Source: Candidatus Parcubacteria bacterium
GTDB lineage: Bacteria; Patescibacteriota; Patescibacteriia; Magasanikbacterales; UBA922
Direction: 5' to 3'
Length of the DNA: 42,064 bases
NCBI GenBank assembly: GCA_002869205.1
Contig: PKTJ01000043.1
Coordinates: 1-42,064 of the forward strand
Within the stretch, counting starts at the first letter, position 1, and every line of letters starts with the position of its first letter. Below, piece after piece: positions 1-42,064 of the stretch. The notes below the pieces were generated by a model, which saw nothing but the letters and a program-made list of their open reading frames with translations, was not told the DNA's origin and searched no databases. The position numbers and the translations under genes were made by a program.

Positions 1-116
1 AGAGGTTTGACTTCTTCTTTTGAGCGCACTAAAGAATAATCCATGTTTAATTTTTGTAGGATTTTTTCGTGTTCTATTACTGAGCCTTGGATGGCGAGAA
101 TGCCTATGTTTTTCAT
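1..116 (-). CDS. pdxT: PLP synthase glutaminase subunit PdxT, N-terminal part (runs off the window)
   Basis: Hand translation from ATG at 116: MKNIGILAIQGSVIEHEKILQKLNMDYSLVRSKEEVKP, matching the PdxT N-terminal GxLAxQGxxxEH motif. Lies directly downstream of pdxS on the same strand. Confidence 0.92.
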   Translation of the reverse strand, partial: MKNIGILAIQGSVIEHEKILQKLNMDYSLVRSKEEVKP

Positions 117-137
117 ACGTGTTTGGTAGTTAAAAAC

Positions 138-241
138 GCAACTCACCCCTAACCCCTCTCTTACTAGAGAGGGGAACTAAAGAAAGACGTACTTAATACA
201 GCTTCTCCCTCTTCGTAAGAGGGAGGTCGGGAGGGAGTTGC
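138..241. repeat. Inverted pair of REP-like palindromes (CCCTCT..AGAGGG family) between pdxS and pdxT
   Basis: The reverse complement of 138-174 (cccctctctagtaagagaggggttaggggtgagttgc) resembles 205-241 (ctccctcttcgtaagagggaggtcgggagggagttgc). Each unit contains its own hairpin. Confidence 0.8.
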
Positions 242-250
242 GTGACACTA

Positions 251-1111
251 TTACCTTCCTGCGAATTTAGTGTCTAGTTTGTCAATTTCAAGGCTTTTCA
301 TGGTTTTGCCGAGACCTGCTGAGACTTCAGCGATGATTTCTGGTTTGTCGTAGTTCATGGTTGCTTTGACAATCGCATCTGCCATTTTTTGTGGGTCTTC
401 TGCACCAAATATTCCTGATCCAACAAATACACCTTCAGCGCCCATTTGCATCATCATAGCCGCGTCTGCTGGGGTAGCAATACCGCCGGCAACAAACATG
501 ACAACTGGAAGTTTCTTTTGCTCACACACCATTTTTACGATACTCACCGGTACGCGATATTCTGTGGCTTTTTCTTCGAGATTATTTTCAGTAAGTTCTG
601 CTATTTCACGTTGGACTTGTCTTACATGACGCATGGCTTCCACAATATTTCCTGTTCCTGCTTCGCCTTTGGTGCGGATCATGGCTGCTCCTTCATGAAG
701 TCTACGCACTGCTTCTCCGAGATTGCGACATCCACAGACGAATGGGAGTTTGAAATTATTTTTATCAATATGAAATTCTTCATCAGCCGGAGTTAGTACT
801 TCCGATTCATCAATATAGTCGATGTCGAGTGATTCAAGTACTTGTGCTTCGACAAAGTGTCCGATGCGGACTTTTGCCATGACAGGAATACTGACTACTT
901 TTTTAATTTCAGTAATCATATTTGGGTCAGACATGCGTGCGACACCACCATCTTCACGGATTTGAGATGGGATGCGTTCGAGTGCCATGACAGCGACCGC
1001 TCCTGCAGCTTCAGCAATCTTGGCCTGTTCAACATTCATGACATCCATGATGACGCCACCTTTGAGCATTTGTGCGAGTCCTGATTTGAGTTCAAATGTA
1101 TTTTTTTCCAT
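251..1111 (-). CDS. pdxS: Pyridoxal 5'-phosphate synthase lyase subunit PdxS
   Basis: 286 aa with [46 protein letters not shown] and [10 protein letters not shown] motifs. Confidence 0.98.
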
Positions 1112-1450
1112 ATATTTTTATTAGAATAATGTTGCTAAATAATACTATAGTATCCATGTATGTGCAAGATATAAAAAGACCGGGTTTTACCGGTATTTTG
1201 TTATCGCTTTTTAGAATCATCGCCACCTTTTGAATATGTGTGCAGAAAACAAACCCGGTTTTATATAGGGGTTTGAAAGCCATTTTTTGGCTACAGAATG
1301 TTGTTTTTTTCTATTCGTTTTCATATATCATTTATGATACTATATTATATTTTTATATGCAAACAGGGTGTTTACAAGCTTGATTCAAGGTGTGAAAAAT
1401 GTTAAAGTACGAGTACTTTATACTTTTTACTTTATAACTTTCTACTTATT

Positions 1451-2182
1451 ATGTCAGGACATTCAAAATGGTCTAAAATTAGACATAAAAAAGGAGCTGC
1501 GGATGCTAAACGTAGCAATATTTTTACCAAATTAGGCAAGGCAATTACGGTTGCGGCGCAACAAGGTGGAGGAGATTTAGAAATGAATTTTTCTTTGCGC
1601 ATGGCAGTAGAGAAGGCAAAATCAGCCAATATGCCAAAAGACAATATTGAAAAAGCGATAAAAAAGGGTACAGGTGAGTCGAAAGACGGTGTGGTATTAC
1701 AAGAGGTTGTATATGAGGCGTTTGGTCCAAATGGTGTAGCCATCCTCATCGAGTCAGTGACCGATAATACCAACAGGAGTGTATCTGAAATAAAAGGTGT
1801 AATAAATAAATACAATGGTTCGCTTGGTGGGCCGGGTAGTGTGCAGTGGCAGTTTGAGCAGCGTGGAGTTGTGAGATTTACGGCTGACAAGAAATCTGAA
1901 ATTGCTGATTGGGATAGCGCGCAGCTCGAACTCATGGATGCGGGTGTGGAAGATATTCGAGATAGTGAAGAAGGGGTTGAACTTCTCAGTACTCGTGAAA
2001 GTTTTCAAAAAATGATAGATGCAATCCAAAAACTTGGTGTTGATCCAGACGATTCTGGACTGGAGTGGGTTGCAAAAGAAACCATTGATTTGGATCCAAG
2101 CGTGAGTGAAAGTGTAGAGAAATTAGTAGACGCACTTGATGAGCTTGATGATGTGAAAGAGGTATATACGAATGAAGCATAG
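1451..2182 (+). CDS. yebC: YebC/PmpR family protein
   Basis: N-terminus MSGHSKWSKIRHKKG, plus ANMPKDNIEKAIKK and the C-terminal DDVKEVYTN. Sits in the conserved yebC-ruvC order. Confidence 0.97.
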   Translation: MSGHSKWSKIRHKKGAADAKRSNIFTKLGKAITVAAQQGGGDLEMNFSLRMAVEKAKSANMPKDNIEKAIKKGTGESKDGVVLQEVVYEAFGPNGVAILIESVTDNTNRSVSEIKGVINKYNGSLGGPGSVQWQFEQRGVVRFTADKKSEIADWDSAQLELMDAGVEDIRDSEEGVELLSTRESFQKMIDAIQKLGVDPDDSGLEWVAKETIDLDPSVSESVEKLVDALDELDDVKEVYTNEA

Positions 2183-2196
2183 CCTTATTGAAATTT

Positions 2197-2706
2197 ATGA
2201 CCTCCTCAACAAAAACAAAACAACGTATCCTCGGCATAGACCCTGGTTTTGGTCGTACTGGGTTTGGTGTTATTGAAAAAGTAAAAGGCGAATGGTCTTT
2301 GGTAGATTATGGGTGTATTGAAACGTCAACAAAAGATTCGTTTGTGGAGCGTATTGAGGAGCTCAGTCTCGAACTTCAAAAAGTTATCAAGAAATATAAG
2401 CCAACTCATGCAGGAGTAGAAGATCTCTTCTTTGCAAAGAATGTCACGACGGCGGTGAAGGTGGGGCAGGCGAGAGGGGTCATATTACTCACTCTCAGAC
2501 AGGCTCGTGTTCCGATATATGAGTTTACACCACTTCAGGTGAAGCAAAGTGTGACAGGATATGGTCGCGCAGAAAAGGGACAGCTTCAGCGTATGGTAAA
2601 GATGATACTGAATGTAAAAAAACCCATAACCCCAGACGATGCAGCGGACGCTCTGGCAGTCGCGCTCACTTGCGGGGCTTCTATGAAAATGTTATCTACA
2701 AGATAG
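2197..2706 (+). CDS. ruvC: Holliday junction resolvase RuvC
   Basis: ILGIDPG, VEDLFFAKN, GQARG, TPLQVKQSVTGYGRAEK and DDAADALA motifs. ATG 2197 is preferred over TTG 2188. Confidence 0.97.
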   Translation: MTSSTKTKQRILGIDPGFGRTGFGVIEKVKGEWSLVDYGCIETSTKDSFVERIEELSLELQKVIKKYKPTHAGVEDLFFAKNVTTAVKVGQARGVILLTLRQARVPIYEFTPLQVKQSVTGYGRAEKGQLQRMVKMILNVKKPITPDDAADALAVALTCGASMKMLSTR

Positions 2707-2729
2707 CATTTTTTTGTATGCATTTTTTG

Positions 2730-2738
2730 TGTTATACT
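2730..2738 (+). promoter_or_regulatory. Extended -10 promoter element (TGtTATACT)
   Basis: TGnTATAAT-like element about 35 nt upstream of ATG 2773. Confidence 0.5.
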
Positions 2739-2772
2739 ATTGGCATCTCTATTTTTTAAACTGTGTTAATAT

Positions 2773-5700
2773 ATGGCCTTTTTTAGCATCATACAAAAAT
2801 ATGTCTGGCTCACCATAATCATTTTAGGATTAGGCCTGTCTGGTGTTTTTTTGCCGCGCTTGTATGACGGGTATGTAGATGTTGTTCAGGCTGGTGATGG
2901 CTCTAGTATAGATACCCCAATCACGATCTGTGATAGTGGGTGTGATTACACGACAATTAATGATGCTTTTTCTGCTGGTGGTGCGAGTAAATATTATGAA
3001 GTTCAAGCGGGGTTTACTTCATTTAGTGATTCTTTTATTACTGATGTCCCTACGAGTAGTTATTTCACATGTGCATCAAATGATATTGTTGTAATAAGTT
3101 CGAGTACTGCTCAAATTGAATGGGGTATGTCTGAAGGTGCAACTCTTACAGGGTGTTCTTTTAATAATGTAAACATAGGACAAAATAAACCTGAAGGAAT
3201 ATATCAACCAGCTACTGGCGTTACTATTAGTGATAATATATTTACCACCACAAGCCCTTCTTTTATATATGGATCTGTGAGTACAACCAATTGGACGGTG
3301 AGTGGTAATATAGGTTTGAATGGGTTTAACATTACACCAAAGTGTAATAACTGTACTATTTCTGGTAATACCATACATATTACTTCATCAACTGATACTT
3401 CCGGTATAAAGATTTCTGGTGATAGTATAAATATCTTGAGTAATACAATACAGGGTTATGTGTCAGACGGAGGCGCTTATGGTAGTGTAATTGAAAGTGA
3501 TAGTGGACTTAGTAATACACTCATTGCGACAAACACAATTAGCTTTCCTACTCCTGTTGTTACAACAAGCTATAATTTCAATGCTATACATATGTATAGT
3601 AGTAGCGGTATGGATTCTAGTGTGACAAGCACAATAATTCGGGGTAATCGTATCATCGTTCGTTATGATGATAGTCAAACATTGGGGAATAGTTCAGAGG
3701 CAGCTGTTAATGTAATAGATATTTCGGCTACCAGCACGGGTCAAATAGCAGTAGAAATCTCTCATAATACCATTGTATGTGATCCTCATTGTACCAATGC
3801 TATTTCTTTTGGAGGTTGGTCTAGTCCAGATTCTTCTGCCGCTGTTACTAGTACCTATAATATTTTTTATAGTGCTGAACTTTTTAACAGTGACGGTAAT
3901 ACTGATACTGCTGTGGAATTTAATTCTGGTATCAGTTCGCCAACAGTATATGAGGATTATAATGTTTTTTATAATTTTTCTACAAATTTAAATTATAGTA
4001 ATTCAAGTCAAACTATTGGATCAAACTCCCTTACCTCTGATCCTGGTCTTCGTCTTCTTGATTCTAATACTTTCAATGATTGGATGCTTGCACCATACTC
4101 TAATCTATTTGATGTGAATGGTACGGTGGATATAGGCGCAGATACTGGTAGTCGTGGAAGTACGTTTGTCATAGATGCTGACGGTACAGTGGATTATTCC
4201 ACAATACATGCTACCACTACGGCAGCACTTTCTTCTGCTACGAGTAGTGATACATGGAATATTTATGGCGGTGTGTATGATGGCTTTTCTCTATCTTCTA
4301 TAACAGGTTTTACATTAGCTGGTCAAGAAGACGGAGTTATTCTTAGTGCAGGTGCCTCGAGTAATCCTATTAGATTGTCATCTGTAGATAATTCTACTTT
4401 TTCCAATTTAACTGTGAGAAACGCGAGCTCTACATCAGAGTCATTTACTGTTACAATAAATCCATATTCACTTGATGGGACAGATTATGATGGAGATTGT
4501 GATCCTTGTATGGAGTTCGTGTTTGCTGATGAAGGCGCGTCTGAAAGTGATATGATTCTTTCAATTACAGAAAATAACCAAAGTGTTGCAGATGTTATTG
4601 ACGATACACCTCAGACATGGAATCTTGCACTTTTGAAAGTAGAGGAGGTAGATATGGGGGAGCCATTGACGTCTTATGTGACAGGATATTATGACGATAA
4701 TGAATTTTCTAACCAGGCCGCAGTGCAGACGTTTTGGGATGATATGTATGCTGGCGAGGATGTGACAACTACTATTATGCATTGGCATGAAGATCTCTTT
4801 GTTTATACCAATGGTGCTTATGTATATACCGCACCGACTGGGCCAACACTTTTAGAAGGGTTTAATTCTGGTACACCGGAAATTGCTCGTTCTTTATCAT
4901 ATTATAATGCGGGAATTTATTTATCCAATTCAGATACCAATACGTTTTCAAATGTTACCTCTACGGCGAGCACATACAACGTTCACTTTACTGGAACTTC
5001 AGCGGGTAATAATATAAATGACGCAGTGTTAGCAAATGCAATAAGCTATGATATTTTGGCAGACGGTTCAGGAGACAATAATATAAAAAATACGAGCTTT
5101 TCGACTGCATCAACTAGTATTACCTCTACCGGTGATGTGAATGTCTATTATAAAATGAGAGCACTTGTTACCACGACATCATCTGGTGTAGAAGGAATGG
5201 ATGTTACATTTGAAGACGCGGGTAGTAATGCTTCGTCAACGCTCAGTACAGACTCTGATGGATATACATCATACACAGATTATCTTCTTGCGTGGGTGAT
5301 GGATAGTACTACCACGACAGACAAAACAAATGGTACATATAATCCATACACGATTTCGGCAGCGGCTACTTCGACATATGCTGCCACTTCCACAGCAGCC
5401 ACGCTTGATAGTATAAATGAGACAATAACACTTATAACGGGTAGTGCACCAACGGCGCCAGCTTTATCTAGTGGAAGTATTGGCGCGACGACATCTACTA
5501 TAGAGTGGACTGATAATGCTGATGATGAGACAGGTTTTGTGTGGCTTATTTCGACTGATGATGAGACATATACTACTGCCACTACAACTTCTGCAAATGT
5601 TACATCTGCTTCGATCACTGGTCTCACACCTAATACCGTATACTATGCAAAAATAGCTGCCTTTAATACATATGGCACTTCCACATATTATAGTTGGGGA

Positions 5701-7239
5701 GGGGATGATGATACCACGACTAATCCAGCTATTCCATCTTCTCTTGCTACATCAGCTGATGGCACAGACAGTATTATTCTTACATGGGGGGCAAATTCAA
5801 ATCCAGCGACGACAGTATATGATTTGCGCTATGATGGAGACGACTATGCGACATCTATTACAACAACAATAGATAGGAGCTACACGATGACCGGACTGAG
5901 TGCTGGCACAACCTATACCTTCAAAGTGCGAGCACAATATCTGACGAGTTCGACATTGTATTCAAATTATTCAGATACAGCGAGTGCGACGACTGACTCA
6001 GCAGCTTCAGAAGAGGTGGTGAGTGGTGGTGGGGGAGGATCTGTCGCGCCGGCACCACCGAGTGCTCCAAGTACTGCGTCAGCCCCTACGGTGAGTGTTT
6101 CTGTAGAACCAAATACACCACAAATTGTGGCGATAGGTAATACATCTCACACGGTTACTGCAGCCGCTCCGGCAGCAGATGGTAGTGTTGTTATTACTAT
6201 TCAATCTGACCCAGTTACGATTACTCTCCTGCCAAAAGAAGAGCGTCTGATTGACACTAATACTGATGGAGAAAATGACTTGTTTGTAAGACTTGATAGC
6301 GCAAATGAAGATATCGTACAAGTTACGCTGTCTGCTATAGATGATCTTGAATTTAGTATTAATCGTGCTCTTTCTACTACAGAATCACAAGATGTGATAC
6401 TTCATTTCAATTCACCACATGCAGTCATGGTAGCTATTTCTAATACTGCAGATTTTGAAGGTGTTTCGTATCAGTCATACATGTCAGAAATCCCATGGAC
6501 ACTGACTGAAGGCAGTGGCGAGAAAACAGTATATGTGAAATTGAGAACCGCACAAGGTGGTACCAGAGACGTGAGTGACACTATTGTTCGTGTTGTTGCA
6601 GATGTTCCTTCAGATGTAGTCATTCCAGAAGGGGAATGTCCTTTGGATGTAGAAAAGGCATATAAGCACGAAAAACATTCTGGAGTTTATTATATTACAG
6701 ACACATGTACCAAACGTGCGTTTATGGATGAGAGTACATTCTTCTCTTACTTTGTTTCATGGGACGGTGTTTCTGTGGTAGCAGAAGAGAAATTGGCAAT
6801 GGTACCTCGTGACGTGCTTGAATTTATGCCAAAAGGATCTCTATACATACCTCTTGAAAGTAGTCTTGTTAAGACGGTAACTGATCCAAGTGTGTATTTA
6901 TTATTTAGTGGTCAAAAACACTTGATCGCATCGCCAACTGTGTTTAAAGCGCTTGGGTATGCATGGAATTGGATTGAAGATGTTGCATCATCTTTGCTTG
7001 ATAAGTTTTCATCAGGAGAAAATATTTCTGAGTCTGGTACGCATCCGAATTATACATTGATTACCTATCCAGATTCATCAGAAATATACCGTATTGAACC
7101 TGACCAAAATGATGCGACAAAGCAGGTCAAGAGGTGTATTAAAAATGAAGAGGTGTTTGAGAGTTATGGGTTTAAATGGGAGAGGGTTGTGGAAATAGAT
7201 GAGAGTGAGACGTACGCAGATGGGGCACCTTTGCAATAA
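2773..7239 (+). CDS. Giant exported surface protein, class A: beta-helix (pectin-lyase-like) head, FN3 repeats, G/P linker, triple C-terminal repeat
   Basis: 1488 aa. N-terminal hydrophobic segment; CDYTTINDA and repeated (V/I)xGNxI rungs typical of a right-handed beta-helix; FN3 motifs (ITGLTPNTVYYAKIAAFN, MTGLSAGTTYTFKVRA). The C-terminal ~400 aa is paralogous to 23358..27854. Confidence 0.85.
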   Translation: MAFFSIIQKYVWLTIIILGLGLSGVFLPRLYDGYVDVVQAGDGSSIDTPITICDSGCDYTTINDAFSAGGASKYYEVQAGFTSFSDSFITDVPTSSYFTCASNDIVVISSSTAQIEWGMSEGATLTGCSFNNVNIGQNKPEGIYQPATGVTISDNIFTTTSPSFIYGSVSTTNWTVSGNIGLNGFNITPKCNNCTISGNTIHITSSTDTSGIKISGDSINILSNTIQGYVSDGGAYGSVIESDSGLSNTLIATNTISFPTPVVTTSYNFNAIHMYSSSGMDSSVTSTIIRGNRIIVRYDDSQTLGNSSEAAVNVIDISATSTGQIAVEISHNTIVCDPHCTNAISFGGWSSPDSSAAVTSTYNIFYSAELFNSDGNTDTAVEFNSGISSPTVYEDYNVFYNFSTNLNYSNSSQTIGSNSLTSDPGLRLLDSNTFNDWMLAPYSNLFDVNGTVDIGADTGSRGSTFVIDADGTVDYSTIHATTTAALSSATSSDTWNIYGGVYDGFSLSSITGFTLAGQEDGVILSAGASSNPIRLSSVDNSTFSNLTVRNASSTSESFTVTINPYSLDGTDYDGDCDPCMEFVFADEGASESDMILSITENNQSVADVIDDTPQTWNLALLKVEEVDMGEPLTSYVTGYYDDNEFSNQAAVQTFWDDMYAGEDVTTTIMHWHEDLFVYTNGAYVYTAPTGPTLLEGFNSGTPEIARSLSYYNAGIYLSNSDTNTFSNVTSTASTYNVHFTGTSAGNNINDAVLANAISYDILADGSGDNNIKNTSFSTASTSITSTGDVNVYYKMRALVTTTSSGVEGMDVTFEDAGSNASSTLSTDSDGYTSYTDYLLAWVMDSTTTTDKTNGTYNPYTISAAATSTYAATSTAATLDSINETITLITGSAPTAPALSSGSIGATTSTIEWTDNADDETGFVWLISTDDETYTTATTTSANVTSASITGLTPNTVYYAKIAAFNTYGTSTYYSWGGDDDTTTNPAIPSSLATSADGTDSIILTWGANSNPATTVYDLRYDGDDYATSITTTIDRSYTMTGLSAGTTYTFKVRAQYLTSSTLYSNYSDTASATTDSAASEEVVSGGGGGSVAPAPPSAPSTASAPTVSVSVEPNTPQIVAIGNTSHTVTAAAPAADGSVVITIQSDPVTITLLPKEERLIDTNTDGENDLFVRLDSANEDIVQVTLSAIDDLEFSINRALSTTESQDVILHFNSPHAVMVAISNTADFEGVSYQSYMSEIPWTLTEGSGEKTVYVKLRTAQGGTRDVSDTIVRVVADVPSDVVIPEGECPLDVEKAYKHEKHSGVYYITDTCTKRAFMDESTFFSYFVSWDGVSVVAEEKLAMVPRDVLEFMPKGSLYIPLESSLVKTVTDPSVYLLFSGQKHLIASPTVFKALGYAWNWIEDVASSLLDKFSSGENISESGTHPNYTLITYPDSSEIYRIEPDQNDATKQVKRCIKNEEVFESYGFKWERVVEIDESETYADGAPLQ

Positions 7240-7240
7240 A

Positions 7241-7290
7241 AATAAAGACAAAAAGCACTCGTTTATGACGGGTGTTTTTTTGTCTTTATT
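7241..7290 (+). terminator. Intrinsic terminator
   Basis: Long hairpin aataaagacaaaaagcactcgt-ttatg-acgggtgtttttttgtctttatt immediately after the stop codon. Confidence 0.75.
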
Positions 7291-7326
7291 TATCCACTTT
7301 TGAGTCAAATAATAAACATATTTTTG

Positions 7327-7335
7327 TGTTATAAT
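7327..7335 (+). promoter_or_regulatory. Extended -10 promoter element (TGtTATAAT)
   Basis: Perfect TGnTATAAT. It lies too close to GTG 7338 for that to be the start, so ATG 7374 or 7383 is more likely. Confidence 0.55.
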
Positions 7336-7373
7336 ATGTGTGTATTTTTGTACAAATTATTCATGATAATTTC

Positions 7374-10300
7374 ATGAATGTGATGAGGAAAAGACATCAT
7401 TATTTTGGTTCCATAAGACCTGGAAAAAAGGTCAATTTTTTGTATCTATGGGTTGGAATTATTGTTCTTGGTTTAGGGATTTTGGGAAGTTTATTTTTTC
7501 AGAGATTTGTATTTGCAGCTATTACGGATTATGAGGCAGTAGGGACATATGTTGTTTCTGATGGGGATGCAGGCACTTCGGTCGTAGTGGATGATGAATT
7601 AAATCCACATGTGTTTTATTCCACAGACACTACAAGTATTTGCGGTTCTGCCGATCGGTATGTGCATTCTTACAAGGATGAAGGTGTTTGGACACACGAG
7701 TGTCTGGATGCCGATGATAATAGTTCTACCAGAGGGTTTATTAGCGCGGTTTTTAGAAATTCAGGAGGGCAGCAACTGATTTATGTGGCATATAGGGCGA
7801 GTAATGACATGTCATTTAAATATAAACAAAAAACTACCGCACAGAGCTGGAGTGATGTAAGTTGGCAGGATGGATCTGCAACAATTACCTCTTCGAATGC
7901 TGTTGTGAGTTCGGCAGATTTGATTTTGGATGGTAATGGATATATTACACTGGCGTATATTGATGGTGACACGTCTGATGCTGATGCATATTTTTACCAA
8001 GATACTGACAATGATTTGAGCTTTGCTGATGAGACGAGGAAGACCATAGCGACCAATTTTCAGAGTTATGTGTATGGTTATTTCAATACAATTGAGCTTG
8101 CTCTTAGGCCGAGCACAGCTGATACGTTTAGTGTAATTTGGGGAACTGGTCCACAATATAGAAATATATCAAATCAAGCGAGGATTTATTATGAACATTA
8201 CGATGGCGATTGGGATAATACGGGTACAACGATTTGTGACAATGTAAATGGGTGTTATTCCCCATCTATCGCATATAGGAGTAACGGTGATGTGGTGGTT
8301 TCTTATTTTGAAATAGAAACTTATCCAAATAGCAGGCTAGAGACTGCGTACTATGATGATTCAGAGACAAGTTGGTCTACTAATAATCTAATAGCGACAC
8401 TTTCGAGCACTGAATGGCCTCATACCGCTATGACAGTAACAAGTGATGATCGAGTACATCTTTCATATGGTAATACGACAGGTGGTTTGGCTCGTTATAC
8501 ATATAGCGACACAGGTGTGAGTTCCTGGGCAAGTACCCAAAATATTGGATACATGGAAAAGAGGTTAGATATGTATCCTCGAGATACCTATGTGCATATT
8601 GCCGGTCATGCCGACACCTCAGAAGGTAGTGGGCGCATATATTACACCACGGATGATCCGGGTAACAATCCTCCGACCGTTACTGATATTAGTCCGCAGC
8701 AGACATCCACAAGTTTAGTTACTGTGACCACGACTATTGCGGATGCAAATAGTGATGTGACAAGTCTCATGGTCGAACATTCGACTGATGGAAGTTCTTG
8801 GTCTTCGAGTACTATTGGTACGGCAACACAAAATAGTGAAGGAGATGGTACAGTGACATCAACTGCTCAGATTACTGATATTGATACTGATAATGATGGT
8901 AGTGTTGATCTTACATTTACATGGAATGTAGGTGTGGATGTGCCAAACACAGAAACTTCCACAGTGTATCTAAAAATCACACCAAATGATGGTACGGTAG
9001 ATGGTGATGTGGTGAGTTCCACTGCTTTTGCTATCGATACAAGGGATCCTACTGTGCCGGGAAGTCTTAGTGTTAATACAACATCTACGCAAGCAGTCAT
9101 TTTAAATTTTGGCACAACGAGTACTGATAGTAATTTTTCTGAATATAAACTATTTTATAAGACTTCTAGCCCAGTTACAGAATCTGACACAGCGTTTACT
9201 TCTAGCTCTGATATAAATTTGGCTACCTCCACACTCAATGGAGTTTCCACAACTACTATTTCTGGTTTTGCTACAAACACACTTTATTATGTGAATATTT
9301 GGGCATATGATACATGGGGGAATGCGACTTCTTCCCCTAATGAAGTTAGTTTCTATACATTAGCAAACACTCCAACAGGACTTACCAATAGTGCACTTGC
9401 GACGAGTACGGCAAGTTTTAATGTTTCTGCGTTTAATAATGATTCATTAGGTTCTTCTGGATATTATTTTGATCTCACACTTACTGCCAATGGATCTTCT
9501 GTGTCTAGTTCGAGCTGGCAATCAGGGGACAACACTTGGTCTGTGTCGTCGCTTACACCAAATACAGGGTATACTATAGAAGCAATGTATCGTAACGGCG
9601 ATGGTGTGGAGACAGTCACTACGAGTTTGAGTTTTACAACATTATCAAATGAAATTTCATCTATAACTCCTACTGTGGATTCAGATACTCAGATTACGTT
9701 GGCTTGGACAGGAGATTCTACAGAGTATCGATCACAAAATTATACGATTAGTTCTACAACCGAATGGTCTGCCAACACATCTTCTGTATGGTCTGGTCTC
9801 ACACCAAACACGACATACGAGTTCTTGGTTCAAGGTAGTAATGGTTTGGGGGTCACAACTACATGGTCTAGCACGAGTACTGCAGTTACCTATTCTACTA
9901 TTCCTGCTTCAGTTTCTGCTACGCCAAATTCGTCTTCTCAAATTACTGTTTCTTGGGTCGCGGTAAATAGCTCGTGGTATCAAGTAGAGAGAGTTGACAC
10001 GAGTGCGACTTCATCGTGGACACAAAGTAACTCCATATCTTTTTCTGGATTGTCGGCAGATACAGAATATAGTTTTCGGGTAAAAGCAAAAAATTCACAA
10101 GATGATGAAACTGATTGGAGTTCTGCAGTGTCAATAACCACGGATGATCAGGTTGATACTGGTACAGGTGATTCTTGTTCAGATGTAGATAATCCGACAG
10201 GTGAGTTTACTATAAATAATGGAGATAAATATACGTCTAGTACAGACATTTTTTTCAATTTCTTTAATCTCAGCGAAGGTGCTTCAAAATATAGTGTTGC

Positions 10301-13300
10301 ACAAGAAGATAATTTTGTTGGATTGTCTTATGCTGCAATGAACGACGTTGATACGTTTAATTTTTCACTGTCTCCGGGTGAAGGAGAAAAGCAGGTTTAC
10401 ACCAAATTAAAACATAGTACCTGTAACAAAACTTCTGTGGTTAGTAGTACGATTATACTAGATGAAACTGCACCTATTTTTGCAGGGGATAATATAGAAA
10501 AGTTGCCAGCTGACACAAAAAATTATTTAGTTACACATTTAAAGTTTGATGAAGAGTCTGGGGAAACTGCACAAGATTCTGCTCACTCAAATGATGGGAC
10601 TATTGTTGGTGGTTCATCAATTGATAATGCAATTTCTTTTTCCGGATTACTTTTTGATGGTGATGATTATGTGACGATTCCTAATACTAATGACATTAAT
10701 TTAGGATTGCATGAACAGCGCTCTGTTAGTGTGTGGTTTAAAGTAGTAGATAAGGATTTGGCTACCAAACAAGTTATTTATGAAGAAGGAGGGCAATCAA
10801 GAGGTCTTAATATTTATGTCCACGATGGAAGTTTGTATGTTGGTGGTTGGAATAATGTAACTAGTGAAAGTCGTTGGACAGGCACTTGGCTCTCTACATC
10901 TGACATCGAAAACAATACATGGCATCATGTTGTCCTTACACTCAATGGTTTTTCTGATATCTATCCAGAAACTCTCAAGGCATATCTCGATAGTGAATTG
11001 TATGGTGCAGGAGAAGGTTCTCAATTGTGGGGACACACCGGGGATATTTCTATTGGGCGTAATGGTGATACAAAATTTCATGATGGCGGTGACGGTACTG
11101 ATGGTGAATATTTTGTCGGATCCATTGATGAGCTCGCTATTTTCAATGACAATTTATCAGCAGATGAGGTGGAGACATTATATAGTTCTATTTCAGTTGA
11201 TACATCATCTGAAAATACACGATCTGTGTTTAGAGGAAAAGTCGCAGATAATTATCTGGAGGATGTGCAGGTACATATGCGTTTGCTGCACTTTGAGCCT
11301 GGTGTGAGTAATCCTATCATTTCAGATATAGATGATGAGCTGTCTCTTCTTGATAGTATGTCTGAAATATTTTCTAATATAAATGTCTTGACTGTCGCGG
11401 CAATAACAAATCCAGAATATTATGTTGTCGAATCTGTCTCGCCAGCTGAGGATGGTAGTTTTGTTATCACTGTTCCTTTTTCTGAGGCAGGAGAATATAT
11501 AGTGGAGGTTCAGGCTGAAGACGGTGCAGGTAATGTGAGTAAATCATATACTAAGACATTGTCGCTCACAAGCTATGAAGAGATTTGTGGTGATCATATA
11601 GACAACAATGGTAACGATAGAATAGACGAAGGGTGCGGCTGTGATACAACTTTGAGTACTGATCCCGATGGTGACGGTATTGATGCCTATGAAGATAATT
11701 GTCCATGTGAGTATAATCCTCATCAAGAGGATGAAGATGGGGATGGTGTGGGTGATGCGTGTGATAATTGCATTGCAACAGCAAATCCGGCACAAGTTGA
11801 TTATTATGGGCCAGATGGTATTGGGGATGCATGCCAGTTGACTCCGGACAAATTTGTTTGTGATACGATTCCGTATATTACACTTGATATTTCACGAGCA
11901 GAAAATACTGGGGCGGGTGATTCACAAAGTAAAGTATTTATTGGTAACACCGATACCTCTGTAGAATCTGGTGACATTTTGTATTTGCGTGATTTCACCT
12001 CAGAGGGAGAGGGAAAAAACATGTACTACGATCAGACGGTCAGACAAAATGTTGGTGGTATGGCAGTCAGGCGTGGGCCGGGCTGGATCAGTTTAGTGTT
12101 ATACGGTCATCATGGTTCAGGGGCAGGAAAAGAAATTATGGATGTCGATTTTACCTTGAATGGAGCTCGTATTACTTCGTTTGAAAATGTAAATTTAGAA
12201 AATCAGGGCGATGGTAGACACACAGATAATGCTGGTCAAGACGAAGTTTATTTTTGGACAGAAGGGTATGAAAAGGGTATCAATCCTCCTTTTGGTATTG
12301 GTAGTAATCAGGTGCAGTCACGTCTTCGTGTTACAACACATCATGATGAGTTTTATATCAAATATAGATGTGATGATACAGGTGACCCACCACCTCCACT
12401 ACCTGACACAGACAAAGATACAATTTTGGACAAAGATGATAATTGTCCGTATGAACCAAATCGTGAGCAAGAAGATGGGGATGGAGATGGTAAGGGGGAT
12501 GCCTGTGATTATTGTCCTGATGTAAAAGAAGGTAGATTCGATTTTAGTGCAAATAAAAATTTTAAGAGTAGAGAACAAGGACATTTTGGTAAAGTGGAAA
12601 TTCCACCCCAACAATCCTATGAAAATAAATATGTCGATGTAAGTTGTTATAGATCTTTTGATCAAATGGGATATGAATCGTCAGACAAGTTTATGGCTCT
12701 CAGCGATATCTATAAGTATGAGTCAAGTGTGCAGTTCAATGATTCAGATATAAAAATTGCTTTTTCATTTGATCCAGAAGAGGTGAATGTAGAAGAAGAT
12801 GCAATTTATCGTAAGGTTGGTAGTGGATCATGGGAAAAGCAGGAAACAATCTTTGACACAGATACTCACACTGCATATGCCCATACAGATGGATTTTCTT
12901 ACTGGGTTTTGGCTCATGCGGATGGAGACCTTGTCATTGATACAGATGAGGATGGTATTCCAGATGACGTAGACAATTGTCCAACTGTTTACAATCCTCT
13001 TCAGGTTGATGAAGATGGGGACGGCATAGGTGACGCGTGTCAGGATGATGATGACGATGATGATGCAGAATGTGGTAACGATATAGTGGAAGAAGGGGAA
13101 GAGTGCGACGGTTCGGCAGAAGACGGATTTTATTGCAGTCTTTCTTGTAATCTCGTGCCGATCACATCAGATCCTGTTTGTGGTAATGGAATACTTGAGA
13201 CAGGGGAATCATGTGACGATAATAATAATATCAATGGGGATGGTTGTTCCTCGTCTTGTTTTGTGGAAGTCGACCCCGATGACCCTACAGATCCAGAAGA

Positions 13301-14408
13301 TCCTAATCCGACAAGTGGAGATCCTGAAGATCCAGAAGAGCCGTCTATTGGTGAATCAATTATAAATTTTATTACACCAGTCAGTGAACAAATTAAAAAA
13401 ATGGCTAAGGTGGTCCAAGATATAACTCGAAAAACTATAGAAGTTATACAAAAAGTAATTGACAACCCTCAAGTTGAGGAAGTAAATGAAAAAATAATTG
13501 TACCGGTGATTGCTACTGCAGGTGTTGCAAACGTTGCTATTGGTTTTCAATTCCCAAATATATTCATGTTCTTGCGCTACCTTTTTGGCCAGCCTCTCCT
13601 AGCTCTTCGTCGTCGTAAGCAAAAACAATGGGGGGTTGTGTATGATGCATTTACCAAGCAACCTGTTGGTCTCGCTACGATTCGTGTGATAGATACCGTA
13701 CAAAACAAAGTGGTGCGCTCACAAGTGAGTGATACGCAAGGAAGATATTATATTATTTTGGATCCAGGTACGTATCGTCTCGAAGTAATCAAACCAGGAT
13801 TTACCGGATTTAGTGAATATCTTGAACATAAGAATGAGGATGCAAGATACATTAATCTATATCATGGAGAAGATTTTGAAATAGTAGAAGATAATGGTGA
13901 GCTCAACTACAATATCCCTCTTGATGCTGTAGAAAAATCAGGAGAAACACATGCTATTCTCAAAGATTATACACATAAGTTGTGGCATTATGGTATCGGA
14001 CTATCTGGTGTTATTATTACTGCGGTTTCATTTATTATCTCACCAAATTTGATTGTGTTAGCATTTTTCTTCCTACATTTATTATTATTTGGCATTGCAT
14101 ATCAGTTTGGACACAAGAAATTAGGAGAGACGTGGGGTATTATTACTGCGTCCAAGACACGTAAGAAGATTGGTAAGGTGATTGTGCGTGTGTTTGATGC
14201 GCAATATAATAAACTCGTAAATACCGGTATTTCTGATCGCAAGGGAAGATATGCTATTTTGGTTGGTCCAAGTCGTTATTATGCAACATATGAAAAGTCA
14301 GGGTACAAAGAAAAGAGGGGTAATACCCTCGACCTATCGAGTGAAAAAACAGACGGAATGGGTGGTATTATTGGTGAAAATGAGGAGCTAGAGCATAAGG
14401 TAAAATAG
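7374..14408 (+). CDS. Giant exported surface protein, class B: propeller-like head, Ig/FN3 stalk, LamG domain, TSP3 and Cys-rich repeats, membrane-anchored C-terminal module
   Basis: About 2340 aa (ORF track starts it at 7338). Signal/TM ending VFA; FN3 (SGLTPNTTYEFLV); LamG (SVSVWFK, WHHVVLT, LKAYLD, FVGSIDELAIFNDNLSADEVETLY); TSP3 (DxDxDGxxDxxDNCP); CGNGILETGESCDD..GDGCSSSC; C-terminal TMs and carboxypeptidase-regulatory-like domains. Confidence 0.85.
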   Translation: MNVMRKRHHYFGSIRPGKKVNFLYLWVGIIVLGLGILGSLFFQRFVFAAITDYEAVGTYVVSDGDAGTSVVVDDELNPHVFYSTDTTSICGSADRYVHSYKDEGVWTHECLDADDNSSTRGFISAVFRNSGGQQLIYVAYRASNDMSFKYKQKTTAQSWSDVSWQDGSATITSSNAVVSSADLILDGNGYITLAYIDGDTSDADAYFYQDTDNDLSFADETRKTIATNFQSYVYGYFNTIELALRPSTADTFSVIWGTGPQYRNISNQARIYYEHYDGDWDNTGTTICDNVNGCYSPSIAYRSNGDVVVSYFEIETYPNSRLETAYYDDSETSWSTNNLIATLSSTEWPHTAMTVTSDDRVHLSYGNTTGGLARYTYSDTGVSSWASTQNIGYMEKRLDMYPRDTYVHIAGHADTSEGSGRIYYTTDDPGNNPPTVTDISPQQTSTSLVTVTTTIADANSDVTSLMVEHSTDGSSWSSSTIGTATQNSEGDGTVTSTAQITDIDTDNDGSVDLTFTWNVGVDVPNTETSTVYLKITPNDGTVDGDVVSSTAFAIDTRDPTVPGSLSVNTTSTQAVILNFGTTSTDSNFSEYKLFYKTSSPVTESDTAFTSSSDINLATSTLNGVSTTTISGFATNTLYYVNIWAYDTWGNATSSPNEVSFYTLANTPTGLTNSALATSTASFNVSAFNNDSLGSSGYYFDLTLTANGSSVSSSSWQSGDNTWSVSSLTPNTGYTIEAMYRNGDGVETVTTSLSFTTLSNEISSITPTVDSDTQITLAWTGDSTEYRSQNYTISSTTEWSANTSSVWSGLTPNTTYEFLVQGSNGLGVTTTWSSTSTAVTYSTIPASVSATPNSSSQITVSWVAVNSSWYQVERVDTSATSSWTQSNSISFSGLSADTEYSFRVKAKNSQDDETDWSSAVSITTDDQVDTGTGDSCSDVDNPTGEFTINNGDKYTSSTDIFFNFFNLSEGASKYSVAQEDNFVGLSYAAMNDVDTFNFSLSPGEGEKQVYTKLKHSTCNKTSVVSSTIILDETAPIFAGDNIEKLPADTKNYLVTHLKFDEESGETAQDSAHSNDGTIVGGSSIDNAISFSGLLFDGDDYVTIPNTNDINLGLHEQRSVSVWFKVVDKDLATKQVIYEEGGQSRGLNIYVHDGSLYVGGWNNVTSESRWTGTWLSTSDIENNTWHHVVLTLNGFSDIYPETLKAYLDSELYGAGEGSQLWGHTGDISIGRNGDTKFHDGGDGTDGEYFVGSIDELAIFNDNLSADEVETLYSSISVDTSSENTRSVFRGKVADNYLEDVQVHMRLLHFEPGVSNPIISDIDDELSLLDSMSEIFSNINVLTVAAITNPEYYVVESVSPAEDGSFVITVPFSEAGEYIVEVQAEDGAGNVSKSYTKTLSLTSYEEICGDHIDNNGNDRIDEGCGCDTTLSTDPDGDGIDAYEDNCPCEYNPHQEDEDGDGVGDACDNCIATANPAQVDYYGPDGIGDACQLTPDKFVCDTIPYITLDISRAENTGAGDSQSKVFIGNTDTSVESGDILYLRDFTSEGEGKNMYYDQTVRQNVGGMAVRRGPGWISLVLYGHHGSGAGKEIMDVDFTLNGARITSFENVNLENQGDGRHTDNAGQDEVYFWTEGYEKGINPPFGIGSNQVQSRLRVTTHHDEFYIKYRCDDTGDPPPPLPDTDKDTILDKDDNCPYEPNREQEDGDGDGKGDACDYCPDVKEGRFDFSANKNFKSREQGHFGKVEIPPQQSYENKYVDVSCYRSFDQMGYESSDKFMALSDIYKYESSVQFNDSDIKIAFSFDPEEVNVEEDAIYRKVGSGSWEKQETIFDTDTHTAYAHTDGFSYWVLAHADGDLVIDTDEDGIPDDVDNCPTVYNPLQVDEDGDGIGDACQDDDDDDDAECGNDIVEEGEECDGSAEDGFYCSLSCNLVPITSDPVCGNGILETGESCDDNNNINGDGCSSSCFVEVDPDDPTDPEDPNPTSGDPEDPEEPSIGESIINFITPVSEQIKKMAKVVQDITRKTIEVIQKVIDNPQVEEVNEKIIVPVIATAGVANVAIGFQFPNIFMFLRYLFGQPLLALRRRKQKQWGVVYDAFTKQPVGLATIRVIDTVQNKVVRSQVSDTQGRYYIILDPGTYRLEVIKPGFTGFSEYLEHKNEDARYINLYHGEDFEIVEDNGELNYNIPLDAVEKSGETHAILKDYTHKLWHYGIGLSGVIITAVSFIISPNLIVLAFFFLHLLLFGIAYQFGHKKLGETWGIITASKTRKKIGKVIVRVFDAQYNKLVNTGISDRKGRYAILVGPSRYYATYEKSGYKEKRGNTLDLSSEKTDGMGGIIGENEELEHKVK

Positions 14409-14425
14409 GTTAGGGTTAATTATTG

Positions 14426-14453
14426 AACACCATTGTAATAATGGTGTTTTTTT
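14426..14453 (+). terminator. Intrinsic terminator
   Basis: Stem aacaccatt-gtaat-aatggtgtt followed by a T tract. Confidence 0.7.
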
Positions 14454-14498
14454 ATCCCCATTTTTGGCTACGTAGACCTTACAACCAGCTCTTTTTAT

Positions 14499-14507
14499 TG
14501 ATATAAT
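14499..14507 (+). promoter_or_regulatory. Extended -10 promoter element (TGaTATAAT), possibly giving a leaderless mRNA
   Basis: Perfect TGnTATAAT ending 6 nt before ATG 14514. Confidence 0.5.
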
Positions 14508-14513
14508 TAGTGC

Positions 14514-17500
14514 ATGAAACACAATATGGGAAATGAAAATGTAAATGGCGCAAGTCAGCTTGTTTTTAAATATGCAGCCGTATTTTATATTTTTATTTTT
14601 TTGTGTTTTTCTGTCAGTTTGTTGAAGGTTGCGTCTGTAATAACGATATATGCTCAGCAAGATAAACTAACCGCAAGCGATGCCGCCGCTGGTGATAGAT
14701 TTGGAGATTCGGTATCTATAAGCGGAGATTATGCCATTGTAGGAGCTTATGCCGATGCTAGTTCTCAGGGTTCGGCTTATATTTTCAAACGAAGTGGCGA
14801 AACATGGACTGAAATAAAGAAACTAACCGCAAGCGATGCCGCCGCTGGTGATAGATTTGGAGATGAGGTTGCCATAAGTGGAAATTATGCTATTGTTGGA
14901 GCATATGCTAACGCTGATGCAGGCGCCTTTTCTGGTTCGGCATATGTTTTTTACAAAGATCAGGGTGGAGTAGACAATTGGGGAGAGGTAAAAAAATTAA
15001 CCGCAAGTGATGCTGCAGCAAGCGATGTTTTTGGTTTCAATGTGTCTATAGATGGAGAATATGCGGTAGTTGGTGCACATCAAAATGATGATGGCGGGTC
15101 TCTTTCTGGTTCGGCATATGTTTTTTACAAAGATCAGGGTGGAGTAGACAATTGGGGAGAGGTGAAAAAAATCATAGCTAGCGATGATGCCGCAGGAGAT
15201 CATTTCGGAGATGATGTTTCTATAAGTGGAAGTGTTATTGTGGTTGGGGCTTGGGGGGACAGTTCTTTTGCTGGTTCGGCATATGTTTTTTACAAAGATT
15301 ATGGAGGTTTAAATAATTGGGGACAGTATAAAAAAATAACAGCCAGTGATGCAGCGGCAAGTGATTTTTTTGGGGACAGTATTTCTATAAGTGGAGATTA
15401 TGTAGTTGTTGGGGCAATCGGCAATGATGATGTAGGTTCTGATTCTGGTTCGGCATATGTTTTTCAGAAAGGCGATTTTGAAACTTGGGGGCAGATAAAA
15501 AAATTAACAGCCAGTGATATTGCTGATAGTGATAATTTTGGTGTAGATGTTTCTATAAGTGGAGAGTATGTGGTGGTTGGTGCATATAAAAATGACGATG
15601 TGGGTTCTGATTCTGGTTCAGCATATATTTTCTATAAAGATGAGGGTAGTGTAGATAATTGGGGGGAACAAACTAAGATAACAGCAGATGATGCTGCAGA
15701 CAGTGATTTTTTTGGATGGAGCGTTTCCATAAGTGGAGATTATGCGAATGTAGGGGCTTATGGGAATGATGATGATGGAGCCTTGTCTGGTTCATCCTAT
15801 ATTTTTTATACTGCGCCGTCTAATGCGGCACCATCAGCCACAACTCTTACACCATCACAGACAACCGCAGATATTGTAATGGTTACGACAACAATTGCAG
15901 ACACTGATGGTGATCTTACCAGTTCTACGTTTCAATATTCTATCAATGGAATTGACTGGACCAATGCAACTATTGGAGATGTGACGCAGAACGAAGCACT
16001 TGATGGTGTTGTGACTTCCACTGGAAGTATTCAAGACATTGATACAGATACTGATGCTGATAACAGCGTTGACCTGACTATTGAATGGATGGTTTCTACT
16101 GATCTGCCAAACACAGCTACCAATACTGCACAAATACGCATGACACCAAATGATGGTACGACAGATGGTACGACTCAGACATCCGCAGTATTTTCTATTG
16201 ATACAGCCACACCATCTCCAGCACTTGATGCACTGACCATTAATACCACATCGACAACATCGGTAATTTTAAATCTATCCACTACTACTGATGACAACTT
16301 TTCTGAATATATTATTTATTATAGTACTTCAACTCCGGTAACAACGACGAGTACTGAACTTTCTTCATCTACATTTTCTTATTTTGCTTCGAGTACTTGG
16401 GAAGGAAATGTAACTACGACATTATCTTCGCTGACTACCAATACACTGTATTATGTAGGTCTTTGGGCATATGATAGTTTTGGTAATAGCACATCTACGG
16501 CAAGTGAACTTAGCTTTTATACACTGACACCTAATCCTACTAATTTTGCTACTACGTCACTTACCTCAAGTACGGTTGATTTTTATGTGGATTCATTTGA
16601 TAATTTTGCTTCGGGAACGTCTGGTTATTATTTTGATCTTGCGTTGTTTGGTGGAGCATCGGTGACAACTACAGGGTGGACGACATCGAGTAATATGTGG
16701 TCATTAGATTCGCTTACGCCAAATACACGCTACACTGCATCGGTAAATTATCGTAATGGTGATGGTGTCTTGGCCGCAACATCGACATTAAACTTTTACA
16801 CATTGGCGGAGGTTCCAGGTGCCTCAACTCTTGCTGACCCAACAAACACTACTGTTGATATTACGGTGAATGCAGGGAATAATCCTGCTGCGACTGAATT
16901 TGCACTCTACAATGTGACTGACAGTACGTATATAGACGGGAGTGGTGATGCATCGGGCACCGTCGTGTGGAATACAGCTACGGTTTGGGGCACGATAACA
17001 GCGAATGATCTCACACCAAATACCAATTATGAGTTTTATGTAAAAGCAAGAAATGCCAGCGAAATAGAGACTGCTTTTGGAAGTAGTGCAACGGCATACA
17101 CGGCAGCTGGTACGCCAACATCAGTTACCGCGTCAGTAAGTGGAAGTGATGTGACAGTGAGCTGGTCTGGGACAGCAGCCGCTTATTGGGTAGAAGATAA
17201 TTCTGATTCTACCCGTAATTCTGGTTGGATCACGGCGACAACATATACTTTTTCAGGTTTGAGCAACGGCGCATATACTTTTAAAGTAAAAGGGAAAAAT
17301 GCAGAGGATACTGAAACAGTATATGTTTCAGCTAGTGCTGTGCAGGTGAGTGTCGGCGGCGGCGGTTCTACTGATAGTGGAGATGGAAGCACGGATGATT
17401 CAAATGATTCTGATTGTTCTACAGTAGAAGAATGTAATGAAGAAATAGAAGAGGACGCAGTGGGTTGGATAAAAATAAATAATGGAGATTTGCAAACGGA

Positions 17501-20042
17501 CTCACATACTGTAACACTAGATATACATCATGATACAGCAAATTTATATAGAGTTGTTGAAGCCTTAGATTTTCAAGACTGTTCTGCAGAGGGGGTTTTT
17601 ACTGGAGGATTTACATTTTTTAATGGCCCAGACAGAACTAGACCTTTTACATTTTCTGATGGTCCGGGGGACAAAAAAATATGTGTAAAGTTTTATATAT
17701 CTGGCAAAGGAACAACAGCCCCATACACAGCGGCTATTAATGTGATCGGAGATGAGGAAGAGGTTGAGGAAATTATTCCGCATCCATGTGCTGATTCTCC
17801 ACCAAATATTTTGAAAATTCAACCGTATAATGTTGGTAATGTACCTATTGACGGTAGTGGAACTATGGATCTGGTAAAAAATAGTCGAAGTGGAAATATA
17901 GATATTACTTTTCAAACGTGCAAAGAAGCTACTTTGTATATGAAATATATTAGTGACGAGCCGTTTAGCGATGAAAATCTCGGTGAATGGATTGGAAGTA
18001 CTAAGCCGATCTGGAATGGAAGATTTCCTACACTTCGATTGGGGCATTCTGCTCTGGGATTATATAATTCCATAAGGTTTAAATTGTATGATTTTCCAGA
18101 TGTTATATATATGCGTTATGGTGTAAAGGCGCCATTAGCTTCGGCAGCTTTGGCATCTGTTGATCCAAATAATCCTGACATCTTGTTTGGAGATACAATA
18201 CAAATAGGTACTAATCCTGTTACAACAGTAGATCAATGTACTGAGAATCCGGATCTATATATCTGTAGTGGAGATCATGATGAGGATGGAATTATTGATG
18301 GACAGGATAATTGTCCAAGTCATGCAAATGCAGATCAATTAGATACTGATGATGATGGATTGGGGGATGTGTGTGATGAGTGTGTTGATGATGCAACAAA
18401 TACATGTGGTGATACAGATAAAGATAAGATACTCGATGATTATGATAATTGTTTAAATACACCTAATTTTGATCAGTTAGATACTGATAGTGATGGTCTG
18501 GGTGATGTGTGTGATGAGGACATTGATAATGATTCTATTCTTAACCTTTCTGATAATTGTCCATTAATTCCAAATGCAGACCAACTAGATACAGACGGTG
18601 ATGGAATTGGTGACGTTTGTGATATTCAAAACTCAGTTTGTAATAACAAAATTAAAGAAGGTGACGAAGAGTGTGATACATATGCTCCGGAAGGTTTTTA
18701 TTGTAATTTATCGTGTGAGTTGGTAGAGACTGAAGAAGAGTCAGTGTGTGGTAATAGTACTGTGGAGGCTGGTGAAACATGTGATGATGGAAATCTTATT
18801 TCAGGTGATGGGTGTTCGTCAGTCTGTTTATGGGAATCAGTAGAAGAAGATGTGGTAGAAGATAATGGAGAGGGTGAAGAAGGGGATGAAAGTAGTGGAG
18901 AGGCTGATTCGGGTGGAACAGAAAATGCACAAGGCAACGGATCAAATGGTAGCGACAACACTTCGGGAAGTTTTTTTACCAATATTGGTAATGGTGTTGT
19001 AGATACATTTAAAAAAATACGAGAAACAGTAGCAAATATTATACCAGAACAGGTGAAAGAAATGGCGCTTCAAACAGTTGAAGCAATTAGAAAAGTAATA
19101 GATAACCCTCAGGTTGAAGAAGTAAATGAAAAAATAATTGTACCGGCAATTGCCACCGCAGGTGTTGCCAACGTGGCCGTCGGTTTCCAACTTCCAAATA
19201 TTTTTGCATTTTTACGATATATATTTGGTCAACCACTTCTTGCTTTGCGTCGTCGCAAGCAGAAGAAGTGGGGAATTGTCTATGATGCGTTTACCAAGCA
19301 ACCTGTCGGACTTGCAATGGTGCGTATCTTGGACGCACAGACTAAGAAAGTGGTGCGTTCTCAGGTGACCGATGCTCAGGGACGTTATTATCTCATGCTT
19401 GATGCTGGTGAATATACTATCGAGGTGGTAAAGACAGGATTTAGTGGATTTAGTGAATATCTCAAGAATAAGGGTGAAGATGCAAAATATATTAATTTAT
19501 ATCATGGTGAGTCATTTGAAATAAAAGAAGAAAGTGGTGAATTGAATTATAATATTCCACTTGATGCGCAGAGTATGTCAGCTGGTACCAAGCAAATACT
19601 GAGAGATTATACCAGTAAGGTTTTGCATTACGGAGTTGGTTTGTCTGGTGTTGTCATTACCGCGATATCGTTTATCATTTCGCCAAACGCGATTGTGCTT
19701 GCATTTTTCTTTTTCCACCTCCTCCTATTCTCTGTAGCATACATGTTTGGTCACAAGTCATTGAAGGGTGGTTGGGGTACGGTGACTATTGAGGGTGGTG
19801 TGAAAAAACTTGGTAAGGTGATTGTGCGTGTGTTTGATGCTGAATATGATAAATTGGTGGGTACTGGTGTGACAGATCGAAAGGGTAGGTATGCAGTGCT
19901 TGTAGGTCCAAGCACCTATTATGCAACGTATGAAAAAGAAGGGTTTAAAGAAAAAAAGAGTGATACCATTGATCTCTCAAGTAGAAAAACAGATGGTATG
20001 GGTGGGATTATTGGTAGAGATGAGAAGCTTGAAAAGGAGTAA
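14514..20042 (+). CDS. Giant exported surface protein, class B: FG-GAP (integrin-alpha-like) propeller head, Ig/FN3 stalk, TSP3 and Cys-rich repeats, membrane-anchored C-terminal module
   Basis: 1842 aa. Seven KLTASDxxxxDxFGxxVSISGxYxVVGA...GSAYVF repeats; FN3; many DTDxDGxGDVCD TSP3 repeats; CGNSTVEAGETCDDGN..GDGCSSVC. The C-terminal ~315 aa is paralogous to the upstream gene. Confidence 0.88.
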   Translation: MKHNMGNENVNGASQLVFKYAAVFYIFIFLCFSVSLLKVASVITIYAQQDKLTASDAAAGDRFGDSVSISGDYAIVGAYADASSQGSAYIFKRSGETWTEIKKLTASDAAAGDRFGDEVAISGNYAIVGAYANADAGAFSGSAYVFYKDQGGVDNWGEVKKLTASDAAASDVFGFNVSIDGEYAVVGAHQNDDGGSLSGSAYVFYKDQGGVDNWGEVKKIIASDDAAGDHFGDDVSISGSVIVVGAWGDSSFAGSAYVFYKDYGGLNNWGQYKKITASDAAASDFFGDSISISGDYVVVGAIGNDDVGSDSGSAYVFQKGDFETWGQIKKLTASDIADSDNFGVDVSISGEYVVVGAYKNDDVGSDSGSAYIFYKDEGSVDNWGEQTKITADDAADSDFFGWSVSISGDYANVGAYGNDDDGALSGSSYIFYTAPSNAAPSATTLTPSQTTADIVMVTTTIADTDGDLTSSTFQYSINGIDWTNATIGDVTQNEALDGVVTSTGSIQDIDTDTDADNSVDLTIEWMVSTDLPNTATNTAQIRMTPNDGTTDGTTQTSAVFSIDTATPSPALDALTINTTSTTSVILNLSTTTDDNFSEYIIYYSTSTPVTTTSTELSSSTFSYFASSTWEGNVTTTLSSLTTNTLYYVGLWAYDSFGNSTSTASELSFYTLTPNPTNFATTSLTSSTVDFYVDSFDNFASGTSGYYFDLALFGGASVTTTGWTTSSNMWSLDSLTPNTRYTASVNYRNGDGVLAATSTLNFYTLAEVPGASTLADPTNTTVDITVNAGNNPAATEFALYNVTDSTYIDGSGDASGTVVWNTATVWGTITANDLTPNTNYEFYVKARNASEIETAFGSSATAYTAAGTPTSVTASVSGSDVTVSWSGTAAAYWVEDNSDSTRNSGWITATTYTFSGLSNGAYTFKVKGKNAEDTETVYVSASAVQVSVGGGGSTDSGDGSTDDSNDSDCSTVEECNEEIEEDAVGWIKINNGDLQTDSHTVTLDIHHDTANLYRVVEALDFQDCSAEGVFTGGFTFFNGPDRTRPFTFSDGPGDKKICVKFYISGKGTTAPYTAAINVIGDEEEVEEIIPHPCADSPPNILKIQPYNVGNVPIDGSGTMDLVKNSRSGNIDITFQTCKEATLYMKYISDEPFSDENLGEWIGSTKPIWNGRFPTLRLGHSALGLYNSIRFKLYDFPDVIYMRYGVKAPLASAALASVDPNNPDILFGDTIQIGTNPVTTVDQCTENPDLYICSGDHDEDGIIDGQDNCPSHANADQLDTDDDGLGDVCDECVDDATNTCGDTDKDKILDDYDNCLNTPNFDQLDTDSDGLGDVCDEDIDNDSILNLSDNCPLIPNADQLDTDGDGIGDVCDIQNSVCNNKIKEGDEECDTYAPEGFYCNLSCELVETEEESVCGNSTVEAGETCDDGNLISGDGCSSVCLWESVEEDVVEDNGEGEEGDESSGEADSGGTENAQGNGSNGSDNTSGSFFTNIGNGVVDTFKKIRETVANIIPEQVKEMALQTVEAIRKVIDNPQVEEVNEKIIVPAIATAGVANVAVGFQLPNIFAFLRYIFGQPLLALRRRKQKKWGIVYDAFTKQPVGLAMVRILDAQTKKVVRSQVTDAQGRYYLMLDAGEYTIEVVKTGFSGFSEYLKNKGEDAKYINLYHGESFEIKEESGELNYNIPLDAQSMSAGTKQILRDYTSKVLHYGVGLSGVVITAISFIISPNAIVLAFFFFHLLLFSVAYMFGHKSLKGGWGTVTIEGGVKKLGKVIVRVFDAEYDKLVGTGVTDRKGRYAVLVGPSTYYATYEKEGFKEKKSDTIDLSSRKTDGMGGIIGRDEKLEKE

Positions 20043-20091
20043 TACCCATAGGGCATCAGTGTTCCCTGAGAAGTAAGGAATAGGGATTAAG

Positions 20092-20121
20092 AAAACTCGT
20101 CATAATATTGGCGGGTTTTTT
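20092..20121 (+). terminator. Intrinsic terminator
   Basis: aaaactcgtca-taatat-tggcgggtttttt, a hairpin with G-U pairs. Confidence 0.6.
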
Positions 20122-20132
20122 AAATAAGAATA

Positions 20133-20183
20133 TACTTAATATAGCTCCTCCCTCTTTTTAAGAGGGAGGTCGGGAGGGAGTTG
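20133..20183 (+). repeat. REP-like palindrome, second copy of 190-240
   Basis: 47 of 51 nt identical to 190-240 by manual alignment. Confidence 0.85.
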
Positions 20184-20210
20184 TGTAGTATATAAAAGAG
20201 ACTTCTCTTC

Positions 20211-20389
20211 ATTACTTTTTTAGAAAAAGTAATCAAAAATCGCGAGCTATCAAATTGTTCAGAGAATTTAGGACTCGTCGTCACTCAAGTTGTGAACTCG
20301 CTCGCTTTTGGCTCGCTCAAATAACACAACTTGTCCTGCGGAACGTTCCTCCTTGTTTCTAAATTCAACTTCACAATTTGAAGGCTCGC
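20211..20389. repeat. Long nested-hairpin element upstream of gap (structured repeat or ncRNA candidate)
   Basis: attactttt/aaaagtaat hairpin, then nested stems gcgagctatcaaattgt/acaatttgaaggctcgc, gaatttag/ctaaattc and caagttgtg/cacaacttg around a CTCGCTC-repeat loop. Confidence 0.6.
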
Positions 20390-20521
20390 ATTTGTGAGTT
20401 TTATTATTTTTTATTGAGTTTCTCCCCGGACCCCCTTTGGTTATTCTGATTCATTCTCGGGTCTGGAAACCAGGGCTCTTTTTTGATACACTATAACTGT
20501 TATTTAATAATATATTTATAT

Positions 20522-21529
20522 ATGTCAAAAATCAAAGTAGCGATTAATGGATTTGGGAGGATTGGGCGTCATGCGTTCAAGATTGCAAAAGAGAACAAAC
20601 ACCTCGAAGTGGTGGCAATTAATGATCTTACAGATAATAAGTCTCTCGCACATTTGCTTAAATATGATACTGCGTATCCTGACACAGGGTATGAGGTTGG
20701 GTATGATGATGACCATCTGATTGTGGATGGTAAAAAGGTAAATGCATATTCAGAAAAAGATCCAAGTCAGCTTCCATGGAAAGACCTTGAGGTTGATGTG
20801 GTGATTGAATCTACCGGTGTATTTCGAACACGAGAGAAAGCCGGTTTGCATTTGGAAGCAGGAGCCAAAAAAGTCGTGTTGTCAGCACCAGGAAAAGGTG
20901 AAGGTATAGAGACATTTGTGAGAGGATTAAATTGTGAAAGTTATAAAGAAAGTAAGGCAGAAGTCATTGATAATGCATCTTGTACTACCAATTGTACCGC
21001 TCCCGTTATGCGTGTGATGGAGGATAGTTTTGGTATTGAAAAGGCAATGCTTACGACAATTCATTCATACACTGCTGACCAAAATATCCAAGACGGTCCA
21101 CACAAAGATCTTCGTCGTGCCAGAGCCGCTGCACAAAATATGGTACCGACTTCTACAGGTGCCGCTGTTGCTACAACCAAGGTGGTGAAAGAGGTCGAAG
21201 GAGTGTTTGATGGAATTGCGGTTCGTGTACCAACCATTACTGTTTCACTTGTAGACTTTAGTCTCGTGCTCAAAAAAGATGTAACAGTAGAAGAAGTAAA
21301 TGAAGCGCTTTCTAAAGCATCAAAAGGTTATCTCAAGGGAATCCTCGATGTCACAAACGAGCCGCTTGTATCCTCTGACTTCATTGGTAATGCATATTCA
21401 TCCATTGCAGACCTCGGAATGACTAAGGTCGTTGGTGGAAATTTGGTAAAAATTATTTCTTGGTATGATAATGAGTGGGGGTATGCGAACAGACTTGTGG
21501 AGATGGTAGAGATCGTCGGTAAGAGCTAG
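20522..21529 (+). CDS. gap: Type I glyceraldehyde-3-phosphate dehydrogenase
   Basis: VAINGFGRIGR, catalytic ASCTTNC, HKDLRRARAA and WYDNEWGY. ATG 20522 is preferred over TTG 20483. Confidence 0.98.
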   Translation: MSKIKVAINGFGRIGRHAFKIAKENKHLEVVAINDLTDNKSLAHLLKYDTAYPDTGYEVGYDDDHLIVDGKKVNAYSEKDPSQLPWKDLEVDVVIESTGVFRTREKAGLHLEAGAKKVVLSAPGKGEGIETFVRGLNCESYKESKAEVIDNASCTTNCTAPVMRVMEDSFGIEKAMLTTIHSYTADQNIQDGPHKDLRRARAAAQNMVPTSTGAAVATTKVVKEVEGVFDGIAVRVPTITVSLVDFSLVLKKDVTVEEVNEALSKASKGYLKGILDVTNEPLVSSDFIGNAYSSIADLGMTKVVGGNLVKIISWYDNEWGYANRLVEMVEIVGKS

Positions 21530-22053
21530 ATCCTGATTTCCGGATAATCCAGATTGACGGATATTGTGATTCAGATTTACAGATAAATTGTGGGGTTAAT
21601 TTATAATTTCCTATGTATGGAAAAGAAAAATTACTCTACAAAGATTTAACGTACAAAATTAGAGGAATTTTATTTAAAATTCATAATGACTTAGGAAGAT
21701 TTTGTAATGAAAAGCAGTATGGAGATGCTTTTGAGCAAGGTCTTACAGACGAAGGAATTGAATATGAGAGAGAAAAGATACTACATATTAGTTTTGTTGG
21801 AGAGAAAAAAGGACGAAATAGGATCGATTTTCTTATAGAAGACAAAATAATAATTGAGCTGAAATGTGTAAGTTGTTTAGGTCGTGGAGACTATCACCAG
21901 TGTCAGAGATATTTGAAAAGTAGTGGTCTTGATTTAGCTTTATTGGTTAATTTTAGACCTAGATATCTATTAATTAGAAGAATTTTAAATTATCAAAAAC
22001 ATAATAAGGAAGATGGCAATCCGTAGATCTGGATTATCCGGAAATCCGAATCT
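21528..22053. mobile_element. Putative GxxExxY nuclease cassette bounded by ~35-bp inverted repeats
   Basis: Left arm 21528-21562 and the reverse complement of the right arm 22019-22053 match at 31 of 35 positions, with a perfect 20-bp core gatttccggataatccagat. Mobility is inferred, not shown. Confidence 0.55.
21613..22026 (+). CDS. GxxExxY protein (PD-(D/E)XK nuclease-like)
   Basis: 137 aa with TYKIRG...HNDLGRFCNEKQY (GxxxExxY), RIDFLIEDKIIIELK, Q...YL and ALLVNF, all family hallmarks. Confidence 0.93.
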   Translation: MYGKEKLLYKDLTYKIRGILFKIHNDLGRFCNEKQYGDAFEQGLTDEGIEYEREKILHISFVGEKKGRNRIDFLIEDKIIIELKCVSCLGRGDYHQCQRYLKSSGLDLALLVNFRPRYLLIRRILNYQKHNKEDGNP

Positions 22054-22065
22054 CAAAGTATCCCT

Positions 22066-23268
22066 ATGAAAACCATAAAACAAATTCGTAATCTCAAAGG
22101 CAAAAATGTGCTTGTGCGTGTAGATTTTAACGTGCCGATAAAACGTGGCAAGGTGCTTGACGATACACGACTTCATGCATCGCTTCCTACGATTGAGTAT
22201 CTCATGAAGAAAAAAGCAAAAGTTATTTTGGTTACGCATATTGGACGCCCTGGTGGAAAGGTTGTTGCCAGTTTGAAAGTTGATCTGGTGGTAAAAAGAT
22301 TATCCGAGTTACTCAAGAAAAAAGTTACGAAACTTGAAACAGAAAATTGGCGTTTGAGTGACAAAAAGAAAATGAATCTTTTGAAAAAGATAGACAAAAT
22401 GCGTCCAGGACAGGTCGCTCTGATGGAAAATATTCGTTTTTCACAAGATGAGAAAAAAGATACTGGTACACTGAGTCAAGAACTTGCTAACTTGGTAGAT
22501 TACTTTGTACTTGATGGTTTCGCAGTGGCGCATAGACCATCTGCTTCGGTCGTAGGCGTAGCACAATATGTACCGAGTTATGCTGGTTTGCTTTTAGAAA
22601 GTGAGATCAAAGGTCTGGAGAAGGTTTTGCAAAAACCAAAGGCCCCTTTTGTCGTGGTGCTTGGTGGTGCAAAGATGGAGACTAAAGTTCCTGTTATGAA
22701 AAAGCTTGTTCCGTTGTGTGACTTTATGCTTATTGGTGGCGGAGTTCTCAATACATATCTCAAGGCAAGGGGGTACGGTGTAGGAAGTTCGCTTATTGAT
22801 ATGACATTCAAAAAAGAAGCTCTGAATTATGGAAAAAGGAAAAAAGTAATCAAGCCGGTAGATGTAGTTGTAGGTTCTCGCGATGGAAAGAGTTATCGTT
22901 TGGTTGCACTCAAGAAAACTCCACATAAAATCTGTAAAAAAGGTGAAGAAATACTTGATATTGGACCACATTCTATCAATTTATATTCACAATTTATCAA
23001 AGAGGCTGAAACATTGGTATGGAATGGTGCTATTGGATATTTTGAACAAAAACCATACGATATAGGGACTTTGTCAGTGGCACGTCTTGTTGCTGGTCGA
23101 TCAAAAGGTCAGGCCTATGGTGTGATAGGTGGGGGAGAGACTCTGCAGTCTATGGATATGGTTGGAATGACTGAATTTGTAGATCTTGTTTCTACTGGCG
23201 GTGGTGCCATGCTTGAGTTTCTTTCAGGCAAAAGATTGCCAGGTATAGATGTGGTGTGTAAAAAATGA
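22066..23268 (+). CDS. pgk: Phosphoglycerate kinase
   Basis: VRVDFNVP, HIGRP, MENIRF, LGGAK, DIGP, WNG, GGGET and STGGGAMLEFL motifs. Confidence 0.98.
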   Translation: MKTIKQIRNLKGKNVLVRVDFNVPIKRGKVLDDTRLHASLPTIEYLMKKKAKVILVTHIGRPGGKVVASLKVDLVVKRLSELLKKKVTKLETENWRLSDKKKMNLLKKIDKMRPGQVALMENIRFSQDEKKDTGTLSQELANLVDYFVLDGFAVAHRPSASVVGVAQYVPSYAGLLLESEIKGLEKVLQKPKAPFVVVLGGAKMETKVPVMKKLVPLCDFMLIGGGVLNTYLKARGYGVGSSLIDMTFKKEALNYGKRKKVIKPVDVVVGSRDGKSYRLVALKKTPHKICKKGEEILDIGPHSINLYSQFIKEAETLVWNGAIGYFEQKPYDIGTLSVARLVAGRSKGQAYGVIGGGETLQSMDMVGMTEFVDLVSTGGGAMLEFLSGKRLPGIDVVCKK

Positions 23269-23288
23269 TTCTATCCCCATATTAAGCG

Positions 23289-23319
23289 AAAAATCCTCTA
23301 CAATATGTAGGGGATTTTT
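23289..23319 (+). terminator. Intrinsic terminator
   Basis: aaaaatcctctaca-ata-tgtaggggattttt, followed directly by TGaTATACT (23319-23327), a candidate promoter for the next gene. Confidence 0.75.
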
Positions 23320-23357
23320 GATATACTTAAGCCATATTTATTATAATTTTTTTATCT

Positions 23358-26300
23358 ATGTCTTTTTCTATAAAAGATAGAGTTTATCATATCACCAGAG
23401 AATACGTTTATTTAGGTATTGCTGTACTTTTTCTGGGTATTGCTGGTGTGATGGTGCCACAGCTCTATGATGGTTATGTAGATGATGTGATGGCCGAGAC
23501 CACGTTTAGTGCGGCAGCCACGATATCAGAAGAGGCACTCAGTCATCGAAACATTTTGAAATTACAGAAGATAAATGGTGTTTATTATACATCTTATTTG
23601 ACACCAGCTTTGGGTGGTGGTTTAGGGGATATTACCATAGCCACTTCTACTGATGGTGTGAATTGGGGTTTTCCGTATGATGCCGTTTCTGGGACATCTC
23701 CTAAAGATTATGGTTTTGGCTATTATGAACAAGGTGGTTATTTTTATGCAGTTTTTTCTGATTATAATTATGGTAATTATAACACCACAGAGATAGTATT
23801 CACTACGTCATCAGATGCTATCACGTGGTCTGCCACCTCGACTGTATTTGACCTGCCGATAAATGGATTTAATCCTGATATTTTTTCATCGATGGTTTCT
23901 TCAAGTAATTATTTGTCTTTTGCCTATTATGATGATGATGTCATAGCTTTTGTCGTGGCTACATCGACGGATGGTTCGAGTTGGTCTACATCTACCATTG
24001 CAAGTGATATTTTTGGTGCAGAAGGTTTTGCTGTAGATGGTAATGGTACAATGCATGCATTGTATACCGTTCCTTCTGATGAAAATTTTGATCAGAATAC
24101 ACAAGTACATTTGTATTATGCAAGTTCGACGGATGATGGTAACACATGGACGAGCAGTGTGATTGATAGAGTCGACTATCAAAGTTATGTCACCGAAATT
24201 ATTGGATCAATAGCCGTAGATAATAGTGGTAATCCGGGTATTGCATATTATACTTCGGATGAAATTAGTGATTTTGTCTGGACACAAGATGGTGATGAGT
24301 GGAGTTGGGCAGGAGATGGTACCGTGACTACTTCATTGAAGTATGCTAAATATGCAGATTCTGATTGGTCTTCGTCTACTATAGCAACAATTCCTTTATC
24401 GATTGTGAGTACGACGGATGGTTTGAGTATGAGACCGAGTTTGACATTCAATGAAGATAATGAGGCTATATTTGCTGGTGCTTGGACAAGTTTTTATCCA
24501 AATTTATTCGTCAATACTGATGCTGCAGACACCTCTCAATTTGATACGACTCAAATAGATAATAAATCGCTCGTAAATCTTCCCTCAAATAATGTTGGAT
24601 TAAGTTTATTTTATAATACGAGCACGGATGATGTTGTATTCGTGTATAGTGCCGATGATGGATCAGGGAGTGATATGGATCTGTTTTTTGTCACGAGCTC
24701 GGTACTTACTGTAGAAACAGTGCTAGACCCTCCTAGTAATCTCGCTGTTACTCCTTCTGATACGGACCAGATAAATGTGTCATGGGATGCCGTATCTGGT
24801 GCGACGAGCTATGTATTATACCGAGATACAAATAGTGGTTTTACAGACACAACTACAGTGACAACAACTGCTTCTACAAGTTATAGTGATACAGGACTGG
24901 TGTATGGCACAACGTATTATTATAAAGTAGCGACCGTCAATGGCGCGGGAACGGGGACACCGTCTGCATCAGTGAACACATCTACAGTTGCGTGGGATGG
25001 AAGTTTGAGTACGGTACTTAGTGTGGATACTAATTCATTTACACGATTAATATACGCGAATTCACAATACTATTATTTTTATACTAATTCTCCTGACAGT
25101 GATTATAACATTTATTTGACAACGTCGACAGATGGTACGGACGAGAGCTGGAGTGAGCCAAATGAAATAGTGAGTACGATCAAATCTATTACAGACCCTG
25201 TTAAGCCTATATACGATATACTTTACGATAGCACAGATGATTATTTTGGCTTGACATACTATGTATCTTCTACAGGTGTAATGGCTTTTACAACTTCAAG
25301 TGATGGTGTCACATGGGCAACCAATGTGCCAATATATACTGAGTTGGTTGCTGATAATGTATTTATGAATAATCTGAGTATTTCAGATGGTACGAGCTAT
25401 ATAGCTGTTGGATATGGGGTGAATGAAGTTGCATACTCGAGTGATACTGGTGCCACGTGGTCAACATCGAGTCTAGGCTTGTCTGGGGACAGCTCATCCT
25501 TGATAAATATAGAGATAGATAGTAGTGGATATTTACACGCTGCTTATATTGATGAGAGCACTCCGGCTTTTGTGTATACATCCTCTACAGACAATGGTGA
25601 TACATGGTCTTCAAGCACAATTTACACTGCTTCTAATTATGATTTTGGTCATGACAAATTTATGTTGGATGGAAATGAAAGACCTGCTTTATTATTCGGA
25701 GATAGGACGAGTGGTAGCTATGAGACAGCGACAGGTAACATGTATTTTAGCGTCTTAGAGGATGGTGCCTGGTCAGAGGGTTTGATTAGAGAGATCGATT
25801 TTCCCTATACGACAGATAGTGAATTGGCTTTTTCTGATTTGAATTTTTACGGAGCACGACCGTATATGGTTTATGTGGGTGAAAGTAGTTATCCTGACTT
25901 TGCTTATAGTACGAGTACCGCTGATCCATTTACGATGAATGTTTCAGAAAATTACGGCTCAAATGGTGAGGTGGTAGGTGAACAGGGGAAAATGTCTATG
26001 GCCTATGACAGTAGTAATACGACCGTGGCAGTAGCTTATGTGAATAGTAGTGGTGAGCTGAAATTTGTCACCAGCTCTATGGATCTCGTCACCTATACTC
26101 CTGGTACTCCAACTGCAGTTGCTACGAGTGACACTACTATGACGGTTACGTGGTCAGCAAATTCAAATCTGTCTGGCACAACGTATGAATTATACAATGT
26201 TACAGATTCAGAAGTGATAGACACGACTACAGAAGTATCTTATTCGGTTACTGGCCTTACAGCTGAAACAAGCTATCAGTTTAAGGTAAGAGCACAATAT

Positions 26301-27854
26301 GTATCAGATGATAGTTTGTATACAGATTATTCTGCCAACTCTACTGCAGTGTCTACAGATGCAGCCGATGAAGAAGAGGAAGAATCAACACCAGTAACGT
26401 CAGGCGGAGGTTCTTCGCCAGCACCATCACCTCCGCCAGCACCAAGCACAGCAGCTCCTGCGTCTGTGAGTGTAGTGGTTACGCCAAATGCACCACAGGC
26501 GGTCTCTGTGGGGAATGCTTCACATACGGTGACAGCATCAGCACCAGGTGCTGATGGAGCGGTGACTATTCTTATTCAGTCAGATCCTGTAACCATTATT
26601 CTTAAGCCTGGTGAAGAAGAATTAATTGATACGGATAGTAATTTTGAAGATGATTTGTTCGTGAGACTCGATTCCGTGGATGGAGACAATGTAAGTCTTA
26701 CAATTGCTGCGATAGATGATTTGGAATTTAGTATTAACAAAGCTCTTTCTACGACAGATTCGCGAAATGTAAAACTGTACTTCAATTCACCAGAAGCTAC
26801 TCAAATGGCAATCTCAGATTCAAGTGATTTTTCTGGAGTTTCATTTCAATCATACAAAGACGAGGCTTCATGGATATTGACTAAGGGTAATGGTACGAAG
26901 ACTATCTATGTGAGATTTCGAACAGCTGCCGGTGGTACACGAACGGTTACTGACACTATTGTATTAGAAGGCCAGGATACAGATCAGGTAGAACAGGGAA
27001 ATGAGTGTGGTTTAACTTCACAAAAAGCATATAAATACGCAAGTTCACCATCTGTGTATTATGTCACTGATGACTGTACGAAGCGCGCTTTTTCACGATC
27101 AGATATTTTCTTCACCTATTTTGATTCATGGAATGATGTACACCTAACAACCAAATCTAAATTAGATGCTATTTCTAATGACACTCTTGGTTTTATGCCT
27201 CTTGGGCCAAATTATGATCCAAAGTATGGGGCATTGGTAAAAGTGGTATCATCTCCTCGAGTATACTTATTACTTGGTACTGAAAAATATTGGATTACAT
27301 CACCAGATGTGTTTACGTCGCTTAATTATGCTTGGGGATGGATAGAAGATGTAGATGAAAGGCTCCTTGAAAAATATACAACTGGATCAGAAATCACCTA
27401 TACAGACCATCATCCAAACTATACACTCGTGAAATACGAGAATGATTCAAAGATCTACAGACTTGAGCCTCAGGGAGATAGACAGGTTAAACGTTGGATT
27501 GCAGGGGAAGATGCATTTAATTCTCTCAATTTCCGTTGGGATCGAATCGTTACTATTTCTGAGGAAGAGGTGTATGATACAGGAGAAGAATTAAGCAGTG
27601 CCTCAAGTCAAGTTCAATCAAGTGGCTCGTACATGTTTAGCTCGTTCTTATCTTTTGGGGATAGTGGTGAAGAGGTTAAGCAGCTTCAGCTTAAACTGCA
27701 AGAATTAAATTATTTATCACAAGACATTGAGGTAAATAGTCATTTTGGGCCATCCACAAAAGAGGCTGTTATGAAGTTGCAGCAAGAACATAATCTTACT
27801 CCAGCACAAGGGTATGTAGGTCCTGGAACAAGAGCTGTCTTGAATAGTCTTTAA
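23358..27854 (+). CDS. Giant exported surface protein, class A: two Asp-box (sialidase-like) propeller regions, FN3, triple C-terminal repeat, peptidoglycan-binding domain
   Basis: 1498 aa. Asp-boxes STDGVNW, STDGSSW, STDDGNTW, SSDGVTW, SSDTGATW and STDNGDTW; FN3 (DTGLVYGTTYYYKV, VTGLTAETSYQFKVRA); C-terminal LSFGDSGEEVKQLQ..FGPSTKEAV..Q..GYVGPGTRAVLN (PG_binding_1-like). Confidence 0.87.
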   Translation: MSFSIKDRVYHITREYVYLGIAVLFLGIAGVMVPQLYDGYVDDVMAETTFSAAATISEEALSHRNILKLQKINGVYYTSYLTPALGGGLGDITIATSTDGVNWGFPYDAVSGTSPKDYGFGYYEQGGYFYAVFSDYNYGNYNTTEIVFTTSSDAITWSATSTVFDLPINGFNPDIFSSMVSSSNYLSFAYYDDDVIAFVVATSTDGSSWSTSTIASDIFGAEGFAVDGNGTMHALYTVPSDENFDQNTQVHLYYASSTDDGNTWTSSVIDRVDYQSYVTEIIGSIAVDNSGNPGIAYYTSDEISDFVWTQDGDEWSWAGDGTVTTSLKYAKYADSDWSSSTIATIPLSIVSTTDGLSMRPSLTFNEDNEAIFAGAWTSFYPNLFVNTDAADTSQFDTTQIDNKSLVNLPSNNVGLSLFYNTSTDDVVFVYSADDGSGSDMDLFFVTSSVLTVETVLDPPSNLAVTPSDTDQINVSWDAVSGATSYVLYRDTNSGFTDTTTVTTTASTSYSDTGLVYGTTYYYKVATVNGAGTGTPSASVNTSTVAWDGSLSTVLSVDTNSFTRLIYANSQYYYFYTNSPDSDYNIYLTTSTDGTDESWSEPNEIVSTIKSITDPVKPIYDILYDSTDDYFGLTYYVSSTGVMAFTTSSDGVTWATNVPIYTELVADNVFMNNLSISDGTSYIAVGYGVNEVAYSSDTGATWSTSSLGLSGDSSSLINIEIDSSGYLHAAYIDESTPAFVYTSSTDNGDTWSSSTIYTASNYDFGHDKFMLDGNERPALLFGDRTSGSYETATGNMYFSVLEDGAWSEGLIREIDFPYTTDSELAFSDLNFYGARPYMVYVGESSYPDFAYSTSTADPFTMNVSENYGSNGEVVGEQGKMSMAYDSSNTTVAVAYVNSSGELKFVTSSMDLVTYTPGTPTAVATSDTTMTVTWSANSNLSGTTYELYNVTDSEVIDTTTEVSYSVTGLTAETSYQFKVRAQYVSDDSLYTDYSANSTAVSTDAADEEEEESTPVTSGGGSSPAPSPPPAPSTAAPASVSVVVTPNAPQAVSVGNASHTVTASAPGADGAVTILIQSDPVTIILKPGEEELIDTDSNFEDDLFVRLDSVDGDNVSLTIAAIDDLEFSINKALSTTDSRNVKLYFNSPEATQMAISDSSDFSGVSFQSYKDEASWILTKGNGTKTIYVRFRTAAGGTRTVTDTIVLEGQDTDQVEQGNECGLTSQKAYKYASSPSVYYVTDDCTKRAFSRSDIFFTYFDSWNDVHLTTKSKLDAISNDTLGFMPLGPNYDPKYGALVKVVSSPRVYLLLGTEKYWITSPDVFTSLNYAWGWIEDVDERLLEKYTTGSEITYTDHHPNYTLVKYENDSKIYRLEPQGDRQVKRWIAGEDAFNSLNFRWDRIVTISEEEVYDTGEELSSASSQVQSSGSYMFSSFLSFGDSGEEVKQLQLKLQELNYLSQDIEVNSHFGPSTKEAVMKLQQEHNLTPAQGYVGPGTRAVLNSL

Positions 27855-27872
27855 TTAATATCACTTTTTGAG

Positions 27873-27899
27873 AAAGTAGGTACGTTGTGCCTACTTTTT
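27873..27899 (+). terminator. Intrinsic terminator
   Basis: aaagtaggtac-gtt-gtgcctactttt. Confidence 0.7.
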
Positions 27900-27978
27900 G
27901 TTTGGTAGTTTGATCAAAAATATGGTACAATAAAATAAGTTTCTACTTTATAACTTTCTACTTTTAACTAAAAATATT

Positions 27979-28893
27979 ATGCCTGTCAAAAAAGCAGCTG
28001 GAACTGGCGCGCGCCGTCCCAAAAAACCTATCGCCTCACCTCCTCTAGGGAGTGAGAAAATGGATGATGTGAGAAAACTTTGTCATCCTCATGCACATAT
28101 GTCACATTTACATCGCACACATACACCATGTTGTGGTGGTTTTGCAAAGAAATTACTTGTGACATTTGTTGGAATCTTACTTGTGTATATGATTGTGTAT
28201 GTTGGCACCTTAATTCGTAATGAAATAAAAGCATACGATTATATCGGTATGTCTGATCGAATGGAACGTACTATTATGGTAGATGCTGTTGGAACTGTAG
28301 AGGTAAAACCAGATGTGGCAACGCTTCGTATGGGTGTGACTACCCAGGCTGACACAGTACAAAATGCTCAAACTGAAAATACTGAAAAAATGAATGCCCT
28401 GCATTTACGTATCGAGGCGCTCGGAATTTCTAGAGATGATGTAAAAACTACAAATTACGATGTATATCCACAGTATGATTGGACTGCTGAGGAAGGAAGT
28501 GAACTGGCAGGTTATGAAGTGAGTCAAAGTGTGATGATAAAAATGAAAGATACTGATGTGGCTGAAAAAGTGCTTGCACTCGCGGGAGAGCTTGGTATTA
28601 CTGATGTTGGTCAGCTTGAATATATTGTCGATGATCGAGAGGTATATCTTGCAGAGGCTCGCAAAGATGCACTCAAAAAAATCGCTGATAAAGCCGCAGT
28701 TCTTTCAAGGTCACTCGGTGTACGGTTTGTGAGTATTGCAAGTTATGATGAATATGAGGCTGGTGGAAATGATTATGGAATGGGGCGTATGTTTGCAGAA
28801 GTAGGATTTGGCGGCGGATCTCCCGAACCTGTTCTTGAAGAAGGCTTAAATGAGATTAGTCTCAATGTGACTGTCTCATTTGAGATTAGATAA
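27979..28893 (+). CDS. SIMPL (DUF541) domain protein with an N-terminal membrane anchor
   Basis: TM segment, then GTVEVKPDVATLRMGV, DVKTTNYDVYPQYDW, AEARKDAL..A and a terminal VTVSFEI, all typical of SIMPL. Confidence 0.9.
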   Translation: MPVKKAAGTGARRPKKPIASPPLGSEKMDDVRKLCHPHAHMSHLHRTHTPCCGGFAKKLLVTFVGILLVYMIVYVGTLIRNEIKAYDYIGMSDRMERTIMVDAVGTVEVKPDVATLRMGVTTQADTVQNAQTENTEKMNALHLRIEALGISRDDVKTTNYDVYPQYDWTAEEGSELAGYEVSQSVMIKMKDTDVAEKVLALAGELGITDVGQLEYIVDDREVYLAEARKDALKKIADKAAVLSRSLGVRFVSIASYDEYEAGGNDYGMGRMFAEVGFGGGSPEPVLEEGLNEISLNVTVSFEIR

Positions 28894-28910
28894 TAGTAGA
28901 TAACTTTTAT

Positions 28911-28942
28911 AAAAAATGACCTTTACAGTGGGTCATTTTTTT
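28911..28942 (+). terminator. Intrinsic terminator
   Basis: aaaaaatgacct...gggtcattttttt. Confidence 0.7.
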
Positions 28943-28981
28943 ATTATAATATATTATATATAATATATTTAATATTTTTCT

Positions 28982-29695
28982 ATGGGAGAAATACCAATTC
29001 CAGAAGAGGTATTACGCGAACAACGTGGTACGGATCGTGTAGGTGATACGCTAAAACAAGGTACAGGAGCTGAAATAGAAGGTGTAAAAGATGGTAGTCT
29101 CCGTGAAGGTGATGAACTTTCTTATACAACACGTGCAGGTAACGAAATCGATGTACGTGTAAAAGGCGGATCAGAAGATCCCGTAGATAAAAAAGGATTA
29201 CAATTTGAGCATATACCAAAAGAGGGAGAAGAAAAATTACCTGATTTTGCTATTACAGGTAGACAAACAGAGCAGGGTCAGTCTGGTGTATCTCAATCAG
29301 AAGGAACGCCTATTGATTCAACAGGTTCTGGTTCAGTAGAACAGCCTGTTGATTCTGTAAAAAGCTCCGAATTTCCAAATACAGAGAACTTTGGGCATAA
29401 AGCAACTGACGCAGAATTGGATAAATTTCACAAAGGGTTTGGTTCAGGAAATGATGACTATGAAAGTCTACAAAGACAGGCAGAAGCTGTTCAAATAGAA
29501 GGTTTGAAAGGAGAAATTGCACAAATGCCAGAAAATAATGTGGGTAGGCAAGCTACGCCAGATGATGCGTCTCAATTTTATAAAGGACTTGCATCTCAAG
29601 ATGATGATAAATTACAGGTGGAGAGGCAAATTGGTGGGGTTGAGCCACCAAATCAAGATGAAAATCAAGATGAAAATCTTTCCCTGGCAGCCTAA
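28982..29695 (+). CDS. Hypothetical acidic, probably disordered protein with an ssrA-like C-terminus
   Basis: 237 aa, rich in E/D/G/Q, no TM. Two internal repeats; ends NQDENQDENLSLAA. Confidence 0.75.
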   Translation: MGEIPIPEEVLREQRGTDRVGDTLKQGTGAEIEGVKDGSLREGDELSYTTRAGNEIDVRVKGGSEDPVDKKGLQFEHIPKEGEEKLPDFAITGRQTEQGQSGVSQSEGTPIDSTGSGSVEQPVDSVKSSEFPNTENFGHKATDAELDKFHKGFGSGNDDYESLQRQAEAVQIEGLKGEIAQMPENNVGRQATPDDASQFYKGLASQDDDKLQVERQIGGVEPPNQDENQDENLSLAA

Positions 29696-29710
29696 GATAA
29701 TTATGTATTT

Positions 29711-29742
29711 AAAAACAGCCTTCACGAGAGGTTGTTTTTTTT
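29711..29742 (+). terminator. Intrinsic terminator
   Basis: aaaaacagcct...aggttgttttttt. Confidence 0.7.
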
Positions 29743-29755
29743 GTATAATGGTTAT

Positions 29756-29870
29756 GTCATCCTGAGTCCGAAAGACGAAGGATCTTTCTTACCTAAGACT
29801 TTTGGTAAGATACAGACATATATTTAAAAAAGAGCGCAGTAAGATAGATTCTTCACTTCGTTCAGAATGA
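29756..29870. repeat. Inverted REP-like pair (GTCATxCTGA..GAAGxATCT family) in the eno leader
   Basis: 29756-29785 reads gtcatcctgagtccgaaagacgaaggatct. The reverse complement of 29846-29870 reads tcattctgaacgaagtgaagaatct. Confidence 0.75.
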
Positions 29871-29877
29871 TAGAACT

Positions 29878-31134
29878 ATGAAAAAAACAACTATCAAAAA
29901 TGTCACTGCACGTGAGATTATCGATTCTCGAGGGAATCCAACAGTTGAGGCGAAGGTATTTTTAGCTGATGGGACGGTGGCAAAAGCAGCGGTCCCTTCT
30001 GGGGCATCTACTGGTACACATGAGGCACTTGAGCTTCGTGATGGGGCCAGGAGGTATGGAGGTAAAGGTGTTTTAAAAGCTGTGAAAAATATAAATACAC
30101 TTATTGCAAAAGCTCTTAAAGGTAAAGATGCGTCGATGCAGCGAAAGATAGATGAGGTCATGCTTGAGCTTGATGGTACTGATAATAAAAAGAAACTTGG
30201 TGCCAATGCAATTCTTGCGGTATCTCTTGCGTGTGCACGAGCCGCAGCGTTATCAAAAAAGAAGCCACTCTATAAACATATTCGTGACACATATAGACTC
30301 AAAGAAAAAGGATGGCGTATGCCAATTGCAACCATGAATATTTTGAATGGAGGACGTCATGCTGACAATAATCTGACGTGTCAGGAATTTATGGTGGTAC
30401 CGATTCATAAACGCATGTCTGAACGCGTGCGTATGGGGTCTCAGATTTTTCATTCTCTCAGAGCAATTTTGAACAACAAGGGCTATGCAACAGGAGTGGG
30501 TGATGAAGGTGGTTTTGCTCCTGATTTGCTCAACAATGAACGTGCTATACAGCTTATCATAAAAGCGATCCGTGATTCTGGTTTTACGCCAGGAAAAAAT
30601 GTCTTTATTGCGTTTGATATCGCAGCATCAGAGTTTTATCGCAAAGGTAAATATTATTTTGCATCTCCTTCACAGTCTGCCACAGCAGACAAAATGATTC
30701 GTGTGCTTCAATCTTGGGTAAAAAGATATCCTATCATATCCATAGAAGATCCTCTTGCAGAAGATGACTGGGAAAACTGGAAGATCTTTACCAAAAAATT
30801 AGGCAAGCGTGTTACCATTGTTGGTGATGATTTGTTTGTTACTAACAGTGAACGGATCCAAAAGGGAATTGACGAAAAAGTAGGTAATGCTGTTTTGATC
30901 AAACTCAATCAAATAGGGAGTTTATCAGAAACCGTTGACGCAATTTATTTGGCAAAGAAAAATAAATATAAGATTTCCGTCTCTCATCGTAGTGGAGAGA
31001 CTGCAGACACGTTTATTGCAGATCTGGCCGTTGCAGTTAATTCTGACTTTATCAAGACAGGGTCAATGAGTAGGAGCGAGCGTGTTGAGAAATATAATAG
31101 ATTGATGGAGATTGAACAAGAGATCGGTGTATAA
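29878..31134 (+). CDS. eno: Enolase
   Basis: REIIDSRGNPTVE, VPSGASTG, LGANAIL, GDEGGFAP, VGDDLFVTN, SHRSGET and IKTGS motifs. Confidence 0.99.
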   Translation: MKKTTIKNVTAREIIDSRGNPTVEAKVFLADGTVAKAAVPSGASTGTHEALELRDGARRYGGKGVLKAVKNINTLIAKALKGKDASMQRKIDEVMLELDGTDNKKKLGANAILAVSLACARAAALSKKKPLYKHIRDTYRLKEKGWRMPIATMNILNGGRHADNNLTCQEFMVVPIHKRMSERVRMGSQIFHSLRAILNNKGYATGVGDEGGFAPDLLNNERAIQLIIKAIRDSGFTPGKNVFIAFDIAASEFYRKGKYYFASPSQSATADKMIRVLQSWVKRYPIISIEDPLAEDDWENWKIFTKKLGKRVTIVGDDLFVTNSERIQKGIDEKVGNAVLIKLNQIGSLSETVDAIYLAKKNKYKISVSHRSGETADTFIADLAVAVNSDFIKTGSMSRSERVEKYNRLMEIEQEIGV

Positions 31135-31147
31135 AAGATATAAAAAC

Positions 31148-31175
31148 AAAAAATAGAGAAAATTCTCTATTTTTT
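31148..31175. terminator. Bidirectional terminator between convergent genes
   Basis: aaaaaatagaga-aaat-tctctatttttt. Confidence 0.7.
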
Positions 31176-31189
31176 AATATGTTATTTTT

Positions 31190-31951
31190 TTATATTTCTT
31201 TACTTATCCCCCAGAGGTGTTCAAAAATATTGAGTTGTGTTTGGTGTATATGTAAATCGTCTATCATGATTCCCATCATGTCATCTTTTCTAAGAGTGAG
31301 ATAGCTTACCTTGGTGTCATAGATATGGATACTTGTGTGAGCTGGTTTTATTGCTTTATCAAGCATGCGAATGCCAAGAAGTGTACTTTTTTCTTTAAGT
31401 GCAAGTTTTTTTGCTTGAGGAGTGTTGTATACAAGCATTTTTTTCTCTAATTTTCTTTGTTCACACATGAGTCTGTAGCGTTTGTTTATTTGTGGAAGAT
31501 GTTTTAGGGATGCTTCTATATCTACAATTGAGTATATTGGTTTGGAAGATATAAATGTGTCTTCAAGTGCTTCGGATATTCCTTCTTTTCCTCCAAAAAA
31601 ATGAACACCAGGTTTATGTTTTGTAAGGTTGTATTGTGGCATGAGGGACTTGAGTGTATTTTGTAAATCTTGTGAGATTCGTTCAGTTTCATTTCTTTTT
31701 TCATCTGCGAGAGGTGCGAGCTTGGATGGGTGCGCTGGACCATAGAGAGCGACCTTGCCTTGTTTTCTATAGGTAATAAATTTGCGTGATAAAAGACTGC
31801 TCAATGTTTCATATACGGTTGTTCTACTCATGTTTGTGATTTTGATCAACGCAGGAACACTCAATTCGCCTTGTTTGTTGAGTATGAGGTAGAGTGTAGC
31901 TTCGTGTGGGGCAAGACCACAGGATACGAGTGTATTGTGTTCAAATTTCAT
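31190..31951 (-). CDS. TrmB-family transcriptional regulator
   Basis: N-terminal wHTH (GLAPHEATLYL..SRTTVYETLSSL..KFI), a coiled coil, PGVHFFGGKEGI and a PLD-like C-domain (IHIYDTKVSY). Confidence 0.85.
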   Translation of the reverse strand: MKFEHNTLVSCGLAPHEATLYLILNKQGELSVPALIKITNMSRTTVYETLSSLLSRKFITYRKQGKVALYGPAHPSKLAPLADEKRNETERISQDLQNTLKSLMPQYNLTKHKPGVHFFGGKEGISEALEDTFISSKPIYSIVDIEASLKHLPQINKRYRLMCEQRKLEKKMLVYNTPQAKKLALKEKSTLLGIRMLDKAIKPAHTSIHIYDTKVSYLTLRKDDMMGIMIDDLHIHQTQLNIFEHLWGISKEI

Positions 31952-31964
31952 AAAATTAATATGA

Positions 31965-32474
31965 CTAGAATGTTCTGTTCGTTGCTTGTTCTATATTTGG
32001 TCGATGAATAATGAGAAGTAGTATGGATGGTACAGCAAAATACAGAAATAGTTTTAAATCATCAGTCATAACACCAAGTACAAGACCATAAATTGCAATT
32101 GATTCTGCCATTGCATTTTTAAGTAGAAACGATACAAAATAGGCGGTAATAAGGCGCATGTCTTCACGTTCTTTTTCATCCATTTTGTCTAATGGTTGAT
32201 TAGGGTGGTGGTTTTGTAGTTTAATTTGCGATGTCATTTTTTTGACAAGAAAATCGGGGAAGAAAAATGATAGCATGCCTATTACGATTGATATTATAAC
32301 TAAGGTGGAAACAAAAGCATTGTTGGGCGGGGTAGAGCTTAATTCAGTTCCAGTCATTGTAATTTTGTATAAGACACCCATATAGAAAATAGGGGCAATT
32401 AAAAATATTCCCCAGATGAGGTTCATTTTTAGCTTCAAAGACTTGGACGTTTTCTCAAAATGAGGCGTAGGCAT
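31965..32474 (-). CDS. Hypothetical membrane protein (~4 TM)
   Basis: 169 aa with four hydrophobic segments and AMAESIAIYGLV..HRP. Confidence 0.75.
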   Translation of the reverse strand: MPTPHFEKTSKSLKLKMNLIWGIFLIAPIFYMGVLYKITMTGTELSSTPPNNAFVSTLVIISIVIGMLSFFFPDFLVKKMTSQIKLQNHHPNQPLDKMDEKEREDMRLITAYFVSFLLKNAMAESIAIYGLVLGVMTDDLKLFLYFAVPSILLLIIHRPNIEQATNRTF

Positions 32475-32570
32475 ATTTTTTAGCTTATTTATTAATATAA
32501 TAACTTGTGTAAGTATATACCAAAAGGCAGGATTGAATCAATCCTCAAAATAGGCTATACTATCTCTACT

Positions 32571-34154
32571 ATGACAGGATCAAAAGTACCAAAAAAACAA
32601 GTAAAAAGTAAGCGTGAAGGACCTACGCTTCTTATTATTTTAGACGGATTTGGGCTTGCTGACCCGAAAGAAAAGGGGAATGCAATAACGCCTCAGACCG
32701 CGCCACATATTTTTGGGTATATGAAAAAGTATCCAAATTCAACACTCAAAACATATGGTGAGCATGTTGGATTGTTCAAAGGTCAGCAAGGTAATTCAGA
32801 AGCAGGGCACATGAATATTGGTGCTGGTAGAATTGTAAAACAAGACTTAGTTGAAATTTCAGACGCAATCCATAATGGGACGTTCTATAAAAAAGAAGCT
32901 TTCAAACAAGCTATTCATCATGTGAAGAAGTACAAAACTGCCGTTCATATTATGGGACTTTTGACTGATGGCAATAGTGCTCATGCGTATCCTGAACACT
33001 TGTATGCGACGCTTGAACTGTGCCGTCGTGAAAAAATAGACAAAGTTTATTTGCATCTATTTACTGATGGACGAGATTCACCTCCACATGCTGCGGCGAC
33101 GTATTTATACGAATTACGTGGGCATATGATGGCACATGAAAAGATAGCAACAATTATGGGGCGCTTTTATGGAATGGATAGAAATAAATATTGGGATCGT
33201 ACCAAACAGGCATACGAAGCTATGATACTTGGCAAAGGTTGTGCCGCCCCAAGTGCTGAAGAGGCAATATCTCAGAGTTACAATCGCAATGAAACAGATG
33301 AGTTTATTTGTCCAACGGTAATTGTCGAGGGAAATAAACCTGTGGCAACGATCAAAGATAATGATGCTATATTTTTTATTAACGCACGTAGTGATAGGGC
33401 GCGACAGATTACCAAGGTTTTTGTACAAAAGGATTTCAATAAGATGAATCCAGGAAGTTTCAAGCGTGCGAAGTATCCAAAAAACACACGATTTGTTGCT
33501 ATGACAGATTTTGGCCCAGATCTTGAAGGCATTTTTACGGTATTTCCATCTCCTGACTTGGTTGGCACTTTGCCAATGGCGCTTCACGAGAAGGAACAAC
33601 TATATATTGCAGAGTCAGAGAAGTATGCACATGTGACATACTTTATAAATGGTGGTTATGCAGATCATGTAGGAGGGGAAGTCCGTATGAAGATTGATTC
33701 AAAAGAAACAAAAAGCTATGACAAAAAACCTGAGATGTCAGCCGCAGGAGTTGCTGATGAAATTATTCGTTATTTAGAAAAAGATTACTTGGATTTTTGT
33801 TGTGTAAATTTTGCCAATCCAGACATGGTTGGTCATACAGGAAATCTTCAAGCAGGAAAGAAAGCAGTGGCAGAAGTGGATTCTCAGGTGAAGAGAATTG
33901 TTGACATAATTGTGAAAAAAAATGGACAAGCGCTTATTATCGCAGATCATGGAAATGCAGAAGTGATGATAAATAAAAAAACAGGAGAGATTATGACTGA
34001 ACATACCACTAATCCGGTGCCGTGTATATTGATCAAGAATAATATCGAAGGCATAAAAATTAAAAATGGTATTTTGGCGGATGTCGCACCAACTATCTTG
34101 AAGATGATGGGTGTGGAGAAGCCAGAAGAGATGACCGGAAAATCTTTAATTTAG
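32571..34154 (+). CDS. gpmI: 2,3-bisphosphoglycerate-independent phosphoglycerate mutase, copy 1
   Basis: IILDGFG, GNSEAGH (catalytic Ser), DGRD, GRFYGMDR, ESEKYAHVTYF, NPDMVGHTG, ADHGN and EHTTNPVP. ATG 32571 is preferred over TTG 32505. Confidence 0.96.
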   Translation: MTGSKVPKKQVKSKREGPTLLIILDGFGLADPKEKGNAITPQTAPHIFGYMKKYPNSTLKTYGEHVGLFKGQQGNSEAGHMNIGAGRIVKQDLVEISDAIHNGTFYKKEAFKQAIHHVKKYKTAVHIMGLLTDGNSAHAYPEHLYATLELCRREKIDKVYLHLFTDGRDSPPHAAATYLYELRGHMMAHEKIATIMGRFYGMDRNKYWDRTKQAYEAMILGKGCAAPSAEEAISQSYNRNETDEFICPTVIVEGNKPVATIKDNDAIFFINARSDRARQITKVFVQKDFNKMNPGSFKRAKYPKNTRFVAMTDFGPDLEGIFTVFPSPDLVGTLPMALHEKEQLYIAESEKYAHVTYFINGGYADHVGGEVRMKIDSKETKSYDKKPEMSAAGVADEIIRYLEKDYLDFCCVNFANPDMVGHTGNLQAGKKAVAEVDSQVKRIVDIIVKKNGQALIIADHGNAEVMINKKTGEIMTEHTTNPVPCILIKNNIEGIKIKNGILADVAPTILKMMGVEKPEEMTGKSLI

Positions 34155-34247
34155 ATCCTGATATTCAGATACCCGTAGGGCATCCCTCTTCGGGGATAAT
34201 CCAGATTTACAGATATCTGTAAATCTGGATTATCCGGAAATCAGAAT
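34152..34247. repeat. Gene-less copy of the GxxExxY-flanking inverted repeats, with a 42-bp perfect palindrome
   Basis: ggataatccagatttacagat|atctgtaaatctggattatcc at 34194-34235. It begins tagatcctgat as at 21527 and carries atctggattatccggaaatc as at 22027. Confidence 0.85.
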
Positions 34248-34253
34248 ATTATT

Positions 34254-35831
34254 ATGAATAGACCAAAACCAGTAGTGCTCGCTATCCTCGATGGATGGGG
34301 TATTGCACCTGACGGCAAAGGAAATGCTATCACACGAGCAAAGACTCCTACGTTTGATAAGTTTGTGCGTGAGTATCCTGCCATGACCCTTTTTGCTTCG
34401 GGAAATGAAGTCGGTTTGTCGTTTGGTGAAATGGGTAATTCTGAGGTAGGGCATCTCAATATTGGTGCAGGTCGTGTGTATTACCAAACACTCCCGCGTA
34501 TTAATAAGACCATTGATGATGGAACTTTTTTTGATAACAAAGCGTTTTTGTCTGCGACAGATCGTGTCAAAAAAAATAAATCAAAACTACATTTGATTGG
34601 ACTGGTAAGTCCGGGAAATGTGCATGCAAGTCAGGATCATTTATATGCACTTTTGGAATTGGCAAAAAAACAAAAAGTAAAAGAAGTCTATGTACATGTC
34701 ATACTCGATGGACGTGACACGATATATAATTCTGGCATTGATTTTGTAAAACAACTACAGAAAAAAATGAAGAAGTTGAAGGTGGGGGAGATCGCGAGTA
34801 TCTCTGGTCGATATTTTGCTATGGATCGAGATAATAGATGGGACAGGTGTGAGAAAGCATATCTTGCGATGGCAGAAGGAAAATCGTCTGAATATTTCAA
34901 AGATCCGGTAGACGCACTAGAGAGTTCGTATAAAAATGAAGTATATGATGAGGAGTTTGTACCTGTCGTAATAGGAAAAGAAGGTAAGCCTACTACAATC
35001 GTAGAAAAGGGCGATGCAGCAATATTTTTTAATTTTCGTCCAGATCGTGCGCGTCAGTTGACCAAAGCATTTGTGCTGCCTGGGTTTAGTAAATTTGATC
35101 GAGAGTATATAAAAGACTTGTTTTTTGTCACTATGACTGAGTATGAAAAAGAAACTCCAGTGACTGTGGCATACAATCCGGTAGTCGTACATAATTCTCT
35201 CGCAGAGGTTATAAGCAAGGCAGGGCTCAAACAATTTCATATTGCTGAGACAGAAAAATATGCACACATTACTTTTTTCTTAAATGGTACTGTTGAAGAT
35301 CCTTTTGATAAGGAAGATCGTCTCATTATTCCTTCGCCAAAAGTGTCTTCATATGACAAGGCTCCAAAAATGTCAGCCTCAAAGATTACCAAAGAAGTTG
35401 TGAAGGCTATTGAATCAGACAAGTATGATGCTATTATCTTAAACTATGCAAACGCTGACATGGTAGGGCATACAGGAGATACCGATGCCACAATAAAAGG
35501 TTGTGAAGAAGTAGACAAAGGTTTAGGAAAAATTGCTGATTATATTTTGGCACAAGATGGTGTCTTACTTGTCACTGCTGATCATGGTAATGGCGAAGAA
35601 GTGTCCAATTTACAAACAGGTGAAATGGACAAAGAACATAGTACCAATCCGGTGCCTTTTCTCATTGTTGGGAATGAATATAAAGGTCAGGCAGGATCTG
35701 CTGGCGATCCCCCAGATGGAGATATGAGTTTGATGCACCCTGTGGGAGTTTTGGCTGATGTGGCACCAACCATGCTAAAGATCTTGGATGTAGACCAGCC
35801 AAAAGAAATGACAGGTAGGGCATTGATATAA
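34254..35831 (+). CDS. gpmI: 2,3-bisphosphoglycerate-independent phosphoglycerate mutase, copy 2
   Basis: LAILDGWG, MGNSEVGH, DGRD, GRYFAMDRDNRW, NFRPDRARQ, ETEKYAH, DMVGHTG and TADHGN. Confidence 0.97.
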   Translation: MNRPKPVVLAILDGWGIAPDGKGNAITRAKTPTFDKFVREYPAMTLFASGNEVGLSFGEMGNSEVGHLNIGAGRVYYQTLPRINKTIDDGTFFDNKAFLSATDRVKKNKSKLHLIGLVSPGNVHASQDHLYALLELAKKQKVKEVYVHVILDGRDTIYNSGIDFVKQLQKKMKKLKVGEIASISGRYFAMDRDNRWDRCEKAYLAMAEGKSSEYFKDPVDALESSYKNEVYDEEFVPVVIGKEGKPTTIVEKGDAAIFFNFRPDRARQLTKAFVLPGFSKFDREYIKDLFFVTMTEYEKETPVTVAYNPVVVHNSLAEVISKAGLKQFHIAETEKYAHITFFLNGTVEDPFDKEDRLIIPSPKVSSYDKAPKMSASKITKEVVKAIESDKYDAIILNYANADMVGHTGDTDATIKGCEEVDKGLGKIADYILAQDGVLLVTADHGNGEEVSNLQTGEMDKEHSTNPVPFLIVGNEYKGQAGSAGDPPDGDMSLMHPVGVLADVAPTMLKILDVDQPKEMTGRALI

Positions 35832-35849
35832 ATTTAAAATTTTTAATTT

Positions 35850-35889
35850 GCAATAATAAAACTCCTGTTTATAGGAGTTTTATTATTGC
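35850..35889. terminator. Bidirectional terminator
   Basis: gcaataataaaactcct-gtttat-aggagttttattattgc, a 17-bp perfect stem between convergent genes. Confidence 0.8.
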
Positions 35890-35896
35890 GCAGAAT

Positions 35897-37036
35897 TTAT
35901 TTTTGAATTTCGCCGCGTATGTGTTCAATTATTTCGTTCTCTACATCTTTTAAATTTTTTCCTGTAATTTTGAATGTCGTTTCGTCTTCGTCACCTTCTG
36001 CTCCGTATTTTTTCATGATGTTTGTTGCGTGATGAGAGGGGAGTATTCGCAATGTTCCTTCGATGTGTTCTTCTTGTGGATGTTCGTTTAATAGTAAGAT
36101 GAATTGCGCTTCTGGAGATGTAGTAATGAGTTCATCTACAATCGTATCTAGATCTTTGCGCTCTGCACCAGAACGGACAAAGTCATCGCGCGTGAGTGTT
36201 GTCCACACAAGACCGTGTGTTACATCATGTTGTAAATTAGACAAGGCTGCACCCCATAGTTTGAACGTAGAAATAGACTTTGTCTGATAAAGATTTTTTA
36301 TAATAAATGATCTATCGGCACCAAAGTCTACCAGCTTACTAGCCACGTTAAGTGTTTGTGGGCGAACTTTTTTCTTTTTAAAACTATTGGTTCCTGCAAT
36401 CAATCCAGTGAGTAATGCATTTGCTACGTGTCGATTTATAAACTCTTCTTTGATATCGGATAAAATATTATATACGATTTCAGCGCTCGTACTCGCAGGT
36501 AAATCAATAACATTGATCGCACCAAAATGTTCGTTGGTGCTTTTGTGATCGATATTAATCACAGGAGTAGAATAGAAAAAATCTTCATGGTCAGTATATA
36601 TATTTCCAAGAGATACAAGATCGGGTGTATCAATTACTATAATGAGGTCATACTTAAATTCAGTCTGGGATGTTTTTATTTGATCCTTTGAAATATACCC
36701 TGTTTTTGGGGTAATAAAAATACGAAGTTTTTCATCCTTCATATCATAGCTGAGTTCTGACAAACCAGATTTTTCAGTATCGAGTGTAATAATAAATTGG
36801 TGGAGATCACCGATTTTAGATTTGATTTTTTTACTTCGCTTGAGGAAAGAGTATTGTGAAGATAGCACAAAATTGTCACATACGACATCTGCGCGTTTTT
36901 TCATCTGTTCGAGGAAGAGTTTGAGTGCTAGAGCACTTGCGAGTGCATCGCCATCAAAATGTTTTTTGAAGGTGATGAGTATATTCTTTTTCTCTTCCAA
37001 GAGCTTTTTCAATTGTTCAGTCTGATTTAGTGCCAT
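35897..37036 (-). CDS. DHH-family phosphoesterase-like protein (NrnA-like, degenerate motifs)
   Basis: FDGDALAS, DLIIVIDT, INIDHK, ASTSAEI and ALLTGL..TNSF. ATG 37036 is preferred over 37066. Confidence 0.85.
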   Translation of the reverse strand: MALNQTEQLKKLLEEKKNILITFKKHFDGDALASALALKLFLEQMKKRADVVCDNFVLSSQYSFLKRSKKIKSKIGDLHQFIITLDTEKSGLSELSYDMKDEKLRIFITPKTGYISKDQIKTSQTEFKYDLIIVIDTPDLVSLGNIYTDHEDFFYSTPVINIDHKSTNEHFGAINVIDLPASTSAEIVYNILSDIKEEFINRHVANALLTGLIAGTNSFKKKKVRPQTLNVASKLVDFGADRSFIIKNLYQTKSISTFKLWGAALSNLQHDVTHGLVWTTLTRDDFVRSGAERKDLDTIVDELITTSPEAQFILLLNEHPQEEHIEGTLRILPSHHATNIMKKYGAEGDEDETTFKITGKNLKDVENEIIEHIRGEIQK

Positions 37037-37264
37037 ATGTGTATTAACTACAATATAGATATTCAAAAACTATCCATAGTGCAGTCCCCAAATCTAGTTT
37101 GGAGCGGATAAGAGAGTATACCGGAATAAGGATTTTATGTCAACCTTGCGAAATAATCCTTAATGTGGATAAGAATACTTATTTTTTGGCTAAAATAAGC
37201 CTATTTCTTGCATTTTTTGGTGAAATGATTTAAACTTACTATTAAGAGTTTTTATGATACATAT

Positions 37265-37519
37265 ATGGATCTAGAAAAAGAGATTCTTCTTATCAAAGAA
37301 AGGAATCAGAAAGTCGAGCTCAATAAGGCTTGGGAGAATTCTTTGATTCGAAAAGTAATGATTTTAGTACTCACATACGGGGTCATTGTCTTGTTCATGT
37401 ATGTTTCAGATATCGAAAGACCGTGGCTCAATGCCACGGTACCATCAGTGGGTTTTTTCCTCTCAACATTAACATTACCATTTATAAAAGAATGGTGGAT
37501 AAAGAAAAATTTTAAATAA
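37265..37519 (+). CDS. Small hypothetical membrane protein (2 TM)
   Basis: 84 aa with IKERNQKVE..KAWE followed by two hydrophobic segments. Ends 1 nt before valS. Confidence 0.75.
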   Translation: MDLEKEILLIKERNQKVELNKAWENSLIRKVMILVLTYGVIVLFMYVSDIERPWLNATVPSVGFFLSTLTLPFIKEWWIKKNFK

Positions 37520-37520
37520 T

Positions 37521-40205
37521 ATGAAAGAATTACCAAAAGCTTACGAACCAAAGCAATACGAAGATGATATTTATAAACGCTGGGAAGAGAGCGGGTTTTT
37601 TAATCCTGATACTTGTATTGAAAAAGGTGTGTGTGAGAAAGACGCAGAGACATTTAGTATCGTACTTCCTCCACCAAATGTTACTGGTACGCTTCACATC
37701 GGACATGCAGTAATGCTTGCAATTGAAGATGTAATGGTTAGATATCATAGAATGAAAGGGGATCGAACCTTGTGGATTCCAGGGACTGACCACGCTGCCA
37801 TTGCTACTCAAGAGAAAGTGGAGCGTATTTTGTGGGACGAAGAAAAAAAGACACGTCATGATCTCGGACGTGAAGAATTTCTGGATAAAGTAAATACATT
37901 TGCAAGTGATAGTCATGATCGTATCGTAAATCAAGCAAAAAAAATGGGGACGTCAATGGATTGGTCTCGTGAATATTATTCACTTGATGAGGACCGTAAT
38001 CTTGCAGTGAGAAAAGCTTTCAAAAAAATGTACGACGAAGGGCTGATCTATAGAGGTGATCGTATTGTAAATTGGGATCCAAAAATGCAATCAAATGTTT
38101 CTGATATTGAAGTAGTGAGAAAAGAAGAAAAAGCCTCCTTTTATTATTTTCAATATGGTCCATTTGTAATTGGAACATCTCGACCTGAAACTAAATTTGG
38201 TGATAAGTACGTGGTAATGCATCCAGATGACAAGAGATATAAAGATTATAAGCATGGTGATACATTTGAGTGCGAATGGATTAATGGTAAAATCGTTGCA
38301 ACTATTATAAAAGATGAAGCAGTGGATCCAGAGTTTGGAACAGGTGTCATGACAATCACACCTTGGCATGATGCAACTGACTTTTTTATGGCGGAACGTC
38401 ATAATTTAGACAAAGAACAAGTAATTGATTTAGATGGGAATCTAATGAGCATTGCTGGAGAGTTTTCTGGTATGCATATTCTAGATGCTAGACCAAAGAT
38501 TGTTGAGAAGCTTAAGGAAAAAGGTTTGCTCGTCCGTGTTGATGAAGATTATTTGCACGCCAAAGCTACTAATAGCCGTGGTGGAGGACTTATAGAGCCA
38601 CAAATTATGAAACAATGGTGGGTGGATGTTAAGAAAAAATTTACTGTAGAGGATTCAAAGATCGAAGGAATTGACAGCGGAAAAGATTATAGTCTAAAAG
38701 AAATTTTACAGCATGTTGTAAGATCAAAACAGATAGATATTTTACCAGAACGATTTGAAAAGAATTATTTTAATTGGGTTGATAATTTGCTTGACTGGTG
38801 TTTGTCACGCCAACTTTGGTTTGGTCATCAGGTTCCTGCTTGGTATAGAGGTGATGAGGTGTACGTAGGTGTTGATGCACCAGAAGGCGAAGGGTGGACA
38901 CAAGATCCAGACACACTCGATACTTGGTTTAGTGCAGGGATGTTTAGCTTTACCCCACTTGGTGGTATTGATGAGGAGACTGATGATCTTAGAGACTACC
39001 ATCCCACAAGTGTTTTAGAAACTGGATATGACATTCTTACTTTTTGGGTAGTCCGCATGATTTTGATGACTACCTACTTGCGTAATGAGATTCCATTTAA
39101 GACAGTATACTTGCATGGATTAGTTCGTGACGAGATCGGGCGTAAGATGAGTAAATCATTGGATAATATTATAGATCCATTAGACGTTTCAGAAAAGTTT
39201 GGGACTGATGCAGTTCGACTATCTCTTATTATTGGTGCTTCACCTGGTAATGATTCAAAGTTAAGCGTAGAGAAGATTGGTGGATTTAGAAATTTTGCCA
39301 ATAAGCTTTGGAATATTAGTAGGTTCATGCTTATTAATATTGATGATCCCAAAGTAGACGCTCCACATCCTCAACCAAATACAGTGGCAGATAGTAATAT
39401 TTTGGTTAAGTTGACAAGTATTATTCACGAGGTGACAAAAGATGTTGAAGAATATCGTTTTTCAATGGCTGGTGAAAAACTTAGAGATTTTACATGGAAT
39501 GAGCTTGCTGATTGGTATCTTGAAATTGCGAAAATTGAAGAAAATAAATCAGATATATTAAATTTTATTTTAAATACCATTTTGAAACTCTGGCATCCAT
39601 TTATGCCATTTGTTACAGAAGCAATATGGCAAGAGATGTATGGTGAGGACGAATTGCTAATGGTAGAAAAATGGCCAGAATTGAAATCACATACAAGCAC
39701 TGGTTATGTGTTGAATTGGAGCAAAGAAGAAATTACAGTCACAGAACAATTTTTAATATTAAAAAATATAGTTACCAAAACTCGCTCTCTTAGGGGAGAT
39801 TACAAAATCGATCCAGTTAAAAAGTTAAATATAGTCATTTCTGCCGGAGATAAAAAAGATATGCTTTTGGAAAATACCGAGGTAATAAAACGATTAGCAC
39901 GATTGGAAGATTTACAAATTGAAGAAAAAATAGAAAAACCAGAACAATCAGTTGGGTTTGTTGAAGCAGGTCTGGACGTGTATGTGAATTTAGAAGGTGT
40001 AGTAGATTTTGAAAAAGAAAAAACACGTCTCACAAAAGAAATTAAACAACTTGAAGGATACATCGGTGGTTTAGACAAAAAACTGAGTAATGAAAAGTTT
40101 GTAAGTAGCGCCCCAGAAGACGTAGTAGAAAAAGAAAAAGAAAAATTAAAAGAGGGGAATGAGAAACTGGAAAAATTAAAGACCCAACTCGAATCATTGC
40201 AATAA
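37521..40205 (+). CDS. valS: Valine--tRNA ligase
   Basis: PPPNVTGTLHIGH, GTDHAAIATQ, DWCLSRQLWFGH, DTLDTWFS, KMSKS and a C-terminal coiled coil (LSNEKFV..AP). Confidence 0.99.
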   Translation: MKELPKAYEPKQYEDDIYKRWEESGFFNPDTCIEKGVCEKDAETFSIVLPPPNVTGTLHIGHAVMLAIEDVMVRYHRMKGDRTLWIPGTDHAAIATQEKVERILWDEEKKTRHDLGREEFLDKVNTFASDSHDRIVNQAKKMGTSMDWSREYYSLDEDRNLAVRKAFKKMYDEGLIYRGDRIVNWDPKMQSNVSDIEVVRKEEKASFYYFQYGPFVIGTSRPETKFGDKYVVMHPDDKRYKDYKHGDTFECEWINGKIVATIIKDEAVDPEFGTGVMTITPWHDATDFFMAERHNLDKEQVIDLDGNLMSIAGEFSGMHILDARPKIVEKLKEKGLLVRVDEDYLHAKATNSRGGGLIEPQIMKQWWVDVKKKFTVEDSKIEGIDSGKDYSLKEILQHVVRSKQIDILPERFEKNYFNWVDNLLDWCLSRQLWFGHQVPAWYRGDEVYVGVDAPEGEGWTQDPDTLDTWFSAGMFSFTPLGGIDEETDDLRDYHPTSVLETGYDILTFWVVRMILMTTYLRNEIPFKTVYLHGLVRDEIGRKMSKSLDNIIDPLDVSEKFGTDAVRLSLIIGASPGNDSKLSVEKIGGFRNFANKLWNISRFMLINIDDPKVDAPHPQPNTVADSNILVKLTSIIHEVTKDVEEYRFSMAGEKLRDFTWNELADWYLEIAKIEENKSDILNFILNTILKLWHPFMPFVTEAIWQEMYGEDELLMVEKWPELKSHTSTGYVLNWSKEEITVTEQFLILKNIVTKTRSLRGDYKIDPVKKLNIVISAGDKKDMLLENTEVIKRLARLEDLQIEEKIEKPEQSVGFVEAGLDVYVNLEGVVDFEKEKTRLTKEIKQLEGYIGGLDKKLSNEKFVSSAPEDVVEKEKEKLKEGNEKLEKLKTQLESLQ

Positions 40206-40232
40206 AAAAATCCCTCGTATGAGGGATTTTTT
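40205..40232. terminator. Bidirectional terminator
   Basis: aaaaaatccctc-gtat-gagggatttttt. Confidence 0.8.
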
Positions 40233-40245
40233 AATTTATATTATG

Positions 40246-41310
40246 TTATGCTGCATGAGCAAATCCAAAATTTTCAGCAAGTTGTTCAAATGCCATATCT
40301 TTTCGTAATTCTTGGCGCTGTGTTGCAAGATCTATAGACGTGTCATATTTATCAAAACGTTTTTTGAGTTGCTTTTGTACAGCATCTGGAACATGTGAGA
40401 TATCAGCTGGTATGTTATCTCCATCTTCTGTCTTGGATCCTTCAAAAAACATTTGTTTTCTTCCTTTTGCCCATCCTATCTGTACCTTATCCCAGCCTTT
40501 TATCTTTTTTTCAACCTTCTCTTTTGTTTCATCATTTACTTTCTTCCCATCTCTGTAAGTCGTGAACGCTTGAAGTATATAGGGGTTTTGTTCAAGAAGA
40601 AAAGAATCTCCTTCAAGCATGTATGTCTCTGGTGCCATACTAGAGCCTCCGATATCAGCATAGGCAATTAAGTGTGCTTGCCATGGAGCTTCTGTATCTA
40701 ATTGTTGGTATATGGTGCCAGTGCTTAGGTCAAAGTTTTTTGGTTTTGTTCCCTCAATGGCGTGTTTAATAATATTTCTATACAGTTCTTTTGTTTCTTC
40801 ATCAGCAATGTGTTCTTGGAGATGTGCTTCTATTTCCACAAGCGCTTGTTCTATGCTGATATCTTCGTTTGTTCCGGATTTGTAGTTTCGAATATTTTCA
40901 TCATCTCCATGACCATATGGTACAATTTTTGTTTCTTGTCCTATATCATGCATGGCTGCGGCATATTTTAGAATTGCTTTCATTTCTTCTGAAATATGTA
41001 CGCTTGGATCATCAGAGTTATTTATTTCTTCACACATTTCTTCCACTCGTATTACAATTTTTTCACTATGGTTTCTGTTGTGAAAGGGGAGTTGCTCGTT
41101 TATATTTTGTGTGAATGGCTCAAATGCATTTTGTTCGTATCCAACAAATTGTTCATCTTCCACAGGGTTTGGCATACCATCTTGGTAGGATCCATATCTT
41201 TCTCCCACAGACTGAAGAACATGTATAGTTTTCTCTTCCATAATTTTTGTGAGTTCGGTTTTTTCTCCGACTTCTCGGGGGTCTACCGTTGTCTGTCTAT
41301 CATCTCTCAT
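40246..41310 (-). CDS. HD-superfamily metal-dependent phosphohydrolase
   Basis: PFHNRNH...AAMHDIG...TNEDIS...AYADIG, the H..HD..D arrangement of HD/PDEase domains. Confidence 0.75.
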   Translation of the reverse strand: MRDDRQTTVDPREVGEKTELTKIMEEKTIHVLQSVGERYGSYQDGMPNPVEDEQFVGYEQNAFEPFTQNINEQLPFHNRNHSEKIVIRVEEMCEEINNSDDPSVHISEEMKAILKYAAAMHDIGQETKIVPYGHGDDENIRNYKSGTNEDISIEQALVEIEAHLQEHIADEETKELYRNIIKHAIEGTKPKNFDLSTGTIYQQLDTEAPWQAHLIAYADIGGSSMAPETYMLEGDSFLLEQNPYILQAFTTYRDGKKVNDETKEKVEKKIKGWDKVQIGWAKGRKQMFFEGSKTEDGDNIPADISHVPDAVQKQLKKRFDKYDTSIDLATQRQELRKDMAFEQLAENFGFAHAA

Positions 41311-41448
41311 AAAGCTTTATTTAAGTATATTTGTGAAAGGTACTGTACCTTTTTTTCTATATTTATGTCAATAAAAAAATATATCTTGCGATATATGTAT
41401 ATTTGGTGGGAATGCAACCAGGGGTGAGCCTAGCTACAAACCCCTGGC

Positions 41449-41583
41449 CTAGGCAGCCCGCTGTCGGTCAGCCGCGTCTTTCGCGGCTTCGAATTCCTTC
41501 GAGGGGGCCTTCTTTGGCCTCCGGGGGGACTTCACTTCCTTCGCGGGAGCCGCCTTGACCTCGACCTTCGTGGTCTCGGTCAT
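41449..41583 (-). CDS. 44-aa Lys/Ala-rich small protein in a high-GC island (not in the ORF track)
   Basis: MTETTKVEVKAAPAKEVKSPRRPKKAPSKEFEAAKDAADRQRAA*. AGGAGGT ends 4 nt before the ATG, and 34 of 43 codons end in G/C. Confidence 0.6.
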   Translation of the reverse strand: MTETTKVEVKAAPAKEVKSPRRPKKAPSKEFEAAKDAADRQRAA

Positions 41584-41623
41584 GGTGACCTCCTCTTCCC
41601 TTACGGGATTTAGATGCACCGTT

Positions 41624-41653
41624 AATATATACTACATTACTATGCTTTGTCAA
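41624..41653 (-). promoter_or_regulatory. Sigma70-type promoter for the high-GC transcript
   Basis: TTGACA (41653-41648), 18-nt spacer, TATATT (41629-41624). The GC-rich segment begins just downstream at about 41620. Confidence 0.6.
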
Positions 41654-41761
41654 TACTAAAACTCACAAAAAACTTGAACAATTAGTCAAATATTGTTAAT
41701 ATAGCACTAGAGTTATTCACAAAAAGTGGATATTTTCTGTGTATTTTTTAAATAAATTTGT

Positions 41762-42064
41762 ATGAAGGTCTCTACTGATCCACAAAAAATCGAAGAAGCA
41801 TTGTCTCGATCTATTGATACGATCTACCCAAAGAAAGAAGACTTTAAAAAATTACTTGAGTCAGGACAGCAATTGACGATGTATGTTGGTATTGACCCAA
41901 CAGCGACGTATGTTCACCTTGGTCATGCCACTAATTATATTATTCTCAAGAGATTTCATGAGCTTGGACACAAAATCATTGTGCTTGTGGGAGACTTCAC
42001 TGCAAAGATTGGGGACCCAAGTGACAAGAATGCCGCACGAAAGCGTCTGACTGACGAAGATGTA
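41762..42064 (+). CDS. tyrS: Tyrosine--tRNA ligase, N-terminal part (runs off the window)
   Basis: Hand translation: MKVSTDPQKIEEALSR...YVGIDPTATYVHLGH...LVGDFTAKIGDPSDKNAARKRL. Confidence 0.96.
   Translation, partial: MKVSTDPQKIEEALSRSIDTIYPKKEDFKKLLESGQQLTMYVGIDPTATYVHLGHATNYIILKRFHELGHKIIVLVGDFTAKIGDPSDKNAARKRLTDEDV

Follow-up and report, generated by a model that had tools for sequence, protein, structure and literature searches.

A small nuclease gene within a palindromic repeat found at about 40 places in a Patescibacterial genome: a probable selfish mobile element of a previously undescribed type

The window analysed here, a stretch of 42,064 nucleotides, carries on its forward strand a 137-aa GxxExxY (PDDEXK_3) gene at 21613..22026, with gap (20483-21529) as its 5' neighbour and pgk (22066-23268) as its 3' neighbour. 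We found this gene enclosed by a left terminal arm at 21527..21564 (+ strand), which consists of the units TAGAT, ATCCTGAT, TTCCGGAT, AATCCAGAT and TGACGGAT, and a right terminal arm at 22019..22053 (- strand) with the units AGATTCGGAT, TTCCGGAT, AATCCAGAT and CTACGGAT. The paired stretches 21528-21562 and 22019-22053 are inverted over 35 nt, with 89% complementarity and a 20-nt perfect core, and the arm units (ATCCTGAT, TTCCGGAT, AATCCAGAT and TKACRGAT) are each 8-9 nt long with GAT at the end. The 20-mer core occurs in the window at 21535-21554 (+), 22027-22046 (-) and 34223-34242 (-), against 0.00 occurrences expected from 100 shuffles. At its left edge the element shares the stop codon of gap, the TAG at 21527-21529 being the first three bases of the left arm, while the right arm overlaps the final codons of the GxxExxY gene together with its stop (22024-22026). 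A leader at 21565..21612 (+) connects the left arm to the start codon; units 3-4 recur in it once, in partial form, at 21568-21584 (GATTCAGATTTACAGAT), and it contains no sigma-70-like site that passed our scan. An earlier note on this DNA had described the gene between gap and pgk, the inverted arms of about 35 nt with their 20-nt core, the GAT-ending units and the stop codon within the right arm, and all of these were recovered, with a unit length of 8-9 nt.

Profile searches assigned the ORF to PF13366 PDDEXK_3 (E 6.7e-27, 94.6 bits, cut-off 22) and to the NCBIfam family TIGR04256 GxxExxY (E 2.5e-25, 89.1 bits, cut-off 35). The motif in this protein reads G28-RFCN-E33-KQ-Y36, with the G five residues ahead of the E, as opposed to three in what we take to be the family motif. 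The predicted catalytic residues are E33, D72, E82 and K84, plus Q96 and Y100, and in 75 sequences E33, K84, Q96 and Y100 were invariant and G28, D72 and E82 were conserved in at least 90%; with these predicted residues conserved, the nuclease looks intact. An AlphaFold2 model of the 137-aa protein (pLDDT 91.5) had the restriction endonucleases BpuSI (Z 7.9) and SwaI (Z 7.6) as its best structural neighbours, followed by Cas4 SSO0001 (Z 7.3) and Hjc (Z 6.1), all of them middling scores below 8. The conserved E...D...ExK core and the alpha-beta-beta-beta-alpha-beta fold predicted by the model place the protein in the PD-(D/E)XK superfamily, and a profile search of solved structures returned no significant sequence relative. 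Assignment as a junction resolvase was rejected, as T7 endonuclease I reached only E 0.056 in the profile search and was absent among the 50 best structural matches. An entry in one survey gives the function of PF13366 as 'Unknown' (PMC3424549).

Twelve kilobases downstream, a gene-less palindromic element fills the space between two gpmI genes. Its left arm (34152..34214, +) starts at the TAG (34152-34154) that terminates the first gpmI, and its right arm (34215..34250, -) ends 3 nt 5' of the ATG of the second (34254), so that both elements begin at the stop codon of the upstream gene, as the earlier note had reported. Within 34152-34250 lies a perfect 21+21-nt palindrome at 34194-34235, and the element as single-stranded DNA has a folding energy of -23.6 kcal/mol (z -6.5). 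The claim that the same arms recur here without a gene holds for the element as a whole but not for every part of it, as the left arm has gained a 24-nt mini-hairpin piece (34171-34194), which defines a 'B' arm variant common to 12 arms genome-wide.

The two elements of the window are not an isolated pair, as had been supposed. Across this genome (G000; 1.06 Mb, 97% complete, 67 contigs) we found 41 arm clusters, which resolve into the element with the gene and 39 loci without one; 28 of these 39 are complete palindromes. The 20-mer core has 16 exact copies, or 60 when up to 4 mismatches are allowed, and a profile search of the genome returned a single PF13366 gene. Half-site matches lay outside ORFs in 66 of 85 cases in a genome of which ORFs make up 89%, and the commonest variants of units 1-3 were those of the gene-bearing copy. 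Gene-less copies have a centre of 2-8 nt between their arms and retain nothing beyond the two arms. They sit between co-oriented genes, where they fill the spacer, with a host stop codon 1-6 nt beyond the element edge in most copies. Insertion specifically at stop codons, as previously proposed, describes only part of this pattern: some copies abut stops, but others adjoin start codons or, in other genomes, lie in frame inside genes. Among sequencing data, the contigs of a single study, probably the one from which the window itself derives, were the only ones to contain the stretch, and no RNA data set appeared among the matches listed. 'Joints' that skip 453-456 nt were considered as signs of excision at gap-pgk and rejected; their sides are only 30-33 letters long and they represent other gene-less copies.

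Comparison with relatives revealed empty sites at both junctions of the window, as the earlier note had anticipated. Among 18 relatives in which gap and pgk are adjacent, none (0/18) had a GxxExxY gene between them; the junction was a bare 7-44-nt spacer in 11 and held a solo arm of the same family in one. In the sister species of the same genus (G001), the contig ends inside pgk and the gap-pgk junction is unassembled, and 36 of the 41 sites could be compared. Sixteen of these are short spacers in G001, among them gpmI-gpmI, an 11-nt empty spacer; three of the 16 have possible remnants and one more (#1) has an ambiguous gap placement, leaving at least 12 sites, gpmI-gpmI included, cleanly empty. 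The apparent outer-unit remnants at the three sites mean that empty sites there may be losses and not sites that were never occupied. Eight of the 36 sites are occupied in both species, and since all seven assessable elements of G001 are filled in G000 too, none of these seven is specific to G001. The sole GxxExxY gene of G001 lies at the site of a gene-less palindrome in G000 (C58:19523-19567); its position is thus not the same throughout the genus. Alignments of filled against empty sites gave no consistent target-site duplication, the candidates AAT and TTATT disagreeing with each other.

The same anatomy was found far beyond this genus. Flanking inverted repeats at z>5 surrounded 83 of 102 distinct GxxExxY genes in comparison with 2 of 136 neighbouring control ORFs, and four additional GxxExxY genes had inverted arms in 4/4 cases. 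These flanks are inverted arrays of units of about 8 nt, with many unrelated arm sequences, and lie at a median of about 16 nt from the ORF on each side, which therefore leaves no room for another gene. Clear arms were also present in finished records of cultured bacteria, namely a Bacteroides record and a Sphingomonas record in which fabD and fabG flank the gene and whose replicon holds the gene's own two arms and no further copies. The search for related loci used a 4-sequence protein alignment as query. Among 447 protein pairs with 50-60% identity, just 9 had any flanking gene in common, and none (0/16) of the 16 closest relatives of the window protein (55-67% identical) shared a flanking gene, while the arm core GATAATCCAGAT was kept in 6 of these 16 (57-67% protein identity). 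The joint occurrence of arms and gene in unrelated gene contexts suggests movement as a unit. Arm similarity correlated with protein identity (Spearman 0.26, reached in 0/500 permutations), in line with the co-variation that the earlier note had asked about; this co-variation is equally expected from co-inheritance of linked DNA.

Two further genomes have amplified gene-less arms that match the arm type of a resident gene. In G024, whose gene L029 has arms of the CCTGAT variant, that variant accounts for 42 of 48 matches, compared with 1 of 61 matches in G000; in G008, which has two genes of the TACAAAT type, this pattern gave 21 matches, and no more than 5 in any other genome. The link between repeats and GxxExxY genes is not universal, as repeat families without a cognate gene exist. 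G009 has 27 repeat matches and no PF13366 gene was found in it (genome 89% complete); G005 has 15 GAT-type matches, with that arm at 0 of its 5 GxxExxY genes; and TACGAAA-type matches number 72 in G008 and 7 in G000, with a matching gene in neither. In other genomes, copies lie in frame inside LepA, RecG, tRNA synthetases and GatB; the site within LepA is shared by 6 genomes and that within RecG by 3.

Taken together, a small nuclease gene inside one copy of a palindromic repeat present at about 40 places suggests a selfish mobile element of a previously undescribed type. At a probability of roughly 0.6, we favour the reading that 21527-22053 is the sole gene-bearing, autonomous copy of a mobile element bounded by terminal inverted repeats, of which the approximately 39 gene-less palindromes and solo arms, that at 34152-34250 among them, would be non-autonomous, MITE-like derivatives. 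A gene-bearing copy accompanied by gene-less ones, as first suggested from the window, agrees with the single gene, the 39 loci, the empty junctions and the different position of the gene in G001. The ends of such an element would be inverted arrays of about 40 nt made of 8-9-nt units, and its only gene would be the GxxExxY nuclease. The nuclease, probably in multimeric form on both arms or on an extruded hairpin, would recognise the units of its own arms and cut at or close to the element; host repair or ligation would next copy or re-insert it, and selection would spare those copies that land in a few intergenic bases or in frame in protein surface loops. Profiles of five transposase families (Y1_Tnp, rve, DDE_Tnp_1, DDE_3 and TnpB) found nothing in G000; PF01797 (Y1 HUH) gave 0 matches there, while the control genomes were positive. 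We would extend the reading only tentatively, at somewhat below even odds, to the family at large: GxxExxY (PF13366) proteins may be the nucleases of widespread unrecognised mobile elements whose unit-array ends co-evolve with them, which occupy niches between operon genes or in frame within essential proteins such as LepA, RecG, aminoacyl-tRNA synthetases and GatB (the latter niche intein-like, yet without a splicing domain), and which give rise to MITE-like palindromes occupying dozens of intergenic spacers in small Patescibacteria genomes. A search of one literature library found no account of mobility for the GxxExxY/PDDEXK_3 family or of such elements.

Alternatively, the palindromes may have come first and spread by some other route, with GxxExxY as a homing-type passenger that cuts the palindrome centre and is copied in by repair, which we regard as unlikely. 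Such a passenger would explain why the gene lies exactly between the arms, in place of the 2-8-nt centre of gene-less copies, and why one orthologous site holds the gene in G001 and a bare palindrome in G000. Palindrome centres do accept other insertions, as the nested elements inside those of G009 demonstrate, and the recurrent LepA and RecG positions resemble those of homing elements. However, an active enzyme should have converted or broken the 28 complete palindromes of G000, where the gene is present only once; the gap-pgk junction in relatives is mostly bare and not palindromic; and no other palindrome-spreading enzyme was found in the genome among the five transposase families. That the gene-less variant equals the arms of the resident gene in G000 and G024 is expected of derivatives, but also of preferred targets.

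It is quite improbable that the palindromes are hairpins useful to the host, acting in RNA processing or stability or in protein binding, with the nuclease as a domesticated and not a selfish partner. Considering RNA structure, the 28 complete palindromes showed no strand bias, with 46 G.U-type against 44 A.C-type mismatches on the sense strand, and Rfam returned no family, only a sub-threshold microRNA-hairpin match (42.9 bits, gathering score 90). There were 0 terminator-like sites within 21300-22300, and the genome's own terminator-like palindromes look different, with a GTAGAGACGC stem and then a T run. Promoter-like sites were no commoner than in shuffles, PADLOC gave no match to a defence system, and a PHROGs search matched only families of unknown function. 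A host role would suit the location of copies in spacers between co-oriented genes, the better conservation of the arm core than of the protein and the seven sites common to both species of the genus, but it fits poorly with the highly variable occupancy of orthologous sites between these congeneric species and with the gene switching locus within the genus.

Least probable of the three is that the arms belong to a conventional MITE as its termini and that an unrelated transposase (unassembled, lost or of another family) mobilises it, with GxxExxY as captured cargo, for although repeat families without a cognate GxxExxY gene exist, and our transposase search covered five families in an assembly of 67 contigs, the recurrence of one anatomy at 83 of 102 genes with many unrelated arm sequences, with arms hugging the ORF too closely for another gene to fit, and in finished records of cultured bacteria, is not expected of chance capture.

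If the mobile-element reading is correct, a large protein family known by its motif name alone would gain a testable role, and the origin of the repeat that dominates between genes in these very small genomes would be explained. Mobile DNA would gain an element whose single enzyme is a hydrolytic nuclease. PD-(D/E)XK nucleases hydrolyse DNA, and strand joining is not a known activity of theirs, which raises the question of the route of integration. In-frame copies make LepA or RecG resemble fusions, with consequences for the gene annotation of these genomes, and they are natural cases of domain insertion in protein evolution. That the short units of the arms change along with the protein hints at a modular mode of recognition, of interest for study as a tool.

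Several known systems resemble parts of this arrangement. Rickettsia palindromic elements are palindromic repeats inserted in frame in protein-coding genes and translated (PMC10969869), like the in-frame palindromic elements of other genomes described here; their sequences are unrelated and their hosts different, and the element here contains a nuclease gene, while that review names no enzyme encoded by them. Free-standing homing endonuclease genes are likewise small nuclease genes wedged between conserved genes, as at gap-pgk or at fabD-fabG in Sphingomonas, but the gene here has its own long inverted arms and numerous gene-less derivatives. Inteins share with the in-frame copies the fixed positions in conserved essential proteins; in contrast, the Pfam listings for the 11 fused proteins include neither a Hint or intein domain nor an intron feature. 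As in IS/MITE pairs, a coding copy is accompanied by many short non-coding copies with common terminal inverted repeats, which are mostly intergenic and vary in presence between close relatives; unlike in those pairs, no transposase of the five families searched and no consistent target-site duplication were found, and gene-less copies retain two arms and nothing more. The analogy with RAYT/REPIN drawn in the earlier note can be kept in part. RAYTs are described as single-copy genes that are vertically inherited, whereas the gene here occupies differing loci within a genus and unrelated contexts across genomes, encodes a PD-(D/E)XK nuclease and not a Y1 HUH transposase, and has arms that are arrays of 8-9-nt units instead of a REP hairpin. 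What remains alike is a single-copy small gene with a short palindromic repeat on either side in opposite orientations, the presence of that repeat many times as gene-less doublets between genes of the same genome, and a repeat population that is smaller where the gene-bearing copy decays, as in G001 compared with G000.

The GxxExxY gene (21613-22026, + strand) encodes a 137-aa protein matching PF13366 (PDDEXK_3, E 6.7e-27) and TIGR04256 ("GxxExxY protein", E 2.5e-25), and lies between gap upstream (20483-21529) and pgk downstream (22066-23268). It is enclosed by two inverted arms of 35 nt each (21528-21562 and 22019-22053) that are 89% complementary and share a perfect 20-mer, with a further copy at 34223-34242 and none expected by chance. 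Each arm is a row of GAT-ending units: (T)AGAT, ATCCTGAT, TTCCGGAT, AATCCAGAT and TKACRGAT. Between the two gpmI genes, a gene-less element (34152-34250) joins two such arms head to head and contains a perfect palindrome of 42 nt (34194-34235); its left arm has an additional 24-nt piece. These measurements bore out an earlier note, which had described a gene within ~35-bp inverted repeats at gap-pgk and the same arms without a gene at gpmI-gpmI, and had placed the TAG stop codon of the upstream glycolytic gene at the start of each element (gap, 21527-21529; first gpmI, 34152-34154) and the stop codon of the GxxExxY gene inside the right arm. Elsewhere in the window, the gpmI genes are tandem paralogues of 549 and 525 aa (32505-35831), and the stretch upstream of them (8800-20042) contains long paralogous genes bearing thrombospondin-like Asp-rich repeats and internal repeats of 165-174 nt. 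At 178-243 and 20121-20186 are two copies, 85% identical, of a 66-nt repeat containing a CTCCCTCTT..AAGAGGGAG hairpin; one of them is downstream of a 1842-aa ORF and upstream of gap.

Across 75 protein sequences, E33, K84, Q96 and Y100 were invariant and D72 and E82 were at least 90% conserved, residues that make up the E...D...ExK core plus a QxxxY motif. The structure model of the 137-aa protein was confident (pLDDT 91.5), and its neighbours were lambda exonuclease and Cas4 by Foldseek (best E 1.5e-3) and BpuSI, SwaI, SSO0001, CinB and BglII (Z 7.0-7.9) and Hjc (Z 6.1) by VIA-align, so that the predicted fold has PD-(D/E)XK nucleases as neighbours, with middling scores that indicate no single subfamily. 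A superfamily survey gives the function of PF13366 as unknown (PMC3424549), and a non-exhaustive literature search found no description of mobility for GxxExxY, PDDEXK_3 or PF13366 proteins.

PF13366 genes were present in 10 of 41 related genomes (1 to 9 each), and a scan of species-representative genomes supplied 80 further loci, whose record titles point mainly to Patescibacteria and in some cases to Omnitrophota and other groups. Among the 102 distinct GxxExxY genes with enough flank, 83 had inverted repeats in their flanks (z>5 against shuffles), compared with 2 of 136 neighbouring control ORFs, and such arms accompanied all four genes added later. Arms were typically ~40 nt long, ended ~16 nt from the domain on both sides, and were built of short tandem units that differed by clade (CAGAT, ACGAAT, TACAAAT, ACGAAA, CACAGAT, CTAAT and others). 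Unit-built inverted arms were clear in a Bacteroides record (gene downstream of radA) and a Sphingomonas record (gene wedged between fabD and fabG), marginal in Treponema, and absent from a Fusobacteria record, whose gene has a direct repeat on its flanks. The co-variation of protein with flank that the note had proposed as a check was found: arm similarity increased with protein identity (Spearman 0.26, reached by 0 of 500 permutations). Only 9 of 447 protein pairs at 50-60% identity had any flanking gene in common, and the 16 closest relatives of the window protein shared no flank with it (0/16), while six kept the GATAATCCAGAT core in an arm. The similarity of arms and proteins in unrelated gene contexts, together with this retained core, indicated that the gene and its arms move as one unit.

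The genome of the window (1.06 Mb, 39% G+C, 67 contigs, 97% complete), of which the window is one entire contig, carried a single PF13366 gene by profile search. Its 20-mer core had 16 exact matches and 60 at ≤4 mismatches, and the arms formed 41 clusters: two belong to the gene-bearing element and 39 are gene-less loci, which comprised 28 complete palindromes and 11 solo or degenerate arms. The commonest variants of units 1-3 were present in the gene-bearing copy. ORF calls cover 89% of the genome, and 66 of 85 half-site matches fell outside them. Most copies occupied the spacer of two co-oriented genes; the proposed insertion at stop codons thus held in that copies abut a stop codon, but a start codon adjoins the other side too. 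One solo arm (C10:34947-34958) lies within a long ORF (C10:34361-35629, - strand) whose frame is unbroken, and the orthologous gene of the sister species carries a different unit array there. Two complete palindromes (C11:9890-9934 and 10363-10407) surround a 138-aa ORF, presumably ribosomal protein L13 from its sequence resemblance, and both are missing from the counterpart gene in the sister species.

Alignment of both junctions in relatives, as the note had suggested, revealed empty alleles. Where gap and pgk were adjacent in 18 examined relatives, none had a GxxExxY gene at the junction; 11 had a bare 7-44-nt spacer, one (G005) had a solo arm of the window's repeat family, and six had other sequence. 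Inserts at this junction in other genera (G006, G008, G013 and G031) were unrelated 600-750-nt ORFs or another repeat family, that of G008 being preceded by AAGATT tandem units. At gpmI-gpmI the sister species had only TAA, 11 nt and ATG. Matching sites through flanking genes placed 36 of the 41 in the sister species: 8 were occupied in both genomes, 16 were short spacers, gpmI-gpmI among them, and 12 held other sequence, with possible remnants of outer units at three of the 16 and ambiguous gap placement at one more. The sole GxxExxY gene of the sister species sat not at gap-pgk but where the window's genome carries a gene-less palindrome (C58:19523-19567), and the gene has changed locus between the two. 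True elements of this arm type numbered only about 8 in the sister species, and all 7 placeable ones were also occupied in the window's genome; the family therefore grew or was kept where the gene has consensus arms, and had no elements of its own in the sister species, whose gene has decayed arms.

At three orthologous sites (#9, C10:34947; #12, C12:22392; #17, C27:868), GAT-unit palindromes in the window's genome corresponded to AAAGTT or AGTTC units in the sister species, a member of the same genus, suggesting shared hot spots or replacement between families. A parallel system of small GIY-YIG genes (about 80-120 aa) between inverted TGTCATCC...GGAATGACA arms, with gene-less palindromes of the same kind between genes, occurred in the window's genome (C10:30052-30273, C41:19780-19992, C67:8764-8985 and others) and at sites #2, #4, #7, #20 and #23 of the sister species.

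Counts of the GGATAATCCAGAT pattern (≤1 mismatch) in 41 genomes were 61 in the window's genome, 48 in G024, 27 in G009, 15 each in the sister species and G005, and ≤10 in the other 36. The CCTGAT variant, which is that of the arms of a G024 gene (L029), made up 42 of the 48 matches in G024 (six being that gene's own arms) and 1 of the 61 in the window's genome. A TACAAAT-type pattern had 21 matches in G008, where two genes carry arms of this type, and ≤5 in any other genome; for a TACGAAA-type pattern, G005 had 15 matches and G024 had 13, both genomes having a gene so flanked. However, the TACGAAA type also had 72 matches in G008 and 7 in the window's genome without a matching gene, G009 had many copies with no GxxExxY gene found, none of the G005 genes has the arm of its 15 GAT-type copies, and the Sphingomonas replicon held the two arms of its own gene and zero gene-less copies, all of which count against families following genes. 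In G009, GAT-type arms lay 110-190 nt apart at L232, L242, L250 and L258, a GTCACTCCGAG-type palindrome being nested at the centre of three of these four (L232, L242, L258), and GCAGAT accounted for 16 of 27 matches. Arms were also multiplied in tandem, as TACGAAA-type arrays of 40-41-nt period in G008 (C27, C71, C95 and others) and as a right arm repeated about five times at L029 (G024:C25).

We favour, with a probability of about 0.6, a mobile element whose nuclease would recognise and cut at the unit arrays that make up its own arms, host repair doing the remainder, and whose derivatives, mobilised in trans, would be the gene-less palindromes. The anatomy of the element, its family of copies, the insertion polymorphism among relatives and the gene-arm linkage are observed; arm binding, cutting and the integration route are what we infer. 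The leading alternative, homing of the gene into palindromes already there, would fit its central position between the arms and the full-versus-bare pair at one orthologous site (gene in the sister species, palindrome in the window's genome), yet leaves unexplained the spread of 39 gene-less copies and the survival of 28 intact palindromes beside an active enzyme, and we consider it rather unlikely. A host function for the palindromes fits the data less well than either a mobile element or homing and seems improbable. Searches of the window's genome for Y1_Tnp, rve, DDE_Tnp_1, DDE_3 and TnpB zinc-ribbon gave zero matches. Movement of the arms by an unrelated transposase, again a poorer fit than those two, is very improbable.

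Alongside the intergenic copies, 22 of 109 GxxExxY domains were embedded in long ORFs of host genes. Both arms are translated there, giving peptides with an 8-residue period, and the arms of in-frame copies were higher in G+C (51% vs 32%). Pfam placed PDDEXK_3 within LepA, RecG, LeuRS, another class I tRNA synthetase, a P-type ATPase, GatB, transketolase and RecJ. These loci included LepA (L118, L120, L122, L125, L129, L131), RecG (L018, L093, L130), LeuRS (L095, L112) and further essential host proteins (L102; L089, L104; L098; L119; L025), with an identical insertion position in LepA of 6 genomes and RecG of 3. This in-frame niche resembles that of inteins, although Pfam listed no intein domain in any of the 11 host proteins scanned, and in-frame insertion is likewise a feature of Rickettsia palindromic elements (PMC10969869).

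Follow-up and report, generated by a model that had tools for sequence, protein, structure and literature searches.

What is a short, GC-rich segment with its own promoter-like site, a strong Shine–Dalgarno (SD) sequence and a 44-codon open reading frame (ORF) doing in the AT-rich surroundings of a Candidatus Parcubacteria genome? This question is raised by one segment, referred to here as the island, of a 42,064-nt contig (GCA_002869205.1, PKTJ01000043.1:1-42064), which was analyzed over its whole length and is called the window below. The initial annotation of the window was made from the sequence alone. It described a mini transcription unit in which a native promoter drives an RNA with foreign-style translation signals, and it offered two interpretations: an mRNA tuned for the ribosomes of a high-GC host, or a structured dual-function RNA with tmRNA-like traits.

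Genomic context and composition of the island

The window corresponds to contig C47 in a metagenome-assembled draft genome of 1,063,116 bp, which consists of 67 contigs, has a GC content of 39.2% and is estimated to be 97% complete with 0.07% contamination. The window encodes three giant surface proteins with fn3 and FG-GAP repeats alongside housekeeping functions (glycolysis enzymes, RuvC, YebC, ValRS and a Tyr/Trp-RS). This gene content, together with the genome size of ~1.06 Mb and the 0.7–1.4-Mb genomes of relatives, suggests a CPR-like reduced bacterium.

A recount of positions 41411–41620 gave exactly the 129 G/C among 210 nucleotides (61.4%) that had been reported, set between AT-rich flanks of 33.2% (41200–41410) and 28.1% GC (41621–41830) in a window that averages 38.9%. 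With a two-state composition HMM, the foreign-looking segment was delimited as listed in Table 1. Its GC content of 63.5% compares with 39.2% for the genome, its edges are sharp, and the ORF within it has G or C at 35 of 44 third codon positions. The island thus shows the combination of deviant composition, deviant codon usage and sharp edges by which acquired islets are recognized. The CCCACCA described at the end of the GC-rich segment is likewise present.

Table 1 Features of the island and its surroundings (positions in the window)
Feature	Position	Strand	Basis or remark
Neighboring ORF, 354 aa, native composition (37.5% GC)	40246..41310	-	Weak HD-domain signal
Promoter-like site P2 for the next gene, TTGACA-N18-TACAGT	41342..41371	-	Promoter scan
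Terminator-like AT-rich hairpin, ATATATC-GCAA-GATATAT followed by T7	41372..41396	-	-5.1 kcal/mol, z -2.8
CCCACCA, final bases of the GC-rich segment	41404..41410	-	Sequence reading
GC-rich, compositionally foreign segment (island)	41405..41607	.	63.5% GC, two-state composition HMM
Pair of crossing stems that spans the stop codon and extends past it (candidate pseudoknot)	41418..41454	-	6 bp and 7-8 bp
ORF P0001, 44 codons and TAG	41449..41583	-	SD-led ATG at 41583, stop codon at 41451-41449
Predicted 5′ UTR, stem-loop including a GNRA hairpin	41584..41620	-	-13.1 kcal/mol, z -2.4 to -2.8
Shine–Dalgarno sequence AGGAGGT	41588..41594	-	Complementary to CCTCC at the 16S 3′ end
Promoter-like site P1, TTGACA-N18-TATATT	41624..41653	-	11 of 12 consensus positions

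Signals of a stand-alone unit

Read on the minus strand, the island is preceded by the promoter-like site P1, in which the TTGACA (41653–41648) and TATATT (41629–41624) boxes of the promoter originally described are found with a single deviation from the consensus. P1 is the best of seven promoter-like sites between 40100 and 42064, a number that is not above that in shuffled sequences (5.2 ± 2.6), and its −10 box ends 16 nt ahead of the HMM composition edge. The predicted 5′ UTR contains the GNRA hairpin that had been noted (TCCC-GTAA-GGGA, 41608–41597), and the SD is partly paired within the stem-loop of this leader. Four nucleotides (CACC) separate AGGAGGT from the ATG; the spacing is 5 nt if measured from the GGAGG core. 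The sequence leading into the ORF, ...GGAGGTCACC-ATGACC..., is closely similar to that of one island in the relative G003, ...GGAGGTCAG-ATGACC....

Downstream of the stop codon, the GC-rich stems are not accompanied by a U-run. Beyond them lies an AT-rich hairpin (41396–41379) with seven T residues at 41378–41372. Weak as it is, this element has the stem-loop and following U-run of an intrinsic terminator, and it was not flagged by a consensus terminator scan because that scan demands three G–C pairs. The element is also absent from the features listed in the initial annotation. The next promoter-like site, P2, would serve the following gene. Read together, these elements place the mini-unit between native-looking signals on either side and, as far as such signals can indicate, the description of a mini transcription unit is upheld, in that the unit looks stand-alone.

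Translation starts without a Shine–Dalgarno sequence

Only one of the 22 gene starts inspected in the window, that of the island, is led by a strong SD, as had been claimed. None of the 21 native starts has an SD, and at many of them a TATAAT-like box is found immediately upstream of the ATG. Among native ORFs of at least 150 aa in the genome, an SD-like motif of at least 4 nt precedes the first start in 35 of the 765 scored, compared with 8% of random positions, and an SD core of at least 5 nt in 11 of 765, compared with 1.9% of random positions. SD-less starts are the genome-wide native habit, and the window mirrors it. The picture of a native-type, AT-rich promoter joined to a foreign payload with a foreign-style SD agrees with these counts.

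A check of the 16S rRNA for an anti-SD had also been proposed. The 16S gene (C9:20146–21643) has the 3′ end GGATCACCTCCTTTCT, which is the canonical anti-SD. Because the genome's own 16S carries this sequence, its own ribosomes would be able to use AGGAGGT, and the suggestion that the RNA is tuned for the ribosomes of a high-GC host loses its footing.

The 44-codon ORF is coding-like

The ORF, P0001, was found as described, with 44 codons, a GC3 of 79% and a peptide that ends in RAA. G or C occupies 28/44, 23/44 and 35/44 of the first, second and third codon positions, respectively. The peptide has a mass of 4.8 kDa, a pI of 10.0 and a GRAVY of −1.18; it contains 10 Ala, 8 Lys, 4 Arg and 4 Pro residues but zero Leu, Ile or Trp, and its C-terminal end reads RQRAA. 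In a single-sequence AlphaFold model (mean pLDDT 73.7), residues 1–28 are coil and residues 29–43 are helical. The peptide is thus predicted to be basic, mostly disordered and rich in Lys, Ala and Pro, with a C-terminal helix.

To assess coding character, the codon usage of 19 island genes was used to train a model. Under it, P0001 reaches +17.9 bits in its own frame, compared with an average of 20.7 ± 9.2 bits for in-frame windows of equal length; off-frame windows average −23 ± 19 bits, and 0.4% of them attain the P0001 score. The five remaining frames of the island score at most 2.1 bits. Both halves of the ORF are positive (10.7 and 7.1 bits), and the 5′ leader and the 3′ tail are positive in no frame. 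Open frames of ~44 aa are expected by chance at 62% GC, and two further island frames run without a stop for 51 and 61 aa. The P0001 frame is coding-like, and it joins to its coding-type codon signal an SD within the 4–9 nt before the start that mark SD-led small genes.

With bacterial small-protein genes (sORFs of <50 aa), P0001 has in common that a short ORF with a canonically spaced SD is flanked by its own promoter and a terminator-like end. In contrast to many small membrane proteins and type I toxins, its product is hydrophilic and basic and is without a known family. Assignment as a type I toxin was rejected, as this GRAVY and the 12 Lys/Arg residues do not describe a small hydrophobic membrane-spanning peptide.

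Homologue searches and the insertion site

No homologue of P0001 was detected in a set of 5.8 billion protein clusters, either among proteins of 24–77 aa (0) or among those of 78–2000 aa (0), and a phmmer search of 1.84 billion representatives gave 0 matches at E ≤ 0.001. There was no match in Pfam (E ≤ 5), in PADLOC or in 239 other genomes of the order, and no usable match in the ESM Atlas. For the contig searches, the 56-aa open frame that starts at an upstream GTG was used as the query. It had no match in genome contigs or viral contigs. Two matches in metagenome contigs, one inside a 1160-aa helicase-like frame and one in a contig of 59% GC, were dismissed as chance hits seeded by the search pattern. 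At the DNA level, the island is single-copy within its own genome and has no match among plasmids and phages. Only chance-level short matches were obtained in 40 relatives, the best of which (E 7.5e-4, 34 nt) covers the AT-rich promoter part.

A closer homologue in a distant donor lineage was not found for P0001 in these searches; that pattern was observed for other islands only, such as the one encoding an H+-PPase described below. The lack of homologues in these searches, and with them of conservation and of a donor, counts against a gene. A low-complexity peptide of 44 aa is hard to detect, and the missing homologues also fit a non-functional ORF.

In the relatives G003 and G004, valS and the Tyr/Trp-RS gene (tyrS) are directly adjacent, and in the same-genus G001 a different, AT-rich insert of 1.28 kb separates them. 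By eye, this insert resembles a histidine-kinase-type ATPase. Here, the gap measures 1.55 kb and contains the island and the 354-aa ORF, both on the opposite strand. The HD-domain signal of that ORF (E 0.023) is below the cut-off, and a search of 25 relatives did not find the ORF. At the syntenic site, then, two relatives are empty and a third carries a different insert, and, judged by this synteny, the valS–tyrS gap is a variable insertion site. A T-box leader for tyrS was considered as well and is excluded at the sensitivity of Rfam, which gave no match on either strand. Also against such a leader, a plausible tyrS promoter, judged by eye from the sequence, separates the island from tyrS.

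GC-rich islands throughout the genome

A scan of the genome for other GC-rich, SD-bearing islands, as the initial annotation had suggested, revealed that the island is one of ~100. In sliding windows, dozens of stretches of 55–71% GC are seen over most contigs, and the two-state composition HMM delimited 108 GC-rich segments of 49–3553 nt each, with a total of 61,059 nt. When the seven that overlap rRNA or tRNA genes are set aside, 101 segments are left, with 57,149 nt in all, or 5.4% of the genome.

Coding-like frames were assigned to 56 segments, a set that includes one tRNA cluster. In 36 of the 56, the first half of the frame contains an in-frame start with an SD core of at least 5 nt placed 4–17 nt ahead of it (9/56 in the antisense control), although a few of the SD matches are internal. 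The promoter pattern TTGAC[AT]-N16-19-TAnnnT occurs within 150 nt upstream of 21/56 segments on the sense strand, compared with 3/56 on the antisense strand and 2.0% of random AT-rich windows. A run of at least six T residues follows within 100 nt downstream of 42/56 segments, compared with 20% of random windows. Spacing between the −10 box and the composition edge varies among these 21 segments (−2 to 86 nt) and is fourth shortest in the present island. The 47 oriented islands that were inspected have sharp composition edges and AT-rich promoters upstream, often with a hairpin, and their typical 3′ order is a stop codon, GC-rich hairpins and an AT-rich hairpin with a T-run. In many small islands, the ORFs are doubtful.

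In a Pfam scan of 20 longer GC-rich ORFs, 7 scored above the curated cut-off and 12 were without a family. Roughly 40 of the island proteins have homologues. The families found in islands are H+-pyrophosphatase, M29 peptidase, DUF4407, ECF sigma factor, cold-shock domain (CSD), PRPP-synthetase-like and PgpA. The H+-pyrophosphatase (H+-PPase) occurs in two copies, a native one (C18:16039–18012) and a GC-rich one (C46:3786–5867). The native copy and the single copies of the relatives are 48–52% identical to the GC-rich copy, and because they fall in the same identity band against this query, the native H+-PPase is read as the relatives' counterpart. Among 185,579 species genomes, the best matches of the GC-rich copy show 65–77% identity (for example, a Planctomycetota MAG) and lie on contigs of 58–68% GC throughout; in the genome studied here, the gene is a block of 60–67% GC between flanks of 27–44%. 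One matching record labeled 'Ca. Paceibacteria' is itself uniformly GC-rich. On these comparisons, the GC-rich H+-PPase is taken as decisive for a foreign origin, and the islands include real imported genes.

The same mosaic, at a lower load, is observed in relatives from other assemblies. In G003, 15 GC-rich segments were found in the 200 kb sampled from a 385-kb contig (3.4%), in G001, 4 segments in 103 kb (1.5%) and in G004, 2 segments in 60 kb (0.9%). In a flank-versus-flank BLAST of all segments, no shared flank, att-like or recombination-site family was found; the matches consisted only of overlaps between neighboring islands and short terminator-like repeats. Uptake via an RNA copy is without support, with a reverse transcriptase (PF00078) not found in the 97%-complete genome.

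Alternative explanations and RNA structure

The alternative that survives best, unlikely as we hold it to be, is that the island is a decaying, functionless remnant of a larger import, trimmed by deletion bias and so recent that its signals are intact. Such a unit may or may not be transcribed. At 203 nt, the island is the 16th smallest of the 101 GC-rich segments outside rRNA and tRNA genes (median 461 nt). The outcome of the homologue searches, the variable hotspot in which the island sits and the many small islands with doubtful ORFs are all consistent with a remnant. Random deletion, however, would rarely preserve every signal of a unit, and the set seen here is tidy and full: a promoter, an ideally spaced SD, an ATG, two coding-like halves, a stop codon, a non-coding tail and a native terminator.

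Doubtful as well, and ranked behind the remnant, is a structured small RNA, non-coding or dual-function, in which the hairpins do the work. In its favor, the 228-nt unit folds with a z of −4.9 (0/200 shuffles) and the ORF body alone with a z of −4.87 (0/200 shuffles). The latter value is unusual for coding sequence and lies beyond all 32 control windows taken from other island genes (mean −0.6, s.d. 1.2, minimum −3.3). The partial pairing of the SD and the possible pseudoknot at the stop codon would also suit an RNA function. The plus strand of the unit, however, folds equally strongly (z −4.5), and therefore the folding signal reflects DNA palindromes and is not strand-specific. In addition, 5 of 14 other small islands reach a z of −3.7 or below, the nested folding of the 3′ zone by itself is no stronger than that of shuffles (z −1.3 to −1.8), and the P0001 frame shows a codon-type periodicity.

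The candidate H-type pseudoknot over the stop codon has the stems given in the initial annotation: GCCTAG (41454–41449), which includes the TAG stop, can pair with CTAGGC (41433–41428), and CCAGGGG(T) (41447–41440) with (A)CCCCTGG (41425–41418). Their crossing is only weakly beyond chance: dinucleotide shuffling of the 76-nt 3′ region produced a 6+7-bp H-type arrangement in 71 of 5000 cases (1.4%), and shuffling of the full 228-nt unit did so in 68 of 1000 (6.8%). A nested hairpin at 41443–41408 (−21.9 kcal/mol) competes with the crossing stems (−12.6 and −8.7 kcal/mol singly), and the two folds have about equal energy. The third loop of the candidate pseudoknot spans 2–3 nt, a length that would be sterically tight.

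The Infernal and ARAGORN searches that had been recommended matched no known RNA family. Over the whole window and both strands, Rfam 15 gave 0 matches at the gathering score; at E < 10, the region 41300–41760 gave only chance-level matches to Alfamo_CPB (16.1 bits versus 70) and sR60 (11.8 versus 50). ARAGORN found 0 tRNA and 0 tmRNA in the window.

Far less probable than a remnant or a structured small RNA is an assembly chimera or contamination by a fragment from a GC-rich organism. The genome is a draft in 67 contigs, and the one public run that contains the stretch, from a bioreactor metagenome that may be the source sample, covers it at low depth (~5×), whereas two further runs from that study yielded nothing for it; among public runs, no RNA run containing the stretch is listed. 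Independent contigs of that run (X1) correspond to 40900–41317 (depth 6), 41506–41654 (4.6) and 41625–41877 (5.5) and leave 41318–41505, including the 3′ junction, uncovered. The 5′ edge, between island and promoter, is nevertheless bridged by the separate unitig 41506–41654, at a depth close to the 5.5–6 of the flanks. Across the genome, ~100 segments are embedded in contigs, with native sequence flanking each of them to left and right, and are aligned with promoters and terminators, and the same mosaic recurs in the relatives' assemblies, including the 385-kb contig. For these reasons a chimera is unlikely, and the low estimated contamination (0.07%) also argues against a foreign fragment.

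Hardly credible, finally, is an RNA made for the ribosomes of a GC-rich host or a tmRNA-like dual-function RNA, which the SD, the codon usage of GC-rich type and the terminal ...CCCACCA might bring to mind: the genome's own 16S has the anti-SD, SDs precede 36 of the 56 island genes, ordinary enzymes among them, ARAGORN and Rfam are negative, the real tmRNA of the genome is encoded on another contig (C27:928–1333), and no acceptor-stem or T-arm pairing was seen in the predicted folds. The likeness to tmRNA (SsrA) is superficial and goes no further than a structured RNA with a short ORF, a 3′ ...CCA and perhaps a pseudoknot. Unlike tmRNA, with its tRNA-like domain and SD-less tag frame, the island has neither such a domain nor a resume-codon architecture, and its ORF is led by an SD and starts with ATG.

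Discussion

The reading that we favor, with a probability of roughly 0.55, is that the island came from a GC-rich organism by horizontal transfer and persists as a stand-alone gene for a small protein, expressed from a native promoter and translated by means of its SD. In the mechanism proposed, the native sigma-70-type site P1 would start an RNA of ~245 nt near 41617, and a short hairpin-forming 5′ UTR would present the strong SD. The RNA would encode a basic, largely disordered, Lys/Ala/Pro-rich peptide of 44 codons. The GC-rich stem-loops past the stop codon were probably imported with the DNA and may serve as a 3′ stabilizer of the RNA or as a terminator, and the native AT-rich hairpin with its U-run would close the unit ahead of the next promoter. 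A GC-rich, strongly folding mRNA would need SD/anti-SD pairing, whereas native leaders, which are AT-rich and unstructured, would start without it. What we observe is the composition, the signals, a coding-like frame, the missing island at this locus in relatives and a class of similarly built segments across the genome. That the island is transcribed and translated, where it came from and in which direction it moved, and what the peptide does are inferred; as to the peptide's role, our guess is a small basic peptide that binds nucleic acid or the ribosome.

Acquired genes in this group have been described before. In one study, horizontal transfer into Patescibacteria is reported to account for up to 13% of genome length (PMC12455944). 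The island resembles such atypical acquired genes or islets, which are recognized by base composition, in its foreign composition, its sharp edges, its absence from relatives at the same site, its variable hotspot and the clear xenologs found elsewhere in the genome. It differs in size, with one 44-codon ORF in 203 nt as against the islands of 2.7–45 kb in that study (PMC12455944). It also differs in fitting exactly between a promoter and a terminator of native type and in that no donor or homologue was found. Integron cassettes offer another comparison, as they too are single-ORF units with an imperfect 3′ inverted repeat and many units per genome. In contrast to cassettes, the islands are scattered over most contigs and not arrayed, and many have their own promoter.

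A wider and more speculative scheme, which we put forward tentatively and would not rate as likely, is a two-tier system of translation in which native genes start without an SD, their AT-rich leaders being short or missing, and imported genes rely on one; within it, the island could be a dual-function RNA. In such a scheme, ~100 imported GC-rich genes may have been slotted between a native promoter and terminator and may use their SDs. In the dual-function version, the folding body of the RNA could partly mask its own SD and so regulate translation of the small basic peptide. If true, the two-tier scheme would explain why a perfect anti-SD is kept in an otherwise SD-less genome.

Taken by itself, the island is an orphan mini-gene of modest interest and belongs to a known kind, the compositionally atypical acquired genes. 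Of more interest is that ~5% of a 1-Mb genome consists of ~100 sharply bounded, foreign, GC-rich pieces, and the recurring pattern of promoter, SD-bearing GC-rich payload and terminator outweighs any single island. For annotation, the result is a warning: a GC-rich islet in such a genome is usually coding DNA of foreign origin and not a novel RNA. If the pattern proves to be lineage-wide, as the 0.9–3.4% of sampled sequence in the relatives may indicate, it would give a testable picture of how ultra-small bacteria take up and express foreign genes, and it would account for the survival of the anti-SD in SD-poor genomes.

GC-rich segments of the source genome

The source genome (G000; 1.06 Mb, 39% GC) holds, besides the GC-rich segments that carry rRNA or tRNA, 101 others, which together span 57 kb, or 5.4% of the genome. 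Their edges are sharp. The usual segment is a single-gene unit that is preceded by a native TTGACA promoter and followed by a native T-run terminator, and a Shine-Dalgarno (SD) site is present in 36 of the 56 segments that have a coding-like frame. Two further, short GC-rich stretches, within two giant surface-protein genes of the window, look like local compositional patches inside native ORFs. The genome also encodes two H+-pyrophosphatases (50% identity): one (on C18) is native and the other (on C46) is a GC-rich xenolog, the best relatives of which lie on uniformly GC-rich contigs, including that of a Planctomycetota MAG.

Positions of GC-rich segments and of selected genes
Feature	Location	Remark
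GC-rich segment	C44:4993-6209	
GC-rich segment	C46:3739-5981	
GC-rich segment	C10:22022-25574	
GC-rich segment	C22:10805-10998	
GC-rich segment, small	C5:10660-11020	strongly folding
GC-rich segment, small	C19:10084-10365	strongly folding
GC-rich segment, small	C9:19371-19650	strongly folding
GC-rich segment, small	C12:10671-11005	strongly folding
GC-rich patch	window 5978-6097	63% GC; within surface-protein gene 2773-7239
GC-rich patch	window 26398-26566	60% GC; within surface-protein gene 23358-27854
Island with common 3' flank	L059:1957-2834	piece of G003:C4
Island with common 3' flank	L059:16560-16961	piece of G003:C4
Island with common 3' flank	L060:591-1647	piece of G003:C4
H+-pyrophosphatase	C46:3786-5867	
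H+-pyrophosphatase	C18:16039-18012	
valS-tyrS junction	window 40206-41761	compared with G001:C51, G003:C9, G004:C6
ValRS	G001:C51:4535-6862	
ValRS	G003:C9:8458-11112	
iPGM	window 32505-34154	tandem
iPGM	window 34254-35831	tandem
tRNA-Ile (anticodon TAT)	C14:18608-18681	ARAGORN call

Native translation starts

At the native gene starts of the window, an SD site is found in 0 of 21 cases (for example 2773, 7338, 14514, 23358 and 37521), and in many of these genes a TATAAT-like box lies a few bases 5' of the start codon. The position of these boxes suggests that native mRNAs are leaderless or carry a very short leader. Despite the SD-less native genes, the 3' end of the 16S rRNA is still CCTCC. 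Separately, ARAGORN calls a tRNA-Ile on C14 and, on C27, a tmRNA whose tag peptide is unusual in both length and sequence. In the window, cofactor-independent phosphoglycerate mutase (iPGM) is encoded by two adjoining genes in tandem.

A variable hotspot between valS and tyrS

In the window, the junction between valS and tyrS is occupied by the island and an orphan ORF of 354 aa that is HD-like; in the same-genus relative (G001) it holds a different, AT-rich gene of 1.28 kb, and in G003 and G004 it is empty. The window ValRS shares 56% identity with that of G001 and 75% with that of G003, which belongs to another genus, whereas the adjoining Tyr/Trp-RS is 93% identical between the window and G001. 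This mismatch suggests that valS was replaced in one lineage. A second contig (record 4) from run X1, a public bioreactor metagenome, shows 10 differences in its match to the promoter spacer at window 41625-41731, beyond which, towards tyrS, the sequences diverge; this contig probably represents a related strain with another arrangement.

Folding and 3' flanks of the islands

Other small GC-rich islands of the source genome fold far better than shuffled sequences (z of -4.1 to -6.7), and therefore strong palindromic structure is a class-wide trait that is not confined to the window's island. Several G003 islands that carry different genes have in common a conserved 3' flank (...CCCCACC...CAATCATTTTTAC...TAGAAAT.ATTG...) before the terminator, and a similar element (ATCATTTTTA...AAATGAT) is seen at two source-genome islands on C11. 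This 3'-flank motif is possibly a repeat, of either intergenic or recombination type.
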